Positions 1 through 64,000 of a stretch of 64,000 nucleotides of DNA are shown here, piece after piece. The position numbers and the translations under genes were made by a program. The first letter of the stretch is position 1. The number at the start of each line of letters is the position of its first letter. Source of the DNA: an uncultured Chloroflexia bacterium (GTDB taxonomy: Bacteria; Chloroflexota; Limnocylindria; Limnocylindrales; CSP1-4); contig CAWIQP010000005.1 of the NCBI GenBank assembly GCA_963838285.1, forward strand, positions 2,075-66,074. The letters are read 5' to 3'. Under the pieces are notes generated by a model. The model saw only the letters and a list, made by a program, of their open reading frames with translations. It was not told the origin of the DNA and did not search any database.

Positions 1-294
1 TCGATGCCATGGCGCGGTATTTGCGAGCCGGCCGGTTCAGGTGTGGACCGCCACCCCGACCGCTCGCGTCGGCCGCCCACACCGTGGCCGCCCGCACCGT
101 CGCGGCCACTCCGCCCGCACCGTGGCCGTTGAGCCGCCGCATAGTTGCGGCAACTACGCCGTTGACCGTAGACGCGTCGGCGATGTACGTTCCGTGTTCC
201 GCTGGTTGCAACGGCAGCCAGGGCAGGGCGTCAACGTGAGGGCGGGCCACTCCGTCAAGCGGCCACTCACGAGATACGCGACGGGAGGAGTCGA

Positions 295-3200
295 ATGAGG
301 CGTCGTGTGTTCGCTGCGCTGGCCGCAGCCGCACTCGTATTCGGGGCGATGGCGCCCACCGCGGCAGCGGCCGGAGGGTCGGTGTCGCGCTTCCAGAAGG
401 TCACCACGGCCAAGATCGATCCGCAGGTGACGCCCTATCTCGTCGACAAGAGCCGGCAGCTCGACCTGATGGTCGAGCTCACCGACGAGTCCGTCGCGTC
501 CCGAGTCGGCGACGCCACGGACAGTGGAACCTCCGTAACGACGTCCGACCGCAACACCTGGCGGAGCCAGATGCAGACCGACCAGGCGCCGGTCGTGGCC
601 GCGGTGCGGAAGAGCGGCGGCACGGTTCTGAGCCAGATGCAGGACGCCTATGACGGCATCCACGTCCACGTTCCGGCCGGGGCGGTCTCGACGATCGCGG
701 CCATGCCGGACGTCGCGGGCATCCACCTCGTGCCCACCTACAAGCCGGCCCTGACCGAGAGCGTGCCCTACGTCGGCGCGCCGCAGGCCTGGACCTCGAG
801 CGGCGGCACCGGCGCCGGCGTGAAGATCGCGGTCATCGACACCGGCATCGACTACTACCACGCCGACTTCGGCGGTTCGGGCGACCCGGCCGACTACACC
901 TACGGGTTGGCCAACGAGAACACCACCGTCCCGGCCTACAACCACTCGAACGGAAAGCAGGCCTTCCCGAGCGCCAAGATCCCGGTCGGCTGGGACTTCG
1001 TCGGCGACACCTACGACGCATCGTCGGCCGACCCTAAGATCAACACGCCCCAGCCGGACCCCAACCCGCTCGACTGCGATAGCCACGGCACGCACACCGC
1101 CAGCACGATCGCCGGCTTCGGCGAGGATGCGAACGGCAATACATACCACGGGCCGTACAACCAGGCGGCGTACTCGCAGGACTTCAAGATCGGCCCCGGC
1201 GTGGCCCCGAATGCGACGCTCTACATCTACAAGGTCTTCGGCTGCGCCGGCACGACTGACGTCGTGACCGAGGCCATCAACCAGGCCGTCAAGGACGGCG
1301 CCGACGTCATCAGCATGTCGCTCGGTTCCGACTTCGGCACGTCCGACACTCCGGACGCGATCGCAGCCGACAACGCGTCTCGCGCGGGCGTGGTCGTTGT
1401 CGCCTCCAGCGGCAACGCGGGCGACGGCGCCTACATGACGGGCACGCCGGCTTCCAGCTCGCGGACGATCTCGGTCGCCGCGATCGACTCCAACGCCACT
1501 TTCCCTGGCGCGACCATCGGGCTCAACCCGGCGATCTCCGCCATCGATGCCAACAACGCCTCGCTACCAACGTCTCGGGCAAGCTGGATGTGCTTACGAC
1601 CAGCGTCGCGAACGACCCGAACGACGGCGTGGCCGCCGACGGCATCTCTCTGGGCTGCGAGGCGGCGGACTACTCGGGCGTCGTCCGGGTGACATCGTCG
1701 TGACGGAGCGCGGGACCTGCGCCCGCGTACTCCGCGCAGAACTCGGCCAGGCTGCCGGCGCAGCGGCCGTGATAATGGTCAACAACGCCACGGGCCTCCC
1801 GCCATTCGAAGGGACGATTCCCGCCCAAAAGCCGTACCCCGCGGTCACCATCCCGTTCATCGGGGTCGACATCAACGACGGGCCGGCGCTGCTCAAGGCC
1901 AACGGCACGCCAGCCGGTCACGATCACCTCGGCCGGGCCGCTGACCAACCCGACCTACAAGAACCTGGCCGACTTCTCGTCCTGGGGGCCGCGCTTCGGC
2001 GACAGCGCCCTCAAGCCTGACATCACCGCTCCCGGCGTGAGTATCGTCGCCGCGGGCATGGGCAGTGGCAACGACGTTCTCGTCGACTCCGGCACGTCCA
2101 TGGCCGCGCCGCACGTTGCCGGCATCGCCGCACTCGTCATCGCCGCGCATCCGGGCTGGAGCGTCAACGACGTCAAGGCTGCGATCATGAGCACCGCGGA
2201 CGACACGTCGGCCAAGATCGTCGGCTACGACCCGGTCGGCGCCGGCTCCGGCGTGGCGCAGGCTCAGCTGGCCACTACCACGTCGGCGATCGCGTCTGAC
2301 CAACGACCATCTCGACAGCCTGGCCTTCGGCTATCAGCCGCTCGACGGCGCCTACTCGCGAGGTCGAGACCTTCACGATCGTCAACAAGGACTCCAAGTC
2401 GATCACCTACAACCTGGCGGCCAGCTTCATCGGCGGCTCGGCCGGGGCGAAGGTCAAGGTCGATCCTTCGAAGGTCACGGTTCCGGCTCACCAGTGGCGC
2501 ACCGTCGCCGTGACGCTCTCCATGTCCTCCTCGGCGGTCGCGGCACTGCCGACGGCCGAGACGTTCAACGGGATGGGCCCGGGCGCCGTCCTGACGGTGG
2601 AAGGCGTGGTCACGGCCACGCCGACCGCCACCGGCACGGGCGTCTACCCGCTCCACATGCCGTTCCTGCTCGTGCCCCGAGGCGACTCGCAGGTAGTGGC
2701 CGGTCCGCCGTCGCCGTACAAGGTGACCAACGGCGTGGCCAACGCCAACGTGCAGGTGCGGAACAAGGGCATTCACGACGGCACTGCCGACGTCTACACG
2801 TGGGGCATCTACGACAAGGACCACACCAAGGGCATCGCCAGCATCCGGGCCGTCGGCGTGCAGTCGCAGCCGGCTGACATCCTCGGCGGCGACGACAGCA
2901 CGGACATGGCTATGATCATCGCGATCAACGGCTGGCACCAGTGGTCCAACGCCGCGGCCGCGGAGTACGACATCGCCATCGACACCAACGGCGACGGCAA
3001 TCCGGAGTACTTCGTCATCGGAGCCGATCTCGGCTACTACACGACCGGTTCCTTCGACGGCGTCGAGGCCTCGTTCGTGTACAACGTCGCCGCGGGCGCC
3101 TTCGAACCCGACATCTTCTATGCGGACGCGCCGATGAACGGCTCGGTCATCGAGCTGCCGGTGCTCGCCAGCGACCTGGGCCTGACCAGCGCGGCTCCCA

Positions 3201-3472
3201 GCTTCACCTACGCCATTACAGGCGAGGACCTGATCACCGGCAACGTCGACGCGGTTGCGACGGCGGCCACCTACAACGCCTTCACCCCGAGCACCTCGAA
3301 CGGCCAGTTCGCGACGCTCGCCAGGAACGCGTCGGCCACGCTGCCGCTCAGCGTAAACGTGAGCCTCCAGAAGGCGGCCCCGGCCCTGGGCTGGATGGTC
3401 GTCAGCCTGGACAACCCGAACGGCGACGATCAGGCGGCCCTGATCCCGGTCGGGAAGATCCCCAACCACTGA
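295..3472 (+). pseudogene. Secreted S8 subtilisin-like serine protease (Vpr-like, PA domain), split by about 5 frameshifts (or assembly indels)
   Basis: Signal peptide; RBS GGAGGAG; catalytic motifs IDTG, HGTHTA, SSGN in 295..1692 and GTSMAAPHVAG in 2037..2513; PA-like ERGTC...AGAAAVIMVNN in 1547..2020; C-terminus in 2510..3472. Frame switches near 1566, 1688, 1912, 2298, 2359. Confidence 0.85.
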
Positions 3473-3486
3473 CCCTTACCCGCCAG

Positions 3487-3528
3487 CGAAGCGGCCCGCC
3501 CGGTCATCCGGGCGGGCCGCTTCGTTTC
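3487..3528 (+). terminator. Intrinsic terminator
   Basis: CGAAGCGGCCCGCCCGG-TCAT-CCGGGCGGGCCGCTTCG hairpin followed by TTTC, just after the protease stop. Confidence 0.85.
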
Positions 3529-3735
3529 TGCGAGTGGCCGGTCTGCGAGTGGCCGGTCGGCCGCGCCGCGACAAGGTCGACCGAACCCCGCGTCGCCGGC
3601 GGCGGTCCTACGTACGGTGACAAGGCCGATGCGGACCGCTCGATCGCTTCTCGTGGAGAAAACTCCTCCCGATCGCGAACCGGCGAAGCATTACCATGGG
3701 CAGGCATTTCCCTGACAGCGTTCGGAAGGTGGAGC

Positions 3736-3963
3736 GTGTCGTACGACGTCATCGGCAAGATGGGGCGCGTCACGGCGGACATAACCCCGGGTCACCTCGG
3801 CGAGGTGCTGATCGAGGTCCGGCAGGGGACGGAAAGGTTCCTGGCGTCCGCCGCGGATCCGGAAGCGACGATCAAGAAGAACACCCAGGTACTGGTGGTC
3901 GGCAGCCTGGGAGGTCGAACTGTTGAGGTGGCGCCGACCGACGCAGTGAGGCTTCCACGATGA
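3736..3963 (+). CDS. Small NfeD-like (OB-fold) flotillin partner
   Basis: 3' end of the 2941..3963 frame: IGKMGRVTADITPGHLGEVLIEVRQGTERFLA...VLVVGSLGGRTVEVAP; stop overlaps the flotillin ATG; start GTG inferred. Confidence 0.75.
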   Translation: MSYDVIGKMGRVTADITPGHLGEVLIEVRQGTERFLASAADPEATIKKNTQVLVVGSLGGRTVEVAPTDAVRLPR

Positions 3964-5543
3964 CTGACTCCCAGATGTTCCTTCTCGCGGTCGGGATCGG
4001 CGTCCTCGTCGTCCTGATCCTGGTGATCCTCCTCTTCAAGTCGACATGGCGGATCGCCGAGCCCGACGAAGCCCTGATCATCTCCGGCATCTCCGGCGGA
4101 AAGTCGGCCAGCGGGATCACCGGCGAGAGCATGCGCTTCAAGATCGTTACCGGCGGCGGAACGGTCGTGATGCCGGGCCTGTCCAAGGTCCGCGCCATTT
4201 CGTTGATGGCTCACGAGAGCGAGATCGCCGTCCCGTGCGTCAGCCAGCAGAAGATCCGCCTCGACCTCCGCGGCGTCATCGTCTACAAAGTCGGGGACGA
4301 CTTCCGATCCATCGCCAACGCGGCCCGCCGCTTCCTCGACCGCCCGGCCGCCGAGCTCGAGTCCAAGGTCCAGAACGTCTTCGTCGGCCACCTGCGAGCC
4401 ATCGCCGGCTCGATGACGGTCGAGGAGATGATCAGCGACCAGGACAAGTTCGCCCAGCAGGTTCGCGATCGCTGCACCCTCGAGATGGAGTCGTTCGGCC
4501 TGGTCATCGACAGCTTCCAGATCCAGTCGATCACGAGCCCGTCCAACTACATCGAGAACCTGGCCGTTCCGCACCAGGCCGAAGTCGAGCAGAACGCCCG
4601 CATCGCGCGAGCCCAGGCCGACCAGACCGCCGTCGCCCAGGAGCAGACCGCCCAGGGCCAGATAGCCGAGTCCATCCGGGGCACCGAGATCAAGAAGGCC
4701 GGCTTCCAGGCCGAGATCGACCGGGCCCAGAAGCAGGCCGCCCAGCAGGGTCCTCTGGCCGAGGCCCAGGCCCGCCAGGCCGTCGTCGAGCAGGAGACGC
4801 GCGTCGCCGAGCTGCAGGCTCAGCAGAAGGAACAGCAGCTGCAGGTAGACGTCCGCAAGCCGGCCGACGCCGAAGCCTACCGGCAGGTGACTCTCGCGGC
4901 GGCCGGACGCGACGTCCGGATCCGCCAGGCCGAAGCCGCGGCCCAGGAAGTCCGCCTCGCGGCCGAGGCACAGGCGGCGGCCATCAAGCTGCAGGCCGAG
5001 GCCCAGGCCAACGCCACCCGCGTCAACGGCCAGGCCGATGGCGACGCGATCAAGGCGCGCGGCCTTGCCGAAGCCGACGCGATCAAGGCCAAGGCGATGG
5101 CCGAAGCGGCCGGCATCGAGAGCCGCGCCAGGGCGCTCAGCCAGAACCAGGAAGCGGTCATCGCCCAGCAGATCGCCCAGACCCTGCCCGAGATCGTTCG
5201 GGCGGCAGCCTCGCCGTTCGAGCACGTCGGGCAGTTCACGGTCCTGAACGGGGCCCAGGGCGTCACGAGCGCCCTGTCCGAAGTCATCCAGCAGGCCGGC
5301 GCTCTCGCGACGGTCGCCCGCCGGACGATCACGCCGCTGCTCACCGGGCCGGAAGGCCAGCCGACTCCGGGAGACGGATCCGCCGCCCGACCCAGGCCGG
5401 CCGCAACTCCGGCCGCCGCCCCGATCGCCGCCCGGCGCGCTCCCAGGCCGGTCGAGGCCGCCAAGCCCTCGGATGCCCCGAAGCCGGCCGACGCCGCGAA
5501 GCCCGCGGACGCCCCCAAGGCGCCCGACGAGCCCAAGGGGTAG
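3960..5543 (+). CDS. Flotillin / SPFH domain protein
   Basis: N-terminal TM, AEPDEALIISG, GHLRAIAGSMTVEE, long AEA/AQA coiled coil. Confidence 0.92.
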   Translation: MTDSQMFLLAVGIGVLVVLILVILLFKSTWRIAEPDEALIISGISGGKSASGITGESMRFKIVTGGGTVVMPGLSKVRAISLMAHESEIAVPCVSQQKIRLDLRGVIVYKVGDDFRSIANAARRFLDRPAAELESKVQNVFVGHLRAIAGSMTVEEMISDQDKFAQQVRDRCTLEMESFGLVIDSFQIQSITSPSNYIENLAVPHQAEVEQNARIARAQADQTAVAQEQTAQGQIAESIRGTEIKKAGFQAEIDRAQKQAAQQGPLAEAQARQAVVEQETRVAELQAQQKEQQLQVDVRKPADAEAYRQVTLAAAGRDVRIRQAEAAAQEVRLAAEAQAAAIKLQAEAQANATRVNGQADGDAIKARGLAEADAIKAKAMAEAAGIESRARALSQNQEAVIAQQIAQTLPEIVRAAASPFEHVGQFTVLNGAQGVTSALSEVIQQAGALATVARRTITPLLTGPEGQPTPGDGSAARPRPAATPAAAPIAARRAPRPVEAAKPSDAPKPADAAKPADAPKAPDEPKG

Positions 5544-5559
5544 CCGCCCCGGTCGGCCC

Positions 5560-6726
5560 GTGAACAAGCCAGACAGTTCGTCGAACCCGGCGGAGTCCGC
5601 GAAGGTCCCGCCGGGTTCGGTTTCCGGCGACCCCGCCGCCGGCGTGCCTGCGGGTGGCGCGTCCTACGTCGCCGCCACGCCGAGCGCATCCGCCGGGGCC
5701 ATGTCCCAGCCCGAACGGGCCGGCATCTCGCCCGAGTCGGCCGAAAAGCTCGAGAGCCTCGCCGCCGACCTGGTGGATGCGATCGTCGAGGCGGAGCCGG
5801 GCAGCGGCGAGCTCGCCCGGGCGATTGCCGCCGTGGACCGTCTCGGCGAGCGCGACTTCGTGGCCACGGCCGCGATGAGCGGCCGCGTCCTCGACCGGCG
5901 TTTTCGATCGATGGACTCGCTGCTCGGATCGAAAGCCCCGATGGCCCGCCAGCTGCTCGACCTGCGCAGGGCGGCGGGCGAGATCGATCCGGCCAGGCTC
6001 AAGCTCGGCGGAAAGCGGTCGCCCGAGGAGGAGATCCACGAGCTCGACCGCTACTTCGAGCGCTTCCTGCGCACTCAGCCCCGGCTGCAGGAGATCCTCG
6101 ACGGGCTGAACCAGGGCCGGCTGGTCCTGGAGCAGGACAACGCCTCGATCGTCGGCGAGGAGACGTCGCTGAGCGCGGAGATCGAGACGCTGCGCCAGTA
6201 CGCGTTCCTGACGACCCGCATGGACGAGCTTCTGACCGCTCGCATCGGCGCCGTCGAGACGGGCGATGCCGGTCGCGCCGAAGTCCTTCGGGCGGACTGC
6301 CTGACGCCGGTGCGGCGGCGACGGCAGGAGATCCTGACTCAGCTGGCGATCTCCCTGCAGGGTTTCGAGGCGCTCCGGATCGTGGAGGAGAACAACGAGG
6401 AGGTGATCCGGGCGGTGGCCTCGGCGATCTCCACGACGGCGGCCGCTATGAGGACAGCGGTCATGACCGCTCAGGCCGCCGCCAGTCAGCGGATCTCGCT
6501 GTCGCACCTTCAGGCGGCTCAGCGCGCCGCCAGCGCCATGGCCGACCAGACGGCCGCGCTGGAGTCGAGCGCGGCCGGACCCGGCGGTCGAGTAGCCGTC
6601 CTGCGGGACGCGTGGGCCGAGGTCTACGCCGCGCTCGATCGGGTCGAGGCCCGGAAGGCCCAGGTGCTGCGAACCATCGCCCAGGCCGATCGAGAGCTGA
6701 CCAAGCCGAAGCCGGGGGCGCGCTGA
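5560..6726 (+). CDS. Toxic anion resistance protein (TelA-like)
   Basis: Helical, LLDLRR...IDP, YFERF...RLQEILDGLNQGRLVLEQDNASI, ALRIVEENNEEVIRAV pattern; start uncertain (GTG 5560 or ATG 5701). Confidence 0.75.
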   Translation: MNKPDSSSNPAESAKVPPGSVSGDPAAGVPAGGASYVAATPSASAGAMSQPERAGISPESAEKLESLAADLVDAIVEAEPGSGELARAIAAVDRLGERDFVATAAMSGRVLDRRFRSMDSLLGSKAPMARQLLDLRRAAGEIDPARLKLGGKRSPEEEIHELDRYFERFLRTQPRLQEILDGLNQGRLVLEQDNASIVGEETSLSAEIETLRQYAFLTTRMDELLTARIGAVETGDAGRAEVLRADCLTPVRRRRQEILTQLAISLQGFEALRIVEENNEEVIRAVASAISTTAAAMRTAVMTAQAAASQRISLSHLQAAQRAASAMADQTAALESSAAGPGGRVAVLRDAWAEVYAALDRVEARKAQVLRTIAQADRELTKPKPGAR

Positions 6727-6814
6727 CCCTCGGCCGGCGGGGCGGCCGCCCCGGCGCGATTCCCCGAACGTCCGCGAAAGTCCGCCCGGCCGCCCGCCGG
6801 CACGGGCAGGGAGG

Positions 6815-7639
6815 CTACTGGGCCAGGCGAGGGTAGAGCCGCGCCGCGATCACGATCAGCACGACCGTCGTGAAGGCCAGGACGCCGATGTCCAGGGAAA
6901 GCGGGAAGCTCTCGGTCGCGCCGTCGATCATCAGGCCCCTCAGGGCGTCCACCTGATACGTGAGCGGGTTCACGTGCGCGATCACCTGGAGCCACTCCGG
7001 CATCACGGCGATCGGGTAGATCGCGCTGCTGGCGAAGAACAGCGGCATGGTCAGAATCTGGCCGATCCCCATGAACCGCTCGCGGGTACGGACCAGGCAG
7101 GCGATCACGAGCGAGAACGTCGCGAAGGCGGCGGATCCCAGGACCACGACCAGGCAGACGCCGATCAGCGACAGCGGGTCCAGCCGGAGATGCACGCCCA
7201 TGACCAGCGCCAGGGCGTAGACCATCGTCGCCTGGACGAGCGATCGCAGCCCGCCGGCAAGAGCCTTGCCGGTCACGAGCGCGCTTCGGGCCGCGGGGCT
7301 GACGAGGTACTTGTGCAGCACGCCCAGGTCGCGTTCCCAGATGACGGCGATGCCGAAGAAGATCGCGGAGAAGAGCGCGCTCTGGGCCAGGATGCCCGGC
7401 GCGAGGAAATCCAGGTAGCCGAGGTTGCCGGTCGGGATGGCCCGCGTCTGCGCCATCACCTGCCCGAAGACGAGGAGCCACAGAAGCGGCTGGACGGCTC
7501 GCGTCAGCAGCTCGGTCGGGTCGTGGCGCAGCTTGCGAAGCTCGCCCTCGGCAATCGTCCAGGAGTCGAGGAAGAACCGCAGCGGCGCCGGCGGCTCAGC
7601 CCAGACGGCGGGCCGTTCGGCGCGTTCGAGCGACGTCAC
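6815..7639 (-). CDS. ABC-2 type exporter permease (DrrB-like)
   Basis: QPLLWLLVFG, YLDFLAPGILAQ, NPLTYQVDALRGL; about 6 TM helices. Confidence 0.92.
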   Translation of the reverse strand: MTSLERAERPAVWAEPPAPLRFFLDSWTIAEGELRKLRHDPTELLTRAVQPLLWLLVFGQVMAQTRAIPTGNLGYLDFLAPGILAQSALFSAIFFGIAVIWERDLGVLHKYLVSPAARSALVTGKALAGGLRSLVQATMVYALALVMGVHLRLDPLSLIGVCLVVVLGSAAFATFSLVIACLVRTRERFMGIGQILTMPLFFASSAIYPIAVMPEWLQVIAHVNPLTYQVDALRGLMIDGATESFPLSLDIGVLAFTTVVLIVIAARLYPRLAQ

Positions 7640-8405
7640 GGTACTGACCTCCTTGCTCGCCGGCGTCGACGAGACCCGAGCCGGTGAAATAGGTGAACGC
7701 GTCGTCGAGGTCCTTGCCCGGACCCGCCTGCGCGGACAGCTCCGCGGGCGTACCCAGGGCGACCAGGTTGCCCAGGTGCATGAACCCGACTCGCCCGCAC
7801 AGCTCGGCGGCCTCGTCCATGTAGTGGGTGGTGAGGAGGATGGTGGTTCCCTCCGCCTCGCGGAGCTCGCGGATGTGGCCCCACACGGCTCGACGCGCGT
7901 TCGGGTCCAACCCGACGGTCGGCTCGTCCAGGAACAGCACCTCGGGCCTGTGGAGCATCGCCTGGGCGATCTCGAGGCGGCGGATCATCCCACCGGAGAA
8001 GGTCCGAACGAGCCGATCGGCCGACGACTCGAGGCCCATGAACTCGAGCGCCTCCTGTATTCGGGCCTTTCGATCGGCGCCGGAAAGGTGGTAGAGCCGG
8101 GCGCTCGTCATCAGGTTTTCGCGCGCCGACAGCGCTCCGTCCGACGACAGCAGCTGAGGCACGTATCCGATCGACCGCCGAACCAGGCGGGGGTCGTGGA
8201 GGATGTCGTGTCCGGCCACGGTGGCGCTGCCGCCGCTCGGCGGAAGGAGCGTGATCAGCATCTTGATCGTCGTGGTCTTGCCCGCGCCGTTGGGGCCGAG
8301 CAGCCCGAAGACTTCGCCTTCCTGGACCTCCAGGCTCAGCGCGTTGACCGCGACGAGCGTATCGAAGCGCCTGGTCAGCTCGTGCGTAGCGATTGCTGGG
8401 GGCAT
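7596..8405 (-). CDS. ABC exporter ATP-binding protein (DrrA-like)
   Basis: GPNGAGKTT, FSGGM, LFLDEPT, TTHYMDEA. Confidence 0.95.
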   Translation of the reverse strand: MPPAIATHELTRRFDTLVAVNALSLEVQEGEVFGLLGPNGAGKTTTIKMLITLLPPSGGSATVAGHDILHDPRLVRRSIGYVPQLLSSDGALSARENLMTSARLYHLSGADRKARIQEALEFMGLESSADRLVRTFSGGMIRRLEIAQAMLHRPEVLFLDEPTVGLDPNARRAVWGHIRELREAEGTTILLTTHYMDEAAELCGRVGFMHLGNLVALGTPAELSAQAGPGKDLDDAFTYFTGSGLVDAGEQGGQYRDVARTRRTARRLG

Positions 8406-8463
8406 CGATCTCCTGCGGTTGGGGCGTGGCCGGACCCGAGCCGGCGACCGCGAAATGCGATAA

Positions 8464-8491
8464 CAGTTTGTGGCGTTAACTAATGTATCAT
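8464..8491. promoter_or_regulatory. Putative MarR operator (CAGTT-N9-AACTA) and -10 box TATCAT
   Basis: AT-rich imperfect inverted repeat between divergent ABC and marR genes. Confidence 0.5.
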
Positions 8492-8497
8492 ATTCCC

Positions 8498-8944
8498 GTG
8501 GCCAAGACGACGCCCGACCAGGTTGCCAGCGCGATCCTCGAGACGATCCCGCCGTCCATGCGCGCCATACGTGAGCAGATGCGAGCCGGCCGGGCGGCCA
8601 GCCTGTCGGTGCCGCAGTTCCGGGTCCTGCTCTACGTCCGTCGCAACCCCGGCACGAGCCTCTCCGCGCTGGCGGATCATCTGGGAGCGACCCTTCCGGC
8701 GGCCTCTCAGCTGGTGGAGCGCCTCGTCCGGGCCGGCTATCTGACCAGGATTCAGCATCCCCAGGAGCGCCGCCGCATCGAGCTGCGGGTTACCGAGGCC
8801 GGAGCTGCCTCCCTGGCCGGCTGCGACGAGCGGACGCGAGCGTGGCTGTGCGAGCGACTGTCGGGCATGGACGAGGCCGAATTGGATCGGCTGGCCGCGA
8901 CGCTTCGCGAGCTGCGCGATCTCCTGGGCCGAAGCGGCGAGTGA
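8498..8944 (+). CDS. MarR family transcriptional regulator
   Basis: LSVPQFRVL, wHTH, VERLVRAGYLTRIQHPQERRRIELRVT; GTG 6 nt after TATCAT. Confidence 0.92.
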   Translation: MAKTTPDQVASAILETIPPSMRAIREQMRAGRAASLSVPQFRVLLYVRRNPGTSLSALADHLGATLPAASQLVERLVRAGYLTRIQHPQERRRIELRVTEAGAASLAGCDERTRAWLCERLSGMDEAELDRLAATLRELRDLLGRSGE

Positions 8945-9088
8945 CGGGCCGGCCGCTCCGCGATCTCGACCTGGACCGAACCTCCGAATTCTCCGAGAAG
9001 GGGATGCCTCTCTAGCCCATCCGGCTGAGCCGGGCGGGTCAAGTCCGCCGCCGCGAGCCCGACGACTAAAGCGACCACTCGTAGCAGG

Positions 9089-10858
9089 ATGGGCCCAACG
9101 ACCATGCCTCGACGTGCCGGCGCACCCGCTTCCCGGGGTGGCGCGGCCGCAGCCGCCCTCGGGCGGCCCAACGGCGAAGACCCGAGTCCCGGGCCCGCGG
9201 CATTGTCCCCTGTGCCCGCGTTCTCGCCCGAGCCGCCGCGCAGGCGCCGTGGGGAGTTCTCGGCCGGACCGCGGCTCCAGCGCGTGCTGGCGGATCAGTC
9301 CAACCAGCCCGCCGCCACGAGCCTCCTCCATCTCGACCCGATCCTCGTCGCGCTCGCCGACAGCGAGCGGCATTTCCGGACGCTGATCGAGCAGGCCGCC
9401 GACGGGATCGTGGTCGTGGACGCGGACGGCCGGATCACCCTGGCCAATTCGCGGGCCTGCGAGATGCTGGGCTACACGGCCGCCGACATCATCGGGTTGG
9501 ACCTGCTCGAGACGTACCTGCCCGAAGATCGCGAGCTCGGCCGCCGGCGCCTGGATCAGCCGCCGGGCCCCGCCCTTCGCTTCGAGCGCATGCTTCGTCG
9601 CCGGGACGGCGCATCGATCCCGATCGACGTGAGCCTCGCCTGGCTTCCCAACGGCGAGCGGCAGCTGATCATGCGCGACATCACGGCGCGCCAGCGGGCG
9701 GAGGAGGCTCAGCTGGCCGAGGAGCGGCGCCTGCGCTCGCTGCTGCGAATCTCGGAAGTGGAGTGCGGCAGCGTCCCCGAGTTGCTCAACGTCACGCTCG
9801 CGGAAGTGGTGGCGCTGAGCGACAGCGCCTTCGGCTACATATATGCCTACGACGAGTTGAACGGCGTCTACACCCTTCATTCGTGGTCGCGCGAGTCGGT
9901 CGAGGCCAACCAGATAGCCGATCCCAGGTGGACATACGAACTGGCGCGATCCGGCATCTGGGCCGAGGTCGAGAACCAGCGCAAGCCGATCGTCGTCAAC
10001 TCGCTGCCTCACCCCCCGGCGGATGGCGGACCGTCCGCCGACGCCGCCGCCCCGGTGGCGCGATTCATGACGATCCCGGTCATAAGCCGGGGCCAGATCG
10101 TGGCCGTGGTGGGGGTTGCCAACAAGGCCGAGCCGTACACGGAAACGGACGTGCGCCAGCTGACCCAGATCATGGACGTGGTCTGGAAGATCGCCGATCG
10201 TCAGCAGGCCGAGGAACGGCTGCGCCTGTTCGCGGAACAGCTCGAGGCCCGCGTAGGCGAGCGGACCCGCGAGTTCGAACGCGCGAACGGTGAGCTCGAG
10301 GCGGCGAACATCGAGATCGCCGCCGCCAACGAGGAGTTCCAGAAGCTGCTGAGGGAGCAGGAGCGGCTGCAGAGCGAGCTCGCCTATCGCGCCCTTCACG
10401 ACCCGCTTACGGGCCTGGCAAACCGCACCATGTTCCAGCAGCGCCTGGACTACGCCTTCAGGGTGAGCGAGCGCGGCGTGGCGGTTCTATGGATCGACCT
10501 CGACCATTTCAAAGAGGTCAACGACATCTTCGGCCACGAAGTCGGCGACGAAATGCTCGTCGCCGTCGCAGATCGACTGCGGGAGGTCGTTCGCGAAACG
10601 GACGACATCGCCCGCATGGGTGGCGACGAATTCGCCATCGTTCTGCCGAATGTCATCGAGTCGGAAGCGCAGATCGTGGGCGAGCGCGTACTCGCGGCCC
10701 TCTGCGATAGGGACGCGTTCAGGCTTCAGGTGGGGGCCAGCGTCGGTGTGGGCTGGCAGCGCAACGCGACCGGTGACGGGCGAGCGCTCATTCGCCGCGC
10801 GGACCAGGCGATGTACCGCGCCAAGGCGGCCGGCGGTGGCGCTTCCATCATGTACTGA
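9089..10858 (+). CDS. PAS-GAF-GGDEF diguanylate cyclase
   Basis: PAS (EQAADGIVVVD), GAF, HDPLTGLANR, RETD I-site, intact GGDEF; start uncertain. Confidence 0.92.
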   Translation: MGPTTMPRRAGAPASRGGAAAAALGRPNGEDPSPGPAALSPVPAFSPEPPRRRRGEFSAGPRLQRVLADQSNQPAATSLLHLDPILVALADSERHFRTLIEQAADGIVVVDADGRITLANSRACEMLGYTAADIIGLDLLETYLPEDRELGRRRLDQPPGPALRFERMLRRRDGASIPIDVSLAWLPNGERQLIMRDITARQRAEEAQLAEERRLRSLLRISEVECGSVPELLNVTLAEVVALSDSAFGYIYAYDELNGVYTLHSWSRESVEANQIADPRWTYELARSGIWAEVENQRKPIVVNSLPHPPADGGPSADAAAPVARFMTIPVISRGQIVAVVGVANKAEPYTETDVRQLTQIMDVVWKIADRQQAEERLRLFAEQLEARVGERTREFERANGELEAANIEIAAANEEFQKLLREQERLQSELAYRALHDPLTGLANRTMFQQRLDYAFRVSERGVAVLWIDLDHFKEVNDIFGHEVGDEMLVAVADRLREVVRETDDIARMGGDEFAIVLPNVIESEAQIVGERVLAALCDRDAFRLQVGASVGVGWQRNATGDGRALIRRADQAMYRAKAAGGGASIMY

Positions 10859-11038
10859 CAGGCCCCGCAAGTACGTATTGTCACGCACTAAGTCACTAGA
10901 CAACGACGCCACGATACGTGGTACCCTCCGCCCGACGGGTCAATAGGCCCCGGGTCCAGCGGCTGCCACGATCGCTCCTCTCAACGGTTCTCGGCGAGAC
11001 AGACGTGTCGCTGAGGCCGCATGAGCAAGGAGCGTTCT

Positions 11039-11362
11039 TTGTACGCATCGGACAAGACACTGGTTTGCCAGGACTGCAACCAGGAGTTCGTCTTCAGTTC
11101 GAGTGAGCAGCAGTTCTACGCGGATCGCCAGTTCAGCGAACCGCGCCGCTGCCCCTCCTGCCGAGCGGCCCGCAAGGCGCAGCGCGGCGACTTCGGCGGT
11201 GGATCCCACAGCGGCGGCGGTCGCGGTGGCTACTCCTCCGGTCCGCGCGAGATGTTCTCGGCCACGTGCTCGAGCTGCGGCCGTGAGGCCCAGGTCCCGT
11301 TCCGCCCCAGCGGCACCAAGCCGGTCTACTGCAGCGACTGCTTCACCGCTCGTCGCGCATAG
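11039..11362 (+). CDS. Zinc-ribbon protein with CxxC-x17-CxxC domain
   Basis: DKTLVCQDC...FY...PRRCPSCR, Gly-rich linker, CSSC...VPFRP...PVYCSDCF; AAGGAG RBS before TTG 11039. Confidence 0.9.
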   Translation: MYASDKTLVCQDCNQEFVFSSSEQQFYADRQFSEPRRCPSCRAARKAQRGDFGGGSHSGGGRGGYSSGPREMFSATCSSCGREAQVPFRPSGTKPVYCSDCFTARRA

Positions 11363-11394
11363 CATCGGGCCGCGAGGCCCAGGCGAATAGCTTC

Positions 11395-11429
11395 AGAACC
11401 CGGCGAGAAATCGCCGGGTTCTCGTTTTC
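11395..11429 (+). terminator. Intrinsic terminator
   Basis: AGAACCCGGCGA-GAAA-TCGCCGGGTTCT followed by CGTTTT. Confidence 0.8.
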
Positions 11430-11466
11430 CGCGAGGATCCCGTCGATCGGCGGCGGCGACCGGGTA

Positions 11467-12792
11467 TCAGGCGATGGCTATCTTCGCGAGGGTCGATGCC
11501 GCCGCGACCGGGTCGGCCCAGTCGGCGTTCGACAGGACGACCGCTGTGACGTGGTAGGCCGGCAGATACTCCATGGCCGACCAGAACCCGTCGAGGTAGC
11601 CGCGGTGACCCCAGGCCGTCTGACCGGCGACCGTGATCTCCTCGAACCCCATTCCGTACGGGTAGGGCGGCTTCTTGGCGAAGGCCATCGACGGCGAGAT
11701 GTCCACCATCGAGGCCAGGGTCGCCTGGTCCAGCACGTCCCCGCTGTAGAGGGCGGTCGCCCAGAGGGCCAGGTCGGTCGGCGTGGACACGAAGGCGCCG
11801 GCGAAGCCGACGGCCGTGGCCTCGGCGGTGAAGGGAATCATGGTCCCGGCCGACCTGTCGACCGGCGCGGAGGCCTTGCCGATGTAGCCGTGGGCCTCGG
11901 CGCCCTGAACGTCCTCCTCGGTCTGCAGGTAGGTGTGCTGGAGCCCGAGCGGCGTGAGGAACGTCGACCGGACCAGCTGCGCGACCGACTGTCCGGTGGC
12001 CTTCTCGACGACCAGCCCGAGCAGGACGAAGTCCGTGTTGGAGTAGTGGTATCCGGATCCGGGCGCCCAGTACGGTTTGCCGACCATGGCCAGCACCTGA
12101 GCGGCCGTCCACTTGGCGGCCGGGTGGGCGACGATGGCCTCGGGAATGCCCGTCGTCTGGTCGAAGAGATCCCTGATGCCGCTGGTGTGGTTCAGCAGCT
12201 CCCGGATAGTGATGTTGGCGGCGTTGGGGAAGGTCGGCAGGTACTTGGACAGCGGGTCGTCCAGGCCGATCGTTCCGACTTCGGAAAGCCGGCCGACCAG
12301 CGCCGCCACGAAGGTCTTGCTGACGCTTCCGATCGAGAAGAGCGTGTCGGTCGTGAGCGGCGTGGACGGCGAAAGGACGGCCGAGCCCGACACACCCGAC
12401 CAGACCGAGCCGTCCGGGAAGACCAGGGCCGCCGACACTCCGGGGTACCTCCCGCCGCTGCGGATACCGTCCAGGGCGGTCTGGAGGGCCTTGGCCGTGG
12501 CATCGTCGAGGTGGGCGGCCGGAGCGGTTGGAGGCGCGAACCGCGAGATGGGAACCGGAACGATGGAGGCGTTGGGCGTGGCCGCGGGCGATGCGGACGC
12601 CGTCACCGAACCTGCCGGAGTCGCGGTGGCCGCGAGCGTCGCCGCCGGCGCGCTCGGCGCCGCCGCAAACGTGAGCGAGGGAGTGGGCGACGCGGTGCCG
12701 CAGGCCGCGACCGCGGCAGCCAGCAACAGCGCCGCGACGGCGGCGATGCTGGCGGAGGGGCCGGTTCGGAGCCGGCGGCCGGCGGGGGTCAC
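11467..12792 (-). CDS. Serine hydrolase (beta-lactamase/D,D-peptidase family) lipoprotein
   Basis: SVSK, LLNHTSG, YSN, GHRG motifs; lipobox-like VAAC; Ala/Pro/Thr linker. Confidence 0.9.
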   Translation of the reverse strand: MTPAGRRLRTGPSASIAAVAALLLAAAVAACGTASPTPSLTFAAAPSAPAATLAATATPAGSVTASASPAATPNASIVPVPISRFAPPTAPAAHLDDATAKALQTALDGIRSGGRYPGVSAALVFPDGSVWSGVSGSAVLSPSTPLTTDTLFSIGSVSKTFVAALVGRLSEVGTIGLDDPLSKYLPTFPNAANITIRELLNHTSGIRDLFDQTTGIPEAIVAHPAAKWTAAQVLAMVGKPYWAPGSGYHYSNTDFVLLGLVVEKATGQSVAQLVRSTFLTPLGLQHTYLQTEEDVQGAEAHGYIGKASAPVDRSAGTMIPFTAEATAVGFAGAFVSTPTDLALWATALYSGDVLDQATLASMVDISPSMAFAKKPPYPYGMGFEEITVAGQTAWGHRGYLDGFWSAMEYLPAYHVTAVVLSNADWADPVAAASTLAKIAIA

Positions 12793-12877
12793 GACGCGAA
12801 TGATGCACCCATGAGCCGGTTCCTCGCCGCGCGCGGGTTCCGCGCCGCGGGCGTCGCCATGGGCGCCGCGCCCGACG

Positions 12878-13609
12878 TCAGCGACGGCCGCCGCCGAAGA
12901 GCCGGAGCAGGAACAGGAAGATGTTGACGAACTCGAGGTAGAGCAACAGCGCGCCGATCACCGCGGCCTTCTCCATCGACCCCGTCATCGCCGCGAACTG
13001 GCCGCGCGAGATGCGCTGGACCGTGGACGCGGTGAGAGCCGTGAAGATGATCACGCCGGCGATGGAGATGAGCATGTCGAGCATGCTGTTGCCCACGAAC
13101 ATGTTCACGAGAATGGCGATGAAGAGGCCCCAGGTCGCCATCGCCAGGTAGCCGAACATGTTCGTTAGCGATCGCTTCGTGACTGCCCCGTACAGGGCGG
13201 CTCCGCCGAACATCGCCGCCGCGCTGACGAATGCCTCGACCACCGTCGCCGCCGAGCCGGACTGGGCCGTGTAGGCGAGGATGATCACGCCGAAGGTCAG
13301 CCCGTTGAGAGCGGCATAGATCAAGAACAAGGCCAGCGCCATCAGCGCGTTGATCCGCCGGATGGCCACCTGCAAGCCCACGCCGATGACCATCTCGACG
13401 ATGATCAGGGGCAGCCACAGGTTCAGCACGGTGTCCGTCAGGCCGGTGCTGTTCTCGACCAGGAAGGCGACCCACGCGCTCAGCAGCAGGCCGAGGAACA
13501 TCCAGACGAACGCCTGGGTGAGAAACCCGACCGACAGAGTGGCGGCGGGCCGTACGCCGAGCTGCTCGGGCGCGTAGCCGCTCCGCGGGTCGTATCGATA
13601 GTCGTTCAC
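12878..13609 (-). CDS. Bax inhibitor-1/YccA family membrane protein
   Basis: About 7 TM; C-terminal GALLLYLEFVNIFLFLLRLFG. Confidence 0.92.
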   Translation of the reverse strand: MNDYRYDPRSGYAPEQLGVRPAATLSVGFLTQAFVWMFLGLLLSAWVAFLVENSTGLTDTVLNLWLPLIIVEMVIGVGLQVAIRRINALMALALFLIYAALNGLTFGVIILAYTAQSGSAATVVEAFVSAAAMFGGAALYGAVTKRSLTNMFGYLAMATWGLFIAILVNMFVGNSMLDMLISIAGVIIFTALTASTVQRISRGQFAAMTGSMEKAAVIGALLLYLEFVNIFLFLLRLFGGGRR

Positions 13610-13695
13610 CGAAATCCTCCGATCGAGGTCCAGAATGTCTGCGGGTCGCGGGATCCCCGGCCCGTCTCCTCAGTCGTTTGGCTTGCCCGTCGATC

Positions 13696-14397
13696 CTACG
13701 ACGTGCGCTGCCGCTCCGGAAGGTCCGGACGCGGCCTTTCCGCCGGCGTGGCCTCGTCGAGCCGGTCGGGCCGCCTGCGCTCCGGCGCGCGCGATGGCGT
13801 GGCCGCTCGAGACTCGGCCTGTTCGGCAGCCCGGGCGTAGACCCACAGCAAGTCCGCCAGGCGGTTTAGGTAGGGTAGGAGCCGGTCGTCGGGGATCGGC
13901 TCGGCGCGCCGGATCGCGACCGCTCGACGTTCCGCTCGCCGCACTATCGTGCGGGCCAGCTCGAGAGCCGCCGACAGGCGCGTCTCGCCCGGAACGACGA
14001 ACTCCCTGGGCATCTCGATCGAGGTCTCCGTCTCGGCCAGCAGGTCGTCGAGGCCGTCGACCATGTCGGCGGTCACGAGCGTCTCGCCCGGCCTCTGGCG
14101 ATCCGCGACGGCCGGCACCGTGGCCAGCTCGGCGCCGGCCACGAATAGCTCGCGCTGGACGCGCAGGATCGACTCGGGCAGCCGGGCCAGCGTCCGCGGC
14201 AGCGAACCGTCCCGCTCCTGGAGACTCAGCTCGGCGCGCGCAAGCCCCAGGGCCGCGACCGCCTCGTCGATGGTTCCGCAGGCCTCGGTCCGGGCGTCGT
14301 CCTTGAAGACACGTTCACCGCCGAACAGCAGGCCCGTGGTGCCGTCGTCGCCGCGTCGGGTTGCGACCGTTGACTTGCGTTCCGGCTTGTCGGGCAT
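13696..14397 (-). CDS. Corrinoid adenosyltransferase (PduO type)
   Basis: TRRGDDGTTGL, GTIDE, FVVPG, ARTIVRRAERR, YLNRLADLLW. Confidence 0.9.
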   Translation of the reverse strand: MPDKPERKSTVATRRGDDGTTGLLFGGERVFKDDARTEACGTIDEAVAALGLARAELSLQERDGSLPRTLARLPESILRVQRELFVAGAELATVPAVADRQRPGETLVTADMVDGLDDLLAETETSIEMPREFVVPGETRLSAALELARTIVRRAERRAVAIRRAEPIPDDRLLPYLNRLADLLWVYARAAEQAESRAATPSRAPERRRPDRLDEATPAERPRPDLPERQRTS

Positions 14398-14419
14398 GGT
14401 CCCTCAGTCTCTCAGCGCG

Positions 14420-14824
14420 TCACCACATCAGACCGGCGTCGCGCGGGTCCCAGCGTTCGGCCAGCAGAGTCACCTTGACCGGATGCTCGAGCACCGACTC
14501 CGCCTGGTCCTTGATCTGCTGGACCATCGAGCCGGCGTAGGGGCAGAACGGGGTCGTCAAGAGCATCTTGATCTCGGACGATTCGCTGCCGACGATGATC
14601 TGCCTGATCAGGGCCAGCTCGACGACGTCCATCCCCAGTTCGGGGTCGACGACGGAGCGGAGGGCATCGAGGATCGCCAGCTCGGTAGCCCGGCGTACGG
14701 GGTCGAACGCGGGCGTCGCGTCGGCTGCGGACGGCTCGGAGGCGGGCGGCGTTGGAGCGGCAGCGGCCGCGGCGCCGGGGGTGTTCGTGGGGGCGGCCTG
14801 GACGGCCGGCGTGATGTCGCTCAT
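14420..14824 (-). CDS. DUF59/SufT metal-sulfur cluster assembly factor
   Basis: VVDPELGMDVVELAL, LTTPFCP. Confidence 0.88.
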   Translation of the reverse strand: MSDITPAVQAAPTNTPGAAAAAAPTPPASEPSAADATPAFDPVRRATELAILDALRSVVDPELGMDVVELALIRQIIVGSESSEIKMLLTTPFCPYAGSMVQQIKDQAESVLEHPVKVTLLAERWDPRDAGLMW

Positions 14825-14878
14825 GGCGAGCGATATCCTACCAGTTTCCTCGGAATAGTGGAATCCGGGTCGTGGCGG

Positions 14879-15238
14879 TCACGATCCGGCGCCCGCCGCG
14901 GCATTCCTTCCGGCGGCGAGCTTCGCCCCGGCGACGACGACGCCCGGGATGCGTAGATCTTCGGGCAGGACGGAGGCCTCTTCGTCGCTGAAGCCCGGGC
15001 CGGCCAGGGTGCCGTCGCGCCCGATGAACTCGCGGTATAGGTCCGGGTGTTCGGCGGCGTAGCGGTAGGCCTGGGCTATGCCGACGACTCTCAGCTCCGG
15101 ATGCTCGCGCAGCAGCCGCGCCACGCCGTACCCGTCGCGCCTCATCTCCAGCAGCTGGCGCACGGTCAGCCGGGTGTTGTAGCAGAACGGCTCACCGCGC
15201 ATGACGAGCGGATCGACCTTCACCCACTTGATCGTCAT
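14879..15238 (-). CDS. DUF433 domain protein
   Basis: DPLVMRGEPF..TRLTVRQLL...HPEL..AYRYA pattern. Confidence 0.8.
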   Translation of the reverse strand: MTIKWVKVDPLVMRGEPFCYNTRLTVRQLLEMRRDGYGVARLLREHPELRVVGIAQAYRYAAEHPDLYREFIGRDGTLAGPGFSDEEASVLPEDLRIPGVVVAGAKLAAGRNAAAGAGS

Positions 15239-15298
15239 GTCAGCCTCCGAGTCCGGTGGGCCGCGGCGACCGGCGCGGCACGGTGGCGAGGAACGCGG

Positions 15299-15976
15299 TC
15301 AGACGCCGCGATACATCCACTTCCAGAGCGCGTTGCGCTTGTGGCGATCGCCGGCGAGGCGGCCGTTGCGCTTGAAGACGGCGGTAGCGGCCTGGAGTGA
15401 GCCCGTAGCCGCGGCGAGCTCGTCGGGGCCGAGCAGCGGCCCGATCGTCTCCCCAATCGCCGCGCAGAGGGCGCTCAGATCGCCCAGCGGCACGCCCCGG
15501 CGGCGATAGATGGGGCCGATCCACTCGGCGTATTCGATCAGCCAGCGGTCGTTGCCGCTTGCCAGGCACATCGCCAGGCGTTCCACGAGCAGCTCGCCGT
15601 CCCGAAGCAGGCGGCGCAGCCCGACCTCGTCGTACCTGCCGCTCAGCGCGGGGTCGGCCTTCACGGCGGCCTCGAGAGCCGAAGCGGAAACGCGAGCGGC
15701 GACGCCGCGGAGCTTCTCGGCGGCCGCGGGATGGCCGGCCTTCATGTCGACGGGAGACAGGCCCAGGTTCGGATGGCGGCCAGCAGGGCGAACCGCGACG
15801 CTCGGGCCGGCGGCGATCGCCTTCGCCTCGGTGGGGGCTTTCGCGGCTTGCGCGGTCGCCGCGGCTCTTGGTCGCCTCGTGGCTCGGGCGGGCTCCGGGG
15901 TTCCGGCGGGCGTCGACGAAGGCTTTTCGACTGCTTCGCGGGTGGGCTTGGCGCCGGAGGCGCGGCTCTCTGTCAC
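15299..15976 (-). CDS. Hypothetical protein with globin/phycobiliprotein-like C-terminal domain
   Basis: Low-complexity N-terminus, then helical LLRDGELLVERLAMCLASG...IYRRRGVPLGDL...LLGPDE; -10 TAGACT 7 nt before GTG. Confidence 0.7.
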   Translation of the reverse strand: MTESRASGAKPTREAVEKPSSTPAGTPEPARATRRPRAAATAQAAKAPTEAKAIAAGPSVAVRPAGRHPNLGLSPVDMKAGHPAAAEKLRGVAARVSASALEAAVKADPALSGRYDEVGLRRLLRDGELLVERLAMCLASGNDRWLIEYAEWIGPIYRRRGVPLGDLSALCAAIGETIGPLLGPDELAAATGSLQAATAVFKRNGRLAGDRHKRNALWKWMYRGV

Positions 15977-16097
15977 GACGGGAAGTCTAGCCTGACGAGC
16001 CCCCGGCCGCTGAGCGGGCTACCCCTCGGTCCGCCCGCGCGAGCTCGCCGAGCGCAGGCGCGAAACCGCAACCCGCCGCTCGAGCCACGGCTCGAGG

Positions 16098-17420
16098 TCA
16101 GTACCCGCCCAGGCCGAAGCCGCCGGACGAGAGCTCGTCGCGTATCGCGCCCGGGGTCAGCTGCTCGCGCAGCAGCCGCCCGTATCGAGCGACATGCTCG
16201 CTTGCCGGCCCAAGCTCGAACCAGCGGCGCAGCAGACGCTCGCCTTCGTGCGCGGCCAGGACGTGGGTCCGGTAGATCGGGTGCTCGATGAACTCCAGCC
16301 GCTGCAGCGCCCTGTCGGGTGCTATCGGCAGATAGTGGCGCAGATACGCCGCCACTTCCTCCCGGGACGCGCCGTCCGCGTGGAGCAGGAAGGCGGCGCC
16401 GGCCGTCACGGGCCGCAGGCTCGCCAGGGCCCGCCGGATGCGGACCTCCTTCTCGGCCGCGTCGCGGGCGCCGGTCGGATCGGCGGCGACGGTCAGGCCG
16501 CCGCGGTCGAACAGCTCGAGCAGAAGTTCGGGCAGGTCCTCGTCCGAGGCGACCATTCGCTCGCCGAGATATGCCATTCCCTCGGTGACGAGAGCCTCGG
16601 GCGTGTTCAGAATCGCCAGGCTCGTTTCCAAACGGCCGAGGTCGTCGACCAGCCGGCTCTCCTTCCAGACGTGCTCCGTGTGCCGGCCGGGATAGAACTC
16701 GTGGGCCGCCATGTGGATCAGCCCCGCCGGCCTGCACGGCACGTCCCGGCTTACCTCGGCTACCGTCCGGCGGCTGCCCTCGTACCGACTGAAGGAGCCC
16801 CACGACCGACCGGAGACGAACGCGACCTCGATTCTCTCGCCGGCGGGGAGGCCCACCAGCCGGTCGGTTCGATCCCGGAGCCGGTCGAGCAGCCAGTCGA
16901 GAACGGCCGGCAGCCGATCCGGGGATATGTCGAAGCTTGCGTCCCAGGCCGCCAGTCGATCGGCGACGGTCTCGTTTCCGGCGGCCCCGGTCGGGAGCAG
17001 CCTGCCGAGGTCCTCGATGGCCGCCTCGAAGATCGCCTCCGACGTCCTTTCGGGCGCGATGTCGAAGAGGCAGGAGACGTAGTCCGAATACGGCAGCGGA
17101 TCGCCGGCGAGCATCAGCGCCTGGGCCTCGAGGGCGACCAGCTGGGCCTGCAGCCAGCGCCGCCGGTCCGGCTCCTCGACGTCGGAGGAGAGCCGGGCAT
17201 CGAACGCGGAGGCCTCCTCGCGGAGCCTGGCCGGCGTGCGCGGTGCCTCGGCGTCGACCAGGGCCTTCAGCTCGGCGGGACCGAAGTAGGTGTCGACGAG
17301 ACCGGGCAGCAGCCTGCCCAGGCGAAGCGCCAGCAGCAGGTAGTCGCGGGCGATCGGGTCGGGCGACGGAACTCGGCGCTCCTCCCCAGCCGCCGGCACG
17401 CGATCGTGGCCCAGCTCCAT
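16098..17420 (-). CDS. DUF885-like zincin metallopeptidase-family protein
   Basis: AHEFYPGRHTE motif plus downstream TEGMA; VDTYFGP N-terminus. Confidence 0.7.
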   Translation of the reverse strand: MELGHDRVPAAGEERRVPSPDPIARDYLLLALRLGRLLPGLVDTYFGPAELKALVDAEAPRTPARLREEASAFDARLSSDVEEPDRRRWLQAQLVALEAQALMLAGDPLPYSDYVSCLFDIAPERTSEAIFEAAIEDLGRLLPTGAAGNETVADRLAAWDASFDISPDRLPAVLDWLLDRLRDRTDRLVGLPAGERIEVAFVSGRSWGSFSRYEGSRRTVAEVSRDVPCRPAGLIHMAAHEFYPGRHTEHVWKESRLVDDLGRLETSLAILNTPEALVTEGMAYLGERMVASDEDLPELLLELFDRGGLTVAADPTGARDAAEKEVRIRRALASLRPVTAGAAFLLHADGASREEVAAYLRHYLPIAPDRALQRLEFIEHPIYRTHVLAAHEGERLLRRWFELGPASEHVARYGRLLREQLTPGAIRDELSSGGFGLGGY

Positions 17421-17512
17421 GCGTTCTCCGGTCCGGAATGCGCGATCCCTCGGGCCGCGTACCGCGGCGGCCTCCGGATCGGAATGGTAGCGGCCCGCCG
17501 GGCGAGCGTCCC

Positions 17513-17592
17513 GGCGCGAGCGGCGCGTCCGGCGCGTAGTGGCGCGTCCGGCGCGTAGTGGCGCGTCCGGCGCGTAGTGGCGCGTCCGGTGG
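17513..17592. repeat. Tandem repeat (GGCGCGTCCGGCGCGTAGT)n, about 4 units
   Basis: Read directly from the sequence. Confidence 0.85.
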
Positions 17593-17627
17593 GCCGCTGC
17601 CCTCTCGGACCGTCGGCCCCAGCGGCG

Positions 17628-18581
17628 CTAGCGTTGCCCCTCCAGCGAGAGCCGATCGATCCAGTTCTCTCGGGCCGCCCGCATGGCGATCGTGCGCGGG
17701 CCGGGGGCTCCACTCCCGATCTTCCTGCCGTCGAGCGAGACGAAGGGAACGATGCCACCGATGCTCGAGCAGACCGCGGCCTCCTCGGCCTCGAAGACAT
17801 CCTCGAGGCGGAGGTCCCGCTCGACCATGCTCAGACCCACCGCGCTGCCGTGGTCGACCAACCAGGCCCGCGTGGTGCCGGCGAGGAGCCCCGTGCCGAG
17901 TCGGGGAGTGGCGCATTCGTCGCCGCGTATCAGCAGCACGTTGGCCGTGGTGGCCTCGGCAAGGCGGCCGTCGGTGGTCAGGAAGATGGCGTCGTCCGCG
18001 CCGGCGCGTTGCGCCTCGAGGCGGGCGTAGACCAGCTCTGCCCGCGAGGTCGTCTTGATGCCGGCCACCGGAGAGTCGGGATCGCGGTGGACCGCGCTGA
18101 CGATCAGCCGCTCGCCGTCCTGCAGGGCGCGCGCGGCCGGCGGCGTGAACGGCCAGGCCTGGATCGCCACCGACGCCGTGCCGCCGGACGAAGGGGCGAC
18201 ACTCCGGGTTGGGTCATAGCCGCGGCTCACGGTTATGCGGATGACCGCGTCGCCCGGGGGCTCCACTCCGTCCCAGCCCTCCGCCGCGAGCAGCTCCGAG
18301 ATGCCGGCCGCCAGAACGCCGTCCTCGAAGGGCAGCTCGAAGTCGAGCGATCGCAAGCTGGCGTGAAGTCGAGCCAGGTGTCCGTCCAGCTCGATGGCTA
18401 CGCCGCGCTTCGCCCTAAGGGCCTCGAAGACGCCGTCGCCGAGCTGGAACCCGCGGTCGTAGACGGATAGGTGAGTGCCGCCCGACGGCAGCAGCTTCCC
18501 GTCGAACCAGACGTGCGCCGCGCCGGGCTCGGTTCGCGCGGGTCGTGTCGTGGTGGCCTGGGTCGCGGTGGGATGGGTCAC
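17628..18581 (-). CDS. Aminotransferase class IV (IlvE/PabC/D-amino acid aminotransferase family)
   Basis: DRGFQLGDGVFE, HLARL, IKTTSR (PLP Lys), EATTANV, LLAGTTR; GGAGG before GTG 18581. Confidence 0.9.
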   Translation of the reverse strand: MTHPTATQATTTRPARTEPGAAHVWFDGKLLPSGGTHLSVYDRGFQLGDGVFEALRAKRGVAIELDGHLARLHASLRSLDFELPFEDGVLAAGISELLAAEGWDGVEPPGDAVIRITVSRGYDPTRSVAPSSGGTASVAIQAWPFTPPAARALQDGERLIVSAVHRDPDSPVAGIKTTSRAELVYARLEAQRAGADDAIFLTTDGRLAEATTANVLLIRGDECATPRLGTGLLAGTTRAWLVDHGSAVGLSMVERDLRLEDVFEAEEAAVCSSIGGIVPFVSLDGRKIGSGAPGPRTIAMRAARENWIDRLSLEGQR

Positions 18582-19289
18582 GCGAGCCTCCGCGGCGGTG
18601 GGAGAGGTGGGGCGCTCAGCCGAGGGGGAAGCGGAGCGCCCCATGACGCGGATGGTGCGGGAAGAGCGGCCACCGTGACGGGACCCACGATCTCCTCTCG
18701 AGCGATCGCCCGCGAGGAGAGGCCCGCTCCGTCCGAACGGAATGATAGGCGCGAACGGCAATCGTGCGCTGGCACCCTCGGCGTGACCCGACCGAGCAGT
18801 ACATCCGTGAGGACGGGTGAAGGTGGCGAGTGCGCCGCGGCCGCCATGCGATCGCGGATCTGCCGTGGGGTGACGTAACGGTGTCCGCGCGTCGACCGGC
18901 TGTTCGGCGCCACGGTCGGGGGTTCGGAGTCGGCCGTAGGTCCCGCGCGGCGCCCGGGGGCGATCCCCGCGGAAAGTCGCGGCGCGCGGGGTCGATCCCG
19001 CGGACAGTCGCGGCGCCCGGGGGCGATCCCCGTGGGCCGGCCGCACACGAAGGAGCGTCGGCGAGATGTGGTCCCCGCCGGGCGGCCACTCCGGATCCGC
19101 GGATTCTGGACAGATGCCAATGGGTGTAGCACGAGGCGGGAACCTGGCCATTTCCGGCCAGCGTCAACGGGCCCGGTGGCCGCGATTCCCCTCGGATTCC
19201 CGTCGAGAGGCGCCATGCGACCGGCGGCGGTGGGCGTCGGCGGGTGCAGACGGCCGCGTCACTCGCCGTGGCGGCAGGCGTCCCGGACT

Positions 19290-19553
19290 TGTGCTACCCG
19301 GGTTTGCATCTGGCCTGTTTGCAGCCCGGATCGGGCGCCCTGTGCTACCCGGGTTTGCATCTGGCCTGTTCCCGGGGCGGGTCGCCGCGCGGCGACCCGG
19401 TCAAGGTCGCCGCGCGGTCATGCCGGCGTCTCTCTCGGGCGCCAGTACTCCGTCGCCGCCCTCGGGCGGCCGCGCGGTCATGCCGGCGCCGCTCTCGGGC
19501 GCCAGTTCTCCGGAGCCGCCACCGGGCGGCCCGCGGTCGTGCCGGTGCCGCTC
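19290..19553. repeat. Perfect 30-bp direct repeat x2 (19290, 19341) plus about 2.4 copies of a 60-bp tandem unit
   Basis: TGTGCTACCCGGGTTTGCATCTGGCCTGTT twice; CGCGCGGTCATGCCGGCG...CTCTCGGGCGCCAGT at 19411 and 19471. Confidence 0.85.
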
Positions 19554-19568
19554 CATTCGCCCTGAGGT

Positions 19569-20300
<732 letters not shown>

Positions 20301-20369
20301 CGTTGTGTCTCCTTGGCGGGCCGCGCGAGGCGGCCGCGATGCGTTCGGATCGGTTCTCGGCGGGCGGTG

Positions 20370-21536
20370 CTACTCGTAGCGGAGGGCGGTCACGGGATCG
20401 AGCCGGGAGGCGTGCCAGGCCGGGACGAAGCCGGCGAGGGCGCCCAGGCCCGTCGCGAACGCCACCGCCGTGAGGGCCGTTCCGAGCGTCAGGTCGAAAA
20501 GGACGTTGCCCGAGGCGCGGCCGAGGTCGTTGAACACGGTGGTCATGACCGCCCCGACGGCCAGGCCTATCAGGCCGGCAAGCAGGCCGATTGCCGCCGA
20601 CTCCAGCACCACCTCGCGCCGGATGCGCCAGCGGGACGCTCCGATGGCTCGCTTGATGCCGATCTCGCGGGTCCGCTCGGCCACGGCCATCGCCATCGTG
20701 TTGATCGTGGACAGGCCGCCGACGAGCAGGCTGAGCATCGCCACGCCGGTGAGTACCAGGCTGAATATCGTGCTGATGCTGCCGAGCATGGCGTCGAAGT
20801 CCTTGCCGTCCATTACGGTGTAGGAGGAGCCGAGGGCGGCCTCGAGGCGGGTCTTGAGCGCCGCGGGATCCACGCCGGGCTCGTGGTAGACGACGATGCT
20901 GGTGGCGATGTCGGCGGCGCTCAACTTGGACTGGATGAGCGGCGGAAGAGTCTTGAGGAAGAGATTCTGGGCCGCGTCGAGCGGGACCATGGCGTCCTTG
21001 TCCGGCGCCGTCAGCGTGGGCGCCAGGACTCCGATCACGCTGAACTGGACGTTTCGCAGCGTGACCGTGTCGCCGACGCCGGCGTTGAGCTCGCGGGCCA
21101 GATCGCAGCCCAGGACGGTCACGTTGCCCGAGTCGGACGCCGTCAGCATCCGGCCGGTGGAGACGCTCATCGGGAACGTCTCGAGACCCTTGTCGCCGCC
21201 CGGCACGGAACCGCTGATCATGTCGGGCGTGCCCATGGTGGCCGTCGTGTCGTCGTTGAGCATCATGTCGACGGCGGGCGTGGCGGCGGCGACGCCGTCG
21301 ACGCCCTGGATCCTGGAGACGTCGGCCAGCGAGAGCGGCTGGAAGTTGCCGGAGTACATCGAGCCGATGCTCACGATGTCCTTGTCGGCGTAGTACTTGC
21401 TCCCGCCGCTGATCAGGGCGTTCATCTTGTTGGCCATGGAGCCGAACACCACGAGGGCCATGATGCCGATCGCGATGCCGGTGATGGTCAGGGTCGAGCG
21501 GAGCTTGCGACGGCCGAGGTCGCGCACTAGTCGCAT
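20370..21536 (-). CDS. ABC transporter permease (MacB/FtsX-like)
   Basis: RSTLTITGIAIG, AVAERTREIGIKRAIGA, ASRLDPVTALRYE. Confidence 0.92.
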   Translation of the reverse strand: MRLVRDLGRRKLRSTLTITGIAIGIMALVVFGSMANKMNALISGGSKYYADKDIVSIGSMYSGNFQPLSLADVSRIQGVDGVAAATPAVDMMLNDDTTATMGTPDMISGSVPGGDKGLETFPMSVSTGRMLTASDSGNVTVLGCDLARELNAGVGDTVTLRNVQFSVIGVLAPTLTAPDKDAMVPLDAAQNLFLKTLPPLIQSKLSAADIATSIVVYHEPGVDPAALKTRLEAALGSSYTVMDGKDFDAMLGSISTIFSLVLTGVAMLSLLVGGLSTINTMAMAVAERTREIGIKRAIGASRWRIRREVVLESAAIGLLAGLIGLAVGAVMTTVFNDLGRASGNVLFDLTLGTALTAVAFATGLGALAGFVPAWHASRLDPVTALRYE

Positions 21537-21645
21537 CTGGTTCTCCTTCGCTGGCGGGTAGTTCCCCGTGGCTCTCTCGGTTCGAGGGCGCCTTGCCGGC
21601 GTCTGTCTCGTCATATCGAAAGCTACAGACGGGAACGCTCCGCGG

Positions 21646-21713
21646 CGTCGTCCGAGACGGTTATTCCGCCGTCGTCCAGGGGAGTGAACCTGGAGTCATA
21701 CCCGCGGATGACG
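21646..21713. promoter_or_regulatory. Three 24-bp-spaced putative NarL-family regulator sites upstream of the ABC operon
   Basis: CGTCGTCC.. (21646), CGTCGTCC.. (21670), AGTCATACCCGCGGATGAC (21694); minus-strand -10 TAGCTT at 21620-21625. Confidence 0.55.
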
Positions 21714-21749
21714 AAGGGGCCCGTCGGGCGGCCTTCTCCGCGCCGGCGG

Positions 21750-22406
21750 TCAGACCAGACCGGTCTCGTAGGAGAGGATCACGGCCTGGACGCGGTCGCG
21801 CAGGTCCAGCTTGGCCAGGACCCGAGACACGTGCGTCTTCACCGTCGTCTCGGAGACGACCAGCTTCTCGGCGATCTCGGCGTTGGACATGCCGCGCGCC
21901 ACGAGCTTGAGCACCTCGAGCTCGCGCTCGGTCAGCTCGGACAGGGCCGGAATGGTGTTCTCGTTCGCGGGGGGAAGCCGGCTGGCGACGCGGTCGAGCA
22001 GGCGGCGGGTCACGGACGGAGCCAGGAGCGCCTCCCCGGCGGCCACGATCCGGATCGCCTCGACGAGGTCCTCGGGAGGGGCGTCCTTCAGGAGGAATCC
22101 GCTGGCGCCCGCCCGCAGCGACTCGACCACGTACTCGTCAAGGCCGAACGTCGTGAGTATCAGCACCTTGATGGGGTCCTCCACCCCCGGGCCCGCCAGC
22201 GCGCGAGTGGCCTGGATCCCGTCCATGCCGGGCATGCGGATGTCCATCAGAACCACGTCCGGCCGCAGGCGGCGCGCTATCTCGACCGCGCTGGCACCGT
22301 TGCCGGCTTCACCCACCACCGTCAGATCGGACTCGGCCGAGAGGATCATCCGGAACCCGGTTCGAAGCAGCGGCTGGTCGTCGACCAGCAGCACCCGTGT
22401 CGTCAC
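21750..22406 (-). CDS. NarL/LuxR family response regulator
   Basis: VLLVDDQ, DVVLMDIRMP, GFLLK, LTERELEVL...TVKTHVSR. Confidence 0.95.
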   Translation of the reverse strand: MTTRVLLVDDQPLLRTGFRMILSAESDLTVVGEAGNGASAVEIARRLRPDVVLMDIRMPGMDGIQATRALAGPGVEDPIKVLILTTFGLDEYVVESLRAGASGFLLKDAPPEDLVEAIRIVAAGEALLAPSVTRRLLDRVASRLPPANENTIPALSELTERELEVLKLVARGMSNAEIAEKLVVSETTVKTHVSRVLAKLDLRDRVQAVILSYETGLV

Positions 22407-23815
22407 AGCTCGCCCTCCTGGTCTCTGCGGCCGTGGGGCCGGGTCTGTTCGGTGGGATGGGGCGGCACGACCCGGACCATCATCGGCGGGACGGTTCGCG
22501 GTTCGACCAGCTGGTGGGGTCGCCGCGGCGTTCGGGGCGGCGCGGGCTCGCGTCGGTCGCGTCGATCGCGATCGCCGGCTTGCCGGATGGCGGCCAGGGC
22601 GGCCTCTCTCTCGGACCTGGCGCGGGCGACGTCGTCCGGCTCGAGCGGCATCCGCGCCAGCACGCGGTAACCGCCGGTCAGAATCGGCCCGGCCTCCAGT
22701 GTTCCGCCGAACAGCGCGACTCGCTCCTTCATTCCGATGAGCCCGTGCCCGCCGCCGTCCGGCGCCGAGAGCAGCGGAGCCGCCGCGCCTCTGCCGTCGT
22801 CGGTCACTTCGATCTCGAGCGTGTCGGTCTTGTAGCGGACGGCGACCCGCGCGGAGGCTTTCCCGCCGTGCTTGACGGTGTTCGTGAGGGCTTCCTGGAC
22901 AATTCGGTAGCCGGCGAGATCCATGCCGGCCGGAAGGCAGCAGGCCGAACCCTCGATGACAAGGTCGACGGGCAGTCCGGCCTCGCGCACCTGGTCGATC
23001 AGCCTCTGTATCTCGCCCAGGCCGGGCTGCGGGCCCATGCCCTGATCGTCGGCGCGCAGCACCTCGAGCATGCGGCGCATCTCGGCCAGGGCGGTTCTGC
23101 CGGCCAATTCGACCGCCTCCAGCGCCCCCTTCGCGGCCGCGGGATCCTTGTCGACGACTCGCCGGGCGCCGGCGGCCTGGACGACCATGACGCTGACGTA
23201 GTGGGCGACCACGTCGTGCAGCTCCCTGGCGATGCGGGCTCGCTCCTCGGTCACTGCCTGGGCCGCCTTCTCCTCCCGCTCGCGCTCGAGCTCCACGGCC
23301 CGGTCTTCCAGCTGTCTCGTGTACGCCCTGCGTACGCGCAGGTTGTCGCCGATTAGCCAGGCCATTCCGAACGACAGGTAGGTCACGGTCATGTTCGCCG
23401 TCCAGCCGCTCATGGTGTCGAGCGCGGCGTACGCGGCGAAGCTCGCGAAGATTCCGCCGGTCGTGACAAGAGCGGCCACGACGGCTCGCTTGCGCGGCTC
23501 GTTCGCGGCCACGGTATAGAAGGCCACGAACACGCCCAGGTAGCCGATCGACTCGGCGTAGCCGAGCACGCTGTACAAGACGATCGCCAGGCCGGTCACC
23601 CAGAGAATCCGGATCGGGTTGCGGCGGCGCCAGGCGATCGGCAGTGTCTGGAGGATGACGAGCGGGACGCTGACGGCGTCCAGGCGGATCCCGTCGCGGA
23701 AGGCGGTCACGAACGTCAGAACGGTCAGGGCGAGGCCCATGAACGCGTCGGCGTAGTCCTGGTTCCAATGGAGGCGCCGGAGGTCACGCCGCGGGATGGC
23801 GATGGCTCGCTGCAT
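22403..23815 (-). CDS. Membrane sensor histidine kinase (HisKA_3)
   Basis: Multiple TM, RIARELHDVVAH, QEALTN, DDGRG, GHGLIGMKER. Confidence 0.95.
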   Translation of the reverse strand: MQRAIAIPRRDLRRLHWNQDYADAFMGLALTVLTFVTAFRDGIRLDAVSVPLVILQTLPIAWRRRNPIRILWVTGLAIVLYSVLGYAESIGYLGVFVAFYTVAANEPRKRAVVAALVTTGGIFASFAAYAALDTMSGWTANMTVTYLSFGMAWLIGDNLRVRRAYTRQLEDRAVELEREREEKAAQAVTEERARIARELHDVVAHYVSVMVVQAAGARRVVDKDPAAAKGALEAVELAGRTALAEMRRMLEVLRADDQGMGPQPGLGEIQRLIDQVREAGLPVDLVIEGSACCLPAGMDLAGYRIVQEALTNTVKHGGKASARVAVRYKTDTLEIEVTDDGRGAAAPLLSAPDGGGHGLIGMKERVALFGGTLEAGPILTGGYRVLARMPLEPDDVARARSEREAALAAIRQAGDRDRRDRREPAPPRTPRRPHQLVEPRTVPPMMVRVVPPHPTEQTRPHGRRDQEGEL

Positions 23816-23956
23816 AGCCGCACGGTACGCCGGGGCTGCGGTCCGTGCATCACTCGCGCGCAGGATGGGGACTGCTCCCCGCGGACGAGAGCGCCTTCGC
23901 GGCGACGGGGCGGCGCAGACGGGAGTCGAACCGCCGCCTCGGCGAACCTGTGGCGC

Positions 23957-24256
23957 CTACTTGGTCCCGCTACGGTGGACGTAGGTCACGGTCAGCGTGC
24001 CGATGGGACGTGAGACCAGCATCTGGGCCCACAGAAACGCCCCGACCAGGAACGCCAGCAGGATCGTGGCGAGAACGGCTCGCCACACGCTCCACTGTCC
24101 TTCGACGTAGTGCTGGCCCGCAGGCTCATAGCCCTGGGCCAGCAGCAACACGGCGTCTCTGTGGAACGCCTCGATCACGTCCTCGTAGGTATCTCCGCTG
24201 TATCCGCGGATGAAGACGGGACTGCTCCCGTCCGCCGGCCAGGTGTCGATCGTCAT
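23957..24256 (-). CDS. Small hypothetical membrane protein
   Basis: Strong RBS GGAGGAGAGG; one hydrophobic segment. Confidence 0.65.
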   Translation of the reverse strand: MTIDTWPADGSSPVFIRGYSGDTYEDVIEAFHRDAVLLLAQGYEPAGQHYVEGQWSVWRAVLATILLAFLVGAFLWAQMLVSRPIGTLTVTYVHRSGTK

Positions 24257-24366
24257 CGCACCTCTCCTCCCTCGCCTCGCAACGCGACGTACGTCGCGAT
24301 GCTACGCGCCCCCCGGACGGTCGTGGTGCTCGAGCCGCTCGCCGGGCGCCGTCGGGCAACGCCGGC

Positions 24367-24540
24367 ATCTGGACGAACTTGCCCGCCGTGCAAGTTGGGC
24401 GAGCTGCCGCGAGGTGAGGGGCTCAACCGCGGCGCAAGTCACGCTCAGCGGAGAGCCAGGAGACGGTCCCGGCCGCGCGGAGACCCGAATTGGAGCGTCG
24501 TAACGCGCCCAACTTGCACCTGGAGACAGTTTGACGAGAT
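24367..24540. mobile_element. REPIN/MITE-like element, copy 1 (35-bp imperfect terminal inverted repeats)
   Basis: GTGCAAGTTGGGCG (24388-24401) is the exact reverse complement of CGCCCAACTTGCAC (24506-24519); ends ATCT...AGAT. Confidence 0.6.
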
Positions 24541-24544
24541 AGGC

Positions 24545-24735
24545 GAGCGGCGCCACGCCGCGTAGCCACGCTACGGCGTGGGGCCACGCCGCGGAGCCAC
24601 GACGCGGAGCCACGGCGAGCGGCGCCACGCCGCGGAGCCACGCCACGGAGCGGAGCCACGCCACGGAGCGGAGCCACGCCACGGAGCCACGCTACGGCGT
24701 GGGGCCACGCCGCGGAGCCACGCTACTGCGTGGAG
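24545..24735. repeat. Degenerate GC-rich tandem array (GCCACGCC/GCGGA units)
   Basis: More than 12 copies of the GCCACG core downstream of kamA. Confidence 0.85.
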
Positions 24736-26496
24736 CTAGAGCAAGTCGCCCTTGTGCCAGCCCGTTGGGTCGCCTTCGCGCGGGCGGGGCTCCTCGCCGG
24801 GTGCGTACTCGAAGTCGGGCTGCCTGCGGGCCCGCGACCCTTGCGGCTCCGCGGACGCGGCGACCGGCGTCTCCGGCACTGCGCCCCCGGCGCCGTGCGG
24901 GCCCCCGGCGACCGCGTTCTCCTGAGTCCCGGCAGTCGAGCCCGGCTCCAAAGCGGGGTGCGGCCGTCCGGCCGTGCCTTCGATTGGGCCAACCCCGAAG
25001 GGCACCCATTTCGACGGATCCTGGAGCCGGTGGGCGGTCTCGATGCCGCGACGGTGGGTCTGCTCGAAGCCGGAAGGCTCGATCCACATCTCCTTGCCGT
25101 CGAGAAGCCCCTCCACGCCGACCTGGCCGGGTTCCTGGCGCGGGTTCTGGCAGTACTTGCAGTTCGCCTTGTCGTGCGACTGGTAGTGCTCGGGCTCCTC
25201 GTAGGTGGTGATGTAGCCCTCGTAGTTGCGCAGCACAACCTTGTGGTCGGAGTAGCTGATCAGGTAGTTGGGCATGACCGGGATCTTGCCGCCGCCGCCG
25301 GGAGCGTCGACGACGTAGGTCGGGACCGCGTAGCCGGAGGTGTGGCCGCGCAGGCCCTCCATGATCTCGATGCCCTTGCCGACCGGCGTCCGGAAGTGGC
25401 CCGAACCCTCGACCAGGTCGCACTGGTAGATGTAGTAGGGGCGGACGCGGAACTCGACCAGCTTGTGGACCAGCGCTCGCATGATGTGCACGCAGTCGTT
25501 GACGCCGGCGAGCAGGACCGACTGATTGCCCAGCGGAATGCCGGCACGAGTCAGCTTGTCGCAGGCGCGGGCGACCTCCGGCGTGAGCTCGTTCGGATGA
25601 TTGAAGTGGAGGTTCATCCACAGCGGGTGGTATTTCGCGAGCATCTCGCACAGCTCGTCGTCGATGCGCTGCGGCAGGAAGACCGGCACGCGCGAGCCGA
25701 TGCGGATGATCTCGATGTGGGGGATCTCGCGGAGGCCGCGGATGATCGACTCGAGGAGCTTGGGGGCGAGCGTCAGGCCGTCCCCGCCCGAGATGAGCAC
25801 GTCGCGGACCTGGGGCGTGCGGCGCAGGTACTCGAGCTGGGCCTCGTGATCGTGGCGATTGAAGTTCTGCGCGGCGTCGCCGACGATCCGTGAGCGGGTG
25901 CAGTAGCGGCAGTAGCTCGCGCACTGTGTCGTGACCAGCATCAGGACCCGATCCGGGTAGCGGTGGACGAGCCCTGGCACGGGGGAGTGGCGATCTTCGG
26001 CGAGCGAGTCCTCCATCATCGCCGTGAAGGCTTCGTGCTCGCAGTCGGTGGGGATGACCTGGCGGCGGATCGGGTCGTTCGGGTCGTCGGGATCGATCAG
26101 GCTGAGGAAGTAGGGAGTGATGTCCACCCGGAACTTGTCCGGCGAGGAGAGCCCGGCCCGCTCGTCGTCCGTGAGGTTCAGGACGCGGCCGATCTCCTCG
26201 GCGGTGTTGACGCGGTTGGAAAGCTGCCAGCGCCAGTCGTTCCAGCGCTCGTCCGGCACGTCCTCCCAGATCGGGGCGCGGCGGCTCTGCGCCGGGCGGC
26301 CGTCCGGCCCGAGCGCGCGGGCAGGGTCGCGAAGGTTCACGAACGGGGTCTCGTCGTAGGCCGCGTGGCTCGCCGCCGGATGGCCCGATGCGGTTCCGAC
26401 CGCGAGATGCGACGCCGGGTCGCCGGAGGCGGGCGTCGTCGGAGAGTCGCTAGCGCGGATCGCCAGGTCCCGGCCGCCGGCAGTGGGATCGACCAT
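24736..26496 (-). CDS. kamA: Lysine 2,3-aminomutase (radical SAM)
   Basis: WNDWRWQL, GLVHRYPDR, CASYCRYC, GNQSVLL, PYYIYQCD, DAPGGGGKIP, LRNYEG; RBS GGAGGA. Confidence 0.93.
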   Translation of the reverse strand: MVDPTAGGRDLAIRASDSPTTPASGDPASHLAVGTASGHPAASHAAYDETPFVNLRDPARALGPDGRPAQSRRAPIWEDVPDERWNDWRWQLSNRVNTAEEIGRVLNLTDDERAGLSSPDKFRVDITPYFLSLIDPDDPNDPIRRQVIPTDCEHEAFTAMMEDSLAEDRHSPVPGLVHRYPDRVLMLVTTQCASYCRYCTRSRIVGDAAQNFNRHDHEAQLEYLRRTPQVRDVLISGGDGLTLAPKLLESIIRGLREIPHIEIIRIGSRVPVFLPQRIDDELCEMLAKYHPLWMNLHFNHPNELTPEVARACDKLTRAGIPLGNQSVLLAGVNDCVHIMRALVHKLVEFRVRPYYIYQCDLVEGSGHFRTPVGKGIEIMEGLRGHTSGYAVPTYVVDAPGGGGKIPVMPNYLISYSDHKVVLRNYEGYITTYEEPEHYQSHDKANCKYCQNPRQEPGQVGVEGLLDGKEMWIEPSGFEQTHRRGIETAHRLQDPSKWVPFGVGPIEGTAGRPHPALEPGSTAGTQENAVAGGPHGAGGAVPETPVAASAEPQGSRARRQPDFEYAPGEEPRPREGDPTGWHKGDLL

Positions 26497-26699
26497 GGCG
26501 TTCCTCCGTTCGTCAGAGCTGGGCAGGGGAGTCGTCGGCTGGCGACGCATAATCCCTATGCACTCTGGATGCCGTTGGATGATACATCGGCCAAGACGGG
26601 ATGGCTCCGAATGCCGCCAGGCGGTCCGGCGCGGAGGAGGCCCGCGGTGGGCGCCGGCGGGTGGAGCCACGGCGGCGTAGGCGGGTGCCGGCGCGGGGC

Positions 26700-26800
26700 C
26701 GCGGGAGGCCGGCGCAGGCCGCCGCGGGAGGCCGGCGGTGGTGGCCGGCGTTGGTGGCCGGCGGGTGGCCGGCGTTGGTGGCCGGCGGTGGTGGCCGGCG
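26700..26800. repeat. Tandem GGTGGCCGGCG repeat
   Basis: About 6 near-identical 11-13 bp units. Confidence 0.8.
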
Positions 26801-26802
26801 AG

Positions 26803-27363
26803 TCAGCCCTTGGCGGCCGCCCGCTCCAGGGCCAGCTGCTGCAGGGCCAGGATCGACATCGCGTCGGCGATCTCGCCGCGGCCGATCATCGCCATCACTT
26901 CGTCGAACGGGACCCAGCGCATCTGGAGCTGCTCCGTTCCCTCGGGCGAGGCCGGGCCCGCCTCCAGCTCCGTGGCCGCGAACAGGATCGTGACTTCGTC
27001 CGTGACCGAGTTGGACAGCTCGGCTCGGCAAAGCTCGCGCCACTTCCCGCCGTTGTAGCCCGTTTCCTCGACCAGCTCGCGTCGGGCCGCCGCCTCCGGC
27101 GACTCGTCGAAGTCGCCGCCCCCTTCCGGAATCTCCCAGGAGTAGCGGTCCATCGTGTAGCGATACTGCCCGACGAGCAGCACGCGATCGTTCGCGTCGA
27201 GGGGCACGACGCCGATGGCCAGGTGCCGGAAGTGAACCACTCCGTAGATGCCGGGCTTCCCGTCCGGCCGGACGACGTCGTCGTGGAGTATTTCGATCCA
27301 GGGGTTCTCGTAGGCCACGCGCCGCGAGACGCGACGCCACGGGTTCAGCTCGCTCGCACTCAC
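26803..27363 (-). CDS. NUDIX hydrolase (ADP-ribose pyrophosphatase-like)
   Basis: QYRY...WEIPEGG..ESPEAAARRELVEETG Nudix box. Confidence 0.92.
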   Translation of the reverse strand: MSASELNPWRRVSRRVAYENPWIEILHDDVVRPDGKPGIYGVVHFRHLAIGVVPLDANDRVLLVGQYRYTMDRYSWEIPEGGGDFDESPEAAARRELVEETGYNGGKWRELCRAELSNSVTDEVTILFAATELEAGPASPEGTEQLQMRWVPFDEVMAMIGRGEIADAMSILALQQLALERAAAKG

Positions 27364-27487
27364 GTCGCAATCGTAGCGGGTCCGGGCGGGGAGCCGACGG
27401 GAGCACGGCGTAACGCGGCGACATCGCGGCGGGCGAGGCGGCCCCGAGCCCGCTGGAACCCGACGCCGGCCCGCGAGCAGCCCGGCG

Positions 27488-27513
27488 GGAACCCGACGCG
27501 AGCCGTGAGCGTC
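27488..27513 (+). promoter_or_regulatory. Putative ECF-sigma promoter GGAAC-N17-CGTC
   Basis: About 50 bp upstream of the SIMPL gene; a similar GCAAC-N16-CGTC lies at 208-232 before the protease. Confidence 0.45.
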
Positions 27514-27564
27514 GAAGGCCCCATGCGACGGCAACGACATCTGGACAGCCGGAAGGAGACAAAG

Positions 27565-28419
27565 ATGAACGCAAAGTCCTCGAACGCCAGGTTCGACCAG
27601 GATCCGCCGACGACTCCCGAAGGGTCGAGCCCGCGCTCGGACGGCAGCCGGTCGGTCGGGCGCCATGCCGGCCCGTTCTCCTACGGCCGGGCGATCGCGG
27701 TGGTCGCGGCCGCGTGCCTCCTCGTCGGATTGGTCGTCGGCCCGATCGTCAGCGGTCACCCCACTCTTGCGGCGGACCCTTCGGCCGCCCCGGAGCACAC
27801 CGTCACCGTCTCCGGCACGGGCGACGTCAGCGTGGCTCCGGACGTCGCCGACATCGTCGTCGGGGTCACGGTCCAGAAGTCCACGGTCGCCGCGGCCCAG
27901 TCCTCCGCGGCCACCTCCATGAATGCGGTGATAGCCGCCGTCGAGAAGGACGGCGTGGACGCCAAGGACATCGTCACGGTGGACCTCAGCCTGAGCCCCG
28001 TCTACGACTACAGCTCGGGCGGCTCCGTTCCCAAGCTCGTGGGTCAGCAGTTCACCAACACCGTCCAGGTCACCGTCCGGAACCTGAATTCGGTGGCCTC
28101 GGTGGTGGACGACGCGATCGCGGCCGGCGCCACGACCATCGGGGGCATCACGTTCCGGCTGAGCGATCCGAAGGCGGTCGAGGCCCAGGCTCGCCAGATG
28201 GCCATGACCGACGCTCGGAGCAAGGCCGACGCGCTCACGTCCGCGGCCGGCGTGTCGGTGAAGGGCGTCGCCACGATCGTCGAGACGACGAGCCAGCCCA
28301 CGCCCGTCTACTACTCCGGCGCCATGGATGCGGCGAAGGCGGAATCGGTTTCGACGCCGATCCAGACCGGCACCACCGATATCGTCGTCCAGGTAACCGT
28401 GAGCTACCTGATCGGCTGA
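27565..28419 (+). CDS. SIMPL domain (DUF541) protein
   Basis: TVTVSGTGDVSVAPDVA, AMTDARSKA, QVTVSY; AAGGAG RBS. Confidence 0.9.
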   Translation: MNAKSSNARFDQDPPTTPEGSSPRSDGSRSVGRHAGPFSYGRAIAVVAAACLLVGLVVGPIVSGHPTLAADPSAAPEHTVTVSGTGDVSVAPDVADIVVGVTVQKSTVAAAQSSAATSMNAVIAAVEKDGVDAKDIVTVDLSLSPVYDYSSGGSVPKLVGQQFTNTVQVTVRNLNSVASVVDDAIAAGATTIGGITFRLSDPKAVEAQARQMAMTDARSKADALTSAAGVSVKGVATIVETTSQPTPVYYSGAMDAAKAESVSTPIQTGTTDIVVQVTVSYLIG

Positions 28420-28597
28420 ACGCATGCCCTTCGGCCGAGCTCGTCGGCCCGTCGACCGGGCGCGGACGCTTCGGCTGAGCGCCCGACCAACCGAATAAAC
28501 GAACGCCCGGCGCCGTGCGTTTACGGCCGCGGGTCACATCCAGCCGGGACCAACGGCACGGTCCGGGCCATTCGGGGGGATACATACTCACCGGATC

Positions 28598-29044
28598 ATG
28601 CGACTCGATCTCACCAAGCGCAGCGACTACGCCATCCGGGCGATGCTGGCCCTGACCAAGGCCAAGGGCGGCCTTCTGAGCAGCCGGCGGATTGCCGAGG
28701 AGATGCATATCCCGCCCCGGTTCCTGCCTCAGATCATGGGCGACCTGACGCACGGCGGGCTGGTCAACGCCCATCCCGGACGAGCCGGCGGCTACGAGCT
28801 GGCGGAGAACCCGGACACGGTGACCCTTCTGCGCGTCATCGAAGCGGTCGAGGGCGATCAGCACCGCCAGGTGTGCGTTCTCCGCGGAACGCCCTGCGGC
28901 CTGGACGGCGAATGCGGCGTCCACGACATCTTCTTCGCGGCCGAGGGAGCGCTGCTCGACCGGCTGAAGGCGGCCACGCTCGGGGGCGTCATCGCCACGG
29001 CCGAGAAGGCGGAGTTGGAGAAAGCCGCCGCGGCCGCCCGCTAG
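28598..29044 (+). CDS. Rrf2 family transcriptional regulator (Fe-S-binding type)
   Basis: DYAIRAM, GRAGGYELA, three Cys in CVLRGTPCGLDGECGVH. Confidence 0.92.
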   Translation: MRLDLTKRSDYAIRAMLALTKAKGGLLSSRRIAEEMHIPPRFLPQIMGDLTHGGLVNAHPGRAGGYELAENPDTVTLLRVIEAVEGDQHRQVCVLRGTPCGLDGECGVHDIFFAAEGALLDRLKAATLGGVIATAEKAELEKAAAAAR

Positions 29045-29119
29045 ATCCCCGCGGGCTCGCCGCGAGCCCGGCCTTCCGTCCCGGTACCCGTTCGCAGAAC
29101 TCGTTTGCGCCCGCGCGCC

Positions 29120-29713
29120 CTAGGAGCCTGCGCGCGCGGGCCGGTTCCGAGCCTCCCACTCCTCGGCGAGGATGCTCATGTGTATCTCGTCCCAGAATCG
29201 GCCGTCCCGGAAGATGGCTTCCCGGGCCCGACCCTCGACGACGAAGCCGCATTTCTCGTACGAGCGGATCGCTCGCGGGTTGAACTCGAAGACCGTCAGC
29301 GCAACCCGATGAAGCGCCAGCCGGGCGAAGGCGTGGGCGACCATCAGTTCCGTTGCCTCTGTGCCGTAGCCCTTGCCCCAGGCGTCGCGCTCCCCGATGG
29401 TGATGTGGAAGAGCGTCGACCCGTTGTCGCCGTCGACCTGGCTGAACGCGCACGTGCCGATCAGTCGATCCGTGTCGCGGACGTGGATGGCCATGGCGAG
29501 GAAGTCGGATCCCATGATCCGCGTGTAGAAGAATCGCTGGACCTCGTCGGTCGATAGCGGGGCCTGCTGATAGCGCGTCAGGCGGGCAACCTCGGGGTCC
29601 GCGTACCAGCGCTGGAATGCGCGCAGGTTGTCCGGCCGGTGACGGCGCAGGACGATCAATCGGCCCAGGATCGCCTCCGGGCGCCACGAATCGCGATCAG
29701 GCGCCGCGGCCAT
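29120..29713 (-). CDS. GNAT N-acetyltransferase (RimJ/RimL-like)
   Basis: WGKGYGTEA, NPRAIRSYEKCGF. Confidence 0.9.
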   Translation of the reverse strand: MAAAPDRDSWRPEAILGRLIVLRRHRPDNLRAFQRWYADPEVARLTRYQQAPLSTDEVQRFFYTRIMGSDFLAMAIHVRDTDRLIGTCAFSQVDGDNGSTLFHITIGERDAWGKGYGTEATELMVAHAFARLALHRVALTVFEFNPRAIRSYEKCGFVVEGRAREAIFRDGRFWDEIHMSILAEEWEARNRPARAGS

Positions 29714-29793
29714 CGCGGGCTCCAGTTCGCCAGGATGGATCGGGTAAGGCGCGCCGAGCGGGTTTCACGGGTCGAAGGTATACCATCGCGGCC

Positions 29794-31632
29794 ATGCGTG
29801 GCTGGAGCGAGTTGGCCGAACGCGTCGCCGGGACCACTCGCACCTCGGAGAAGACCTCGCTGCTCGCACGGTACCTGGCGTCCCTGCCGGCTCCCGAGCT
29901 GCGTGCCGCCGCCACGTTCCTGGCGGGACGGCCGTTCGCGGAGGCGGATCAACGGTCCGTGGGCCTGGGTTGGGCTGCCATCGCCGCCGCGGTCGGCCGC
30001 GTCGCGGGTGTGCCCGCGGGAGCGCTGGGCGAGGCCTACGACCGCTCTTCCGACCTGGGGCAGGCCGTGGCCGACGTGCTGGCCGGGCGCACGGACGTGC
30101 CGAACCCCGGCTTCTCCCCGAGCCTGCCCGAAGTGGTGGAGGCCTTCGCCGCCATCGAGGCCGCGCCGGGACCGGCCGCGAAAGGGGCCGTATTCGCCGA
30201 GCTGCTGGAGCGCTGCGACGCTCTGACGGCCAAGTACGTGGTCAAGGTCCTGACGGGTGAGCTGCGCATCGGCCTTCGGGAGGGGCTGCTGGAAGCGGCC
30301 ATCGCGGAAGCGTTCGAGCGGCCCCAGGCGGACGTGGGAATGGCCATGATGCTGACCGGCGACACGGGCGAGACCGCCGTCCTCGCCAAAGAGGGACGCC
30401 TGGACGAAGCTCGCCTCCGGCTCCTCCACCCTCTCAAGTTCATGCTCGCCACGCCGGCTGAGGACGCAGCCGACGTGCTGGCGCGCCTGGGCCCCACGGT
30501 CTGGGTCGAGGACAAGTACGACGGCATCCGCGCCCAGCTCCACCGCCGCGGGGCGGAGGTGAGGCTCTACAGCCGCGACCTGCACGACATCAGCGAGCAG
30601 TTTCCGGAGATCGTCGAAGCGGCTCGGCCGCTGGATTGGGACGGCATTCTTGACGGCGAGATCCTGGCCTACTCCGACGGCCGCGTGCTGCCGTTCCTTA
30701 CTCTGCAGGGGCGGCTCGGCCGGAAGGAACCCACGGCCGACGTCCAGACCGAGGTGCCGGTGGTCTACGTGGCCTTCGATCTGCTTGCAATCGGGCCGCG
30801 CTCGGATGGCTTCGAGGACTCGCGCAACGGCTACCACTCCGGCGACGGGCTCTCCGGCCACTTGGCCGGCGGGCCCTCCGGCCACCCGGCGGACGGGGAC
30901 TCGGGGCGCAACGGCGCCGCTCCCCCGGTGGTGCCGCTGCTGCGGACTCCGCTGGCCGAGCGCCGTGGGCGCCTCGAGGCGTTGGGCCTGCGGCTGGTGG
31001 CCGAGGGTGGCCGGTTCGCGCTGTCCCACCTGGTTACCGTCGATTCGACCGAGTCCATCGATCGCGTCTTCGGCGAGGCCCGCGCCCGGCGGAACGAGGG
31101 CCTGATGGCCAAGGATCCCCAGAGCGGCTATTCGCCCGGCCGCCGGGGTCTCGGCTGGCTCAAGATGAAGCGCGCCCTGGCGACCCTGGACTGTGTCGTC
31201 GTGGGCGTCGAAGCCGGCCACGGCAAACGGCACGGCGTTCTGTCGGACTACACGTTCGCCGTTCGCGACGAGTCGGCCGATCGCCTGGTCACGATCGGCA
31301 AGGCCTACACCGGCCTGACCGACGCGGAGATCGCCGAGATGACCCGCTGGTTCGAGGACCACACCGTCCGCCGGCAAGGCCGGTTCAGGCAGGTCGAGCC
31401 GCTCGTCGTCGTCGAGGTGGCCTTCGACGTCATCCAGCGCTCGAACCGACACCAGTCGGGCTACTCGCTGCGCTTCCCGCGCATCGTCCGGCTCCGGCCC
31501 GACAAGACGCCGATCGAGATCGACACGCTGGCGAACGTCGAGCGGCTCCACCGCGAGCTGCAGCAGGGCTCCGAGTATCTGGTCACGGCCGAGGTCAGGC
31601 AGTCGGAGATGGCGCCGATCGAGCCCGTTTGA
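29794..31632 (+). CDS. ATP-dependent DNA ligase (LigB-like)
   Basis: EDKYDG, LDGEI, FDLL, EGLMAK, WLKMK, SLRFPRI. Confidence 0.93.
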   Translation: MRGWSELAERVAGTTRTSEKTSLLARYLASLPAPELRAAATFLAGRPFAEADQRSVGLGWAAIAAAVGRVAGVPAGALGEAYDRSSDLGQAVADVLAGRTDVPNPGFSPSLPEVVEAFAAIEAAPGPAAKGAVFAELLERCDALTAKYVVKVLTGELRIGLREGLLEAAIAEAFERPQADVGMAMMLTGDTGETAVLAKEGRLDEARLRLLHPLKFMLATPAEDAADVLARLGPTVWVEDKYDGIRAQLHRRGAEVRLYSRDLHDISEQFPEIVEAARPLDWDGILDGEILAYSDGRVLPFLTLQGRLGRKEPTADVQTEVPVVYVAFDLLAIGPRSDGFEDSRNGYHSGDGLSGHLAGGPSGHPADGDSGRNGAAPPVVPLLRTPLAERRGRLEALGLRLVAEGGRFALSHLVTVDSTESIDRVFGEARARRNEGLMAKDPQSGYSPGRRGLGWLKMKRALATLDCVVVGVEAGHGKRHGVLSDYTFAVRDESADRLVTIGKAYTGLTDAEIAEMTRWFEDHTVRRQGRFRQVEPLVVVEVAFDVIQRSNRHQSGYSLRFPRIVRLRPDKTPIEIDTLANVERLHRELQQGSEYLVTAEVRQSEMAPIEPV

Positions 31633-31672
31633 GCCCCGTTCGGACCGTCGCCCCGCCGGTTATGCTGCGGCC

Positions 31673-32234
31673 ATGCTCGATTCGTTCAGTCCGGCTCAGC
31701 CGCTCCCGATCACGATTGGGACCGCCAATCTCATCGTCCAGGGCACTCTCCGCACCAGGCTCCGCCGCCTCTCCGACGTCCTCAACGAGCCCGATGCCGA
31801 GCACCTGGTGCTGTTCGACGCCACGTTCATGGAGCTGGGGTCGCGGCGGGTGATCGCCGGGTCGAGCGCGGCCCAGGTCCCGCTGGCGGACGTGCTGTTC
31901 GCCCACGCGGATGGACCGACCGAATCCGGCAAGGAGATGAGGCAGCCCAAGCAATCGATCCGGGCTGTCCTGCTCGCCCCGCCCTTCACCGTCGAGGGCC
32001 ACATCTATCTGGCCTACGAAGCCGAGCTGCATCATGGCCCTCGACGCCTTCGGCGGCCGGTTCGTGCCCGTCACGGATGCCCGCTACTGGGCCTACAGCG
32101 TCGCCGAATCGCCCAGCTACGTGGATCTGCTGCTGCTCAACCATGCCCGGACGCACGTCGCCGTTCCCGCCGGCGTGGAGTGGCACGTGGAGCCGCCGCA
32201 CGACTCGGGCTCGGGCGCCTCGAATCCCTGGTAG
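31673..32234 (+). CDS. Hypothetical two-repeat beta protein, frameshifted near 32030
   Basis: Coding-like frame 31673..~32030 continues in frame 32034..32234; -10 TATGCT 6 nt before ATG. Confidence 0.65.
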
Positions 32235-32353
32235 GGGACGGGCCGGTGCCAGCCGGCCACCACAGCTCCGACCGGCCACGACCCACCGCCGCGACCACGG
32301 CCGCGACCGTTTCTCGGCCGCCGCCGTCCCTCGGCCGCCGCTTCTCGCCTGGA

Positions 32354-33241
32354 TCAGCGCTCGACGGGGAGGTCGAGGCGGTTACCCCACTCCGCCCAGC
32401 CCGCGTCGTAAACGGCGATGTCGTCGTAGCCGATGAGCGCCAGGGCGAAGGCCAGCTTGCAGGCCCCGATGCCGGCCGAGTCGTAGCAGATCAGGCGCCG
32501 CCGCGGGACGACGCCCGCTCGACGCAGAAGTGCCCGTATCTCCTCGGCGCCGCGGAAGCGGCCCGTCCGGGGCTCCGTCGTGGCCGCGGCCGGAACGTTG
32601 AGCGCTCCGGGAATGTGACCCAGCCGGCGCGTGGTTCCGGCATGGCCGGCGAACTCGGACGGGGAGCGGGCGTCCAGCAGCTGGACCTGCGGTGAGTCGA
32701 GGAGCTGCTTGACGTCGCTGGCCGTCAGCCGCAACCGGGGCTCCAGCCGCGGCGTGAAGATGGTGGGCGGTCGCAGCTCCGCGGCCGACGAGAGCGGCTG
32801 GGCCAGGGCGCGCCAGCCGTCCAAACCGCCCATCAGGAGTCGGCCGGACTCGAAGCCGTAGACGCGGAGCGTCCACCACGCCCGCGCGGCGTACGAAAGC
32901 GCCGCGTCGTCGTACAGGATCCCCACCATGCCGTCGCCGAGGCCGGCCCGCTTCAATGTCTCGGTCACTCGCTGAGGGCCGGCCATGAACAGGACGTCGT
33001 CGTCTTCGTCCTGCTCGACCAGGTCCGTGCGCCAGTCCACGTACATGGCCCCGGGAATGTGCCCGGACGCGTAGAGGCGCCGACCCGAGCCGTCGGGCCG
33101 CCAGCGCAGGTCGAGCACACCGAAGCCGGGACGGCTCAGGTTCTCGGCCAGCCACTCGGGCGTGGCCAGCAGCTCCGGTCTGGCGTATCCGCTTACCTGG
33201 TATCCGCTCATCTGGTATCGGCTCAAGCGCTGTCCGGTCAT
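32354..33241 (-). CDS. Tandem-domain rhodanese/sulfurtransferase (SseA-like) lacking the canonical catalytic Cys
   Basis: GHIPGA twice, LLDARS..EF.G, YDAGWAEW; active-site loop reads ICYDSAGIGA. Confidence 0.88.
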   Translation of the reverse strand: MTGQRLSRYQMSGYQVSGYARPELLATPEWLAENLSRPGFGVLDLRWRPDGSGRRLYASGHIPGAMYVDWRTDLVEQDEDDDVLFMAGPQRVTETLKRAGLGDGMVGILYDDAALSYAARAWWTLRVYGFESGRLLMGGLDGWRALAQPLSSAAELRPPTIFTPRLEPRLRLTASDVKQLLDSPQVQLLDARSPSEFAGHAGTTRRLGHIPGALNVPAAATTEPRTGRFRGAEEIRALLRRAGVVPRRRLICYDSAGIGACKLAFALALIGYDDIAVYDAGWAEWGNRLDLPVER

Positions 33242-33341
33242 CCAACCCCCCAGGCCGCGCTCGCCGCAGATCGCCTCGATGAAGATGCAGACGGGGAACC
33301 GCCGATGTAGGTCCGCGCAGCCGCCGCCTATCATACGAACC

Positions 33342-34586
33342 GTGGTGACGCCGTTTCTCCCCGACGACCAGAAGATCCCGGCCCTCCGTGAGGCGCTTCC
33401 GTCGACGGCCGCGGGCATCTACTTCAATACGGGCACGGCCGGGCCGCTCCCCAGGGAGACGGCCCATGCCATGGCCGAGGCCGAGGCCTGGGAGCTGCGC
33501 ACCGGCCGGGCCGACGTCCACCACTACGAGGACTCGCTCGAACGCATGGCCGAGGCGCGAGCCGCGATCGCCGCGGTCGTTGGCACGGACCCGAGCCACG
33601 TCGCCCTGACTCACGCCACGACCGACGGAATGAACGTGGCGGCCTGGGCGGTCGACTGGAAGCCCGGCGACCGGGTCGTGACTACGAGCCTCGAGCATGC
33701 CGGCGGACTGGGCCCGCTCTGGGCGCTGCGCGAGCGCGGCGGCGTGGAGCTGGTCATCGCCGACGTGGGCACGGGCGGCGATGCGGCCGCCATCCTGGAG
33801 ACGATGGACCGCGCCGTCGTCCCGGGGACGCGACTCGTGGCGCTTTCGCACGTCACCTGGGCTACCGGTGCTCGCCTGCCGATACGCGAGATCGCGGAGC
33901 TGGCCCACTCACGAGGCGCGCTCGTCGCCGTAGACGGCGCCCAATCGGTCGGGGCCATCCCGGTCTCGGTCGAGGATCTGGGCGTCGACTTCTACGCCGT
34001 GCCCGGCCAGAAGTGGCTGCTGGGGCCCGAAGGCATCGGCGCGGTTTACTGCGCCCCTTCGGTGCTGGATCGGCCGCGCACCACGTTCACCGGCTACTGG
34101 AGCTTCGAATCGATCGACCTGGCGGCGAAGGGCGACCTCTGGCCCGATGCCCGACGGTTCGAAGGCTCGGGCTTCCACGGGCCGTCGGTTCTCGGCCTGG
34201 CTCGAAGCGCGGCCTGGCTGTCGATGTACGTCGGGCTCGGCTGGATCCACGAGCGCATCGCCCGAATGGCCGGCGAGGCGGCTTCCATGCTGGCCGAAGT
34301 GCCCGGCGTCGAAGTGCTGACTCCGCGCGACAACATGGCCGGACTGGTCACGTTCAGGATCGCGGGCTGGAAGTCCTCCGCGGCCCTGAAGGAGCTGTCG
34401 CAGCGGACGCTCTGCATCGCCCGCACCATCCCGCCGCTCGACGCCATCCGCATCAGCGTCGGCTTCTTCAACACCGACGGCGAGCTGCGCCGCTTCCGCG
34501 ACGGCGTGGCCCTGGTGGCGGAGCACACGCCCGAGACGATCCCGCACCGCCCGCGGATCGAGGTCCTGCGCGGCGGCGTGGACTGA
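33342..34586 (+). CDS. Class V PLP-dependent enzyme (cysteine/cystine C-S lyase-like)
   Basis: YFNTGTAGP, EH, SHVTWATG, DGAQSVG, GQKWLLGPEG, IRISVGFFN. Confidence 0.88.
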   Translation: MVTPFLPDDQKIPALREALPSTAAGIYFNTGTAGPLPRETAHAMAEAEAWELRTGRADVHHYEDSLERMAEARAAIAAVVGTDPSHVALTHATTDGMNVAAWAVDWKPGDRVVTTSLEHAGGLGPLWALRERGGVELVIADVGTGGDAAAILETMDRAVVPGTRLVALSHVTWATGARLPIREIAELAHSRGALVAVDGAQSVGAIPVSVEDLGVDFYAVPGQKWLLGPEGIGAVYCAPSVLDRPRTTFTGYWSFESIDLAAKGDLWPDARRFEGSGFHGPSVLGLARSAAWLSMYVGLGWIHERIARMAGEAASMLAEVPGVEVLTPRDNMAGLVTFRIAGWKSSAALKELSQRTLCIARTIPPLDAIRISVGFFNTDGELRRFRDGVALVAEHTPETIPHRPRIEVLRGGVD

Positions 34587-34619
34587 GGCGAGTCGTTCGC
34601 CCGATCCTGGACCGGAGTC

Positions 34620-34740
34620 GGAGCCCGAGATCCGGGCTCACCCGAGCCCCACCCGGCCCGACCGGCCCTACGAGGGCCCCACCGGGGCCCGCCCGGGCCC
34701 TACCCGGCTCACCCGAGGCCCGGGCCCACCCGGGCTCAGC
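34620..34740. repeat. Degenerate ~10-bp-period GC tandem repeat (CCGGGCTCAC/CCGGGCCC)
   Basis: Read directly from the sequence. Confidence 0.7.
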
Positions 34741-34751
34741 CACGCTCGACT

Positions 34752-34968
34752 ATCTGGTCCAACTTGCCTGGAGTGGGAATTGGGCCGGCCGACCGTGCCT
34801 CTCGGTGGCTGGGGAGGCGGCTTCGCGCCGGGGCAGGATTAGCCGGCGCGCTCAGGACGGAGCCGTGGTCCCGGTTTGCGGGCGGTCGGGGCGCCGCGAG
34901 GCAGGCCGTCCCCGGTCGCCCTGCGTTGTGTCCGCCCCAACTTTCACGTGGGGCAAGTTTGGCCAGAT
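34752..34968. mobile_element. REPIN/MITE-like element, copy 2
   Basis: ATCTGGTCCAACTTGCCTGGAGTGGGAATTGGGCC ... GCCCCAACTTTCACGTGGGGCAAGTTTGGCCAGAT; same end consensus as 24367..24540. Confidence 0.6.
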
Positions 34969-35114
34969 GGCGGGGACGGTCGCCCGGATCGTGGCCCGCA
35001 TCGGGCCCGGAGCCAGCGGTGGCAAAAGCGAGGGTCGCCGCCGGTCGGGCCCGCTGTTGACCCGGGCACGAGGAGGGCGGTCGCTGGTGTGGTGTTGTAC
35101 GATCGTGGCCCGGC

Positions 35115-35190
35115 GGGGGAGTAGCTCAACGGTTAGAGCATGGCTCTTATACAGCCCCGGTTGGAGGTTCGAATCCTCCCTCCCCTACCA
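35115..35190 (+). tRNA. tRNA-Ile with UAU anticodon
   Basis: Cloverleaf: acceptor GGGGGAG/CTCCCCT, D-arm GCTC/GAGC, anticodon arm (T)GGCT-CTTATAC-AGCC(C), T-arm GGAGG-TTCGAAT-CCTCC, discriminator A, encoded CCA; anticodon TAT at 35148-35150; upstream -10 TACGAT. Confidence 0.92.
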
Positions 35191-35576
35191 GCGACGCTTC
35201 CGTCGTCCCATCCGTCCCTGCCCACGCCCCAGTGTCGAGCGATCGCCCAGGCGACTCCGCCCCCGGCGGCAGCGGCTGGCGAGCTGAGCCAGGAATCGAC
35301 GCGAACGGGTGGCGGAGGCCCGCCCGCCTACGACCTGCCCCTGGAGGTCGACCGCGTGACCCGAGTCGGGCACGTGACGGTCCAGCCGCTGGTCTCGCTG
35401 CCGTCCGCCGGCCTCTGGGTGGTCGAGGTTAGTCCGGCCGGTAACTGAGCGCCGTCGGCCGGCCCAGTGCGTTACGAGAAGTCATGGAGACGCCGCCGTC
35501 AAACGGCGGTTGACCGTGAAGCGGCGCGCCTTACGATGTTAGGACGCCACCACCGCGGACTGGAGGACCGTCACCG

Positions 35577-36332
35577 ATGAGCGCTCTCCCTCCCGACGAC
35601 GTTGCACCGCCTGACCCTGCCGCAAGCCCGGGAACTCCGGCCGGCGTGCCGGCCGCGAGTCCCGCCGCTCCGCCCCCCTGGGCCGTCCCCGCGGTGCCGC
35701 CGGCGCCTGCCTCGCCCGTCGCGCCGCAGCCCGGAACGTGGGGCCGGTCAGTCGCCCCGGCCTCCGCCCCCCGGACCCCGGCGTTCCAGTTCAACCGGGA
35801 ACGGTGGCTGCCGAGCATCGTGGTGGCATCGATCATCGCCTGCGTCGTGCTCGGCGGCATCGGACTTGACCAGGTCATCGCCGCCCCCAGTGCCGGCACC
35901 GTGACCGTAGGCGGCTCGGTGACCATAACCGCCGCGCCCGGCTGGGTCCTGGCCTCGCCGGCGGGCGACACCTCGAGCGGCATCGAGCTGGACAAGGCCG
36001 ACGCCGTCCTGACCGCCCAGGTCGTCTCGTCGGACTTCACCGGCGGCTCGGCCTCGATGCTGTCGGCCCAGGAGCAATCGCTCAGCAGCGACTCGTCCCA
36101 GATCAGCTACGGCGACGCGCACCAGGCCACGGTCAGCGGCCACGACACCACGTACGTCGCCTTCGAGGCCACCGTGGCCTCCGGCCAGCACGGCATCCTC
36201 GACGGCGAGCTGGTCTGCATGGTCGTCAGCGACAACGGGGTCGTCGTGGTGGCGGCCGCCCCGCAAGGCGATCTCGACCCCGTCGTCAACGACATAGCGG
36301 CAATGCTCAAGAGTGTGGGAGCCGGACAATGA
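35577..36332 (+). CDS. Hypothetical membrane-anchored protein
   Basis: RBS GGAGGA, Pro-rich N-terminus, one TM, extracytoplasmic domain; overlaps prsW start. Confidence 0.75.
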   Translation: MSALPPDDVAPPDPAASPGTPAGVPAASPAAPPPWAVPAVPPAPASPVAPQPGTWGRSVAPASAPRTPAFQFNRERWLPSIVVASIIACVVLGGIGLDQVIAAPSAGTVTVGGSVTITAAPGWVLASPAGDTSSGIELDKADAVLTAQVVSSDFTGGSASMLSAQEQSLSSDSSQISYGDAHQATVSGHDTTYVAFEATVASGQHGILDGELVCMVVSDNGVVVVAAAPQGDLDPVVNDIAAMLKSVGAGQ

Positions 36333-38159
36333 CGACCCCCGTTGGACCGGCTTCCGGCATGACGGGCCCCTTCGGCTCACCGACCCCCGTCGGCTTCTCG
36401 AATCCGCCCGCCTCGTCGCCGCCGGCGCCGCCGCGGTGGGGCAGGCAGGCATCCCTCATTCAGCCGACCCTGCCGGCCTTCTGGCTCTACTGCGCCATGC
36501 TGGCCATCGGCGGCTACTTCTTCGTGCAAGAGCAGTCGCTCATGAGCAATCTGACGAACGCCTACGTGCTGTCCTGGGCGCTCGTCCTCGTCTATGCGGT
36601 ACCGGTCGCTTTCGTCATCTATCGGCTCGATCTGTTCGAGCGCGAGCCGAAGCTGCTGCTGGCGGCCGCCGTGGTGTGGGGCGGCGTGATCGCCACCAGC
36701 CTGGCCGGCCATGCCAACGAGGCCTGGCTGTCGATCCTCGGCAAGGTCGTCTCGACCGACTTCGCTTCCCAGTGGGGCGCGGCTGTGGTGGGCCCCGGCG
36801 TCGAAGAGACGCTCAAGCTGATGGGCGTCGTCACCATCTTTCTGATCGCGTCGAGCGAGTTCGACGGGGTCATGGACGGCTTCGTCTACGGCGCCATGGT
36901 CGGCCTCGGCTTCACCGTCGTCGAGGACGTGTCGTACTTCATCAACGCGGTGGCGGCCGCGCCGGGCCTCGTCGATCAGTCCGGCCCGGTCTTCAACACG
37001 TTCCTGATCCGCGTGGTGGGCGGCGGCCTCTACGGTCACGTCCTGTTCACCGGCCTGACGGGGACCGGTTTCGCCTTCTTCGTCACGCAACGCGCCGCCG
37101 CGATGCCCAAGCGCCTGATCGGCGCGGGGCTATGCATCGCCGCGGGAGTGTCGGCCCACGTCGTCTGGAACTCGCCGTGGATGGACTCCGTCCTTCAAAC
37201 CACCGGCGGAGCCAATCCCAGCGTCATCCAGTGGATCCAATACGGGACCCTCAAGGGCCTGCCCTTCCTGATCCTGCTCGGGCTGCTCGTCCTGTTCGCC
37301 ACCCGCAGCGAAGAGGCCAACTACCGGGCCATCGTCGCCGGGGAGCCCGATCCTATGGTCGTCACCGACGACGAGATCCGATCGCTTCGGAGTCTCTGGG
37401 CCAGGCGGTCGGCCCGAACCGCGGCGGGTCGACTCCACGGCCCGGCCGGGGCGCAACTGATCGGACGGCTGCAGGCCGCCCAGATCGACTACGCGATGGT
37501 CCGCAGCGGCACCGACTCGCTGGCCGATCCGGCCCTGGACGCCCGGCGCCTGAAGATCCGGGGCATTCGCGCCGAGCTGGACGCGCTGCCCTTCCTGCCA
37601 CAGCCGATTCCGGGGGCCGTGCCGGGCGTTCCGGCTCAGCCGGCGCCTCAGGGTTGGGGGGCGGTCGCTCCGGGGCTGCCGGCCCAGGCTCCGTGGCCGA
37701 ATGCGCCGGCCGAGATCGCTACCGCACCATTGCCGACACCGGTGGAAGCGGCGCCCGTCGCGGTGGAGGCGGAACCCGAGCCGCGTCACGGCCGAACCCG
37801 AGCCCGCAGCCGCCGCCGCACCCGAAGCCGGGCCGGCGGCCGAACCCATCCCGACCGGACCCGTGCCCGCGGCCGCACCCGCGACCGATCCCGTGCCCGC
37901 GGCCGCACCCGAGCCCGAGCCCGTCTCGGCCGAGCCCGCCGTTGCTGGGGCGGCTCCCGCCTGGACGCCGACTCACGTCGTGCCCGCCGGCGGAATGGCG
38001 GCCTGGGGCGCGCCCGACCCGTCGCGCCCGCCCGTCGCCATGCTGTCCGAGCGCGTCGAGCTGATCGTCGTGGCGCAGGCGGGAGCCTGGGCTCAGGTCC
38101 GAGGCATCAACGGCTGGACTGGCTGGGTCGACGGCCGGCTGCTGGTCCCGCAGCCCTGA
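36329..38159 (+). CDS. PrsW family intramembrane metalloprotease with C-terminal SH3-like domain (frameshift near 37785)
   Basis: FEREP, VEETLK, GLGFTVVED, GH..F, H.VWN; C-terminus continues in the 37701..38159 frame (GAWAQVRGINGWTGWVDGRLL). Confidence 0.85.
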
Positions 38160-38321
38160 TCGCCCGCGGCTCCGTGCCGGCGGCCGTTCGAGCCGGGCGT
38201 TCGGCCGGCGCAAGACGTGCGGCCGGGCGTCGGTCCCGCCTTCGAGAGGTCCGTTTGCCCGATGGCGTCGGGGCCGAACGAGCGCGACAATCAACTAAGA
38301 CGCAGCGCAGAGGTGGGGACG

Positions 38322-38660
38322 TTGTCAGATACGAACGATGGAAGCGGCCGGGCGACGATCGTCCTTGAATTCGGAGGCCTGCACTGGCGCTCCTACACGG
38401 GCATCGCGCCGGCAACGCTGGTCGCGCTGGATAGCCAGGTCTACTTTCCCGGCGACGCCGGCAAGGGCTTTCGTTTCGAGTTGACCGCCTTGCCCGGTCC
38501 GCACGCGCTGACGGTCATGCTCGGGGGCAACTCGCGCACGGTCGCCATCGAGGTCGAAGCCGGCCAAACGTACGAGATCCCGCTCAAGTTCGGCGGTCGC
38601 TGGGGCGCCTTCGAGATCGAATTGCCCGAACCTCTAGCCGAGGGCAAGGCCGGCTCCTAG
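38322..38660 (+). CDS. Hypothetical beta-sandwich (PEGA-like) protein
   Basis: PGPHALTV...TVAIEVEAGQTYEI; start uncertain. Confidence 0.55.
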   Translation: MSDTNDGSGRATIVLEFGGLHWRSYTGIAPATLVALDSQVYFPGDAGKGFRFELTALPGPHALTVMLGGNSRTVAIEVEAGQTYEIPLKFGGRWGAFEIELPEPLAEGKAGS

Positions 38661-38701
38661 CCCTGCGGGCGCCGGCACGAAGCCGGCAATACGCCGGCTG
38701 T

Positions 38702-39958
38702 CTAGTGAGACCTGGCTTCGACAGCGACCGGCGACGACGCTGCCGACGAGGCGATGACGCGCATCGTCTCCCGCGCGATCATCCGCTCTTCGTTCGTCGG
38801 GATCAGCAGCACCCGCACGCGACTGGACGACGTCGCAAGGTCGACCGCCCGCCCTCGCTCGCTCGCGTTCTTCGTCTCGTCGAGCTCGACGCCGAGGAAC
38901 CCGAGGTCGCTGCAGGCGCGTTGTCGGACGACGGGGCTGTTCTCGCCGATGCCGGCCGTGAACACGATCGCGTCCAGGCCGCCCATTGCCGCCGCGTAGG
39001 CCCCGATGTACTTGCGGATGCGATAGCAGAACACCTCGAGGGCGAGCGTTGCCCTAAGGTGGCCCTTCGCAGCCGCCTCCTCGATGTCGCGCATGTCGCT
39101 CGAGAGGCCGGATATGCCCTGCAGGCCGCTCTCCTTGTTGATGATCCGATCGATGTCAGAAACGGACGCCTCGAGCCGGCGGGCCAGATACACCAGGATC
39201 GCGGGATCCAGGTCGCCCGAGCGCGTGCCCATGACCAGGCCTTCGGCCGGGGTGAGACCCATGCTCGTGTCGACGACCCGGCCGCCCCGGATGGCGGCGA
39301 TGCTGCAGCCGTTGCCGAGGTGACACGTCACGATCCGCGACGTATCCGCCGCGACGCCCTGCTTGGCGAGCATCTCCAGCGCGATCCCGGACACGTACTG
39401 GTGGGAGGTGCCGTGGAACCCGTAGCGTCGCACGCCGAAAGCGGTGTAGTAGTCGTACGGGAGCGCGTACATGTAGGCGAAGTCGGGGATGGTGGCGTGG
39501 AACGCCGTGTCGAAGACGGCCACCTGTGGAATGCCCGGCATCAGCCGCCGGCAGGCCCGAATGCCGTCCAGGTTGGGCGGGTTGTGGAGCGGCGCCAGCT
39601 GGCTGACCTTCTCGATCTCCGCCACCACGTCGTCGGTGATGAGCGTCGGCTGGACGAACTTCTCGCCCCCGTGGACCACGCGGTGCCCGACGGCCCCGAT
39701 CTCGTCCACGCGCTCCACGAGGCCCCTTTCCGGGTCGGTCAGAAGCGCGAACACGCGGCTCATCGCCTCGTCGTGGCAGTCCATCTCGGCGTCGAACGTG
39801 ACCTTGCCGTCGCGCTTCGTCTCCTGGACGATCCGGCCCTGTCGCTGAGCGACGCCGACGCACTCGGCGATCCCCTTCGCGACGACCTCCTCGGTCTCCG
39901 CGTCGATTAGCTGGTACTTGAGCGACGAGCTGCCGCTGTTGAGCACGAGGATCTTCAT
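38702..39958 (-). CDS. ackA: Acetate kinase
   Basis: LVLNSGSSSLK, GHRVVHGG, APLHN, RRYGFHGTSH, HLGNG, FTAGIGENS, PTNEE. Confidence 0.97.
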   Translation of the reverse strand: MKILVLNSGSSSLKYQLIDAETEEVVAKGIAECVGVAQRQGRIVQETKRDGKVTFDAEMDCHDEAMSRVFALLTDPERGLVERVDEIGAVGHRVVHGGEKFVQPTLITDDVVAEIEKVSQLAPLHNPPNLDGIRACRRLMPGIPQVAVFDTAFHATIPDFAYMYALPYDYYTAFGVRRYGFHGTSHQYVSGIALEMLAKQGVAADTSRIVTCHLGNGCSIAAIRGGRVVDTSMGLTPAEGLVMGTRSGDLDPAILVYLARRLEASVSDIDRIINKESGLQGISGLSSDMRDIEEAAAKGHLRATLALEVFCYRIRKYIGAYAAAMGGLDAIVFTAGIGENSPVVRQRACSDLGFLGVELDETKNASERGRAVDLATSSSRVRVLLIPTNEERMIARETMRVIASSAASSPVAVEARSH

Positions 39959-40054
39959 TCGGTCTTCTACCCGCCTGTCCTGGTACTGACCTTGACCGAT
40001 CCGGTGCGCGTCCCCAAGAGCCGTATCGCGGACCGGATCGCGTCCACGACGTCG

Positions 40055-41056
40055 CTAGTTCGATGCCTGCGCCGCCGTGATGGCAGCGACGTTCACGATG
40101 TCGAAAGCGTCGCACCCACGCGAGAGGTCGTTCACCGGGCTGCACAGGCCCTGGAGGACGGGGCCGAATGCCTTTGCCTTCGCGAGCCGCTCGGTGAGCT
40201 TGTACGCGATGTTCCCGGAGTTGAGATCCGGGAAGATGAGCACGTTCGCCTTTCCGGCCACCGGGCTGCAGGGCGCCTTCTTCTGGCCGATCCAGTCGAC
40301 CAGCGCGGCGTCTGCCTGGAGCTCGCCGTCGAGGGCGATGTCCGGGCGCCGCTCCTTCGCGATCCGCGTGGCCTCGACGACCTTGTCGACGAGCGGGTCC
40401 TTGGCGCTGCCCTTCGTCGAGAGCGAGAGCATCGCGACGCGCGGCTCGAACCCGAGGAGGTTCCGCATGGTGTTGGCGCTCTGGATCGCGATCTCGGCGA
40501 GCTGCTCGGCGTTGGGGTTGATGACCAGGCCGCAGTCGGCGTAGATGAAGGCTCCTTCCTCGCCGTACTCGCAATCCGGAACGATCATGAGGAAGAACGC
40601 GGAGACCAGGCCGCAGTCGGGAGCGGTGCCGAGGAGCTGGAGCGCCGGGCGAATTGTGTCGGCGGTGGAGTGGGTGGCTCCCGAGACCTGTCCGTCGGCC
40701 TCGCCTTCGTGCACCATCAGGCAGCCGTAGAACAGCGGATCGAGGACCAGCTGGGCCGCCTTTTCCTCCGTCATGCCCTTGTGGCGGCGGAGATCGAGCA
40801 GGGTGCTGGCGAACCGGTCGCGTTCGGGCGCGGTGGCGGGATCGACGATCCGGCAGCGGCTGATGTCCGCGCCGGCCTCCTTGGCGGCGGCTTCGATCTT
40901 CCAGAGCGGACTCACCAGGATGACTTCGGCCAGGCCCTCCCGGACGATCTGCTCGGCCGCGGTTACGGTCCGGACGTCGTCGGCCTCCGGCAGCACGACG
41001 GTCTTGTGCGCGGCGCGTGCGCGAGCGTAGACGGTTTCCATGACGTTGGACGTCAT
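40055..41056 (-). CDS. pta: Phosphate acetyltransferase (short form)
   Basis: VLPEADDVR, SGATHSTAD, LSLSTKGS, DGELQADAA, FPDLNSGNI.YK, VNDLSRG. Confidence 0.96.
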   Translation of the reverse strand: MTSNVMETVYARARAAHKTVVLPEADDVRTVTAAEQIVREGLAEVILVSPLWKIEAAAKEAGADISRCRIVDPATAPERDRFASTLLDLRRHKGMTEEKAAQLVLDPLFYGCLMVHEGEADGQVSGATHSTADTIRPALQLLGTAPDCGLVSAFFLMIVPDCEYGEEGAFIYADCGLVINPNAEQLAEIAIQSANTMRNLLGFEPRVAMLSLSTKGSAKDPLVDKVVEATRIAKERRPDIALDGELQADAALVDWIGQKKAPCSPVAGKANVLIFPDLNSGNIAYKLTERLAKAKAFGPVLQGLCSPVNDLSRGCDAFDIVNVAAITAAQASN

Positions 41057-41225
41057 CTTCAAGCCAGCTCCTGGTGCGTTGTGTCGGTTCGCGCTGTGGG
41101 CGCGGAGTCGGTCGACGCGGACCGCCGCCGACATGAGTCGGGGCGCTGCAGGGTTGTGCAGCAGTATTGACAGGAGCTTCCGCGATGCGGCTCCGCGACG
41201 AGTAGGGCCAATGGGCGCGCGATGC

Positions 41226-41376
41226 GGGCCGGAAGTCCCGTGCCGGATGGACGCAAGCACGTGCGAATCGCCCATGGACTAGGTCCCATGACCGGTTGTC
41301 GCCTGTCAACGCCCGGTCCGGCCGGTGTGCGCGGTCACCGTCCGAAGGGACCTGGGGTCATTGGGCCCATCGGCCG
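41226..41376. promoter_or_regulatory. Cluster of DosR-like palindromic boxes upstream of pta-ackA
   Basis: GGGCCGGAAGTCCC (41226), ATGGACTAGGTCCCAT (41274), GGGACCTGGGGTCA (41347), GGGCCCATCGGCCG (41363). Confidence 0.45.
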
Positions 41377-41550
41377 AGGCTTCCGGCGCGCCGGTCGAAA
41401 AGGTGCGGTCCGGGTGGTTTCGGGTGCCTTGCGAGTGGCCTAACAGCCACTCGGAGCCCGCGGCGGCATGAAATCGCCGCCTCGACGGTCCTGGGTGCCA
41501 TGACCGCCGTACCATTGCCCGCTCCCCCCTGCCGTCCCATCCTCCCCTAC

Positions 41551-43507
41551 ATGACGGGCGTTACTGTCCGGCGCTTCACCGGACTCCGTACCAGAATTGC
41601 CACGGCGTCGGGACTGGCTCTGCTTGTCCTGGTGCTCGCCGCGGCTTCCGCCGCGGGTGCCGTGACTGGCAGTCTCACCAATCCCTCCGTTTCGCCGAAC
41701 CCGGCGGTCGTCGGTGGCACAGTCACGTTCCAGGTGACCTACACGGACCCCGCGGGCGTAGCGCCGTACCGAGTCCGGGTCTACAGCGGCGACACGCGGC
41801 TGGTCACCTTCGCGCTGCCCGGGTCCGGCGACTGGGCCGGCGGCGTGACGCTCACGGCCACCACCTCGAGTCTGGCCGCCGGCTCGTATCCGATCGTCTT
41901 CCGTGCGTGGCAGGGAGATGCCAGCCATACCCAGCTTCCCGACCTCGCCGGTGGCACGCTGGTGGTCAACCCGGCTTCCAGCCCGAGCCCGAGTCACTCG
42001 GCCACCCCCAGCCCGACTCCGACCCACTCGCCCACGCCGACTCCGACTCCCACTCCGACTCCGACACCGACCGTGGAACCGACGCCGACGCCGGCTCCGG
42101 TCGCGACACCCGTCCCGACTCCGGCTCCGACCAGGGCCCCAACCCCCAAACCCACTCTCAAGCCCACGCCGAAGCCCACGCCTACGCCGGTGCCGGTGGC
42201 GGCCGCGACGACGGCACCGACGGCGGCCCCAGTCGTCACCGCAGCGCCGACCCACAACCCGACATCCGTCCCCACGTCGGGGAGCGGCAGTAGCTCGTCG
42301 CCGCGCGCCTCGCAGTCGACAAACGCGAACGGCCCGGTGGTGGCAGGAGGAGCGGGCTCCTCCGGCGGCGACCAGGCCGCGTCGACGCCCGGACCGGCCG
42401 GATCCCCCACCGGCGCGGGCCCGCTCTCCGATCCTTCGGTCAAGCACGGCGGCTCGGCCGCCTTCATAGGTCGCTTGACCAGCTACGTCGTCCCCGGCGT
42501 CTCCGGCGGAAGGGTGCCCGACAGCGTGCCGGCAGACCCGTTCGGCGGCCGGGACGAATCGCCCGCGGAGTTGTTCGTCGCGATGGCGCCGTCCGTAGCC
42601 ACCGGCGCCGCCGGAACCATGGCGTGGGCCGCTTTCGCGTTCTTCGGCAAGCGGCGCCGCGATGACGGCGACGAGCCGGAGGACCAGGCTCTCGCATGGG
42701 CGGCCGCGAGCAGCTACGAAGTCCAGGCCGCGCCGGGGCTCAGGGTGGTGGACGAGTCGATGCTGCCGCGCTGGCGCAGACCGTCGCTGCAACAGGTCCG
42801 CCGCAACGACCCGCTTCGCGCCGTCGCGGAAGAGCCGCGTCTTTCATTCGAGTCCGCCGGCGTTAGGCCGCTCGACAACTACGAACGCCGCCGCATCGGC
42901 TACCGGCTGGTTCGCCTCCTCGACTCGCCCGACGAGCTCCGGTCGCGGGAGATCGGCATCCTCGACAAGGGCGACGAGGTCCAGCTGCTGCAGAGCCATC
43001 AGGCGTTCTGGCTGGTCTTGTGCCCGGACGGCCGGCAGGGATGGGTTCATCGAATGACCCTGGCCGATCCTGCGAACGAGGCGCGGGGCGAGCCGGAGCC
43101 CGAACCGATGCCGCAGTACATGGACGACGACGACCCGCCCGAGGCCGTCGAATACCCGGTCGAGCCGGCCACCGACGGGCTGCTCGAGGCCTACATGAAG
43201 GCTCGCAGCGACATGCTGCGAACGATGGCCGCAGGCGGCGCCCGCCACGGCCGCTCCCGACGTGCCGAGCGCCCGCACGCCCCAGTCCGTCGCAGCCGAG
43301 GCGCCCGCCACGGCCGCCACGTCCACCGTTCCCGAGGTCGAGGTTCCCGTTACTTCGCCGCCGGCCGAGGAGACCGCTTCCGGCGGTGTTCCCGCCGCAG
43401 TACCAGCACGTGCTGGTGAGCGATATTCGGGACGAAAGAATGCGGGTACCCGTAAGGCCGCAAGCGCGTCCCGGCCTGGTACCAGATCACGTCGCCCTTC
43501 GCGGTGA
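41551..43507 (+). CDS. Exported protein: beta domain, PT-rich linker, TM, cytoplasmic SH3-like domain (probable frameshift near 43240)
   Basis: Signal peptide, (PT)n tract, AWAAFAFFGKRRR anchor, GDEVQLL...FWLVLCPDGRQGWVH; 3' end is 43419 or 43507. Confidence 0.75.
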
Positions 43508-44282
43508 AGCCGGCGCGGGTCGCCCGATCCGCGAGGTCCGAACCCGTGAAGATGTATCGCCCGTCCTGGTAGGCGTCCCGAACGATCACCGCCGCGTAGC
43601 GGTTCGGTCGCAGGACGCGCAGCAGCTCGGCAAACACGACCCCCATCCTGTCGAGGAAGGTGGCGTAGTCGGCACTGTTGGCCAGGTCGCCGGCATGCTC
43701 GGTGACCATGGCGTAGTCGGTCCGCCGGTTGGCGTGCTCCTCCGCCAGCTTGCCGCCCGACATCGTGATCGGCAGCTGGATGTTGTAGGGCGGGTCGGTG
43801 GCCACGAAGTCCACGCTGTCGGACTCGATCTCGGGCAGCAGGACCAGCGAGTCGCCCAGGCGCATCTCCAGCCCGGACGCGTCGAATCCACGCTCGCCGC
43901 CCGGATCTGATGGGCCGATGTCCGCCAGCAGCGGGCCGCGACCGTCGCGCTCGGTCGCCAGGTCGGCCACGAGCCGGCGGTAGATCTCGACCCAGCGCGG
44001 CTCGATCTCCAGGCCCAGGGCGCGTCTGGGGCCGCGAGCGACGGCCGCGCCGAGCAGCGTTCCGCCGACGCCCGCGAACGGATCGAGAACCAGTTCGCCC
44101 GTCACGGTGAAGAACTCGATCAGCCGCGCCATCAGCCTGGGCGGTTTGTTGGCGCCGTGCTGCTTCCGAATCGAGTGCCCGAGCTCGGACGGATAGGCCG
44201 TTCCCCACACGGACTTGGTGAAGTACAGCCACTCCTCGCCGGAGAGTTCGTTGAGTGTGTTGTCCGGGTGTCTGGGGCTCAC
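43350..44282 (-). CDS. Orphan N4/N6 DNA methyltransferase, permuted motif order
   Basis: HGANKP (motif X), VLDPFAGVGGT (I), then TDPPY (IV), LRVLRP; no REase nearby. Confidence 0.85.
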   Translation of the reverse strand: MSPRHPDNTLNELSGEEWLYFTKSVWGTAYPSELGHSIRKQHGANKPPRLMARLIEFFTVTGELVLDPFAGVGGTLLGAAVARGPRRALGLEIEPRWVEIYRRLVADLATERDGRGPLLADIGPSDPGGERGFDASGLEMRLGDSLVLLPEIESDSVDFVATDPPYNIQLPITMSGGKLAEEHANRRTDYAMVTEHAGDLANSADYATFLDRMGVVFAELLRVLRPNRYAAVIVRDAYQDGRYIFTGSDLADRATRAGFTAKGDVIWYQAGTRLRPYGYPHSFVPNIAHQHVLVLRREHRRKRSPRPAAK

Positions 44283-44533
44283 CCGTTGAGCTTAGCCGCG
44301 GCGATCTCCCGGCGACACCCGGGCGCGACGCCCCGGCGATCCCGGCACCACCCGGGCTCGTGGCGCCGACCCGGCACGGCGCGCCCGGCGAATCGCCGGC
44401 TCCCCGCTCTGACCGGCAGCCGGCACTGGTACGAAATGGCTGCCCGCTCCGGCGCGCCAGCGGGTTACCCTTTGTCCGATTGAGGGGCAACGAGGCGTCG
44501 CGCTGGGCGGCGCCGGCTCTGGGACCTCGACAC

Positions 44534-47500
44534 ATGATCACGACAAGCCACGACCGAAGCGGCCCCGACCGCAGCTTCGAAGGACACGCGCCGCGCCGGC
44601 CGCTCTGGAGCGACAGGTTCGTCGGGCGCGAGCGCGACCTCGAGCGCGTGGCCCTGGGGCTTCAGAGGGCCGTGGACGGCAGGCCCAACGCGCTCGTCCT
44701 GTCGGGGACGGCGGGCCTCGGTCTGAGCCGGCTCCTCGCCGAGACGCGGCGCCGGATCGGGGCGCTGGCGGAGCCGTTCGCGGCCGTGCACGGCGTGGCG
44801 CTGCCGGCCACGTCGGGCGTTCCCTACGCGCCCGTGGCCGCCGCCCTGGAGCATCTTCTCGCGCCGCTGCCCGACGAGACGTTCGCGGCCCTGATCGGAC
44901 CCACGGGCGACGCGATCGCGCGGCTGGTGCCGGGTCTCGCCCCGCGCCTCGAAGAGCTGGAGCTGCTGCCCGACAGGCCGCGGATCGCCGCCACCGAGTG
45001 GCGTGAGGCGCGCATGTTCGAGGCCGTCCTGGGGCTGCTGGAGCGGCTCGGCGAGCGCCAGCCCGTCGCCCTTCTGCTCGAAGACCTGCACCACGCCGAC
45101 GCCGCGACCCGCGGCCTGGTCACGTTCCTGGCTCGCGTGACGCGGGGTCAGCGGGTCATGCTCATCGCCACCTACCAGCCCGACCGGCTGCTGCGGTTCG
45201 ACCCGTTGCGGGCGACCCTGGCCACACTGGCCTCCTCGCCCTCGGTCACGAGCCACGAGCTGCCTCCGCTGGAGCGAGCCGAGCTCGCCCAGCTGATCGA
45301 GGCGATCGAAGGCGGTCGGCCGTCCTCGACGACCCTCCTTCTGGTCGCCGAACGCTCACGCGGCAACCCCCTGATCGCCGAGGAGCTGCTGGCCGCGCGG
45401 AGGGAGCTGCAGGGGGTGTCCCTGGCCGGCACGTTCGATCGGCTGGTCACCGCGCGCGCGGCGCTGCGCTCTCCGGAGTGCCGGCGCGTGCTGCGGCTCC
45501 TGTCGATGGCCGGGTCGATGGTCACGCTTCCGACGCTGCTGTCGATGGCGGCGGAGTTCGAGGCCAGATCTCCGGCCCGGCCGCCCCGCTCCGCCTCGGG
45601 AGCGCGCCATGGCGACGTCCTCGAATCGGACATCGCCGCGGGCGTCGCCGAGGCGCTGGAGCATCAGTTCCTCATCGAGTCGTTCGACGGGCCCCGTGGA
45701 GCGCGCCTCGAGCCCGCCAGCGACGAACGCTATCGCCGGCCGTCCCGCGACAGGCTGACCCGGCCCGAGGCCGGCCGCGAGGATGGCAGCGAGTTCGGTC
45801 GGGAAGGGCACGGCGGTCCGCAGCCGCGCGCCTCGGAAGCCGCCGGCCGCGCCTCCGGCGAACGGCTGATCGGTTTCCGACACGAACTGATCGCCGAGGC
45901 CATCGCCACCGACCTGCTGCCGGCGACGCGCCGCCGCTATCACGCGGCCCTGGCGGCGGCCCGGCGCGCGGAACCGGATCCGCAGCCCGCCGCCGCGTTG
46001 AAGCACTACCTGGCGGCTCACGAGCTGACGGAGGCGGAGACCGCGGCTCTCGACGCGGCAACCGCGGCCGAGGGTCTGGATGCCGGGGCCGACGCGCTGG
46101 CCCACTACGAGTGCGCGCTCAGCCTGTACGAGATCGTTCGTCCGGACGAGACCGTGGCACGTCTTTCGGATCTGTACCTCCGGGCCGCGGAAGCGGCCTT
46201 CGCCGCCGGCGACCCCGCCCGAGCGGCCGCCTATGCGGAGGCGGCGGCCGCCGCGCTCGACGATCCTCACGAGCGGCTCGCGCTCGGCCTGGTCATGGAT
46301 CAACTCGGTCGTTACCGGCGCGCGTCCGGAGACCACGAGGGATCGCTGACCGCATATCGCCGGGCCGTGGAACTCGTCCCGCCCGAACCGACGCCGGCCC
46401 GAGCGCGGGTGCTCGCTTCGCTCGCGCAGTTCCGCATGCTTGAGGGCGTCTTCTCCGAGGCGAAGCGATATGCGCAGGAGGCCGTCGAGGTGGCGGCCGC
46501 CGTCGGAGACGAGGCTCGCCGGGAGGCGCTCCACGCGACCTGCACCCTGGCCGTTGCCGACGCGTGGGGCGAAGATCCCGAGCCCGCCGTCTGGATGCTG
46601 CGCAAGACACGCGATCAGGCGGCGGAGTTCGGCAGCCTGGACGACCTCTTCCGCGTGTACGCGAACCTGACCACCGTTCTCGATCTGCTCGGCCGTCGCG
46701 ACGAAGGCATCGCCATCGCCTACGAAGGCATCGCCGAGGCCGAACGCGCCGGCCAGGCGACGGTCTACGGCAACTTCCTGCGGGCCAACGCCGCCGACTC
46801 GCTGTACTTCCTTGGCCGCTGGCCGGAGTGCCGCCGGCTCTGCCTGGACGCTCTGAGCTGGAACCCGGTGGGCATCTGGTTCCTCCCGCCGCTCCTTGCC
46901 CTGGCGACGCTCGAGGTGGCCATGGGCGCCGGCGAGACGGCCGGCCGTCTCCTGGGCCAGGTCCTGCTGGCCATCGAAACCGTCCAGGACCCGCAGTTCT
47001 CCGTGCCCGCTCAGCAGGCCGCGGCCGAGTACGCGCTCTGGCAGGAGGATCTGGTCGACGCCCACAAGGCCGCGGATCGCGGCTGGCTGCGTGTGAGCGA
47101 CACCGAGGACTGGCTGCTCATGGCCCGGATGGCGGCCACTTTCCTGGAGGTCGATGCCGCCGTCGCCCAGGATGCCCACCGGCGGCGGGACTTCGCCGCC
47201 CTGGCGGCGGCGCGGGAGCGGAGTCTCCCGGTCGTGCTCCGGGCCGAGGCCGTGGTTCGCGCCTGCGGCGTCTCGCCGAAGACGGGCTCGCGGCGGCAGG
47301 CCGATCTCGCCGTCAGGACGGCCCGCGCGTTCCGGGCCCGCGTCGAGGGCCGCGACGACCCGACGACATGGCAACAGCTCGCCCTGGACTGGGCCGATCT
47401 CGGCGACCCGTACCAGGCGGCGCGGGCGAACTGGCGCCAGGCGGAGGCGCTGCTCGATCAGGCCAGGGGCCGATCCACTCGAACCGTCGCCCGCGAGCCT

Positions 47501-48010
47501 CTTACGGCGGCGGCCGAGGCGGCGTTCAAGCTCGGAGCCATGCCGCTTCTGCGGGCCGTGGCCGAACTATCCCAGCGGGCGATGCTTCCGCTCCCCAGGC
47601 CGATAGAGGCGGCGCTCGAGGGCCGGATGGAACCGGCGGCGCCCCTGGCCAGACCTGCCGGACGTGGGGCCGCGCCGTTGCGGCCGGCGGCAGAGTTCGG
47701 GCTGTCGGAGGGCAGGGGGACCGGCAGGGCGGCCGCATCGGGTGCCCGGTCCGAGGTCCGCCTCGTGGCCGACTTCGTGTCCCCATCGAGTCAACCGCCT
47801 CAGCACGACTTCGGTCTGAGCAAGCGCGAGCTGGAAGTGCTGGGCCTCATCGCCGAGGGCCGCAGCAATCCCGAGATCGGCCGGCGCCTCTTCATCACGC
47901 GCAAGACCGTGGCCGTCCACGTCAGCAACATCCTGACGAAGATGGGGGTCTCCGGCCGCGTCGAGGCCGCGGCGGCGGCCATCCGTCTCGGCATGACCGA
48001 CCGCGAGTAG
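44534..48010 (+). CDS. Large AAA/STAND-TPR-LuxR transcriptional regulator
   Basis: FVGRERDL, degenerate P-loop GTAGLGLS, LLLEDLHHAD, GNPL, FRHELI, helical repeats, C-terminal LSKRELEVL...TVAVHVSNILTKMG. Confidence 0.92.
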   Translation: MITTSHDRSGPDRSFEGHAPRRPLWSDRFVGRERDLERVALGLQRAVDGRPNALVLSGTAGLGLSRLLAETRRRIGALAEPFAAVHGVALPATSGVPYAPVAAALEHLLAPLPDETFAALIGPTGDAIARLVPGLAPRLEELELLPDRPRIAATEWREARMFEAVLGLLERLGERQPVALLLEDLHHADAATRGLVTFLARVTRGQRVMLIATYQPDRLLRFDPLRATLATLASSPSVTSHELPPLERAELAQLIEAIEGGRPSSTTLLLVAERSRGNPLIAEELLAARRELQGVSLAGTFDRLVTARAALRSPECRRVLRLLSMAGSMVTLPTLLSMAAEFEARSPARPPRSASGARHGDVLESDIAAGVAEALEHQFLIESFDGPRGARLEPASDERYRRPSRDRLTRPEAGREDGSEFGREGHGGPQPRASEAAGRASGERLIGFRHELIAEAIATDLLPATRRRYHAALAAARRAEPDPQPAAALKHYLAAHELTEAETAALDAATAAEGLDAGADALAHYECALSLYEIVRPDETVARLSDLYLRAAEAAFAAGDPARAAAYAEAAAAALDDPHERLALGLVMDQLGRYRRASGDHEGSLTAYRRAVELVPPEPTPARARVLASLAQFRMLEGVFSEAKRYAQEAVEVAAAVGDEARREALHATCTLAVADAWGEDPEPAVWMLRKTRDQAAEFGSLDDLFRVYANLTTVLDLLGRRDEGIAIAYEGIAEAERAGQATVYGNFLRANAADSLYFLGRWPECRRLCLDALSWNPVGIWFLPPLLALATLEVAMGAGETAGRLLGQVLLAIETVQDPQFSVPAQQAAAEYALWQEDLVDAHKAADRGWLRVSDTEDWLLMARMAATFLEVDAAVAQDAHRRRDFAALAAARERSLPVVLRAEAVVRACGVSPKTGSRRQADLAVRTARAFRARVEGRDDPTTWQQLALDWADLGDPYQAARANWRQAEALLDQARGRSTRTVAREPLTAAAEAAFKLGAMPLLRAVAELSQRAMLPLPRPIEAALEGRMEPAAPLARPAGRGAAPLRPAAEFGLSEGRGTGRAAASGARSEVRLVADFVSPSSQPPQHDFGLSKRELEVLGLIAEGRSNPEIGRRLFITRKTVAVHVSNILTKMGVSGRVEAAAAAIRLGMTDRE

Positions 48011-48046
48011 GGCGAGCTCGATCCGGCGCGCGACGTTCCCCGGATA

Positions 48047-48080
48047 CGAAGAAACCCGGACCTGCGAGTCCGGGTTTCTA
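48047..48080. terminator. Terminator hairpin between convergent genes
   Basis: AGAAACCCGGAC-CTGCGA-GTCCGGGTTTCT. Confidence 0.8.
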
Positions 48081-48094
48081 TCGACGGGTCCGGT

Positions 48095-48163
48095 CTACCA
48101 GCGCTTGCCCAGGATGATCACGACAACCGCCAGGAGGATCGGAGCCAGGGCGTTGAGTACCAC
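48095..48163 (-). CDS. 22-aa hydrophobic small peptide MVLNALAPILLAVVVIILGKRW
   Basis: AAGGAG RBS 6 nt before GTG; own promoter upstream and terminator downstream; below the ORF-track size cutoff. Confidence 0.7.
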   Translation of the reverse strand: MVLNALAPILLAVVVIILGKRW

Positions 48164-48224
48164 TGTCGACTCCTTGCTCTCCACCACCCCGAATACCGGC
48201 GCGTAGCCCGCGTGCGGCGGTGCC

Positions 48225-48281
48225 AACGTAACCCGGGGCCGCAGCCACACTCAATCGCCCATGGGTACCGGGGGACCCCAT
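48225..48281 (-). promoter_or_regulatory. Promoter of the small peptide gene with upstream palindrome
   Basis: -35 TTGAGT (48254-48249), 18-bp spacer, -10 TACGTT (48230-48225); ATGGGTACCGGGGGACCCCAT at 48261-48281. Confidence 0.55.
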
Positions 48282-48357
48282 CACTTTTGGCGCCCGCCGC
48301 GCGCCGCCCGCAGCCAGCCGCCCGGTCGCCGTGGGCCCGGCCCGACGATCGCGGAGT

Positions 48358-51300
48358 TCAGTGGGCGATCTTGCGGGTCATGGCGGCGGCCACGGCCCCG
48401 AGCAGCCCCTCCGACGTGAACGGCTTGGCCAGGAAATCGATGTCCGGCTCGAGGACGCCGTCGTGGACGATGCCCTTTTCGGTGTGGCCGGACATGTACA
48501 GGACGTGGATGCCGGGTTGGATCGCGACGATCTTCGTAGCCACTTCGCGCCCGCTGAGGCCGGGCATGACCATGTCGGTCACGAGCAACTCCAGGGGCCC
48601 GGAGCGAGCCGTTTCGATGGCCGCGGTGCCGTCCGGCGCGGTCAGCACTCGATAGCCTGCCCTCTCCAGGACGCGAGTTGCGAATCGCCTCACGCCGATG
48701 TCGTCCTCGACGAGCAGAATCGTTCCGGTCCGGTCGCCGCCCGACGTGTCCGCGGGAAGCGGCTCCGCGAGATCCTCGACCGTCTCCTCGACCCGGGGCA
48801 GGAAGACCGTGAATGTCGATCCGCGGCCGGGCTCGCTGCGTGCCGTGACGGTCCCCCCGGAAGCCCGGACGATGCCCCAGACCTGGGCCAGCCCCAGGCC
48901 GGTGCCTTTGTCCGGTCCCTTGGTCGTGAAGAAGGGCTCGAACAGGTGGCCGAGCGTCTCGGCGGTCATGCCGATCCCGGTGTCGCTGACCGAAAGGCTG
49001 GTCATCGGACCGGCCGGCCCTGTCGCCGCGAGCGCCACGTCGGTCGTTGCGCCCTCCACGTCTGCGATCTCGATCGTCAGCGTGCCTCCCTCGGGCATCG
49101 CCTCACGGGCATTCACCGCCAGATTGACGATGACCTGCACGATCTGGCCGGGGTCGGCCAGAACCGAGCCCGTGCCGGCCGGGGCGACGGTCACGAGCGT
49201 CACGTCCTCGCCGATGAGTCGCCCGAGCAGCGGTTCCAGGTTGCGAACGATCGAGGCCAGGTTCACGACCTCCGGCTTGAGGACCGTGCGCCGCGCGAAG
49301 GCCAGCAGCTGGCGGGTCAGGGAAGCCGCCCGGTCCGCGGCCTGCTGGATCTGCTCCAGATCCTCGCGCGGCCCGACGCCGGGCGGAAGCTCGATCAGGG
49401 CGAGGTCGGCGTTGCCCCGGATCGCGGTCAGCAGATTGTTGAAGTCGTGCGCGATGCCGCCGGCGAGCCGGCCGATCTCCTCCATCTTCTGGGCCTGGCG
49501 CAGCTGTTCCTCAAGTACCAGACGCTCGGCCTCGGCCTGCTTCCGCTCCGTGAGATCGCGGGCCACGGACAGCACGGCCGGGCCACCGTTCAGGTTGATC
49601 AGCGTCGCGTTGATCTCGACCGGGAAGGCCGTTCCGTCCTTCCGCAGGTGAGTCGTTTCGATGAGCCCCACGCCCTCGGTCAAGAGCGTCCCGGTGCGCT
49701 CGGGCAGTTGAGCCTCGTAGCCGCTGCCGTCGATGTCGGCCGCCGTCATCGTCAGGAGTTCGTCGTGGCTGTAGCCGAGCCGCTCACATGCGGTGCGGTT
49801 GACTTCCACGAAACTGCCGTCGAGGTTGCTGATGAAGATGGCGTCGCTGGCGAAGTCGAAGAGGGTCTGGAGCAGCTGTGCCGACTGGCGCAGGGCCTGC
49901 TCCGCCTCGTGACGCTCCGTAATGTCCTGGCTCGCGGTGACCGTTCCCGTGATCTCTCCGTCCGCCGATCGCAGGGGAGCCTTGGTTACGATGACGCGTC
50001 GCACCGTCCCGTCTGCGAGGTACCTGTCCGCCTCGTAGATCTCGGGCAGCCCGGTCTCCATGGCCCGGCGATCGTGAGCGGTGTGGACGTCGGCTTCGGG
50101 CTGGCCGAGCTCACGGTTCGTCCTGCCGACGACCTCATCCCGAGTCCGGCCGTAGGTGTCGTGAGCGTACGCGTCGTTGCACTGCGTCACCCGACCGTCC
50201 CTGTCCTTGGCGACGATGGGTGTTGGCGTCGCGTTCAGGAATTCCTGGACGAAGCGAGTCTTTTCGTCGAGGACGCGCTCGGCCTGTTTGCGCTCCGATA
50301 TGTCGCGGTAGACGGAGAGAATTGCCGGCCGGCCGCGGAACTCGATGCGGCGGGAGACGGCCTCGATCGGTATCTCGGTCCCATCTCGCCGGACGTGCGT
50401 GACCTCGATGGGGCGGACCTCGCCGTACCGCATGACCCGTTCGACCCTCCCCGGAATCGTTGCCGCCGACTCGGGGGAGTTGATGGCGCTCACCGGCATC
50501 CCCACCAGTTCGTCACGGGCGTAGCCGAGGCGTTCGCAGAGGACGCGGTTGACCTCAAGGTAGTGGCCGCCGGGCTCCGAGATCGCGACGCCGTCACCCA
50601 TGCTGTCGAAGATGTCGCGGAACTGTCGCTCCGACCGGCCTATGGCCTCGTCCATCTCGTGTTGGGCCGTGACATCGAGAACCGAGGCGACGACGCCCAC
50701 GATCTCGCCGCGGGCGTTCCGATGTGGGCGGTTGGTCTGGACGACCCACCCGCGCCTGCCGGTGCTGGGAATCACGTACTCGAACTCCCGAGAGGGAGGC
50801 TGCTCGCCGGCCAGGGCCAGCTTCAGGTCCTCGCCGACGCCTGTAGCCATGACCTCCGGGAAGAGCGCGTCGGCCTTCCCGCCCAGGACCTCGCCGGCGG
50901 ACATCCCAGTCAGCTGCTCCATGCCCGGGTTCCAGACGGCATATCGGAGGTCGCGGTCGTAGACGATCAGCCCTTCGCCGGCACTGGCGATGACGGTCTC
51001 CACGAAGGCGTTCCGCTCGCTCAGGGCGGCTTCGGCCCGCCGCGCCTCGGTGATGTCCTCGATCACGGCCATGACCCAGGTCGGGCCCACGCGCGAGAGG
51101 CTGATGCGCACGTATCTGTCGGTCGCCGGATCGCGTCCTTCGAACGCTTCGGGCTCTCCGCCCACCGCGACCCGGCCCATTCGATCGAGCAGCTCCAGCT
51201 TCAGATCGGGCCTGAGCTCCGACGCCCGCTTGCCTATGGCTTCCTCGGCCTTCGTGCCGGTCAACGCCTCGAAGGCCGGATTCGCGTCGATCAGGCGGTA

Positions 51301-51804
51301 GTCGACCGGCTTGCCGGTCTCGTCGACGATCGTCTCGCCCACGACGACGGCATTCGACATTCGTTTGAAGAGCAGCCGATGAATGTTCGAGAGGGTGTCC
51401 CCGGCGCCTTCGTCCGGGTCGTCTTGGACCTCTCTCACGAGCGCGACCAGACCTATGCCATCGCCCGTGGGCACCGTCGAAAGATCGTGCTCGAGCGTCC
51501 GGACGTCACCGTCGCTGCGCCGGAATCGGAACCTGGGGTGGGGCAGGTGCTCCGGGAGGCGGCCGGACGCCAGAATCGTCTCGACCGTGGCCTTCACCCG
51601 TCGCCTGATGGCGTCGGAATTCCGACCGGGAGGAGCCAGGCGGCCGCAGATCTCCCATACCGGCTGCCCCACCATCTCGGAGGCCGTATGTCCGGTCAGC
51701 TCCTCCGCCTGGGGGCTCCAGGCCGTTACGATCCCGTGCTCGTCGGTGACGACGGCAGCCGGCGGCTTCGATCGCTTCGATTCGGGCCGCCCCGCGTCTA
51801 CCAC
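48358..51804 (-). CDS. Multi-PAS hybrid histidine kinase with receiver domain
   Basis: About six PAS repeats, QAQKMEEIGRLAGGIAHDFNNLL, NAREAM, FEPFFTTK, GTGLGL, ILLVEDD...TDMVMP. Confidence 0.95.
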   Translation of the reverse strand: MVDAGRPESKRSKPPAAVVTDEHGIVTAWSPQAEELTGHTASEMVGQPVWEICGRLAPPGRNSDAIRRRVKATVETILASGRLPEHLPHPRFRFRRSDGDVRTLEHDLSTVPTGDGIGLVALVREVQDDPDEGAGDTLSNIHRLLFKRMSNAVVVGETIVDETGKPVDYRLIDANPAFEALTGTKAEEAIGKRASELRPDLKLELLDRMGRVAVGGEPEAFEGRDPATDRYVRISLSRVGPTWVMAVIEDITEARRAEAALSERNAFVETVIASAGEGLIVYDRDLRYAVWNPGMEQLTGMSAGEVLGGKADALFPEVMATGVGEDLKLALAGEQPPSREFEYVIPSTGRRGWVVQTNRPHRNARGEIVGVVASVLDVTAQHEMDEAIGRSERQFRDIFDSMGDGVAISEPGGHYLEVNRVLCERLGYARDELVGMPVSAINSPESAATIPGRVERVMRYGEVRPIEVTHVRRDGTEIPIEAVSRRIEFRGRPAILSVYRDISERKQAERVLDEKTRFVQEFLNATPTPIVAKDRDGRVTQCNDAYAHDTYGRTRDEVVGRTNRELGQPEADVHTAHDRRAMETGLPEIYEADRYLADGTVRRVIVTKAPLRSADGEITGTVTASQDITERHEAEQALRQSAQLLQTLFDFASDAIFISNLDGSFVEVNRTACERLGYSHDELLTMTAADIDGSGYEAQLPERTGTLLTEGVGLIETTHLRKDGTAFPVEINATLINLNGGPAVLSVARDLTERKQAEAERLVLEEQLRQAQKMEEIGRLAGGIAHDFNNLLTAIRGNADLALIELPPGVGPREDLEQIQQAADRAASLTRQLLAFARRTVLKPEVVNLASIVRNLEPLLGRLIGEDVTLVTVAPAGTGSVLADPGQIVQVIVNLAVNAREAMPEGGTLTIEIADVEGATTDVALAATGPAGPMTSLSVSDTGIGMTAETLGHLFEPFFTTKGPDKGTGLGLAQVWGIVRASGGTVTARSEPGRGSTFTVFLPRVEETVEDLAEPLPADTSGGDRTGTILLVEDDIGVRRFATRVLERAGYRVLTAPDGTAAIETARSGPLELLVTDMVMPGLSGREVATKIVAIQPGIHVLYMSGHTEKGIVHDGVLEPDIDFLAKPFTSEGLLGAVAAAMTRKIAH

Positions 51805-52031
51805 GCTTGCCCTTCCCTCTCCGTTCGGCGGGCGCCGATGCTTTGCTGCCCTCACCCGACGCGGGATCCGGGCCACCGGCGATCCTGGAGCACAACCAGG
51901 TACCACCCGGCATCGGTCGACAGGCGGGACCATCTTCCCACCGTGGCGCAGCCGAGTCCATGCGGCGTTCGCATGAGCGGCGCCGGGCCGCACCACTCCG
52001 CGAATTGCCCGCGCGTCCGGGGGCGCGGTCG

Positions 52032-53492
52032 CTACAGGGCCTTGACCGCCGCGACGAGCTCCTGCAGGCCGCGCTTCGCGTCGGCGAAGTACATGCCCGT
52101 CTTGGGGTTGACGTAGAGCGGGTTGTCTATGCCGGCGTAGCCGCGGCCCATCGAACGCTTCAGGACGATGATCGAGCGGGCCCGGTCCACGTCCAGGATC
52201 GGCATGCCGAAGATCGGGCTGGAGCGGTCGGTTCGGGCGGCCGGATTAGTGACGTCGTTCGCGCCCACGACCAGGGCGACGTCCGTCCGCTCGAACTCGG
52301 GGTTGATGTCGTCCATCTCCTTGAGCTGTGGATAGGGCACGTTGGCCTCGGCCAGCAGCACGTTCATGTGACCCGGCATCCGGCCGGCCACGGGATGGAT
52401 GGCGTAGGAGACGTCGACGCCGCGAGCTTCCAGGAGATCCGCCAGCTCGCGGACCCCGTGCTGGGCCTGGGCGACGGCCAGGCCGTAGCCCGGAACGATC
52501 ACGACCTTGCTGGCGTAGGCCAGCTGGATGGCGGCGTCGTCCACCGAAACCTCGCGGACCGTGCCGCCCGCGCCCGACAGCGCAGCCTGCGTCCCTTCGT
52601 CGGATCCGAACCCGCCGACGATGATATTGGCTATGGAACGGTTCATGGCCCCGGCCATCAGCCGGGTGAGAATCGCGCCCGAGGCCCCGACGAGCGCGCC
52701 GGCCACGATCAGGATGACGTTGCCTACGACGAAGCCGGCCATCGAGACGGCCGTTCCGGTGAAGGCGTTCAGCAGCGAGATCACCACCGGCATGTCGGCG
52801 CCGCCGATCGGAAGGACCATCAGCACGCCGAAGGCGAGGGCGCACGCCAGCGCCACGACCAGGAGCACGTAGAGAACGGTCGTGTCGTAGGTGACGGCGC
52901 CCGCCCCGGCCAGGATGAGCACGATCGAGACGCTCAGCCCGCAGACGATGCCGAACCACGACAGCGCCCGGCCGCCCGGAAGCAGGATCGGCTGGCCCTT
53001 GATGAGACCCATCAGCTTGGCCGACGCGATGAGAGAGCCGGTGAAGGTCACCGAGCCGACGATGACGTCCGCCAGGATGAACAGCGTCCGCCAGCCGTCG
53101 AGCCCCGGAGCGCCGCCGGCCAGCACGCGATGACCGTCGAGGGCGATGAAGTCGCTGATGGCCAGCAGCGCCGCGGCGCCGCCGCCGACGGCGTTGAACA
53201 GGGAGACCAGCTGGGGCATCGAGGTCATGGCGACGGTCCTCGCCATCCTCAGGCCCAGGCCGCCGCCGAGCGCGAGACCCGCCACGATGATCGCCCAGTT
53301 GCCCAGGCCCATGCCGTTCTGGGCGACGAAGAGGACCTCGGCCGAGACGGCCACGATCATGCCCACGGCCGACAGGCGATTGCCCGTTCGGGCCGTGGCG
53401 GGCGAGTTCATCAAATGCAGGCCGATGACGAAGAGAGCCGCCCCGACGATGAAGGCGATCTGGACCAGGTAGCCGACGTTGGTGGCGTTCAT
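52032..53492 (-). CDS. pntB: NAD(P) transhydrogenase beta subunit
   Basis: MTSMPQLVSLFN, IGGADMPVVIS, VPGYGLAVAQAQH, HPVAGRMPGHMNV, GANDVTNPAA. Confidence 0.97.
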   Translation of the reverse strand: MNATNVGYLVQIAFIVGAALFVIGLHLMNSPATARTGNRLSAVGMIVAVSAEVLFVAQNGMGLGNWAIIVAGLALGGGLGLRMARTVAMTSMPQLVSLFNAVGGGAAALLAISDFIALDGHRVLAGGAPGLDGWRTLFILADVIVGSVTFTGSLIASAKLMGLIKGQPILLPGGRALSWFGIVCGLSVSIVLILAGAGAVTYDTTVLYVLLVVALACALAFGVLMVLPIGGADMPVVISLLNAFTGTAVSMAGFVVGNVILIVAGALVGASGAILTRLMAGAMNRSIANIIVGGFGSDEGTQAALSGAGGTVREVSVDDAAIQLAYASKVVIVPGYGLAVAQAQHGVRELADLLEARGVDVSYAIHPVAGRMPGHMNVLLAEANVPYPQLKEMDDINPEFERTDVALVVGANDVTNPAARTDRSSPIFGMPILDVDRARSIIVLKRSMGRGYAGIDNPLYVNPKTGMYFADAKRGLQELVAAVKAL

Positions 53493-53505
53493 CGCGATCC
53501 CCCCG

Positions 53506-53820
53506 TCACCGTGCGGTCTTGTCTGTGCCGGGGGCCGGCCGCCGTTTGAACATCTGGAGCATCCGGTCGGTGACCCAGTAGCCGCCCACGACGTTCGCAC
53601 CGGCGAAGGCCATGGCGACGAACGCCAGGATGGCCGTGGGCAGGTTGTCGGCCGTGGCCGCCAGCCCAATCGCGCCAACCAGAACGATGCCGTGAATCGA
53701 GTTCGTGCCCGACATCAGCGGCGTGTGAAGCGTGGCCGGGACTCTGCTGATGACCTCGAAGCCGAGCAGGATCGCCAGGACGAAGACCGTCAGTGAGTCG
53801 ATGAGCGTGCTGACGTTCAT
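53506..53820 (-). CDS. pntA: NAD(P) transhydrogenase alpha subunit part 2
   Basis: VPATLHTPLMSGTNSIHG, NVVGGYWVTDRMLQMF. Confidence 0.95.
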   Translation of the reverse strand: MNVSTLIDSLTVFVLAILLGFEVISRVPATLHTPLMSGTNSIHGIVLVGAIGLAATADNLPTAILAFVAMAFAGANVVGGYWVTDRMLQMFKRRPAPGTDKTAR

Positions 53821-54977
53821 GCCTTGGCACCTCCCCGCGTCGCGGGTTGCAGGAGCTTCATGGTGGCCTCCTGGACCACCTTGCCTCCGTGTGTGATGAC
53901 GGTAGCAGCCGTGATCTCGTCTTCGAAGTCGAACCGTAGCTCTCCCTGCGCGACGAAGTTGAGCAGCAGGTTGGCGATGTTGCGTGAGTAGAACGCGCTC
54001 GCGCCGGTCGGCATCGAGGCCGGCAGATTGAGCGGGGCGTGGATCTCGACGCCGTTCGGTGTCTTCGTCACCTTGCCGGGCTTCGACAGTTCGCAGTTGC
54101 CGCCGAGTTCACTGGCGGCCATGTCGACGATGACGGAACCGGCCTTCATGCACCCCACCGCGGCGGCCGTTACGAGGACGGGCGGCCGGCGTCCCGGGAC
54201 CTGGGCGGTGGTGATGACCACGTCGTGGGAGGCGATGACGTCGTTGAGCTCGTCCTGCTGCGCGGCTTGCTCCTGTTCGGTCAGGGCTCGCGCGTAGCCG
54301 CCCTGGCCGGCGCCGTCGATGGCCGAGTGCAGCGTGACGAACTGGGCGCCGAGGGACTCGGCCTGCTCGCGGGTCTCGGACCGAACGTCGTAGGCCTTGA
54401 CCTGGGCGCCGAGGCGGCGGGCGGTGGCAATCGCCTGGAGGCCGGCCACGCCGACGCCCAGAACCAGGACGTTGGCCGGCCTTGCCGTGCCGGCCGCGGT
54501 CGTCAGCAGCGGGAAGTAACGCCCGAAGGCCTCGGCAGCCACGAGAACGGCTTTGTAACCGGCCACGTTTGCCTGCGACGAAAGCGCGTCCATGCTCTGC
54601 GACCGGCTCAGCGTCCGAGGTATGGCATCCAGGCTGATGGCGGTCACGTGCAGACGGGCAAGCTCGGCCATCGCCGCGGGATCGAGCAGCGGCGCGAGCA
54701 TGCCGATGACGACCTGGTCCGGATGGGTCAGCTTCAGCTCCGCGGGCGATGGCGGGTGGATGCGCAGGATCACGTCGGACTGCGAGTAGAGCGCGGAGGC
54801 GGAGACGATCTTGGCCCCGGCCTCGACGTAGTCGACGTCCGGAAAAGAGGCCTCCGTGCCGGCGCCGCGCTCCACGAGCACACTGAGATCGGCGGCCCGC
54901 AGCTTCGCGATCGCGTCGGGGACGAGCGCGACGCGGCGCTCTCCCGGTGCGGTCTCCCTGGCGACGCCAACTTTCAT
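53817..54977 (-). CDS. pntA: NAD(P) transhydrogenase alpha subunit part 1
   Basis: GERRVALVP, SQSMDALSSQANVAGY, GVGVAGL, TTAQVPG, GGNCE. Confidence 0.96.
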   Translation of the reverse strand: MKVGVARETAPGERRVALVPDAIAKLRAADLSVLVERGAGTEASFPDVDYVEAGAKIVSASALYSQSDVILRIHPPSPAELKLTHPDQVVIGMLAPLLDPAAMAELARLHVTAISLDAIPRTLSRSQSMDALSSQANVAGYKAVLVAAEAFGRYFPLLTTAAGTARPANVLVLGVGVAGLQAIATARRLGAQVKAYDVRSETREQAESLGAQFVTLHSAIDGAGQGGYARALTEQEQAAQQDELNDVIASHDVVITTAQVPGRRPPVLVTAAAVGCMKAGSVIVDMAASELGGNCELSKPGKVTKTPNGVEIHAPLNLPASMPTGASAFYSRNIANLLLNFVAQGELRFDFEDEITAATVITHGGKVVQEATMKLLQPATRGGAKA

Positions 54978-55473
54978 AGCGATATCACCTGCCGTACGCG
55001 TCATGGATCGGCCCGTTCAGGGCGAGAGCGTCCAGCAAGGACGCCGCGTCTGCCGGGACGCAAGGCATCCACCCAGGCAGGACGCTAGGGAAGTCTAGCC
55101 GGGCACGGCCGGTGTGTCGCGGCGGACGGCCCCGGAAGGCGGGCTTCGCCCACCCGGACGGGTCGTGGCTCGCCGGACGCAACCGCACCGCTCGCCGAAC
55201 CTCTCCGCGGTCGCTCGCCCGAGCTCCGGCGACGCGGCGCGTTGGGTTCCGAAGTGGCACCGTCGGACGACCCGATGCACGCGCCGGTCCGCAGAAAGAG
55301 ATACCACCGCGTTTCGGTGCCCTGCGTTCACACTTCCGGGGCGCGTTGCCCGAGATTCACACAAATACGAATCTGGCGACGTGACGCCGATGGCGTATAG
55401 TCGATGCGCGATCGCTCACAGGTCGGATGACCTGCGATGTCTCCGATCCTGAGTCGAGCGAGGGAGGAACGAA

Positions 55474-55809
55474 ATGGTCACAGTCCGAAAGACCGACCCG
55501 GCGCTGATGGACAAGGGAAGCCAGCGGCCGCGCGAATTGAGTCCCGCCGCACGCGAGCGAGAGCAGCAGCAGCGTCAGTTCAAGAGGCTCATCGGCCAGC
55601 TCAAAGGGCCGGAGCAGGTATTCGAAGTCCGGCTCGACGCAAACGAGAAACCGATCACCATCCGACAGCGTCTCCTGCGCGTGGCCGCGGAGGCAAATGT
55701 CGAGATCGCGGTGCGAAAGCACGGCGATGGATTCCTCGTCGGTCTGCTCACACCTGAACGGCGCACCAACCGCGGCAGACGCGCCGCGGCGGCCGCCTCG
55801 AAGGGTTGA
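55474..55809 (+). CDS. Small basic hypothetical protein, possibly DNA-binding
   Basis: RBS GGAGGA; upstream TATAGT; EKPITIRQRLLRVA...RRTNRGRR. Confidence 0.75.
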   Translation: MVTVRKTDPALMDKGSQRPRELSPAAREREQQQRQFKRLIGQLKGPEQVFEVRLDANEKPITIRQRLLRVAAEANVEIAVRKHGDGFLVGLLTPERRTNRGRRAAAAASKG

Positions 55810-56149
55810 TCGCAATCCTCCATGCGCTCAATGGCGGTTGACGTCACGGAGTTGCCCGCGAACCAGTCGCTTTCCTGCCTCGGGTCATCCTTCCGGTAGC
55901 GGCGGCGAGGCGTCATCCCAGCTCGGGTCGAGCTTCCGCACTGCCGGTCTGCCGATCCCGAGTCACGAAATCGAGCGAGATTCGGCGACATGGCCGCCGG
56001 TCGGCGGCCGGGGGAGGTCTATGAGCATGTGTCTCGCGGGTGCCGGCCACGGGCGTGTGGTCGCCGCTTCTCGGTGTGCGTAAGATGACCCATGGCTGCG
56101 TCGAGGTGAGTGAATCCGTCTCGGGTTTGGCTCGCCGCGAGTCGATGGA

Positions 56150-57578
56150 GTGACCTTTCAGTTGAGCGCCGAACCAGACAGCTCCGATCGCACGGACGAT
56201 AGGCCGGCGTCCATCGACCAGGCCTCGGATGAATCGGTCTCCGGTCAACGATTGGTCGAGATCCGCTGCGGATTCGCCGAACTGGCGGTCAAGGAAGCGG
56301 AGGCGGCCGCGGTCCGCGCCGCCGAGGCGAAGCGGCTCTTCGAGGAACAGGTTTCCGTCGTCGCCGAGGCGCGGGCGGCGATCGACGAGGTGGCGACCCA
56401 CACTTCCAAGGAGGCGGCTCACCGCGCCTTCCGGACGGCGGTCGACAACGCGCGCAGCCGGGGCCAGGTGGAAGCCGCCGTCGGAGCGTGGCTGAAGGAG
56501 ATCAACAACATCAACGGCGAGAGTCGCATGGCCCAGGTGCGACTCAACACCGAGCGCGAGACGGCCGACCAGCGGCTGGCGGAACTCGAGAGGCTGTCAG
56601 ACACCGCGGAAGCCAGTGCGACGATGGCTGCCTCCGCGATAGAGGCGTGTCGCGCCGCACGCGCCGCTCTCGAGGCGGCTCAGGCGGCCAAGGTCGAGGA
56701 GGCCATCATGGCCTCGGCATCGGCCACCGCCACGGCCCCCACCACGGCCACCGAGGCGCCCGCCGGGGCACCGAGCCGCGAGACTGCGGTCGAGCCGGCA
56801 CCCGAATCGGCTGCGGTCGAGCCGTCCCCCGAATCCGCTCCGCCGTCCCCAATCCGCTCCGCCGTCCCCCGACTCCGCGCCGGGCCGGCCTGAGGCTCCC
56901 GCGCCGCGATCGCCCGCGCCGGACGTTTCGTCGCCCTCCGCGCACCCCGGTACCGCCGCCCCCGCGGGCCGGCCTCCGTCCGACTGGCTGGTCATCGACA
57001 TCCGGTCGCCCCACCCGCAGGCGATCGTTCGCCTGATTCGCCGGGACGGTCCGACGGTGAACGCCCTGGCCGGCCGGCTGGCCGGAACCGATTCCGCGGC
57101 TCGCAGCCACTGGCAGCTTCTTCTCTCGACCTTCGTAGACGCGGTCGAGGCCGCCGCCATCGACGCCGGCTGCTTCGAGTTCCCCCACGACAGCCCGTTC
57201 TGGAGCCAGTTCACCCCCGAGGAGTCTCGAGAGATAGCGCGCGGCCTGGCCGCCCTCGGCTTCCGGTACGACGGTTTCGGGGGGTTCGTGGAGGGTCGCG
57301 TGCCCATTCAGCGGGACCTGGCGATGGCCGTCGGGCAGGCCGGACTCGTGCCGGTCAGGGTCCGCCACTGGCCCAAGCCGGAAGAGGCCGCTCAACTCCT
57401 GGCCGGGGTGCAGGTGTCCGGAGACGCGTTCATTGCCGCTCAGGCCCCGGCCCTCACGCTCGGCGAGCTGGTAAGGCTGCTCGGCCGGAGGGCCGAGATC
57501 CTCGCCGACCTCTGGAACGAGTGGCCGCGGGTTCGACCGATGCTCTTCTCGACGGGGCCTCTGGCCGGCCCAAGCTGA
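56150..57578 (+). CDS. Hypothetical coiled-coil protein, frameshifted in a Pro-rich linker (~56850-56900)
   Basis: Frames 56150..56893 and ..57578 both look coding and abut across a low-complexity tract. Confidence 0.6.
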
Positions 57579-57647
57579 GATCGGCCTAGGACACGACCGC
57601 AGGGCGTCTCACCCGGGCGCGACCGGCCCGGTCCCGGATAGCGGGAG

Positions 57648-58412
57648 TCAGGCCTTCTCGGCCTCGGCCTCGTCGGCCGGATCCTGCTCGAGAACCACCA
57701 GGCGATAACCCTCGGCCGCGTCCACGCCGATCGCGGCGCCCTGCTCGCGCAGCCGGCCGCGGATTCGGGTGAAAACCGCCTCGGGGTCGTGGAGCTGGCT
57801 GGCGTGGCATCGCAGCGCTTCTATCTTGCGGTCCACGGTGGCCGAGACGTCGATCCAGACGTCGGGCCGGTTCGTCCACATCAGGTAGAGGCGCCGGACG
57901 CGGAACGCCGCCAGGCCGTTCCGGGCCAGCCACGGGAACGCCATCGGGTTGCGCGCGGCGGGGTAGACGGCGTCGACGGCCGCCATCGCGGCGGCTCGAT
58001 GGTCGGTGTGGTTCACGCCGCCGCCGTCGTGGATGACGATCTCGGGGTCGCCGCACAGGACGGCGTCGGGCTTGAAGGCGCGGATCTCACGAACGAGCAT
58101 CTCCCGCAGCGGCAGGTCGTTGACCAGGTTTCCGTCGGGCTGGTGGAGGAAGGAGACGCCCGAGTAGCCGACGATCTTCGCCGCCCGGCGCTGCTCCTCT
58201 TCGCGGGCCCGCGCCAGCTCCAGCGGATCGAGATTCGGGTCCTCGCCGCCGGCATCGCCCGATGTGCAGCAGACCAGCCAGCCCTCGGCCCCGGCGTCGA
58301 TCCAGGTCGCCGCGGTGCCCGCCGGCCCGAAGTCGGCATCGTCGGGATGGCCGACGATGACCATGAATCGGCCGGGTCGCCAGGTGTGGGCGGTCGCTGT
58401 CTCGTCCGTCAT
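57648..58412 (-). CDS. PIG-L family deacetylase (LmbE/MshB-like)
   Basis: GHPDDAD, TSGDAG, REEEQRRAA, HTDH, KIEALRCHASQ. Confidence 0.92.
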   Translation of the reverse strand: MTDETATAHTWRPGRFMVIVGHPDDADFGPAGTAATWIDAGAEGWLVCCTSGDAGGEDPNLDPLELARAREEEQRRAAKIVGYSGVSFLHQPDGNLVNDLPLREMLVREIRAFKPDAVLCGDPEIVIHDGGGVNHTDHRAAAMAAVDAVYPAARNPMAFPWLARNGLAAFRVRRLYLMWTNRPDVWIDVSATVDRKIEALRCHASQLHDPEAVFTRIRGRLREQGAAIGVDAAEGYRLVVLEQDPADEAEAEKA

Positions 58413-58692
58413 CTTTTCGCCTTGACTGCCTCTTGTGTGACTGTCCGTACTGTCGTTGTCGGAGGGCACCGTAAATCGACGACCTGCCGCGCGCCGCCTC
58501 GCTCGGGAGCTTCCCATCTTGCGGTGTGGAGTTATCATGCCGCCCGAGGCTTCGCTCGTCTCCCCCCACGGGCGAGGCCTCTCTGTATGCCCGAGACTCC
58601 ACGCACCGAGCCCGAAGAGCCGGCGGCCTCTCCCACCGGCCGCGCCGGCCGCTCGAACGCCCGCGGAGAGGCGAGGCCCGGGCGGGAGCCCG

Positions 58693-59178
58693 TCAGACGG
58701 CGGTCGAGCGGACCTGGCGCAGAGCGGCCAGGACCTCGAGAGCGTGATCCTCCGGCTTCACCCTCGGCCAGACCCGGACAACTCGGCCGTCCGGTCCCAC
58801 GAGGAAGCTGGACCGAATGATGCCCAGGTAGGTCTTGCCGTAGTTCTTCTTCTCGCCCCAGGCGCCGTACGCCTCGGCGACGGCGTGGTCTTCGTCGGCC
58901 AGGAGCGTGAACGGCAGCCCGTACTTGGCTCGAAACGCTGCCTTGCTCGCGGGCCCCTGGGGGCTGAGGCCCCAGACCTCCGTGTCGGCCTCCTTGAACG
59001 CGGCGTCGTTGTCTCGGAACGAACAAGCCTCCTTCGTGCAGCCCGGCGTGTCGTCGGCCGGGTAGAAGTAGACGACCGTGAAATGGCCGCGCCGGTCCGA
59101 GAGGCGGTGCGGCCGTCCCTCGTCGTCGCTGAGCTCGAAGTCAGGGGCGAGCTCGCCCACTGCCGGTATCGCGTTCAT
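58693..59178 (-). CDS. bcp: Peroxiredoxin Q / BCP
   Basis: YFYPADDTPGCTKEACSFRD. Confidence 0.95.
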   Translation of the reverse strand: MNAIPAVGELAPDFELSDDEGRPHRLSDRRGHFTVVYFYPADDTPGCTKEACSFRDNDAAFKEADTEVWGLSPQGPASKAAFRAKYGLPFTLLADEDHAVAEAYGAWGEKKNYGKTYLGIIRSSFLVGPDGRVVRVWPRVKPEDHALEVLAALRQVRSTAV

Positions 59179-59302
59179 GCGTCCAGGCTAGCAGGGCCCG
59201 GCCCGGCGGATCTTCGGAGCGGACGACTCGCCCGCCGGGCGGGATGGGCCGGCGGGGCCGAATCGTGTCGGGGCGGCCGGTGCTAGGATGCGGCCAACCG
59301 AA

Positions 59303-59395
59303 TACGCCTCCGGGGAGCGCCACGAGCGCTGAGAGTGCGGCAACCGCCGCAGACCCGCCGTACCTGATCTGGGCAATACCAGCGAAGGAAGCAGG
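59303..59395 (+). ncRNA. TPP riboswitch
   Basis: GGGGAGC...GCTGAGAG...AGACCC...ACCTGATCTGGGCAATACCAGCGAAGGA upstream of thi genes. Confidence 0.93.
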
Positions 59396-59477
59396 CAGAC
59401 CACTTCTCGCCGCACTCCCCGAGCGGAGCGCGGCGATTTGTGTTTTCGGAGGTCGGGATGAACGGGACGGGTCCACG

Positions 59478-60389
59478 GTGAGAGAGACGGAACGGCCGGC
59501 CGATGTGCGGCCGAGCGCGGCCGGTGCGCGGTCGAGCGCGGCGGATGCGCGGCCTAGCGAGGCCGGTGGGCCGCTGCCCGCGGTCGACGGGCCCCGGCGT
59601 GCGCGGGCGCTGACCATCGCGGGCTCCGACTCCGGCGGCGGGGCCGGCATCCAGGCCGATCTCAAGACGTTCATGGCCTTCGGCGTCTACGGCGCCTCCG
59701 CGATCACCGCGATCACGGCCCAGAACACGCTCGGCGTGCGGGCCATTCACGAGGTCCCACCGGATGTCGTGGCGGCCCAGATCGACGCCGTCCTCGAGGA
59801 CATCGGGGCGGATGCGGCGAAGACGGGGATGCTTTCGAGCTCGCCCATCATCGAGGCCGTGGCCGATCGGCTGCGCGCCCACTCGGTCGCGGCCCTGGTG
59901 GTGGATCCGGTGATGATCGCCAAGAGCGGCGACGCGCTGCTCCGCCCCGAGGCGGTGCGGGCCCTGCGCGAGCTGCTCCTGCCGATGGCGACGGTGGTCA
60001 CGCCCAACGCCCCCGAGGCTGCGGTCCTCTCCGGACTCGAGGTACGGGACCTGGCGTCGGCCCGGGAGGCGGCGCGCCGCATCCGCGACCTCGGACCGGA
60101 GATGGTAATCGTGAAGGGCGGCCACCTTGGCGGCGAGCGGTCCGACGACCTCGTGTTCGACGGGCGCTCCTTCGAGATCCTGTCGGGACCGCGAATCGGG
60201 ACGCCCCACACGCACGGCACCGGCTGCACGTTCTCGGCCGCGATTGCCGCCTGCCTCGCGCGCGGGCTGGAGCCGCTCGCGGCGGCGCGGGAGGCCCGCG
60301 CCTTTCTGCAGGGAGCGATCGAGCACGCCGAGCCGCTCGGCGCCGGCCACGGGCCGGTGAACCATTCCTGGAGGTCGTCCCATGGCTGA
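59478..60389 (+). CDS. thiD: Hydroxymethylpyrimidine/phosphomethylpyrimidine kinase
   Basis: LTIAGSDSGGGAGIQADLK, KTGML, VDPVM, KGGH, HGTGCT; start approximate. Confidence 0.95.
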   Translation: MRETERPADVRPSAAGARSSAADARPSEAGGPLPAVDGPRRARALTIAGSDSGGGAGIQADLKTFMAFGVYGASAITAITAQNTLGVRAIHEVPPDVVAAQIDAVLEDIGADAAKTGMLSSSPIIEAVADRLRAHSVAALVVDPVMIAKSGDALLRPEAVRALRELLLPMATVVTPNAPEAAVLSGLEVRDLASAREAARRIRDLGPEMVIVKGGHLGGERSDDLVFDGRSFEILSGPRIGTPHTHGTGCTFSAAIAACLARGLEPLAAAREARAFLQGAIEHAEPLGAGHGPVNHSWRSSHG

Positions 60390-61206
60390 GCTGGATCCGG
60401 CCGAGCTGACCGCTCGATCCCTGGCCCGCATCCGCGAGCGCACGCCGCTGATCCACAACATAACCAACTTCGTCGTCATGAACGACACCGCCAACGTGCT
60501 GCTCGCGCTCGGCGCGTCGCCGGTCATGGCCCACGCGATCGAGGAAGTGCGCGAGATGGTGGCTCACGCGGGCGCGCTGGTCCTCAACATCGGCACGCTC
60601 GAAGAGCGCTGGATCGAAGCGATGCTGGCGGCCGGTGCGGAGGCCAACGCCCGCGGGATACCGGTCGTGCTCGATCCGGTGGGGGTCGGGGCAACCGCGT
60701 TCAGGACGGCGACGACGGAGCGGATCCGGTCGGCCGTCGAGGTGGCGGTTGTTCGCGGCAACGCGGCCGAGCTGGCCACGATCGCGGGGCTCGAAGCGAC
60801 GATGCGGGGCGTCGATTCGGTGACCGCCGGAGATCCCCTGTCCGCCGCGAGGCGGACCGCGGCCCGCTTCGGGGGAGCGGCGGTCGTCAGCGGAGCGGTG
60901 GACTACCTGGCCGACGCCACTCGCGAGGCCGAGGTCCACAACGGTCACCCGCTCATGGGCCGGATTACGGGCTCCGGCTGCATGGCCACCGCGATCGTCG
61001 GCGCCTTCCTGGCCGTGGAGCCGGATCCGTTCCTGGCGGGACTCGAGGCGACGATCGCGTTCGGGATCGCGGGCGAGCTCGCGGCGGAGCGCAGTGCCGG
61101 GCCGGGCACGTTCCGGGCGCACCTCATCGACTCGGTCGCGGCGCTGGACGAAGCCACGATCCTGGCTCGCGCGCGAGTGTCGGTCCGGGAGACCGGGGCG
61201 GCATGA
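60382..61206 (+). CDS. thiM: Hydroxyethylthiazole kinase
   Basis: HNITNFV, GASPVM, LNIGTL, LDPVGVG, RGNAAE, TGSGC. Confidence 0.95.
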   Translation: MAELDPAELTARSLARIRERTPLIHNITNFVVMNDTANVLLALGASPVMAHAIEEVREMVAHAGALVLNIGTLEERWIEAMLAAGAEANARGIPVVLDPVGVGATAFRTATTERIRSAVEVAVVRGNAAELATIAGLEATMRGVDSVTAGDPLSAARRTAARFGGAAVVSGAVDYLADATREAEVHNGHPLMGRITGSGCMATAIVGAFLAVEPDPFLAGLEATIAFGIAGELAAERSAGPGTFRAHLIDSVAALDEATILARARVSVRETGAA

Positions 61207-62051
61207 CCAAGACGACGGCCGACGCGGTCGGGAACGGGGCGCGCGGCAACCCGACGGCCGGCGGAAGCGCGCCCGATCGCGGGCAGTGGCCCCACGGCCA
61301 CCCGACGGAAGCCGTTGCGACGCGGGCTCGACGCCGCGAGATCCTTCGCGGGGCGGGCGTCTACCTCGTGACCGAGGAGTCGCTCAGCGCCGGACGGTGT
61401 TCCGAGGAGATCGTCGAGGCGGCGCTGGCCGGCGGAATTCGAGCCGTCCAGGTTCGAGAGAAGGACGGATCCGCTCGCCGGGCCCTGGAGATCGCGCTGG
61501 CCGTACGCCGGCTCACGCGCGACTGCGGGGCGTTGTTGATCGTGAACGACCGTATCGACATCGCGCTGGCCGCCGAGGCCGACGGCGTCCACGTCGGTCA
61601 GGAAGACCTCCCGATGGCGGAGGCGAGACGCCTGCTGGGCGAGGCCGTTCTCGTCGGGCTGTCGATCACGGATGCAGCCCAGCTGGCCGCGCCCGATGCG
61701 GCCAGCGCGGACTGCCTCGGTGTCGGCGCCGTCTTCCCGACGGGCTCGAAGTCGGACGCCACCCTGACCGGGCTGCCTCTCCTCGAGGCGGCACGGGCGG
61801 CCGCCGAGTCGAGAGAGCGGCTGGCTCCCGGATACGGCCGGGCGCCGGTCGTGGCGATCGGCGGCATAACCGCGGAGAACGCCGGCCGGGCCGTGCTGGC
61901 GGGCGCGGACGTCGTCGCGGTCATAAGCGCCATAACGGCGGCGCCCGATCCGGGTCGCGCGGCCGCGGAGCTGCTCGAGGCCGTGCGGGCCGCCGGCGCG
62001 GACCTGCCCGCCGGCGCCCGGGGCGTGGCGGCCCGGGGAGTGGCGCGATGA
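61203..62051 (+). CDS. thiE: Thiamine-phosphate synthase
   Basis: VQVREK, IVNDRID, GVHVGQED, VFPTGSK, VAIGGI. Confidence 0.95.
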   Translation: MTKTTADAVGNGARGNPTAGGSAPDRGQWPHGHPTEAVATRARRREILRGAGVYLVTEESLSAGRCSEEIVEAALAGGIRAVQVREKDGSARRALEIALAVRRLTRDCGALLIVNDRIDIALAAEADGVHVGQEDLPMAEARRLLGEAVLVGLSITDAAQLAAPDAASADCLGVGAVFPTGSKSDATLTGLPLLEAARAAAESRERLAPGYGRAPVVAIGGITAENAGRAVLAGADVVAVISAITAAPDPGRAAAELLEAVRAAGADLPAGARGVAARGVAR

Positions 62052-63055
62052 GCGGCCCGGCGCGCGGCCCGGCGAGCGGCATCGGGGAGTTCGAGCTGAT
62101 CGCGGCCCTGGCGGGCCGGCTCGACTCGTCCGGCGAGGGTCTGGGAATCGGGGACGACGCCGCGGCGTGGTCGCCCAGCCCGGGCGCGCAGATAGTGGCC
62201 ACGACCGACATGCTCGTCGAGGGCGTTCACTTCCGTCTCGACTGGACCACGCCGCGCGACCTGGGCTGGAAGTGCCTGGCGGTCAACCTGTCCGACCTGG
62301 CCGCGATGGGAGCGACGCCGGGGCGGGCGCTCGTGTCGGTGGCACTGCTGCCGGGCCAGCAGGCGCTTGTGGAGGAGATGTACGAGGGCTTGAGCGAGCT
62401 GGCCCGGCTGACCGGAACGCGGGTCGTCGGCGGCGACACCGTCCGGACGTCGGGGCCGCTGGTAGTCAACGTCGCCCTCGTCGGAGAGGCGGAGCCGGGC
62501 CGGTTGCTCCGCCGCGACGGCGCTATTCCGGGAGATCTGCTCGTCCTGACGGGCACTGTCGGGGCCTCGGCCGCGGGCCTGGCGCTGCTGCTGGAGGGCG
62601 ATCCGGAACGGCTCTCGCGACCCGAGGCCGCGACGCTGCTGGCGGCGCACCATCGACCCCGTCCGCGGCTTGCCGCCGGCCGGGCGATCGCGTCGCTCGG
62701 ACTGCGCTGCGCCATCGACGTCAGCGACGGTGTCGCCAGCGAGGCATGGCACCTGGCCCGGGCCAGCGGCGTGGCCGTCGAGCTCGACGCGGATATGCTG
62801 CCGCTCGAGCCCGCGGCCGTCGGGATGCTCGGCGAAGAAGAGGCGCGCCGGCTCGCCCTCTCCGGGGGCGAGGACTACGAGCTTCTCTTCACGACCTCGG
62901 AGGAGCGTCTGCCGGAGGTGGTCTCCGCGTTGGGGGTCGAGGATCCACCCACGGTGATCGGCCGCGTTGCCGGACTCCGGCCCGGAGGGCACGTCGAATT
63001 GACGCTGGCCGGCCGCGTCGTGGAGTCGGGCGAGTCTGGCTACGTGGCGTTCTAG
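62048..63055 (+). CDS. thiL: Thiamine-monophosphate kinase
   Basis: GEFELI, GIGDDAA, EGVHF, NLSDLAAMG, GGDT, IDVSDG, GGEDYEL. Confidence 0.95.
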   Translation: MSGPARGPASGIGEFELIAALAGRLDSSGEGLGIGDDAAAWSPSPGAQIVATTDMLVEGVHFRLDWTTPRDLGWKCLAVNLSDLAAMGATPGRALVSVALLPGQQALVEEMYEGLSELARLTGTRVVGGDTVRTSGPLVVNVALVGEAEPGRLLRRDGAIPGDLLVLTGTVGASAAGLALLLEGDPERLSRPEAATLLAAHHRPRPRLAAGRAIASLGLRCAIDVSDGVASEAWHLARASGVAVELDADMLPLEPAAVGMLGEEEARRLALSGGEDYELLFTTSEERLPEVVSALGVEDPPTVIGRVAGLRPGGHVELTLAGRVVESGESGYVAF

Positions 63056-63113
63056 CGAGAAATCGGGGGCCTGCGTGGATCGGGCCCGGTGGCATATCGG
63101 AGCAGGAGGAACG

Positions 63114-64000
63114 GTGGTAGCGGAAGCTCAGCCTCTCGGGGTGCCTCGCGGCGACCTGGCGGCGGCCACGATCGGCATCGAGCGAGTGCCGGACCAGTAT
63201 CGCGTGCTCGGCTTCGTCGACTACTTCGTCCTCTGGGCGGACCTCGGCGTCGGCCTCCTGGTGCTGCTGGCCGGTACCGCCCTGGTGCCAGGCCTGGGCT
63301 TCTGGGAGGCGATCCTCGCCATCCTGGCCGGCACGCTCGTCGGCAATGTGATGCTCGGGCTGGCCGGCGTCGTCGGCAGCGATCACGCGATCCCGTCCAT
63401 GGTCAGCCTGCGGCCCGGTTTCGGCCGGCGCGGCAGCTATCTGCCCAGCCTGCTGAACGTCGTTCAGCTGGTGGGCTGGGGCGCCTTCGAACTGGTCATC
63501 ATGGCCCAGGCCTCCGACCGCCTGACCCGGTCCCTGCTCGGAGTTTCGAGCTACCCCGTGTGGGCGATCGCCTGGGGGATCGTGGTCACGTTGTTCGCGC
63601 TCGGCGGCCCGCTGGTCGTGGTTCGCCAGTGGCTCGAGAAGGCGGGGATATGGATCGTCCTGGTGACGGGCGCCTGGATGACCCTGTACGTGGTGTCTCA
63701 CGCCGATTTCGGGACGCTGGCGAGCAGGCAGGGCGACGGCAGCCTGAGCTTCGCCCAGGGAATCGACCTCGTCGTGGCCATGCCGATCAGCTGGCTGCCG
63801 CTGGTGGCCGACTTCAATCGCTTCGCCAGGGACTCGCGGTCGTCGTTCCTGGGGACCGTCTCGGGCTTCGCCGTGTCCAACGTTCTCTTCTACACCCTCG
63901 GCGTCCTGCTGATCCTGGTGCTGCCGACGTCCGACCTGATCGGCTCGATCATGACGGTCGCGTTCGGCGCCGCCGGCCTGGCGCTCCTGCTCGGCGACGA
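63114..64000 (+). CDS. cytX: NCS1-family HMP/cytosine permease (CytX-like), runs off the window end
   Basis: AGGAGG RBS, GTG 63114; FVLWADLGVGLLV, SLRPGFGRRGS, NVVQLVGW, AMPISWLPLVADF; absent from the ORF track because it has no stop. Confidence 0.85.
   Translation, partial: MVAEAQPLGVPRGDLAAATIGIERVPDQYRVLGFVDYFVLWADLGVGLLVLLAGTALVPGLGFWEAILAILAGTLVGNVMLGLAGVVGSDHAIPSMVSLRPGFGRRGSYLPSLLNVVQLVGWGAFELVIMAQASDRLTRSLLGVSSYPVWAIAWGIVVTLFALGGPLVVVRQWLEKAGIWIVLVTGAWMTLYVVSHADFGTLASRQGDGSLSFAQGIDLVVAMPISWLPLVADFNRFARDSRSSFLGTVSGFAVSNVLFYTLGVLLILVLPTSDLIGSIMTVAFGAAGLALLLGD

Follow-up and report, generated by a model that had tools for sequence, protein, structure and literature searches.

The canonical bacterial means of reading AUA as isoleucine without reading AUG is the pair of TilS and tRNA-Ile2(CAU), in which the anticodon is converted to its lysidine form. 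TilS is reported to be conserved in ~98% of bacterial genomes, to be essential and to be a candidate antibiotic target (PMC12514573). Natural replacements of this pair have been described. Taniguchi et al. (2013; PMC3575796) report nine species in three clades without tilS and with a TAT tRNA-Ile gene, the replacement in Mycoplasma mobile was described by Silva et al., and tRNADB-CE holds TAT tRNA genes in 19 species (PMC4013482). Lactobacillus plantarum and L. casei are reported to carry an extra tRNA-Ile(TAT) while keeping tilS, a state that was proposed as an intermediate stage (PMC3575796). Our search of the literature on Chloroflexota, Limnocylindria, CPR and Patescibacteria, whose coverage left out subscription journals and supplements, found no report of tilS loss or of a UAU swap.

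Here we analyzed a 64,000-nt stretch of DNA from an uncultured Chloroflexia bacterium (hereafter the window), which carries a tRNA-Ile gene with the anticodon UAU. Like M. mobile, which is reported to lack both tilS and tRNA-Ile2(CAU) and to read AUA with a genome-encoded UAU tRNA (PMC3575796), the lineage of the window has the UAU gene, and neither component of the canonical pair, which the sister families keep, was found in its order. In both cases the UAU tRNA seems to escape the xm5U machinery, and in the present one no MnmG was found. The two differ in lifestyle and genome: M. mobile is parasitic, with an AT-rich genome of 0.78 Mb, and the present lineage is free-living, with a 3-Mb genome of 69% G+C. 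They also differ in that the type-1 isoleucyl-tRNA synthetase (IleRS) of M. mobile is reported to have exchanged Trp for Arg in the zinc-binding domain at its C-terminus (PMC3575796), an adaptation that does not apply to the type-2 enzyme found here. Bifidobacterium adolescentis and Neorickettsia sennetsu, which are reported to lack tilS and to combine tRNA-Ile(TAT) with a eukaryote-type IleRS (PMC3575796), have the architecture closest to that of the window's lineage; the present case differs from them in belonging to Chloroflexota, in extending over the many genera of an entire order, and in having its own tRNA signature (a G1-G5 acceptor and a pyrimidine at position 38). In contrast to the two lactobacilli, tilS has been lost here. 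In the suppressor of a tilS deletion in Bacillus subtilis (tRNA1-Ile G34->U34), a plain U34 is reported to replace TilS, with strong binding to AUA and weak binding to AUG (Köhrer et al., 2014; PMC3919564); that tRNA is a laboratory mutant of the major tRNA-Ile(GAU), whereas the one described here is natural and ancient, and sequences from the sister family f2 point to descent from Ile2. The mechanism is therefore already known, and what is new is an order of Chloroflexota that uses it.

The gene was called by ARAGORN as tRNA-Ile, anticodon tat, at 35115-35190 (+), and positions 35115-35187 scored 67.2 bits against Rfam RF00005 (E 1.9e-12), above the gathering score of 29. It is 76 nt long with CCA encoded, and the sequence and the ARAGORN drawing showed an acceptor stem GGGGGAG/CTCCCCT with a G1.U72 pair, followed by A73. 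The anticodon loop C32-U33-U34-A35-U36-A37-C38 (CTTATAC) lies at 35146-35152 (+), with the anticodon UAU at 35148-35150, position 34 at 35148 and position 38 at 35152, and the anticodon arm (35141-35157, +) contains a U27.C43 mismatch (35141/35157). The canonical cloverleaf with its UAU loop, A73, CCA, G1.U72, U27.C43 and C38, as described in the original prediction, was thus borne out in full. Read support for U34 was examined in four public runs, three of DNA and one metatranscriptome; where their contigs cover the tRNA, no alternative letter was seen at 35148, and hence no C. The sole variable place of the tRNA in these runs was 35130 in the D loop, which also varies among the relatives' species. 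The word shares of the public runs holding the stretch are all <=0.18, so we make no claim on habitat or abundance from them. The second of the two ARAGORN calls in the window, a 98-nt "tRNA-Asp(gtc)" at 59548-59645 (+) with 84.7% G+C and a poor cloverleaf, found no Rfam support at the gathering threshold and is probably a false positive. The window also contains a TPP riboswitch (RF00059; 59301-59408, +; 65.3 bits, gathering score 54.3).

The window's genome (G000; 3.10 Mb in 13 contigs, 69% G+C, 92% complete) was searched for tilS with the TilS N-terminal model TIGR02432, whose best match reached 22.5 bits (cut-off 93.6), and with PF01171, which reached 22.3 bits (cut-off 27); both models were positive in all bacterial control genomes. 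The weak PP-loop match was considered as a divergent TilS and rejected, as it belongs to the GMP synthase GuaA (NF000848, 777 bits). Because the assembly is 92% complete and also lacks some expected tRNAs (Gly-UCC and Gly-CCC), absence from this genome alone is weak evidence. The search was extended to the window's genus and the small-genome sister family f2, where tilS exceeded the cut-off in 0 of 41 genomes, and to 151 genomes drawn from the whole class, in which the window's order comprises the families f1 (that of the window) and f2, G000 included, and the remaining genomes belong to f3, f4 and f5. The results showed that tilS was over the cut-off in 0/51 genomes of the order, many of them 93-97% complete, vs. 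90/100 genomes of f3, f4 and f5, where three further partial matches scored 71-81 bits. The UAU tRNA pattern had the opposite distribution, being matched in 45/51 genomes of the order (f1 40/45, f2 5/6) and in 0/100 of the other families, and a reversed-pattern control gave 0 matches everywhere. Incompleteness or pattern mismatch may explain the six order genomes in which the pattern was not matched. Within the genus, the tRNA was present in 23 of the 24 other genomes at 91-100% identity, with the anticodon TAT in every copy; no copy found in the genus has CAU, and neither the genome nor the relatives showed tilS.

These two distributions, together with an empty tilS slot described below, strongly support the earlier proposal that this lineage exchanged TilS and tRNA-Ile2(CAU) for tRNA-Ile(UAU). 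We consider it very likely that the UAU tRNA is the sole AUA decoder, charged by a type-2 IleRS, and that it has replaced the canonical pair across the order. The replacement would have been a single event at the root of the window's order, after which tilS would have been deleted from a tRNA-Met-tilS-ftsH locus and the Ile2(CAU) gene would have disappeared.

Charging with isoleucine would be performed by an IleRS of the eukaryote/archaea-like type 2. The IleRS of the window's genome (L057:973-4326) has the domains tRNA-synt_1, Anticodon_1 and DUF5915 and no zinc-finger C-terminus, which makes it type 2. The type-2 marker was present in 196/201 genomes of the phylum, including lineages that keep tilS, as well as in 5/5 other tilS-less genomes and in 3/5 genomes with both systems. 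IleRS type was rejected as a correlate of the swap on account of the 196/201 count; the type-2 enzyme appears to be a permissive background, not a diagnostic feature, which may explain why the swap recurs in the phylum. Compared with the enzymes of tilS-bearing sister families (L060-L062), the IleRS of the order has two insertions, one of ~43 residues after WMDWN and one of ~17 residues in the catalytic core.

MnmG (TIGR00136) and Elp3 (TIGR01211) were each found in 0/5 class genomes (G000, G075, G026, G049, and G060), and MnmA was found in 5/5 of the same set. The class seems to be without xm5U34 chemistry altogether, and since MnmG and Elp3 were not found, xm5U34 modification is unlikely. 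By analogy with the M. mobile tRNA and the B. subtilis suppressor, U34 of the window's tRNA is probably unmodified, or only simply modified. Misreading of AUG would then be kept low by weak U34-G pairing and by competition from tRNA-Met, possibly with a contribution from the context of C32 and a pyrimidine at position 38.

The same swap could instead require a modified U34 for AUA/AUG discrimination, whether pseudouridine, as in the eukaryotic tRNA-Ile(UAU), 2-thiolation by MnmA, or an undescribed modification; we regard this as possible, though rather doubtful. Sequenced tRNAs are reported to be almost always modified at U34 (PMC3919564), and a haloarchaeal tRNA-Ile mutated to U34 is reported to become modified (PMC3919564; PMC3895270). 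However, U34 is reported to be unmodified in M. mobile and in the B. subtilis suppressor, the two bacterial examples for which experiments exist (PMC3575796; PMC3919564). The general presence of MnmA would favor a modified U34, as would the cysteine-desulfurase-like and rhodanese genes directly 5′ of the tRNA, a synteny that is kept in another genus (G075); against this, neither MnmG nor Elp3 was detected in the five genomes and the adjacency of the sulfur genes may be due to chance. MnmA substrates carry U35, not A35, which we count against 2-thiolation of tRNA-Ile(UAU). An account with U34 lacking the xm5 side chain, and probably unmodified, is thus preferred here.

The two sulfur genes are a two-domain rhodanese (3-mercaptopyruvate sulfurtransferase-like; 32354-33418, -) and a class-V aminotransferase (cysteine-desulfurase-like, below the NCBIfam cut-offs; 33162-34586, +), divergent and overlapping as listed. 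When the ORFs of the interval 27000-43000 were compared with other loci, the only match was to a locus from a second genus of the family; four Ile2(CAU) loci and the f2, f56 and f27 loci gave none. An origin of the UAU gene by an in-place C-to-T change of Ile2(CAU) was considered and set aside, as no shared synteny with the four Ile2(CAU) loci was available to show it.

To describe the sequence signature of the tRNA, 28 distinct UAU tRNAs from 14 genera of the window's family and from f2 were aligned. The cloverleaf fitted 98.1% of cells as paired, with changes on both sides in 10 of the 21 pairs and compensatory changes in three stems, and the covariation score was reached by 0/500 shuffles. 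Invariant positions included G1-G5 with C68-C71, the D stem, C32, U33, the anticodon UAU and A37, and the first pair was G1.U72 in 24/28 tRNAs and G-C in four. Position 38 was C or U in 27/28 and G in one, whereas it was A in the listed sister-family CAU tRNAs and in all listed UAU tRNAs of other Chloroflexota lineages. The U27.C43 mismatch, which was the sole site of unpaired cells, occurred in 11/28 tRNAs from three genera. With a normal pair at 27-43 in the other 17, the mismatch is no general requirement. The suggestion that the odd 27-43 and 38 positions may tune AUA/AUG discrimination accordingly divides: the pyrimidine at position 38 is a real order-wide signature, but the 27-43 mismatch is restricted to three genera. 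The combination C32/C38 is present in 3/50 tRNAs of the window's genome (Ile-UAU, Leu-UAA, and Asp-GUC), and it plausibly tunes a weak A/U-rich anticodon; nothing ties it specifically to AUG avoidance. A further and more speculative idea, which we think unlikely, is that the tRNA of the order itself discriminates AUA from AUG, with the invariant C32, the pyrimidine 38 and the remodelled G1-G5 acceptor serving either as the device or as the recognition site for an undescribed U34-modifying enzyme. If true, this would be AUA-only reading intrinsic to the tRNA in a fast-evolving, free-living, GC-rich lineage, unlike the ribosome-based solution proposed for M. mobile.

By overall identity, the UAU tRNAs of the window's family are nearest to a Met-type tRNA (74-81%), and the Ile2-type T arm is kept in the UAU tRNAs of some genera and of f2. 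The descent of the family's UAU tRNA is ambiguous by identity, and the f2 sequences point to the Ile2 lineage.

The use and meaning of AUA were examined in 1529 long GC3-rich ORFs of the window's genome, which contained 1230 ATA codons (1.97 per 1000; 4.6% of isoleucine codons), with at least one ATA in 765 of the 1529 ORFs. With this many ATA codons in use an AUA decoder is required, and the UAU tRNA is the sole candidate. In the window, the original prediction had pointed to ATA codons at 4662, 61923 and 61932. The first is in frame in a long GC3-rich ORF; the other two are ATA trinucleotides only, their ORF lying outside the filtered set, and ~50 further in-frame ATA codons occur in long ORFs of the window. 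ATA is nearly as frequent as ATT in the genome (1.97 vs. 2.54 per 1000). It is also ~2x commoner than in sister families of similar G+C (1.8-2.0 vs. 0.55-0.95 per 1000), which is a hint only, as the sister samples hold 4-9 ATA codons each.

If the UAU tRNA read both AUA and AUG appreciably, either an ambiguous Ile/Met at AUG would be tolerated or the meaning of AUA would have changed. In favor of such a situation, a plain U34 can pair with G, and the M. mobile tRNA is reported to bind AUG on E. coli ribosomes (PMC3575796; PMC3919564). The alignments argue otherwise: at 21 ATA sites in 14 genes compared with tilS-bearing relatives (41 non-independent cells), the aligned residues were V in 12, L in 11, I in 10, A in four, K in three and M in only one, and all 10 I cells were encoded by ATC. 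At ATG sites, M was found in 112/387 cells of the same kind of comparison. A wider comparison of ATA sites was similar, with ATA sites aligning with I, V and L as ATC sites do. On these few sites, AUA behaves as an isoleucine codon. In addition, an elongator tRNA-Met is retained in 45/45 genomes of the family, and the B. subtilis suppressor is reported to misread AUG only ~1 in 1000 times (PMC3919564). Appreciable dual reading is thus very improbable.

Still less credible is that TilS and tRNA-Ile2(CAU) are present in the order and were missed through gaps or extreme divergence, the UAU tRNA being redundant as in L. plantarum and L. casei. The window's assembly is indeed incomplete, and five other Chloroflexota genomes (G274, G479, G416, G332, and G180) have both tilS and a UAU tRNA, a state like the proposed intermediate. 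However, the same model that found tilS in 90/100 sister-family genomes and in all 10 controls found it in 0/51 genomes of the order, and the genomic locus gives a direct comparison. At 6/6 sister-family loci examined (L037, L039, L041, L043, L045, and L055), a CAU tRNA with a GGC... acceptor lies directly 5′ of tilS and in the same orientation. G049 has, in succession, the GGC-type CAU tRNA, TilS (PF01171, 159.8 bits) and an FtsH-like ORF, residues 116-194 of which share 78% identity with the N-terminal part of FtsH of the window's genome. In the window's genome, tRNA-Met (C4:249313-249387) is followed by a gap of ~330 nt and then by ftsH, with Peptidase_M41, AAA and FtsH_ext domains, so that tRNA-Met and ftsH adjoin without tilS (G000:C4:247077-249387). 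No tilS remnant was detected at E<=1e-4 in the 11-kb region searched around this tRNA-Met. The contig is unbroken here, so tilS has been lost from a conserved position and an assembly gap is excluded as the cause of its absence.

The CAU tRNA complement bears on the same question. ARAGORN identified 50 tRNAs in the window's genome, including one Ile(GAU), one Ile(UAU) and only two with the anticodon CAU, one an initiator (C1 opposite A72, GGG/CCC anticodon stem) and the other of elongator type. Exactly one elongator-type CAU tRNA, always with a GGC... acceptor, was present in 45/45 genomes of the family, with no Ile2-type CAU tRNA in any of them. In f2, two CAU tRNA patterns gave 0/6 and 0/5 matches. 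In the sister family f4, the CAU pattern was matched at least two times in 47/50 genomes, and the second CAU tRNA of the sister families has a GGGCCC... acceptor, is sited away from tilS, and is of a type not seen in the order. In our assignment, which is a weak point of the argument, the GGGCCC type represents Ile2 and the GGC type the elongator tRNA-Met. The GGC type is assigned to methionine because the single remaining elongator CAU tRNA must serve this amino acid, and the GGGCCC type to Ile2 because the UAU tRNAs of f2 and of three other Chloroflexota lineages are closest to it (72-79% identity). The latter assignment also uses C4-G69 and C5-G68, which we take to be E. coli TilS determinants. 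On this isotype call, which rests partly on those presumed determinants, a tRNA-Ile2(CAU) gene was not found in the order.

Within f1, the single elongator CAU tRNA occurs in three sequence kinds, even within one genus, with the anticodon arms GGGGA.../...GCCCT, AGCGG.../...CGCT and GGCGA.../...CGCC. The differing kinds suggest replacement or differential loss of tRNA-Met genes.

The expression of the UAU gene was assessed from a public RNA library and from the upstream sequence. The contigs of the RNA library cover the tRNA at a summed depth of 134-657 and its immediate flanks at a depth of 0, unlike the DNA runs, in which the flanks are covered too. Cover limited to the tRNA is consistent with transcription, of which contigs are no proof. 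Upstream, an alignment of family loci revealed a conserved box TGTACGATC at 35096-35104 (+), 11 nt 5′ of the tRNA, with the -10-like hexamer TACGAT at 35098-35103. As TGTACG(A/C)TC, the box was invariant in 8/8 aligned family loci, with no alignable sequence in the remainder of the flank. A sigma-70 consensus scan upstream of the tRNA found no full promoter and no -35 element at a spacing of 16-18 nt. The -10 (TACGAT) that had been proposed for the gene is thus present and lies in a conserved box, but it lacks a -35 partner, and the box is probably a promoter element. The same TACGAT hexamer occurs in a promoter-like site, TTGACC-16 nt-TACGAT, at 35510-35537 (+), 5′ of the ORF 35577-36332, which has no family match. 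A reading of the UAU gene as a silent relic, or as a foreign tRNA of recent arrival, is favored only by the missing -35 element and has a negligible probability, given the conservation of the gene over 14 genera and a sister family, the compensatory changes in three of its stems, the conserved upstream box, the synteny kept within the family, RNA-library contigs that cover exactly the tRNA, and its position as the only candidate decoder for 1230 ATA codons.

The distribution of the two systems was then considered over the phylum. In a draw of 401 Chloroflexota genomes, tilS passed the cut-off in 358. Outside the class, 12 genomes matched the UAU pattern, seven of which were without tilS (4/4 of the family f56, 2/3 of the family f27, and G529). 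Family draws gave tilS in 0/41 and the UAU tRNA in 34/41 genomes of f56, and tilS in 0/8 and the UAU tRNA in 7/8 genomes of f27. In both families, the UAU tRNAs keep an Ile2-like acceptor stem and A38. As read from these genomes, TilS has been replaced by a UAU tRNA at least three times in the phylum. Some counts in this study include unpublished genomes (G101, G123, G128, G137, G143, G154, G214, G324, G341, G408, G471, G541, G551, and G562), and no claim is made on these alone.

The tRNA set of the class has another peculiarity. Bacteria are reported to normally have tRNA-Arg(ACG) and TadA, without a GCG tRNA (PMC8007984). In the window's genome, tRNA-Arg(GCG) is present (G000:C4:674949-675024) and tRNA-Arg(ACG) is not, and the same holds for G075, G026 and G049; G060, of f3, has ACG. 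The TadA model NF008113 remained below its cut-off in all five genomes, with 104-141 bits and no match in G026. A tRNA-Arg(GCG) without ACG may represent a second decoding swap in the class.

The published natural exceptions that we found are few, and most of these species are parasites or symbionts with reduced genomes. Described here is a whole order of free-living soil and peat bacteria, with 3-Mb genomes of 69% G+C, without TilS, plus two further Chloroflexota families. The order offers concrete tRNA variants for testing, namely the altered acceptor stem and, at position 38, a pyrimidine vs. A. With the tilS-bearing sister families showing the before-and-after state at one locus, it constitutes a clean natural experiment on why bacteria rarely use U34 for AUA.

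Follow-up and report, generated by a model that had tools for sequence, protein, structure and literature searches.

Comparative sequence analysis of a micro-protein gene conserved tail to tail with a core single-copy STAND regulator in a family of uncultured Limnocylindria

In the RRNPP pairs of Bacillota (Rap, Rgg, NprR, PlcR, PrgX and AimR) the mature signals usually lie in the C-terminal residues. AfsS, the small protein of the AfsR–AfsS pair of Streptomyces, has about 63 aa. Type I toxins of the Fst/Ldr kind have an overlapping or adjacent antisense RNA gene, are often present in several copies and are toxic when expressed, and the inducers of orphan LAL/MalT-like regulators are mostly unknown. 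Activators of the LAL (large ATP-binding LuxR)/MalT type oligomerise and switch on promoters in dependence on inducer and ATP. Standard gene callers miss micro-proteins of fewer than 30 codons. Limnocylindria are uncultured bacteria that abound in peat, soil and fresh water, and to our knowledge almost nothing is known about their gene regulation.

TPR receptors adjoining small propeptide genes are given in PMC10075063 as the defining layout of RRNPP systems, with a propeptide of 10–100 aa that is exported (Sec signal or PptAB type), a receptor of 250–500 aa with TPRs, and genes located from −60 to 400 bp apart. AfsR, composed of a DNA-binding domain, a NOD and TPRs, is described in PMC10936776 as recruiting RNA polymerase to the small gene afsS, where it binds a box that overlaps the promoter −35.

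The locus described here belongs to a MAG of an uncultured member of the Limnocylindria (Chloroflexota) and was analysed within a window of 64,000 nt (the whole stretch of DNA studied). A small open reading frame (sORF) and a regulator gene are convergent, with the following features:

44534..48010, plus strand: gene of the LAL/MalT-type STAND regulator, 1158 aa, with ATG start at 44534; P-loop NTPase (AAA_16), helical-repeat TPR-like sensor and GerE/LuxR HTH
48050..48079, both orientations: bidirectional intrinsic terminator hairpin common to the sORF and the regulator, with an A-run on one side and a T-run on the other
48095..48163, minus strand: sORF of 22 sense codons and TAG, with a hydrophobic body and C-terminal G-K-R-W (from the sequence and alignments)
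48163..48161 and 48097..48095, minus strand: GTG start and TAG stop codons of the sORF, read from the sequence
48170..48175, minus strand: Shine-Dalgarno AAGGAG, 6 nt before GTG, read from the sequence

The 22-codon sORF and its AAGGAG, proposed by the first-pass annotation, were confirmed by direct reading of the sequence. Downstream of the sORF lies the terminator, and past that the convergent regulator gene is reached at its 3′ end. On the opposite strand at the sORF, reading of the sequence revealed only the terminator and the regulator gene end, and no antisense promoter or gene. The sORF is single copy in its own genome. No match to the peptide was obtained in Pfam or NCBIfam, and a search of the ESM Atlas with a relative of 33 aa gave a best score of 0.82, below the meaningful level. 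Members of the host family are uncultured Chloroflexota from peat and soil.

The protein of about 1150 aa with AAA and LuxR domains that had been anticipated was found by Pfam (NCBIfam was also searched) to carry an N-terminal P-loop NTPase (AAA_16, PF13191, E 1.9e-18) and a C-terminal GerE/LuxR HTH (PF00196, E 1.1e-18). Sequence matches in the PDB were to the HTH only (GerE, NarL, DosR and VraR HTH domains), and Pfam gave no TPR match in the regulator. The AF2 model of one orthologue (L049) contains paired helical hairpins at residues 503–1020 (pLDDT 70–94 over most of them, 61 overall), and the top Foldseek matches of the sensor model were the LGN/Pins TPR domain and designed CTPR (E 1e-5 to 1e-6); the earlier designation as a TPR-type regulator is borne out by this predicted model. 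The regulator is a LAL/MalT-type STAND protein with a predicted TPR-like sensor, and shares with the activators of this type the order of NTPase, long helical-repeat sensor and HTH, and the size of about 1150 aa. It differs from them in that no small-molecule pathway genes are adjacent, the conserved partner being a micro-ORF, and in belonging, as a single-copy gene, to the core genome of an entire family of Chloroflexota, with a single-copy orthologue in 85 of the 91 family genomes. Orthologues of 1100–1250 aa, with STAND NTPase and LuxR HTH, exceed the receptor size of 250–500 aa given in PMC10075063 for RRNPP systems, and the TPRs given there are present here in the predicted structure only. 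NOD and TPR are common to AfsR (PMC10936776), whose DNA-binding domain is of the SARP/OmpR type and not GerE as here, and AfsS is unlike the sORF peptide.

Conservation of the pair was evaluated in regulator loci with downstream DNA. A strict filter was passed by 38 of 43 loci and four of the five misses were recovered on inspection, so that the sORF was found, convergent, beside close regulator orthologues in 42 of 43 loci. The sORF lies 54–153 nt from the regulator stop in the 38 strict-filter loci, within the −60 to 400 bp given for RRNPP pairs (PMC10075063), with exceptions of 1.3 kb in one genome (L068) and 3.2–3.8 kb in one other genus. The sORF region was matched at the DNA level in 19 of 24 relatives of the genus. 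A strict DNA pattern of the last codons was matched across the order in 11 of 301 genomes, nearly all of the same genus, and is too strict for tracing the family; two extra matches (L017 and L028) were rejected as lying inside long ORFs. The sORF was detected in at least eight other genera. Outside the genus it lies less than 250 nt from the regulator stop in 8 of 25 loci and 3.2–3.8 kb off in two more, and no such sORF was found within 0.5–1.4 kb in the other 15; a whole-genome profile search gave nothing convincing in three of five genomes. Apparently the regulator can exist without the sORF, or the sORF has diverged beyond detection. These comparisons establish the sORF and the core single-copy regulator as a conserved tail-to-tail pair in the CSP1-4-like family of Limnocylindria. 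The loss of ORF, ribosome-binding site and regulator synteny in relatives, which the first-pass annotation had named as grounds for giving up its proposal, was not what was found.

The length of the sORF among relatives ranges from 5 to about 35 codons. Most versions encode 21–35 aa, within the 10–100 aa of RRNPP propeptides (PMC10075063); two lineages have versions under this range, of 5 and 9 aa. As in RRNPP pairs, a TPR-type intracellular regulator adjoins a small ORF that is preceded by a strong ribosome-binding site, and the long forms (31–35 codons) have a basic N-end, a hydrophobic core and small residues, followed by the conserved C-terminal 4–6 residues. With regard to the export required of a propeptide (PMC10075063), this layout is restricted to the long forms; those of 21–23 aa have an acidic or neutral N-end, and those of 5–18 aa are devoid of the hydrophobic core. 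The body is shortened in four lineages to 18, 16, 9 and 5 codons, and the shortened copies retain the promoter, ribosome-binding site, start, frame, C-terminal motif and terminator. Since four lineages shorten the body yet keep the motif, the constrained part, as judged from the aligned versions, is the C-terminal tetrapeptide and not a membrane helix. The earlier description as a membrane peptide suits the forms of 21–35 codons, with their hydrophobic body and basic/Trp end, but is weakened by the in-frame shorter ones, which keep only G-[K/R]-R-W.

In an alignment of 13 loci, chosen solely by the last codons of the sORF, the indels (3, 3, 12 and 39 nt) were all in frame, and no out-of-frame or frameshifted copy was seen among the 43 loci. 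The motif Trp was present in all 54 distinct DNA versions of the sORF. Its Gly was encoded by GGC (41), GGT (8), GGG (2) or GGA (1), the second position by AAG, AAA, CGC, CGA, CGG or AGG, and the Arg by CGC (49), CGT (2), CGG (2) or AGG (1), so that the last four codons vary synonymously and always encode G-[K/R]-R-W. T occupies the second position of 65% of the body codons versus 20% and 9% in the other frames. These in-frame indels and synonymous motif codons, together with a body that keeps hydrophobicity only, demonstrate at the comparative level that the sORF is translated and is not a pure RNA element; the micro-protein gene has a promoter and a terminator of its own and a strong ribosome-binding site. 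The same patterns reveal that selection preserves the reading frame and a body that is hydrophobic in general, and strictly maintains the C-terminal G-[K/R]-R-W, which is followed by 0–2 further residues.

The features upstream of the two genes are the following:

44429..44440, plus strand: 12-nt GTAC-core box of the regulator promoter, 37 nt upstream of the −10; conserved block in 27 upstream regions
44466..44471, plus strand: −10 hexamer of the regulator gene, TAnnnT type; TAC[CG]CT hexamer in 27 of 27 upstream regions
48195..48218, minus strand: putative 5′ end of the sORF transcript with a small hairpin (MFE fold; start site inferred from the −10)
48225..48230, minus strand: −10 TACGTT of the sORF, from the sequence; TAnnnT in relatives
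48249..48254, minus strand: −35 TTGAGT in an 8-nt block invariant in 13 of 13 loci picked without reference to the −35
48257..48268, minus strand: promoter-proximal GTAC-core box of the sORF promoter, 38 nt upstream of the −10; counterpart of 44429..44440
48261..48281, no strand: imperfect palindrome of the first-pass annotation, 7 of 9 arm positions complementary

The −35 and −10 of the sORF are separated by a spacer of 18 nt. The 13 loci show little or no variation in the −35 block, in the Shine-Dalgarno block, over the last five codons or in the terminator hairpin. Among 17 aligned sequences the GGAG core and the following T were invariant, and the full AAGGAG nearly so. In the same number of sequences the terminator hairpin (12 bp, 39 nt past the regulator stop) had 99% of cells paired and two pairs with compensatory changes, and the small 5′ hairpin had 74% of cells paired and four of eight pairs changed on both sides. 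A scanner for consensus elements, with criteria stricter than this promoter and T-run, called 0 promoters and 0 terminators, and the calls for the sORF are therefore based on conservation. The −35/−10 pair and the shared terminator that had been put forward are present and conserved among relatives. The palindrome fared less well: it is present, although imperfect, and only its promoter-proximal arm, with the GTAC core, is conserved; the distal arm stands where relatives have their second GTAC-core site. Conservation upstream of the −35 concerns not the palindrome but a row of short sites with the GTAC core. In having several such repeats ahead of its −35, the sORF promoter, as the putative target, would resemble MalT-dependent promoters.

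GTAC was found at the box position in 29 of 34 distinct sORF promoters, and within the genus the box consensus of these 34, located 38 nt from the −10, agrees at 11 of 12 positions with that of 27 regulator promoters, located 37 nt from the −10. When a matrix was derived from the sORF boxes only, its best match fell at the box position in 15 of the 27 regulator upstream regions, and the regulator box of the window (44429..44440) is such a best match. The mean best score was 8.56, against 3.2 ± 1.5 for 500 column-shuffled matrices, seven of which scored as high; the sequences are related and not independent, and this significance is overstated. The shared box is weak in the sORF promoter of the window (a matrix score of 13.5) and in the long-peptide subgroup. 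The regulator promoter has no sigma-70-like −35 at the expected place, and those of other genera differ, with a TAGAAT −10 next to the ATG (seven genomes of five genera). In its own genome, the whole-promoter HMM gave the self match only, and the box matrix showed no noncoding enrichment (24 of 62 matches versus a background of 40%, with a crude coding mask); only one site (score 13.4) had a TAnnnT hexamer at the expected distance, and the scans turned up no additional boxes with a suitably spaced −10. Their absence fits a closed loop and equally fits a meaningless box. Control of the sORF by the regulator, as suggested previously, would fit the box in both promoters. The parallel is AfsR, for which the small gene is a direct target through a −35 box (PMC10936776); here the sORF would be a candidate target, through a conserved box just upstream of its −35 that also lies in the promoter of the regulator.

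We tentatively prefer to regard the two genes as a co-regulated pair, the peptide acting on the sensor of the regulator as a ligand or cofactor, although this explanation falls somewhat short of an even chance. Within the genus, one and the same 12-nt GTAC-core box, immediately ahead of the −35 position, would drive both genes; in the simplest reading of the shared box the regulator would activate its own gene and the sORF, and would bind cooperatively with the help of the additional GTAC sites farther upstream in the sORF promoter, as with oligomeric STAND activators. In a second and weakest step, the conserved C-terminal end of the peptide would serve as ligand or cofactor of the TPR-like sensor, and a feedback loop like those of RRNPP peptide–receptor pairs would be closed. 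The long forms resemble propeptides for export, and the shortened forms of the genus would act inside the cell. A more specific version is possible but rather unlikely: as ligand of the TPR-like sensor, the 4–6 C-terminal residues (G-[K/R]-R-W...) would form with it a complex that activates both genes, giving an RRNPP-like circuit on a MalT-like ATPase switch, in a genus that would show stages from an exported propeptide to a purely intracellular product of five residues. Among the observations that count against a ligand, the motif is invariant across genera, whereas RRNPP signalling peptides usually diversify. As regards export, the 21–23-codon forms have no basic N-end, and those of 5 and 9 codons cannot be Sec substrates. 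The pair differs from RRNPP pairs in its phylum, in a candidate mature end that does not diversify and in the many forms without an export-type N-end.

The same shared box and tight linkage would also be expected if the regulator turned on the sORF, as AfsR does afsS (PMC10936776), and the micro-protein acted on another conserved target (a membrane protein, the polymerase or the ribosome). A motif invariant across genera is more in keeping with a conserved target inside the cell than with a signal that diversifies, but an effector of only 5 or 9 residues is hard to picture and the peptide is unlike AfsS or any Pfam or NCBIfam family; we regard this output role as having about one chance in four.

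Somewhat more doubtful is an independent neighbour, that is, a gene for a small single-pass membrane protein (N-out, with the basic C-end inside) kept beside the regulator by stable synteny, with the short copies decaying. The hydrophobic body and basic/Trp end of the 21–35-codon forms and the 15 loci outside the genus in which the sORF was not found agree with it, as does the methylase that flanks the regulator at its opposite end and is likewise syntenic across genera, in a family where synteny is high in general. The short copies, nevertheless, keep all their expression signals, frame and motif, with no frameshift in 43 loci, and the promoter box is common to both genes. Outside the genus, moreover, the gene beyond the sORF is no longer the kinase or pntB; this far-side neighbour changes while the sORF stays with the regulator.

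A cis-acting element is improbable. The G-K/R-R-W codons would stall or time the ribosome near the terminator and set the read-through into the regulator antisense, or the transcript of roughly 175 nt would be a small RNA. Within the genus the last codons and the 6 nt after the stop are highly conserved at the nucleotide level, the hairpin starts about 17 nt after the stop, and the Shine-Dalgarno is predicted to pair with codons 6–8. Against this, the motif codons change synonymously across genera, the reading frame can run on for 0–2 codons past the Trp (19 of 54 versions), the sORF lies 3.2–3.8 kb from the regulator in one genus, covariation is confined to the terminator and the small 5′ hairpin, and a permissive Rfam scan of positions 47000–49500 gave three matches at chance level, none at the sORF.

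Length, hydrophobicity and the basic/aromatic end of the 21–35-codon forms recall MgrB and the Fst/Ldr toxins, but a type I toxin with an antisense RNA antitoxin is highly improbable for a single-copy gene at a core chromosomal position, conserved genus-wide and beyond, in which only the tetrapeptide end is strictly conserved, forms of 5–18 codons that have lost the hydrophobic body are retained, and neither an antisense promoter or gene nor an Rfam match was noticed. The other alternative of the first-pass annotation, a leader-like sORF, is unlikely as a classical leader peptide because no same-strand gene follows it.

The locus offers a clean, testable case of an sORF family that is defined by an end of four residues and locked to one core regulator. 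Should the peptide be the output of the regulator, the pair would parallel AfsR–AfsS and suggest a small effector whose target in the cell is conserved. If the peptide is the ligand, the known range of peptide-sensing TPR regulators would come to include STAND ATPases and a further phylum, one from which no such regulator has been described, and the circuit would lie outside the Bacillota, in which such circuits are described. The peptide would also constitute a new candidate class of ligands for orphan LAL/MalT-like regulators, which could be found by scanning next to the gene.

The sORF, a small gene ending in the codons for G-[K/R]-R-W, lies in a complete mini-transcription unit on the minus strand. 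All of its parts (promoter, ribosome-binding site, ORF and terminator) were read in the window sequence, in agreement with the first-pass annotation; the palindrome that the same annotation placed upstream of the promoter is present but imperfect (7/9). The features of the locus are the following:

43350-44282, minus strand: DNA methylase (N6_N4_Mtase), divergent from the regulator gene
44534..48010, plus strand: regulator gene, convergent with the sORF
48079..48050: terminator hairpin, 12 bp, A-run on one side and T-run on the other, 39 nt past the regulator stop
48163..48095, minus strand: sORF, GTG start at 48163, 22 sense codons, TAG stop at 48097..48095
48175..48170, minus strand: Shine-Dalgarno sequence AAGGAG
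Minus strand, about 55 nt: sORF leader, small hairpin possible in its first 24 nt (predicted fold)
48230..48225, minus strand: sORF -10, TACGTT, 18-nt spacer from the -35
48254..48249, minus strand: sORF -35, TTGAGT
48261-48281: imperfect palindrome
48358-51996, minus strand: hybrid histidine kinase (about six PAS, HisKA, HATPase, receiver), directly upstream of the sORF

By RNAalifold, the Shine-Dalgarno core (48172..48167, minus strand) is predicted to pair with the conserved sORF codons 6-8, Leu-Ala-Pro (about 48142..48137). This pairing is without covariation because both sides are invariant, and the partner of the core is absent from the shortened sORF versions.

The source assembly comprises 3.1 Mb in 13 contigs, with 69% G+C. 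Upstream of the sORF on the minus strand, the PAS-rich hybrid kinase is followed by pntAB; past the regulator gene come the methylase and pta-ackA. The kinase is found in only some relatives of the genus, with pntB or other DNA in its place elsewhere. Outside the genus, the neighbours no longer include the kinase and pntB, and the methylase still adjoins the regulator gene. In loci from other genera where the regulator is only about 50% identical, the methylase shows 80-93% identity in its N-terminal part, and it looks like a very conserved and probably orphan enzyme with a fixed place beside the regulator. No Pfam match was obtained for the long ORFs that occupy both strands of the approximately 2 kb separating pta from the methylase (41296-43350).

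The regulator (1158 aa) carries AAA_16 and GerE domains and, in its sequence features, agrees with activators of the LAL/MalT type. For an orthologue, an alignment of 24 sequences gave an AlphaFold2 model of mean pLDDT 61 that was uncertain for the NTPase and linkers and mostly confident for the paired helices at about 503-1020 (pLDDT 70-94). Foldseek grouped this paired-helix region with LGN/Pins and designed CTPR, both TPR proteins that bind extended peptides, and sequence searches against solved structures matched only the HTH of the regulator. The earlier label "STAND-TPR-LuxR" is thus a fair description, with the domains recognised by sequence and the TPR-like repeats in the predicted model.

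A 261-nt query gave matches in 19 of 24 relatives of the genus and in none of 16 sister-family genomes. Thirteen loci were selected on the final codons of the ORF alone and aligned; the -35 and Shine-Dalgarno blocks, the five terminal codons, the six bases 3' of the stop and the hairpin were invariant or nearly so in this alignment. The regulator protein was then used as query against a collection of species-representative genomes and retrieved 46 loci (66-90% identity), 43 of which extend downstream past the gene. With a strict filter, a convergent sORF was detected in 38/43 loci, 54-153 nt from the regulator stop, and inspection of the five misses recovered four more, three with a weaker ribosome-binding site and one located 1.3 kb further on. 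The ORF, its ribosome-binding site and its synteny with the regulator are therefore kept in 42 of the 43 loci; L061 is the sole locus without the sORF, and pntB abuts the regulator gene there. In its own genome the sORF is single-copy, the remaining pattern matches falling inside long coding frames. In four MAG records (L043, L047, L055 and L068) the regulator reading frame is broken part-way, though the tblastn alignment is full-length; these breaks are probably assembly indels and not pseudogenes.

Several features indicate that the sORF is translated: its indels are in frame, its motif codons vary synonymously, the hydrophobicity of its body is kept and its ribosome-binding site is invariant in the aligned sequences. 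The ORF indels in the 13-locus alignment were of 3, 3, 12 and 39 nt, and none of the 43 loci showed a copy out of frame. Across 54 distinct DNA versions, changes in the motif codons were synonymous or exchanged Lys and Arg. The Gly codon was GGC (41), GGT (8), GGG (2) or GGA (1), with Trp instead in two versions; the second codon was AAG (36), AAA (1), CGC (6), CGA (2), CGG (3) or AGG (4), plus one Thr and one Trp; Arg was encoded by CGC (49), CGT (2), CGG (2) or AGG (1), and Trp was present in all 54. The stop codons were TAG (42), TAA (8) and TGA (4), and up to two residues follow the Trp in 19/54 versions. In the body, hydrophobicity is conserved and the amino-acid sequence is free to change: 15 distinct versions of 22 codons showed 935 non-synonymous against 246 synonymous codon differences, and T occupied the second codon position in 65% of cases over codons 6-18, compared with 20% and 9% in the other frames. 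On this comparative evidence, the sORF is shown to be a translated micro-gene tied to a core STAND regulator, with selection acting on the C-terminal tetrapeptide.

The length of the sORF ranges from 5 to 35 codons, and reaches 40 in one genome flagged as unpublished (G245). Long forms run from a basic N-end through a hydrophobic core and small residues to the motif, and the most divergent lineage has an amphipathic form of 16 codons. Three short versions derive from longer forms by in-frame internal deletion, all retaining promoter, ribosome-binding site and terminator: an 18-codon form, in which the basic N-end of the long type is retained and the hydrophobic core is lost, a 9-codon form present in two genomes, and a 5-codon form in which the start codon is directly followed by the four motif codons. 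Given this variation in length with a constant motif, the selected unit is a start codon, any or no hydrophobic body, and G-[K/R]-R-W.

At the level of the family, 85/91 genomes and 37/39 genera had a single-copy match to the C-terminal half of the regulator (38-83% identity). Among 25 loci from other genera, eight, including L080 from the same unpublished genome, have a convergent sORF of 32-40 codons with the same motif end, less than 250 nt from the regulator stop. In two genomes of one genus, the sORF is convergent at 3.2 and 3.8 kb downstream of the regulator, with GTAC sites in its promoter. No sORF was found within 0.5-1.4 kb in the remaining 15/25 loci, and a whole-genome profile search for it was negative in 3/5 genomes.

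The promoters of the two genes share a sequence element. Upstream of the sORF -35, the relatives have a common series of short GTAC-core sites, the first 38 nt before the -10, the second about 9-10 nt further up and the third about 30 nt beyond the second, followed upstream by one more conserved block; the window's own distal sites are degenerate. The regulator promoter (27 aligned sequences) has a conserved TAnnnT -10 without a recognisable -35, and, 37 nt ahead of its -10, a box that agrees in consensus with the proximal sORF box at 11/12 positions. In the long-peptide subgroup this box is weak. A matrix built from the sORF boxes only had its best match at the place of the regulator box in 15/27 regulator upstream regions, with a mean best score of 8.56 against 3.2 ± 1.5 for 500 column-shuffled matrices, of which 7 scored as high; since the compared sequences are related to one another, this statistic is suggestive and not proof. 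Scans of the own genome found no other promoter of the sORF build. The 8-nt -35 block of the sORF is repeated in the 5' leader of the regulator gene (44476-44483, plus strand) in the window and one relative, and other relatives have a related G-rich block at that position. In other genera, the regulator promoter differs, and a TAGAAT -10 directly before the ATG suggests a leaderless regulator mRNA; in five of them (L113-L120) the gene begins a few bases past this -10-like hexamer, and the leader is about 55 nt in the genus of the window.

Both promoters would be driven by a common factor, the simplest candidate being the regulator itself. More tentatively, the C-terminal end of the peptide might act on the TPR-like sensor as ligand or cofactor, closing a feedback loop. 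The regulator-peptide circuit proposed in the first-pass annotation is plausible and partly supported, by the tie between sORF and regulator and by the common promoter box; its palindrome as such is not conserved. RRNPP systems are defined by modules of two genes, one for a TPR receptor and the adjacent one for a small propeptide, the signal being the last 4-10 residues (PMC10075063, PMC9765709). Three of the five criteria of PMC10075063 apply to the present pair and receptor size does not; therefore the pair is not a member of RRNPP, and by analogy may work like one.

The main rival follows the AfsR-afsS logic, in which a STAND regulator switches on the gene of a small effector by way of a box at -35 (PMC10936776). 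Versions of 5 and 9 residues suit a ligand better than such an effector, whereas the motif without diversification favours an effector or an intracellular cofactor over a secreted signal. An unrelated membrane micro-protein ranks lower, and the selected unit does not fit a protein with membrane spanning as its sole job; a cis-acting device working through translation or RNA also ranks lower, as does a type I toxin.

No described STAND/LAL regulator with a cognate peptide was found in the open-access literature with a few sets of terms. The observation in the first-pass annotation is confirmed and is of greater interest than one locus alone suggested. The sORF products constitute a new family of micro-proteins that is marked by a signature of four residues and, through much of an uncultured family, is tied to a core regulator of the LAL type.
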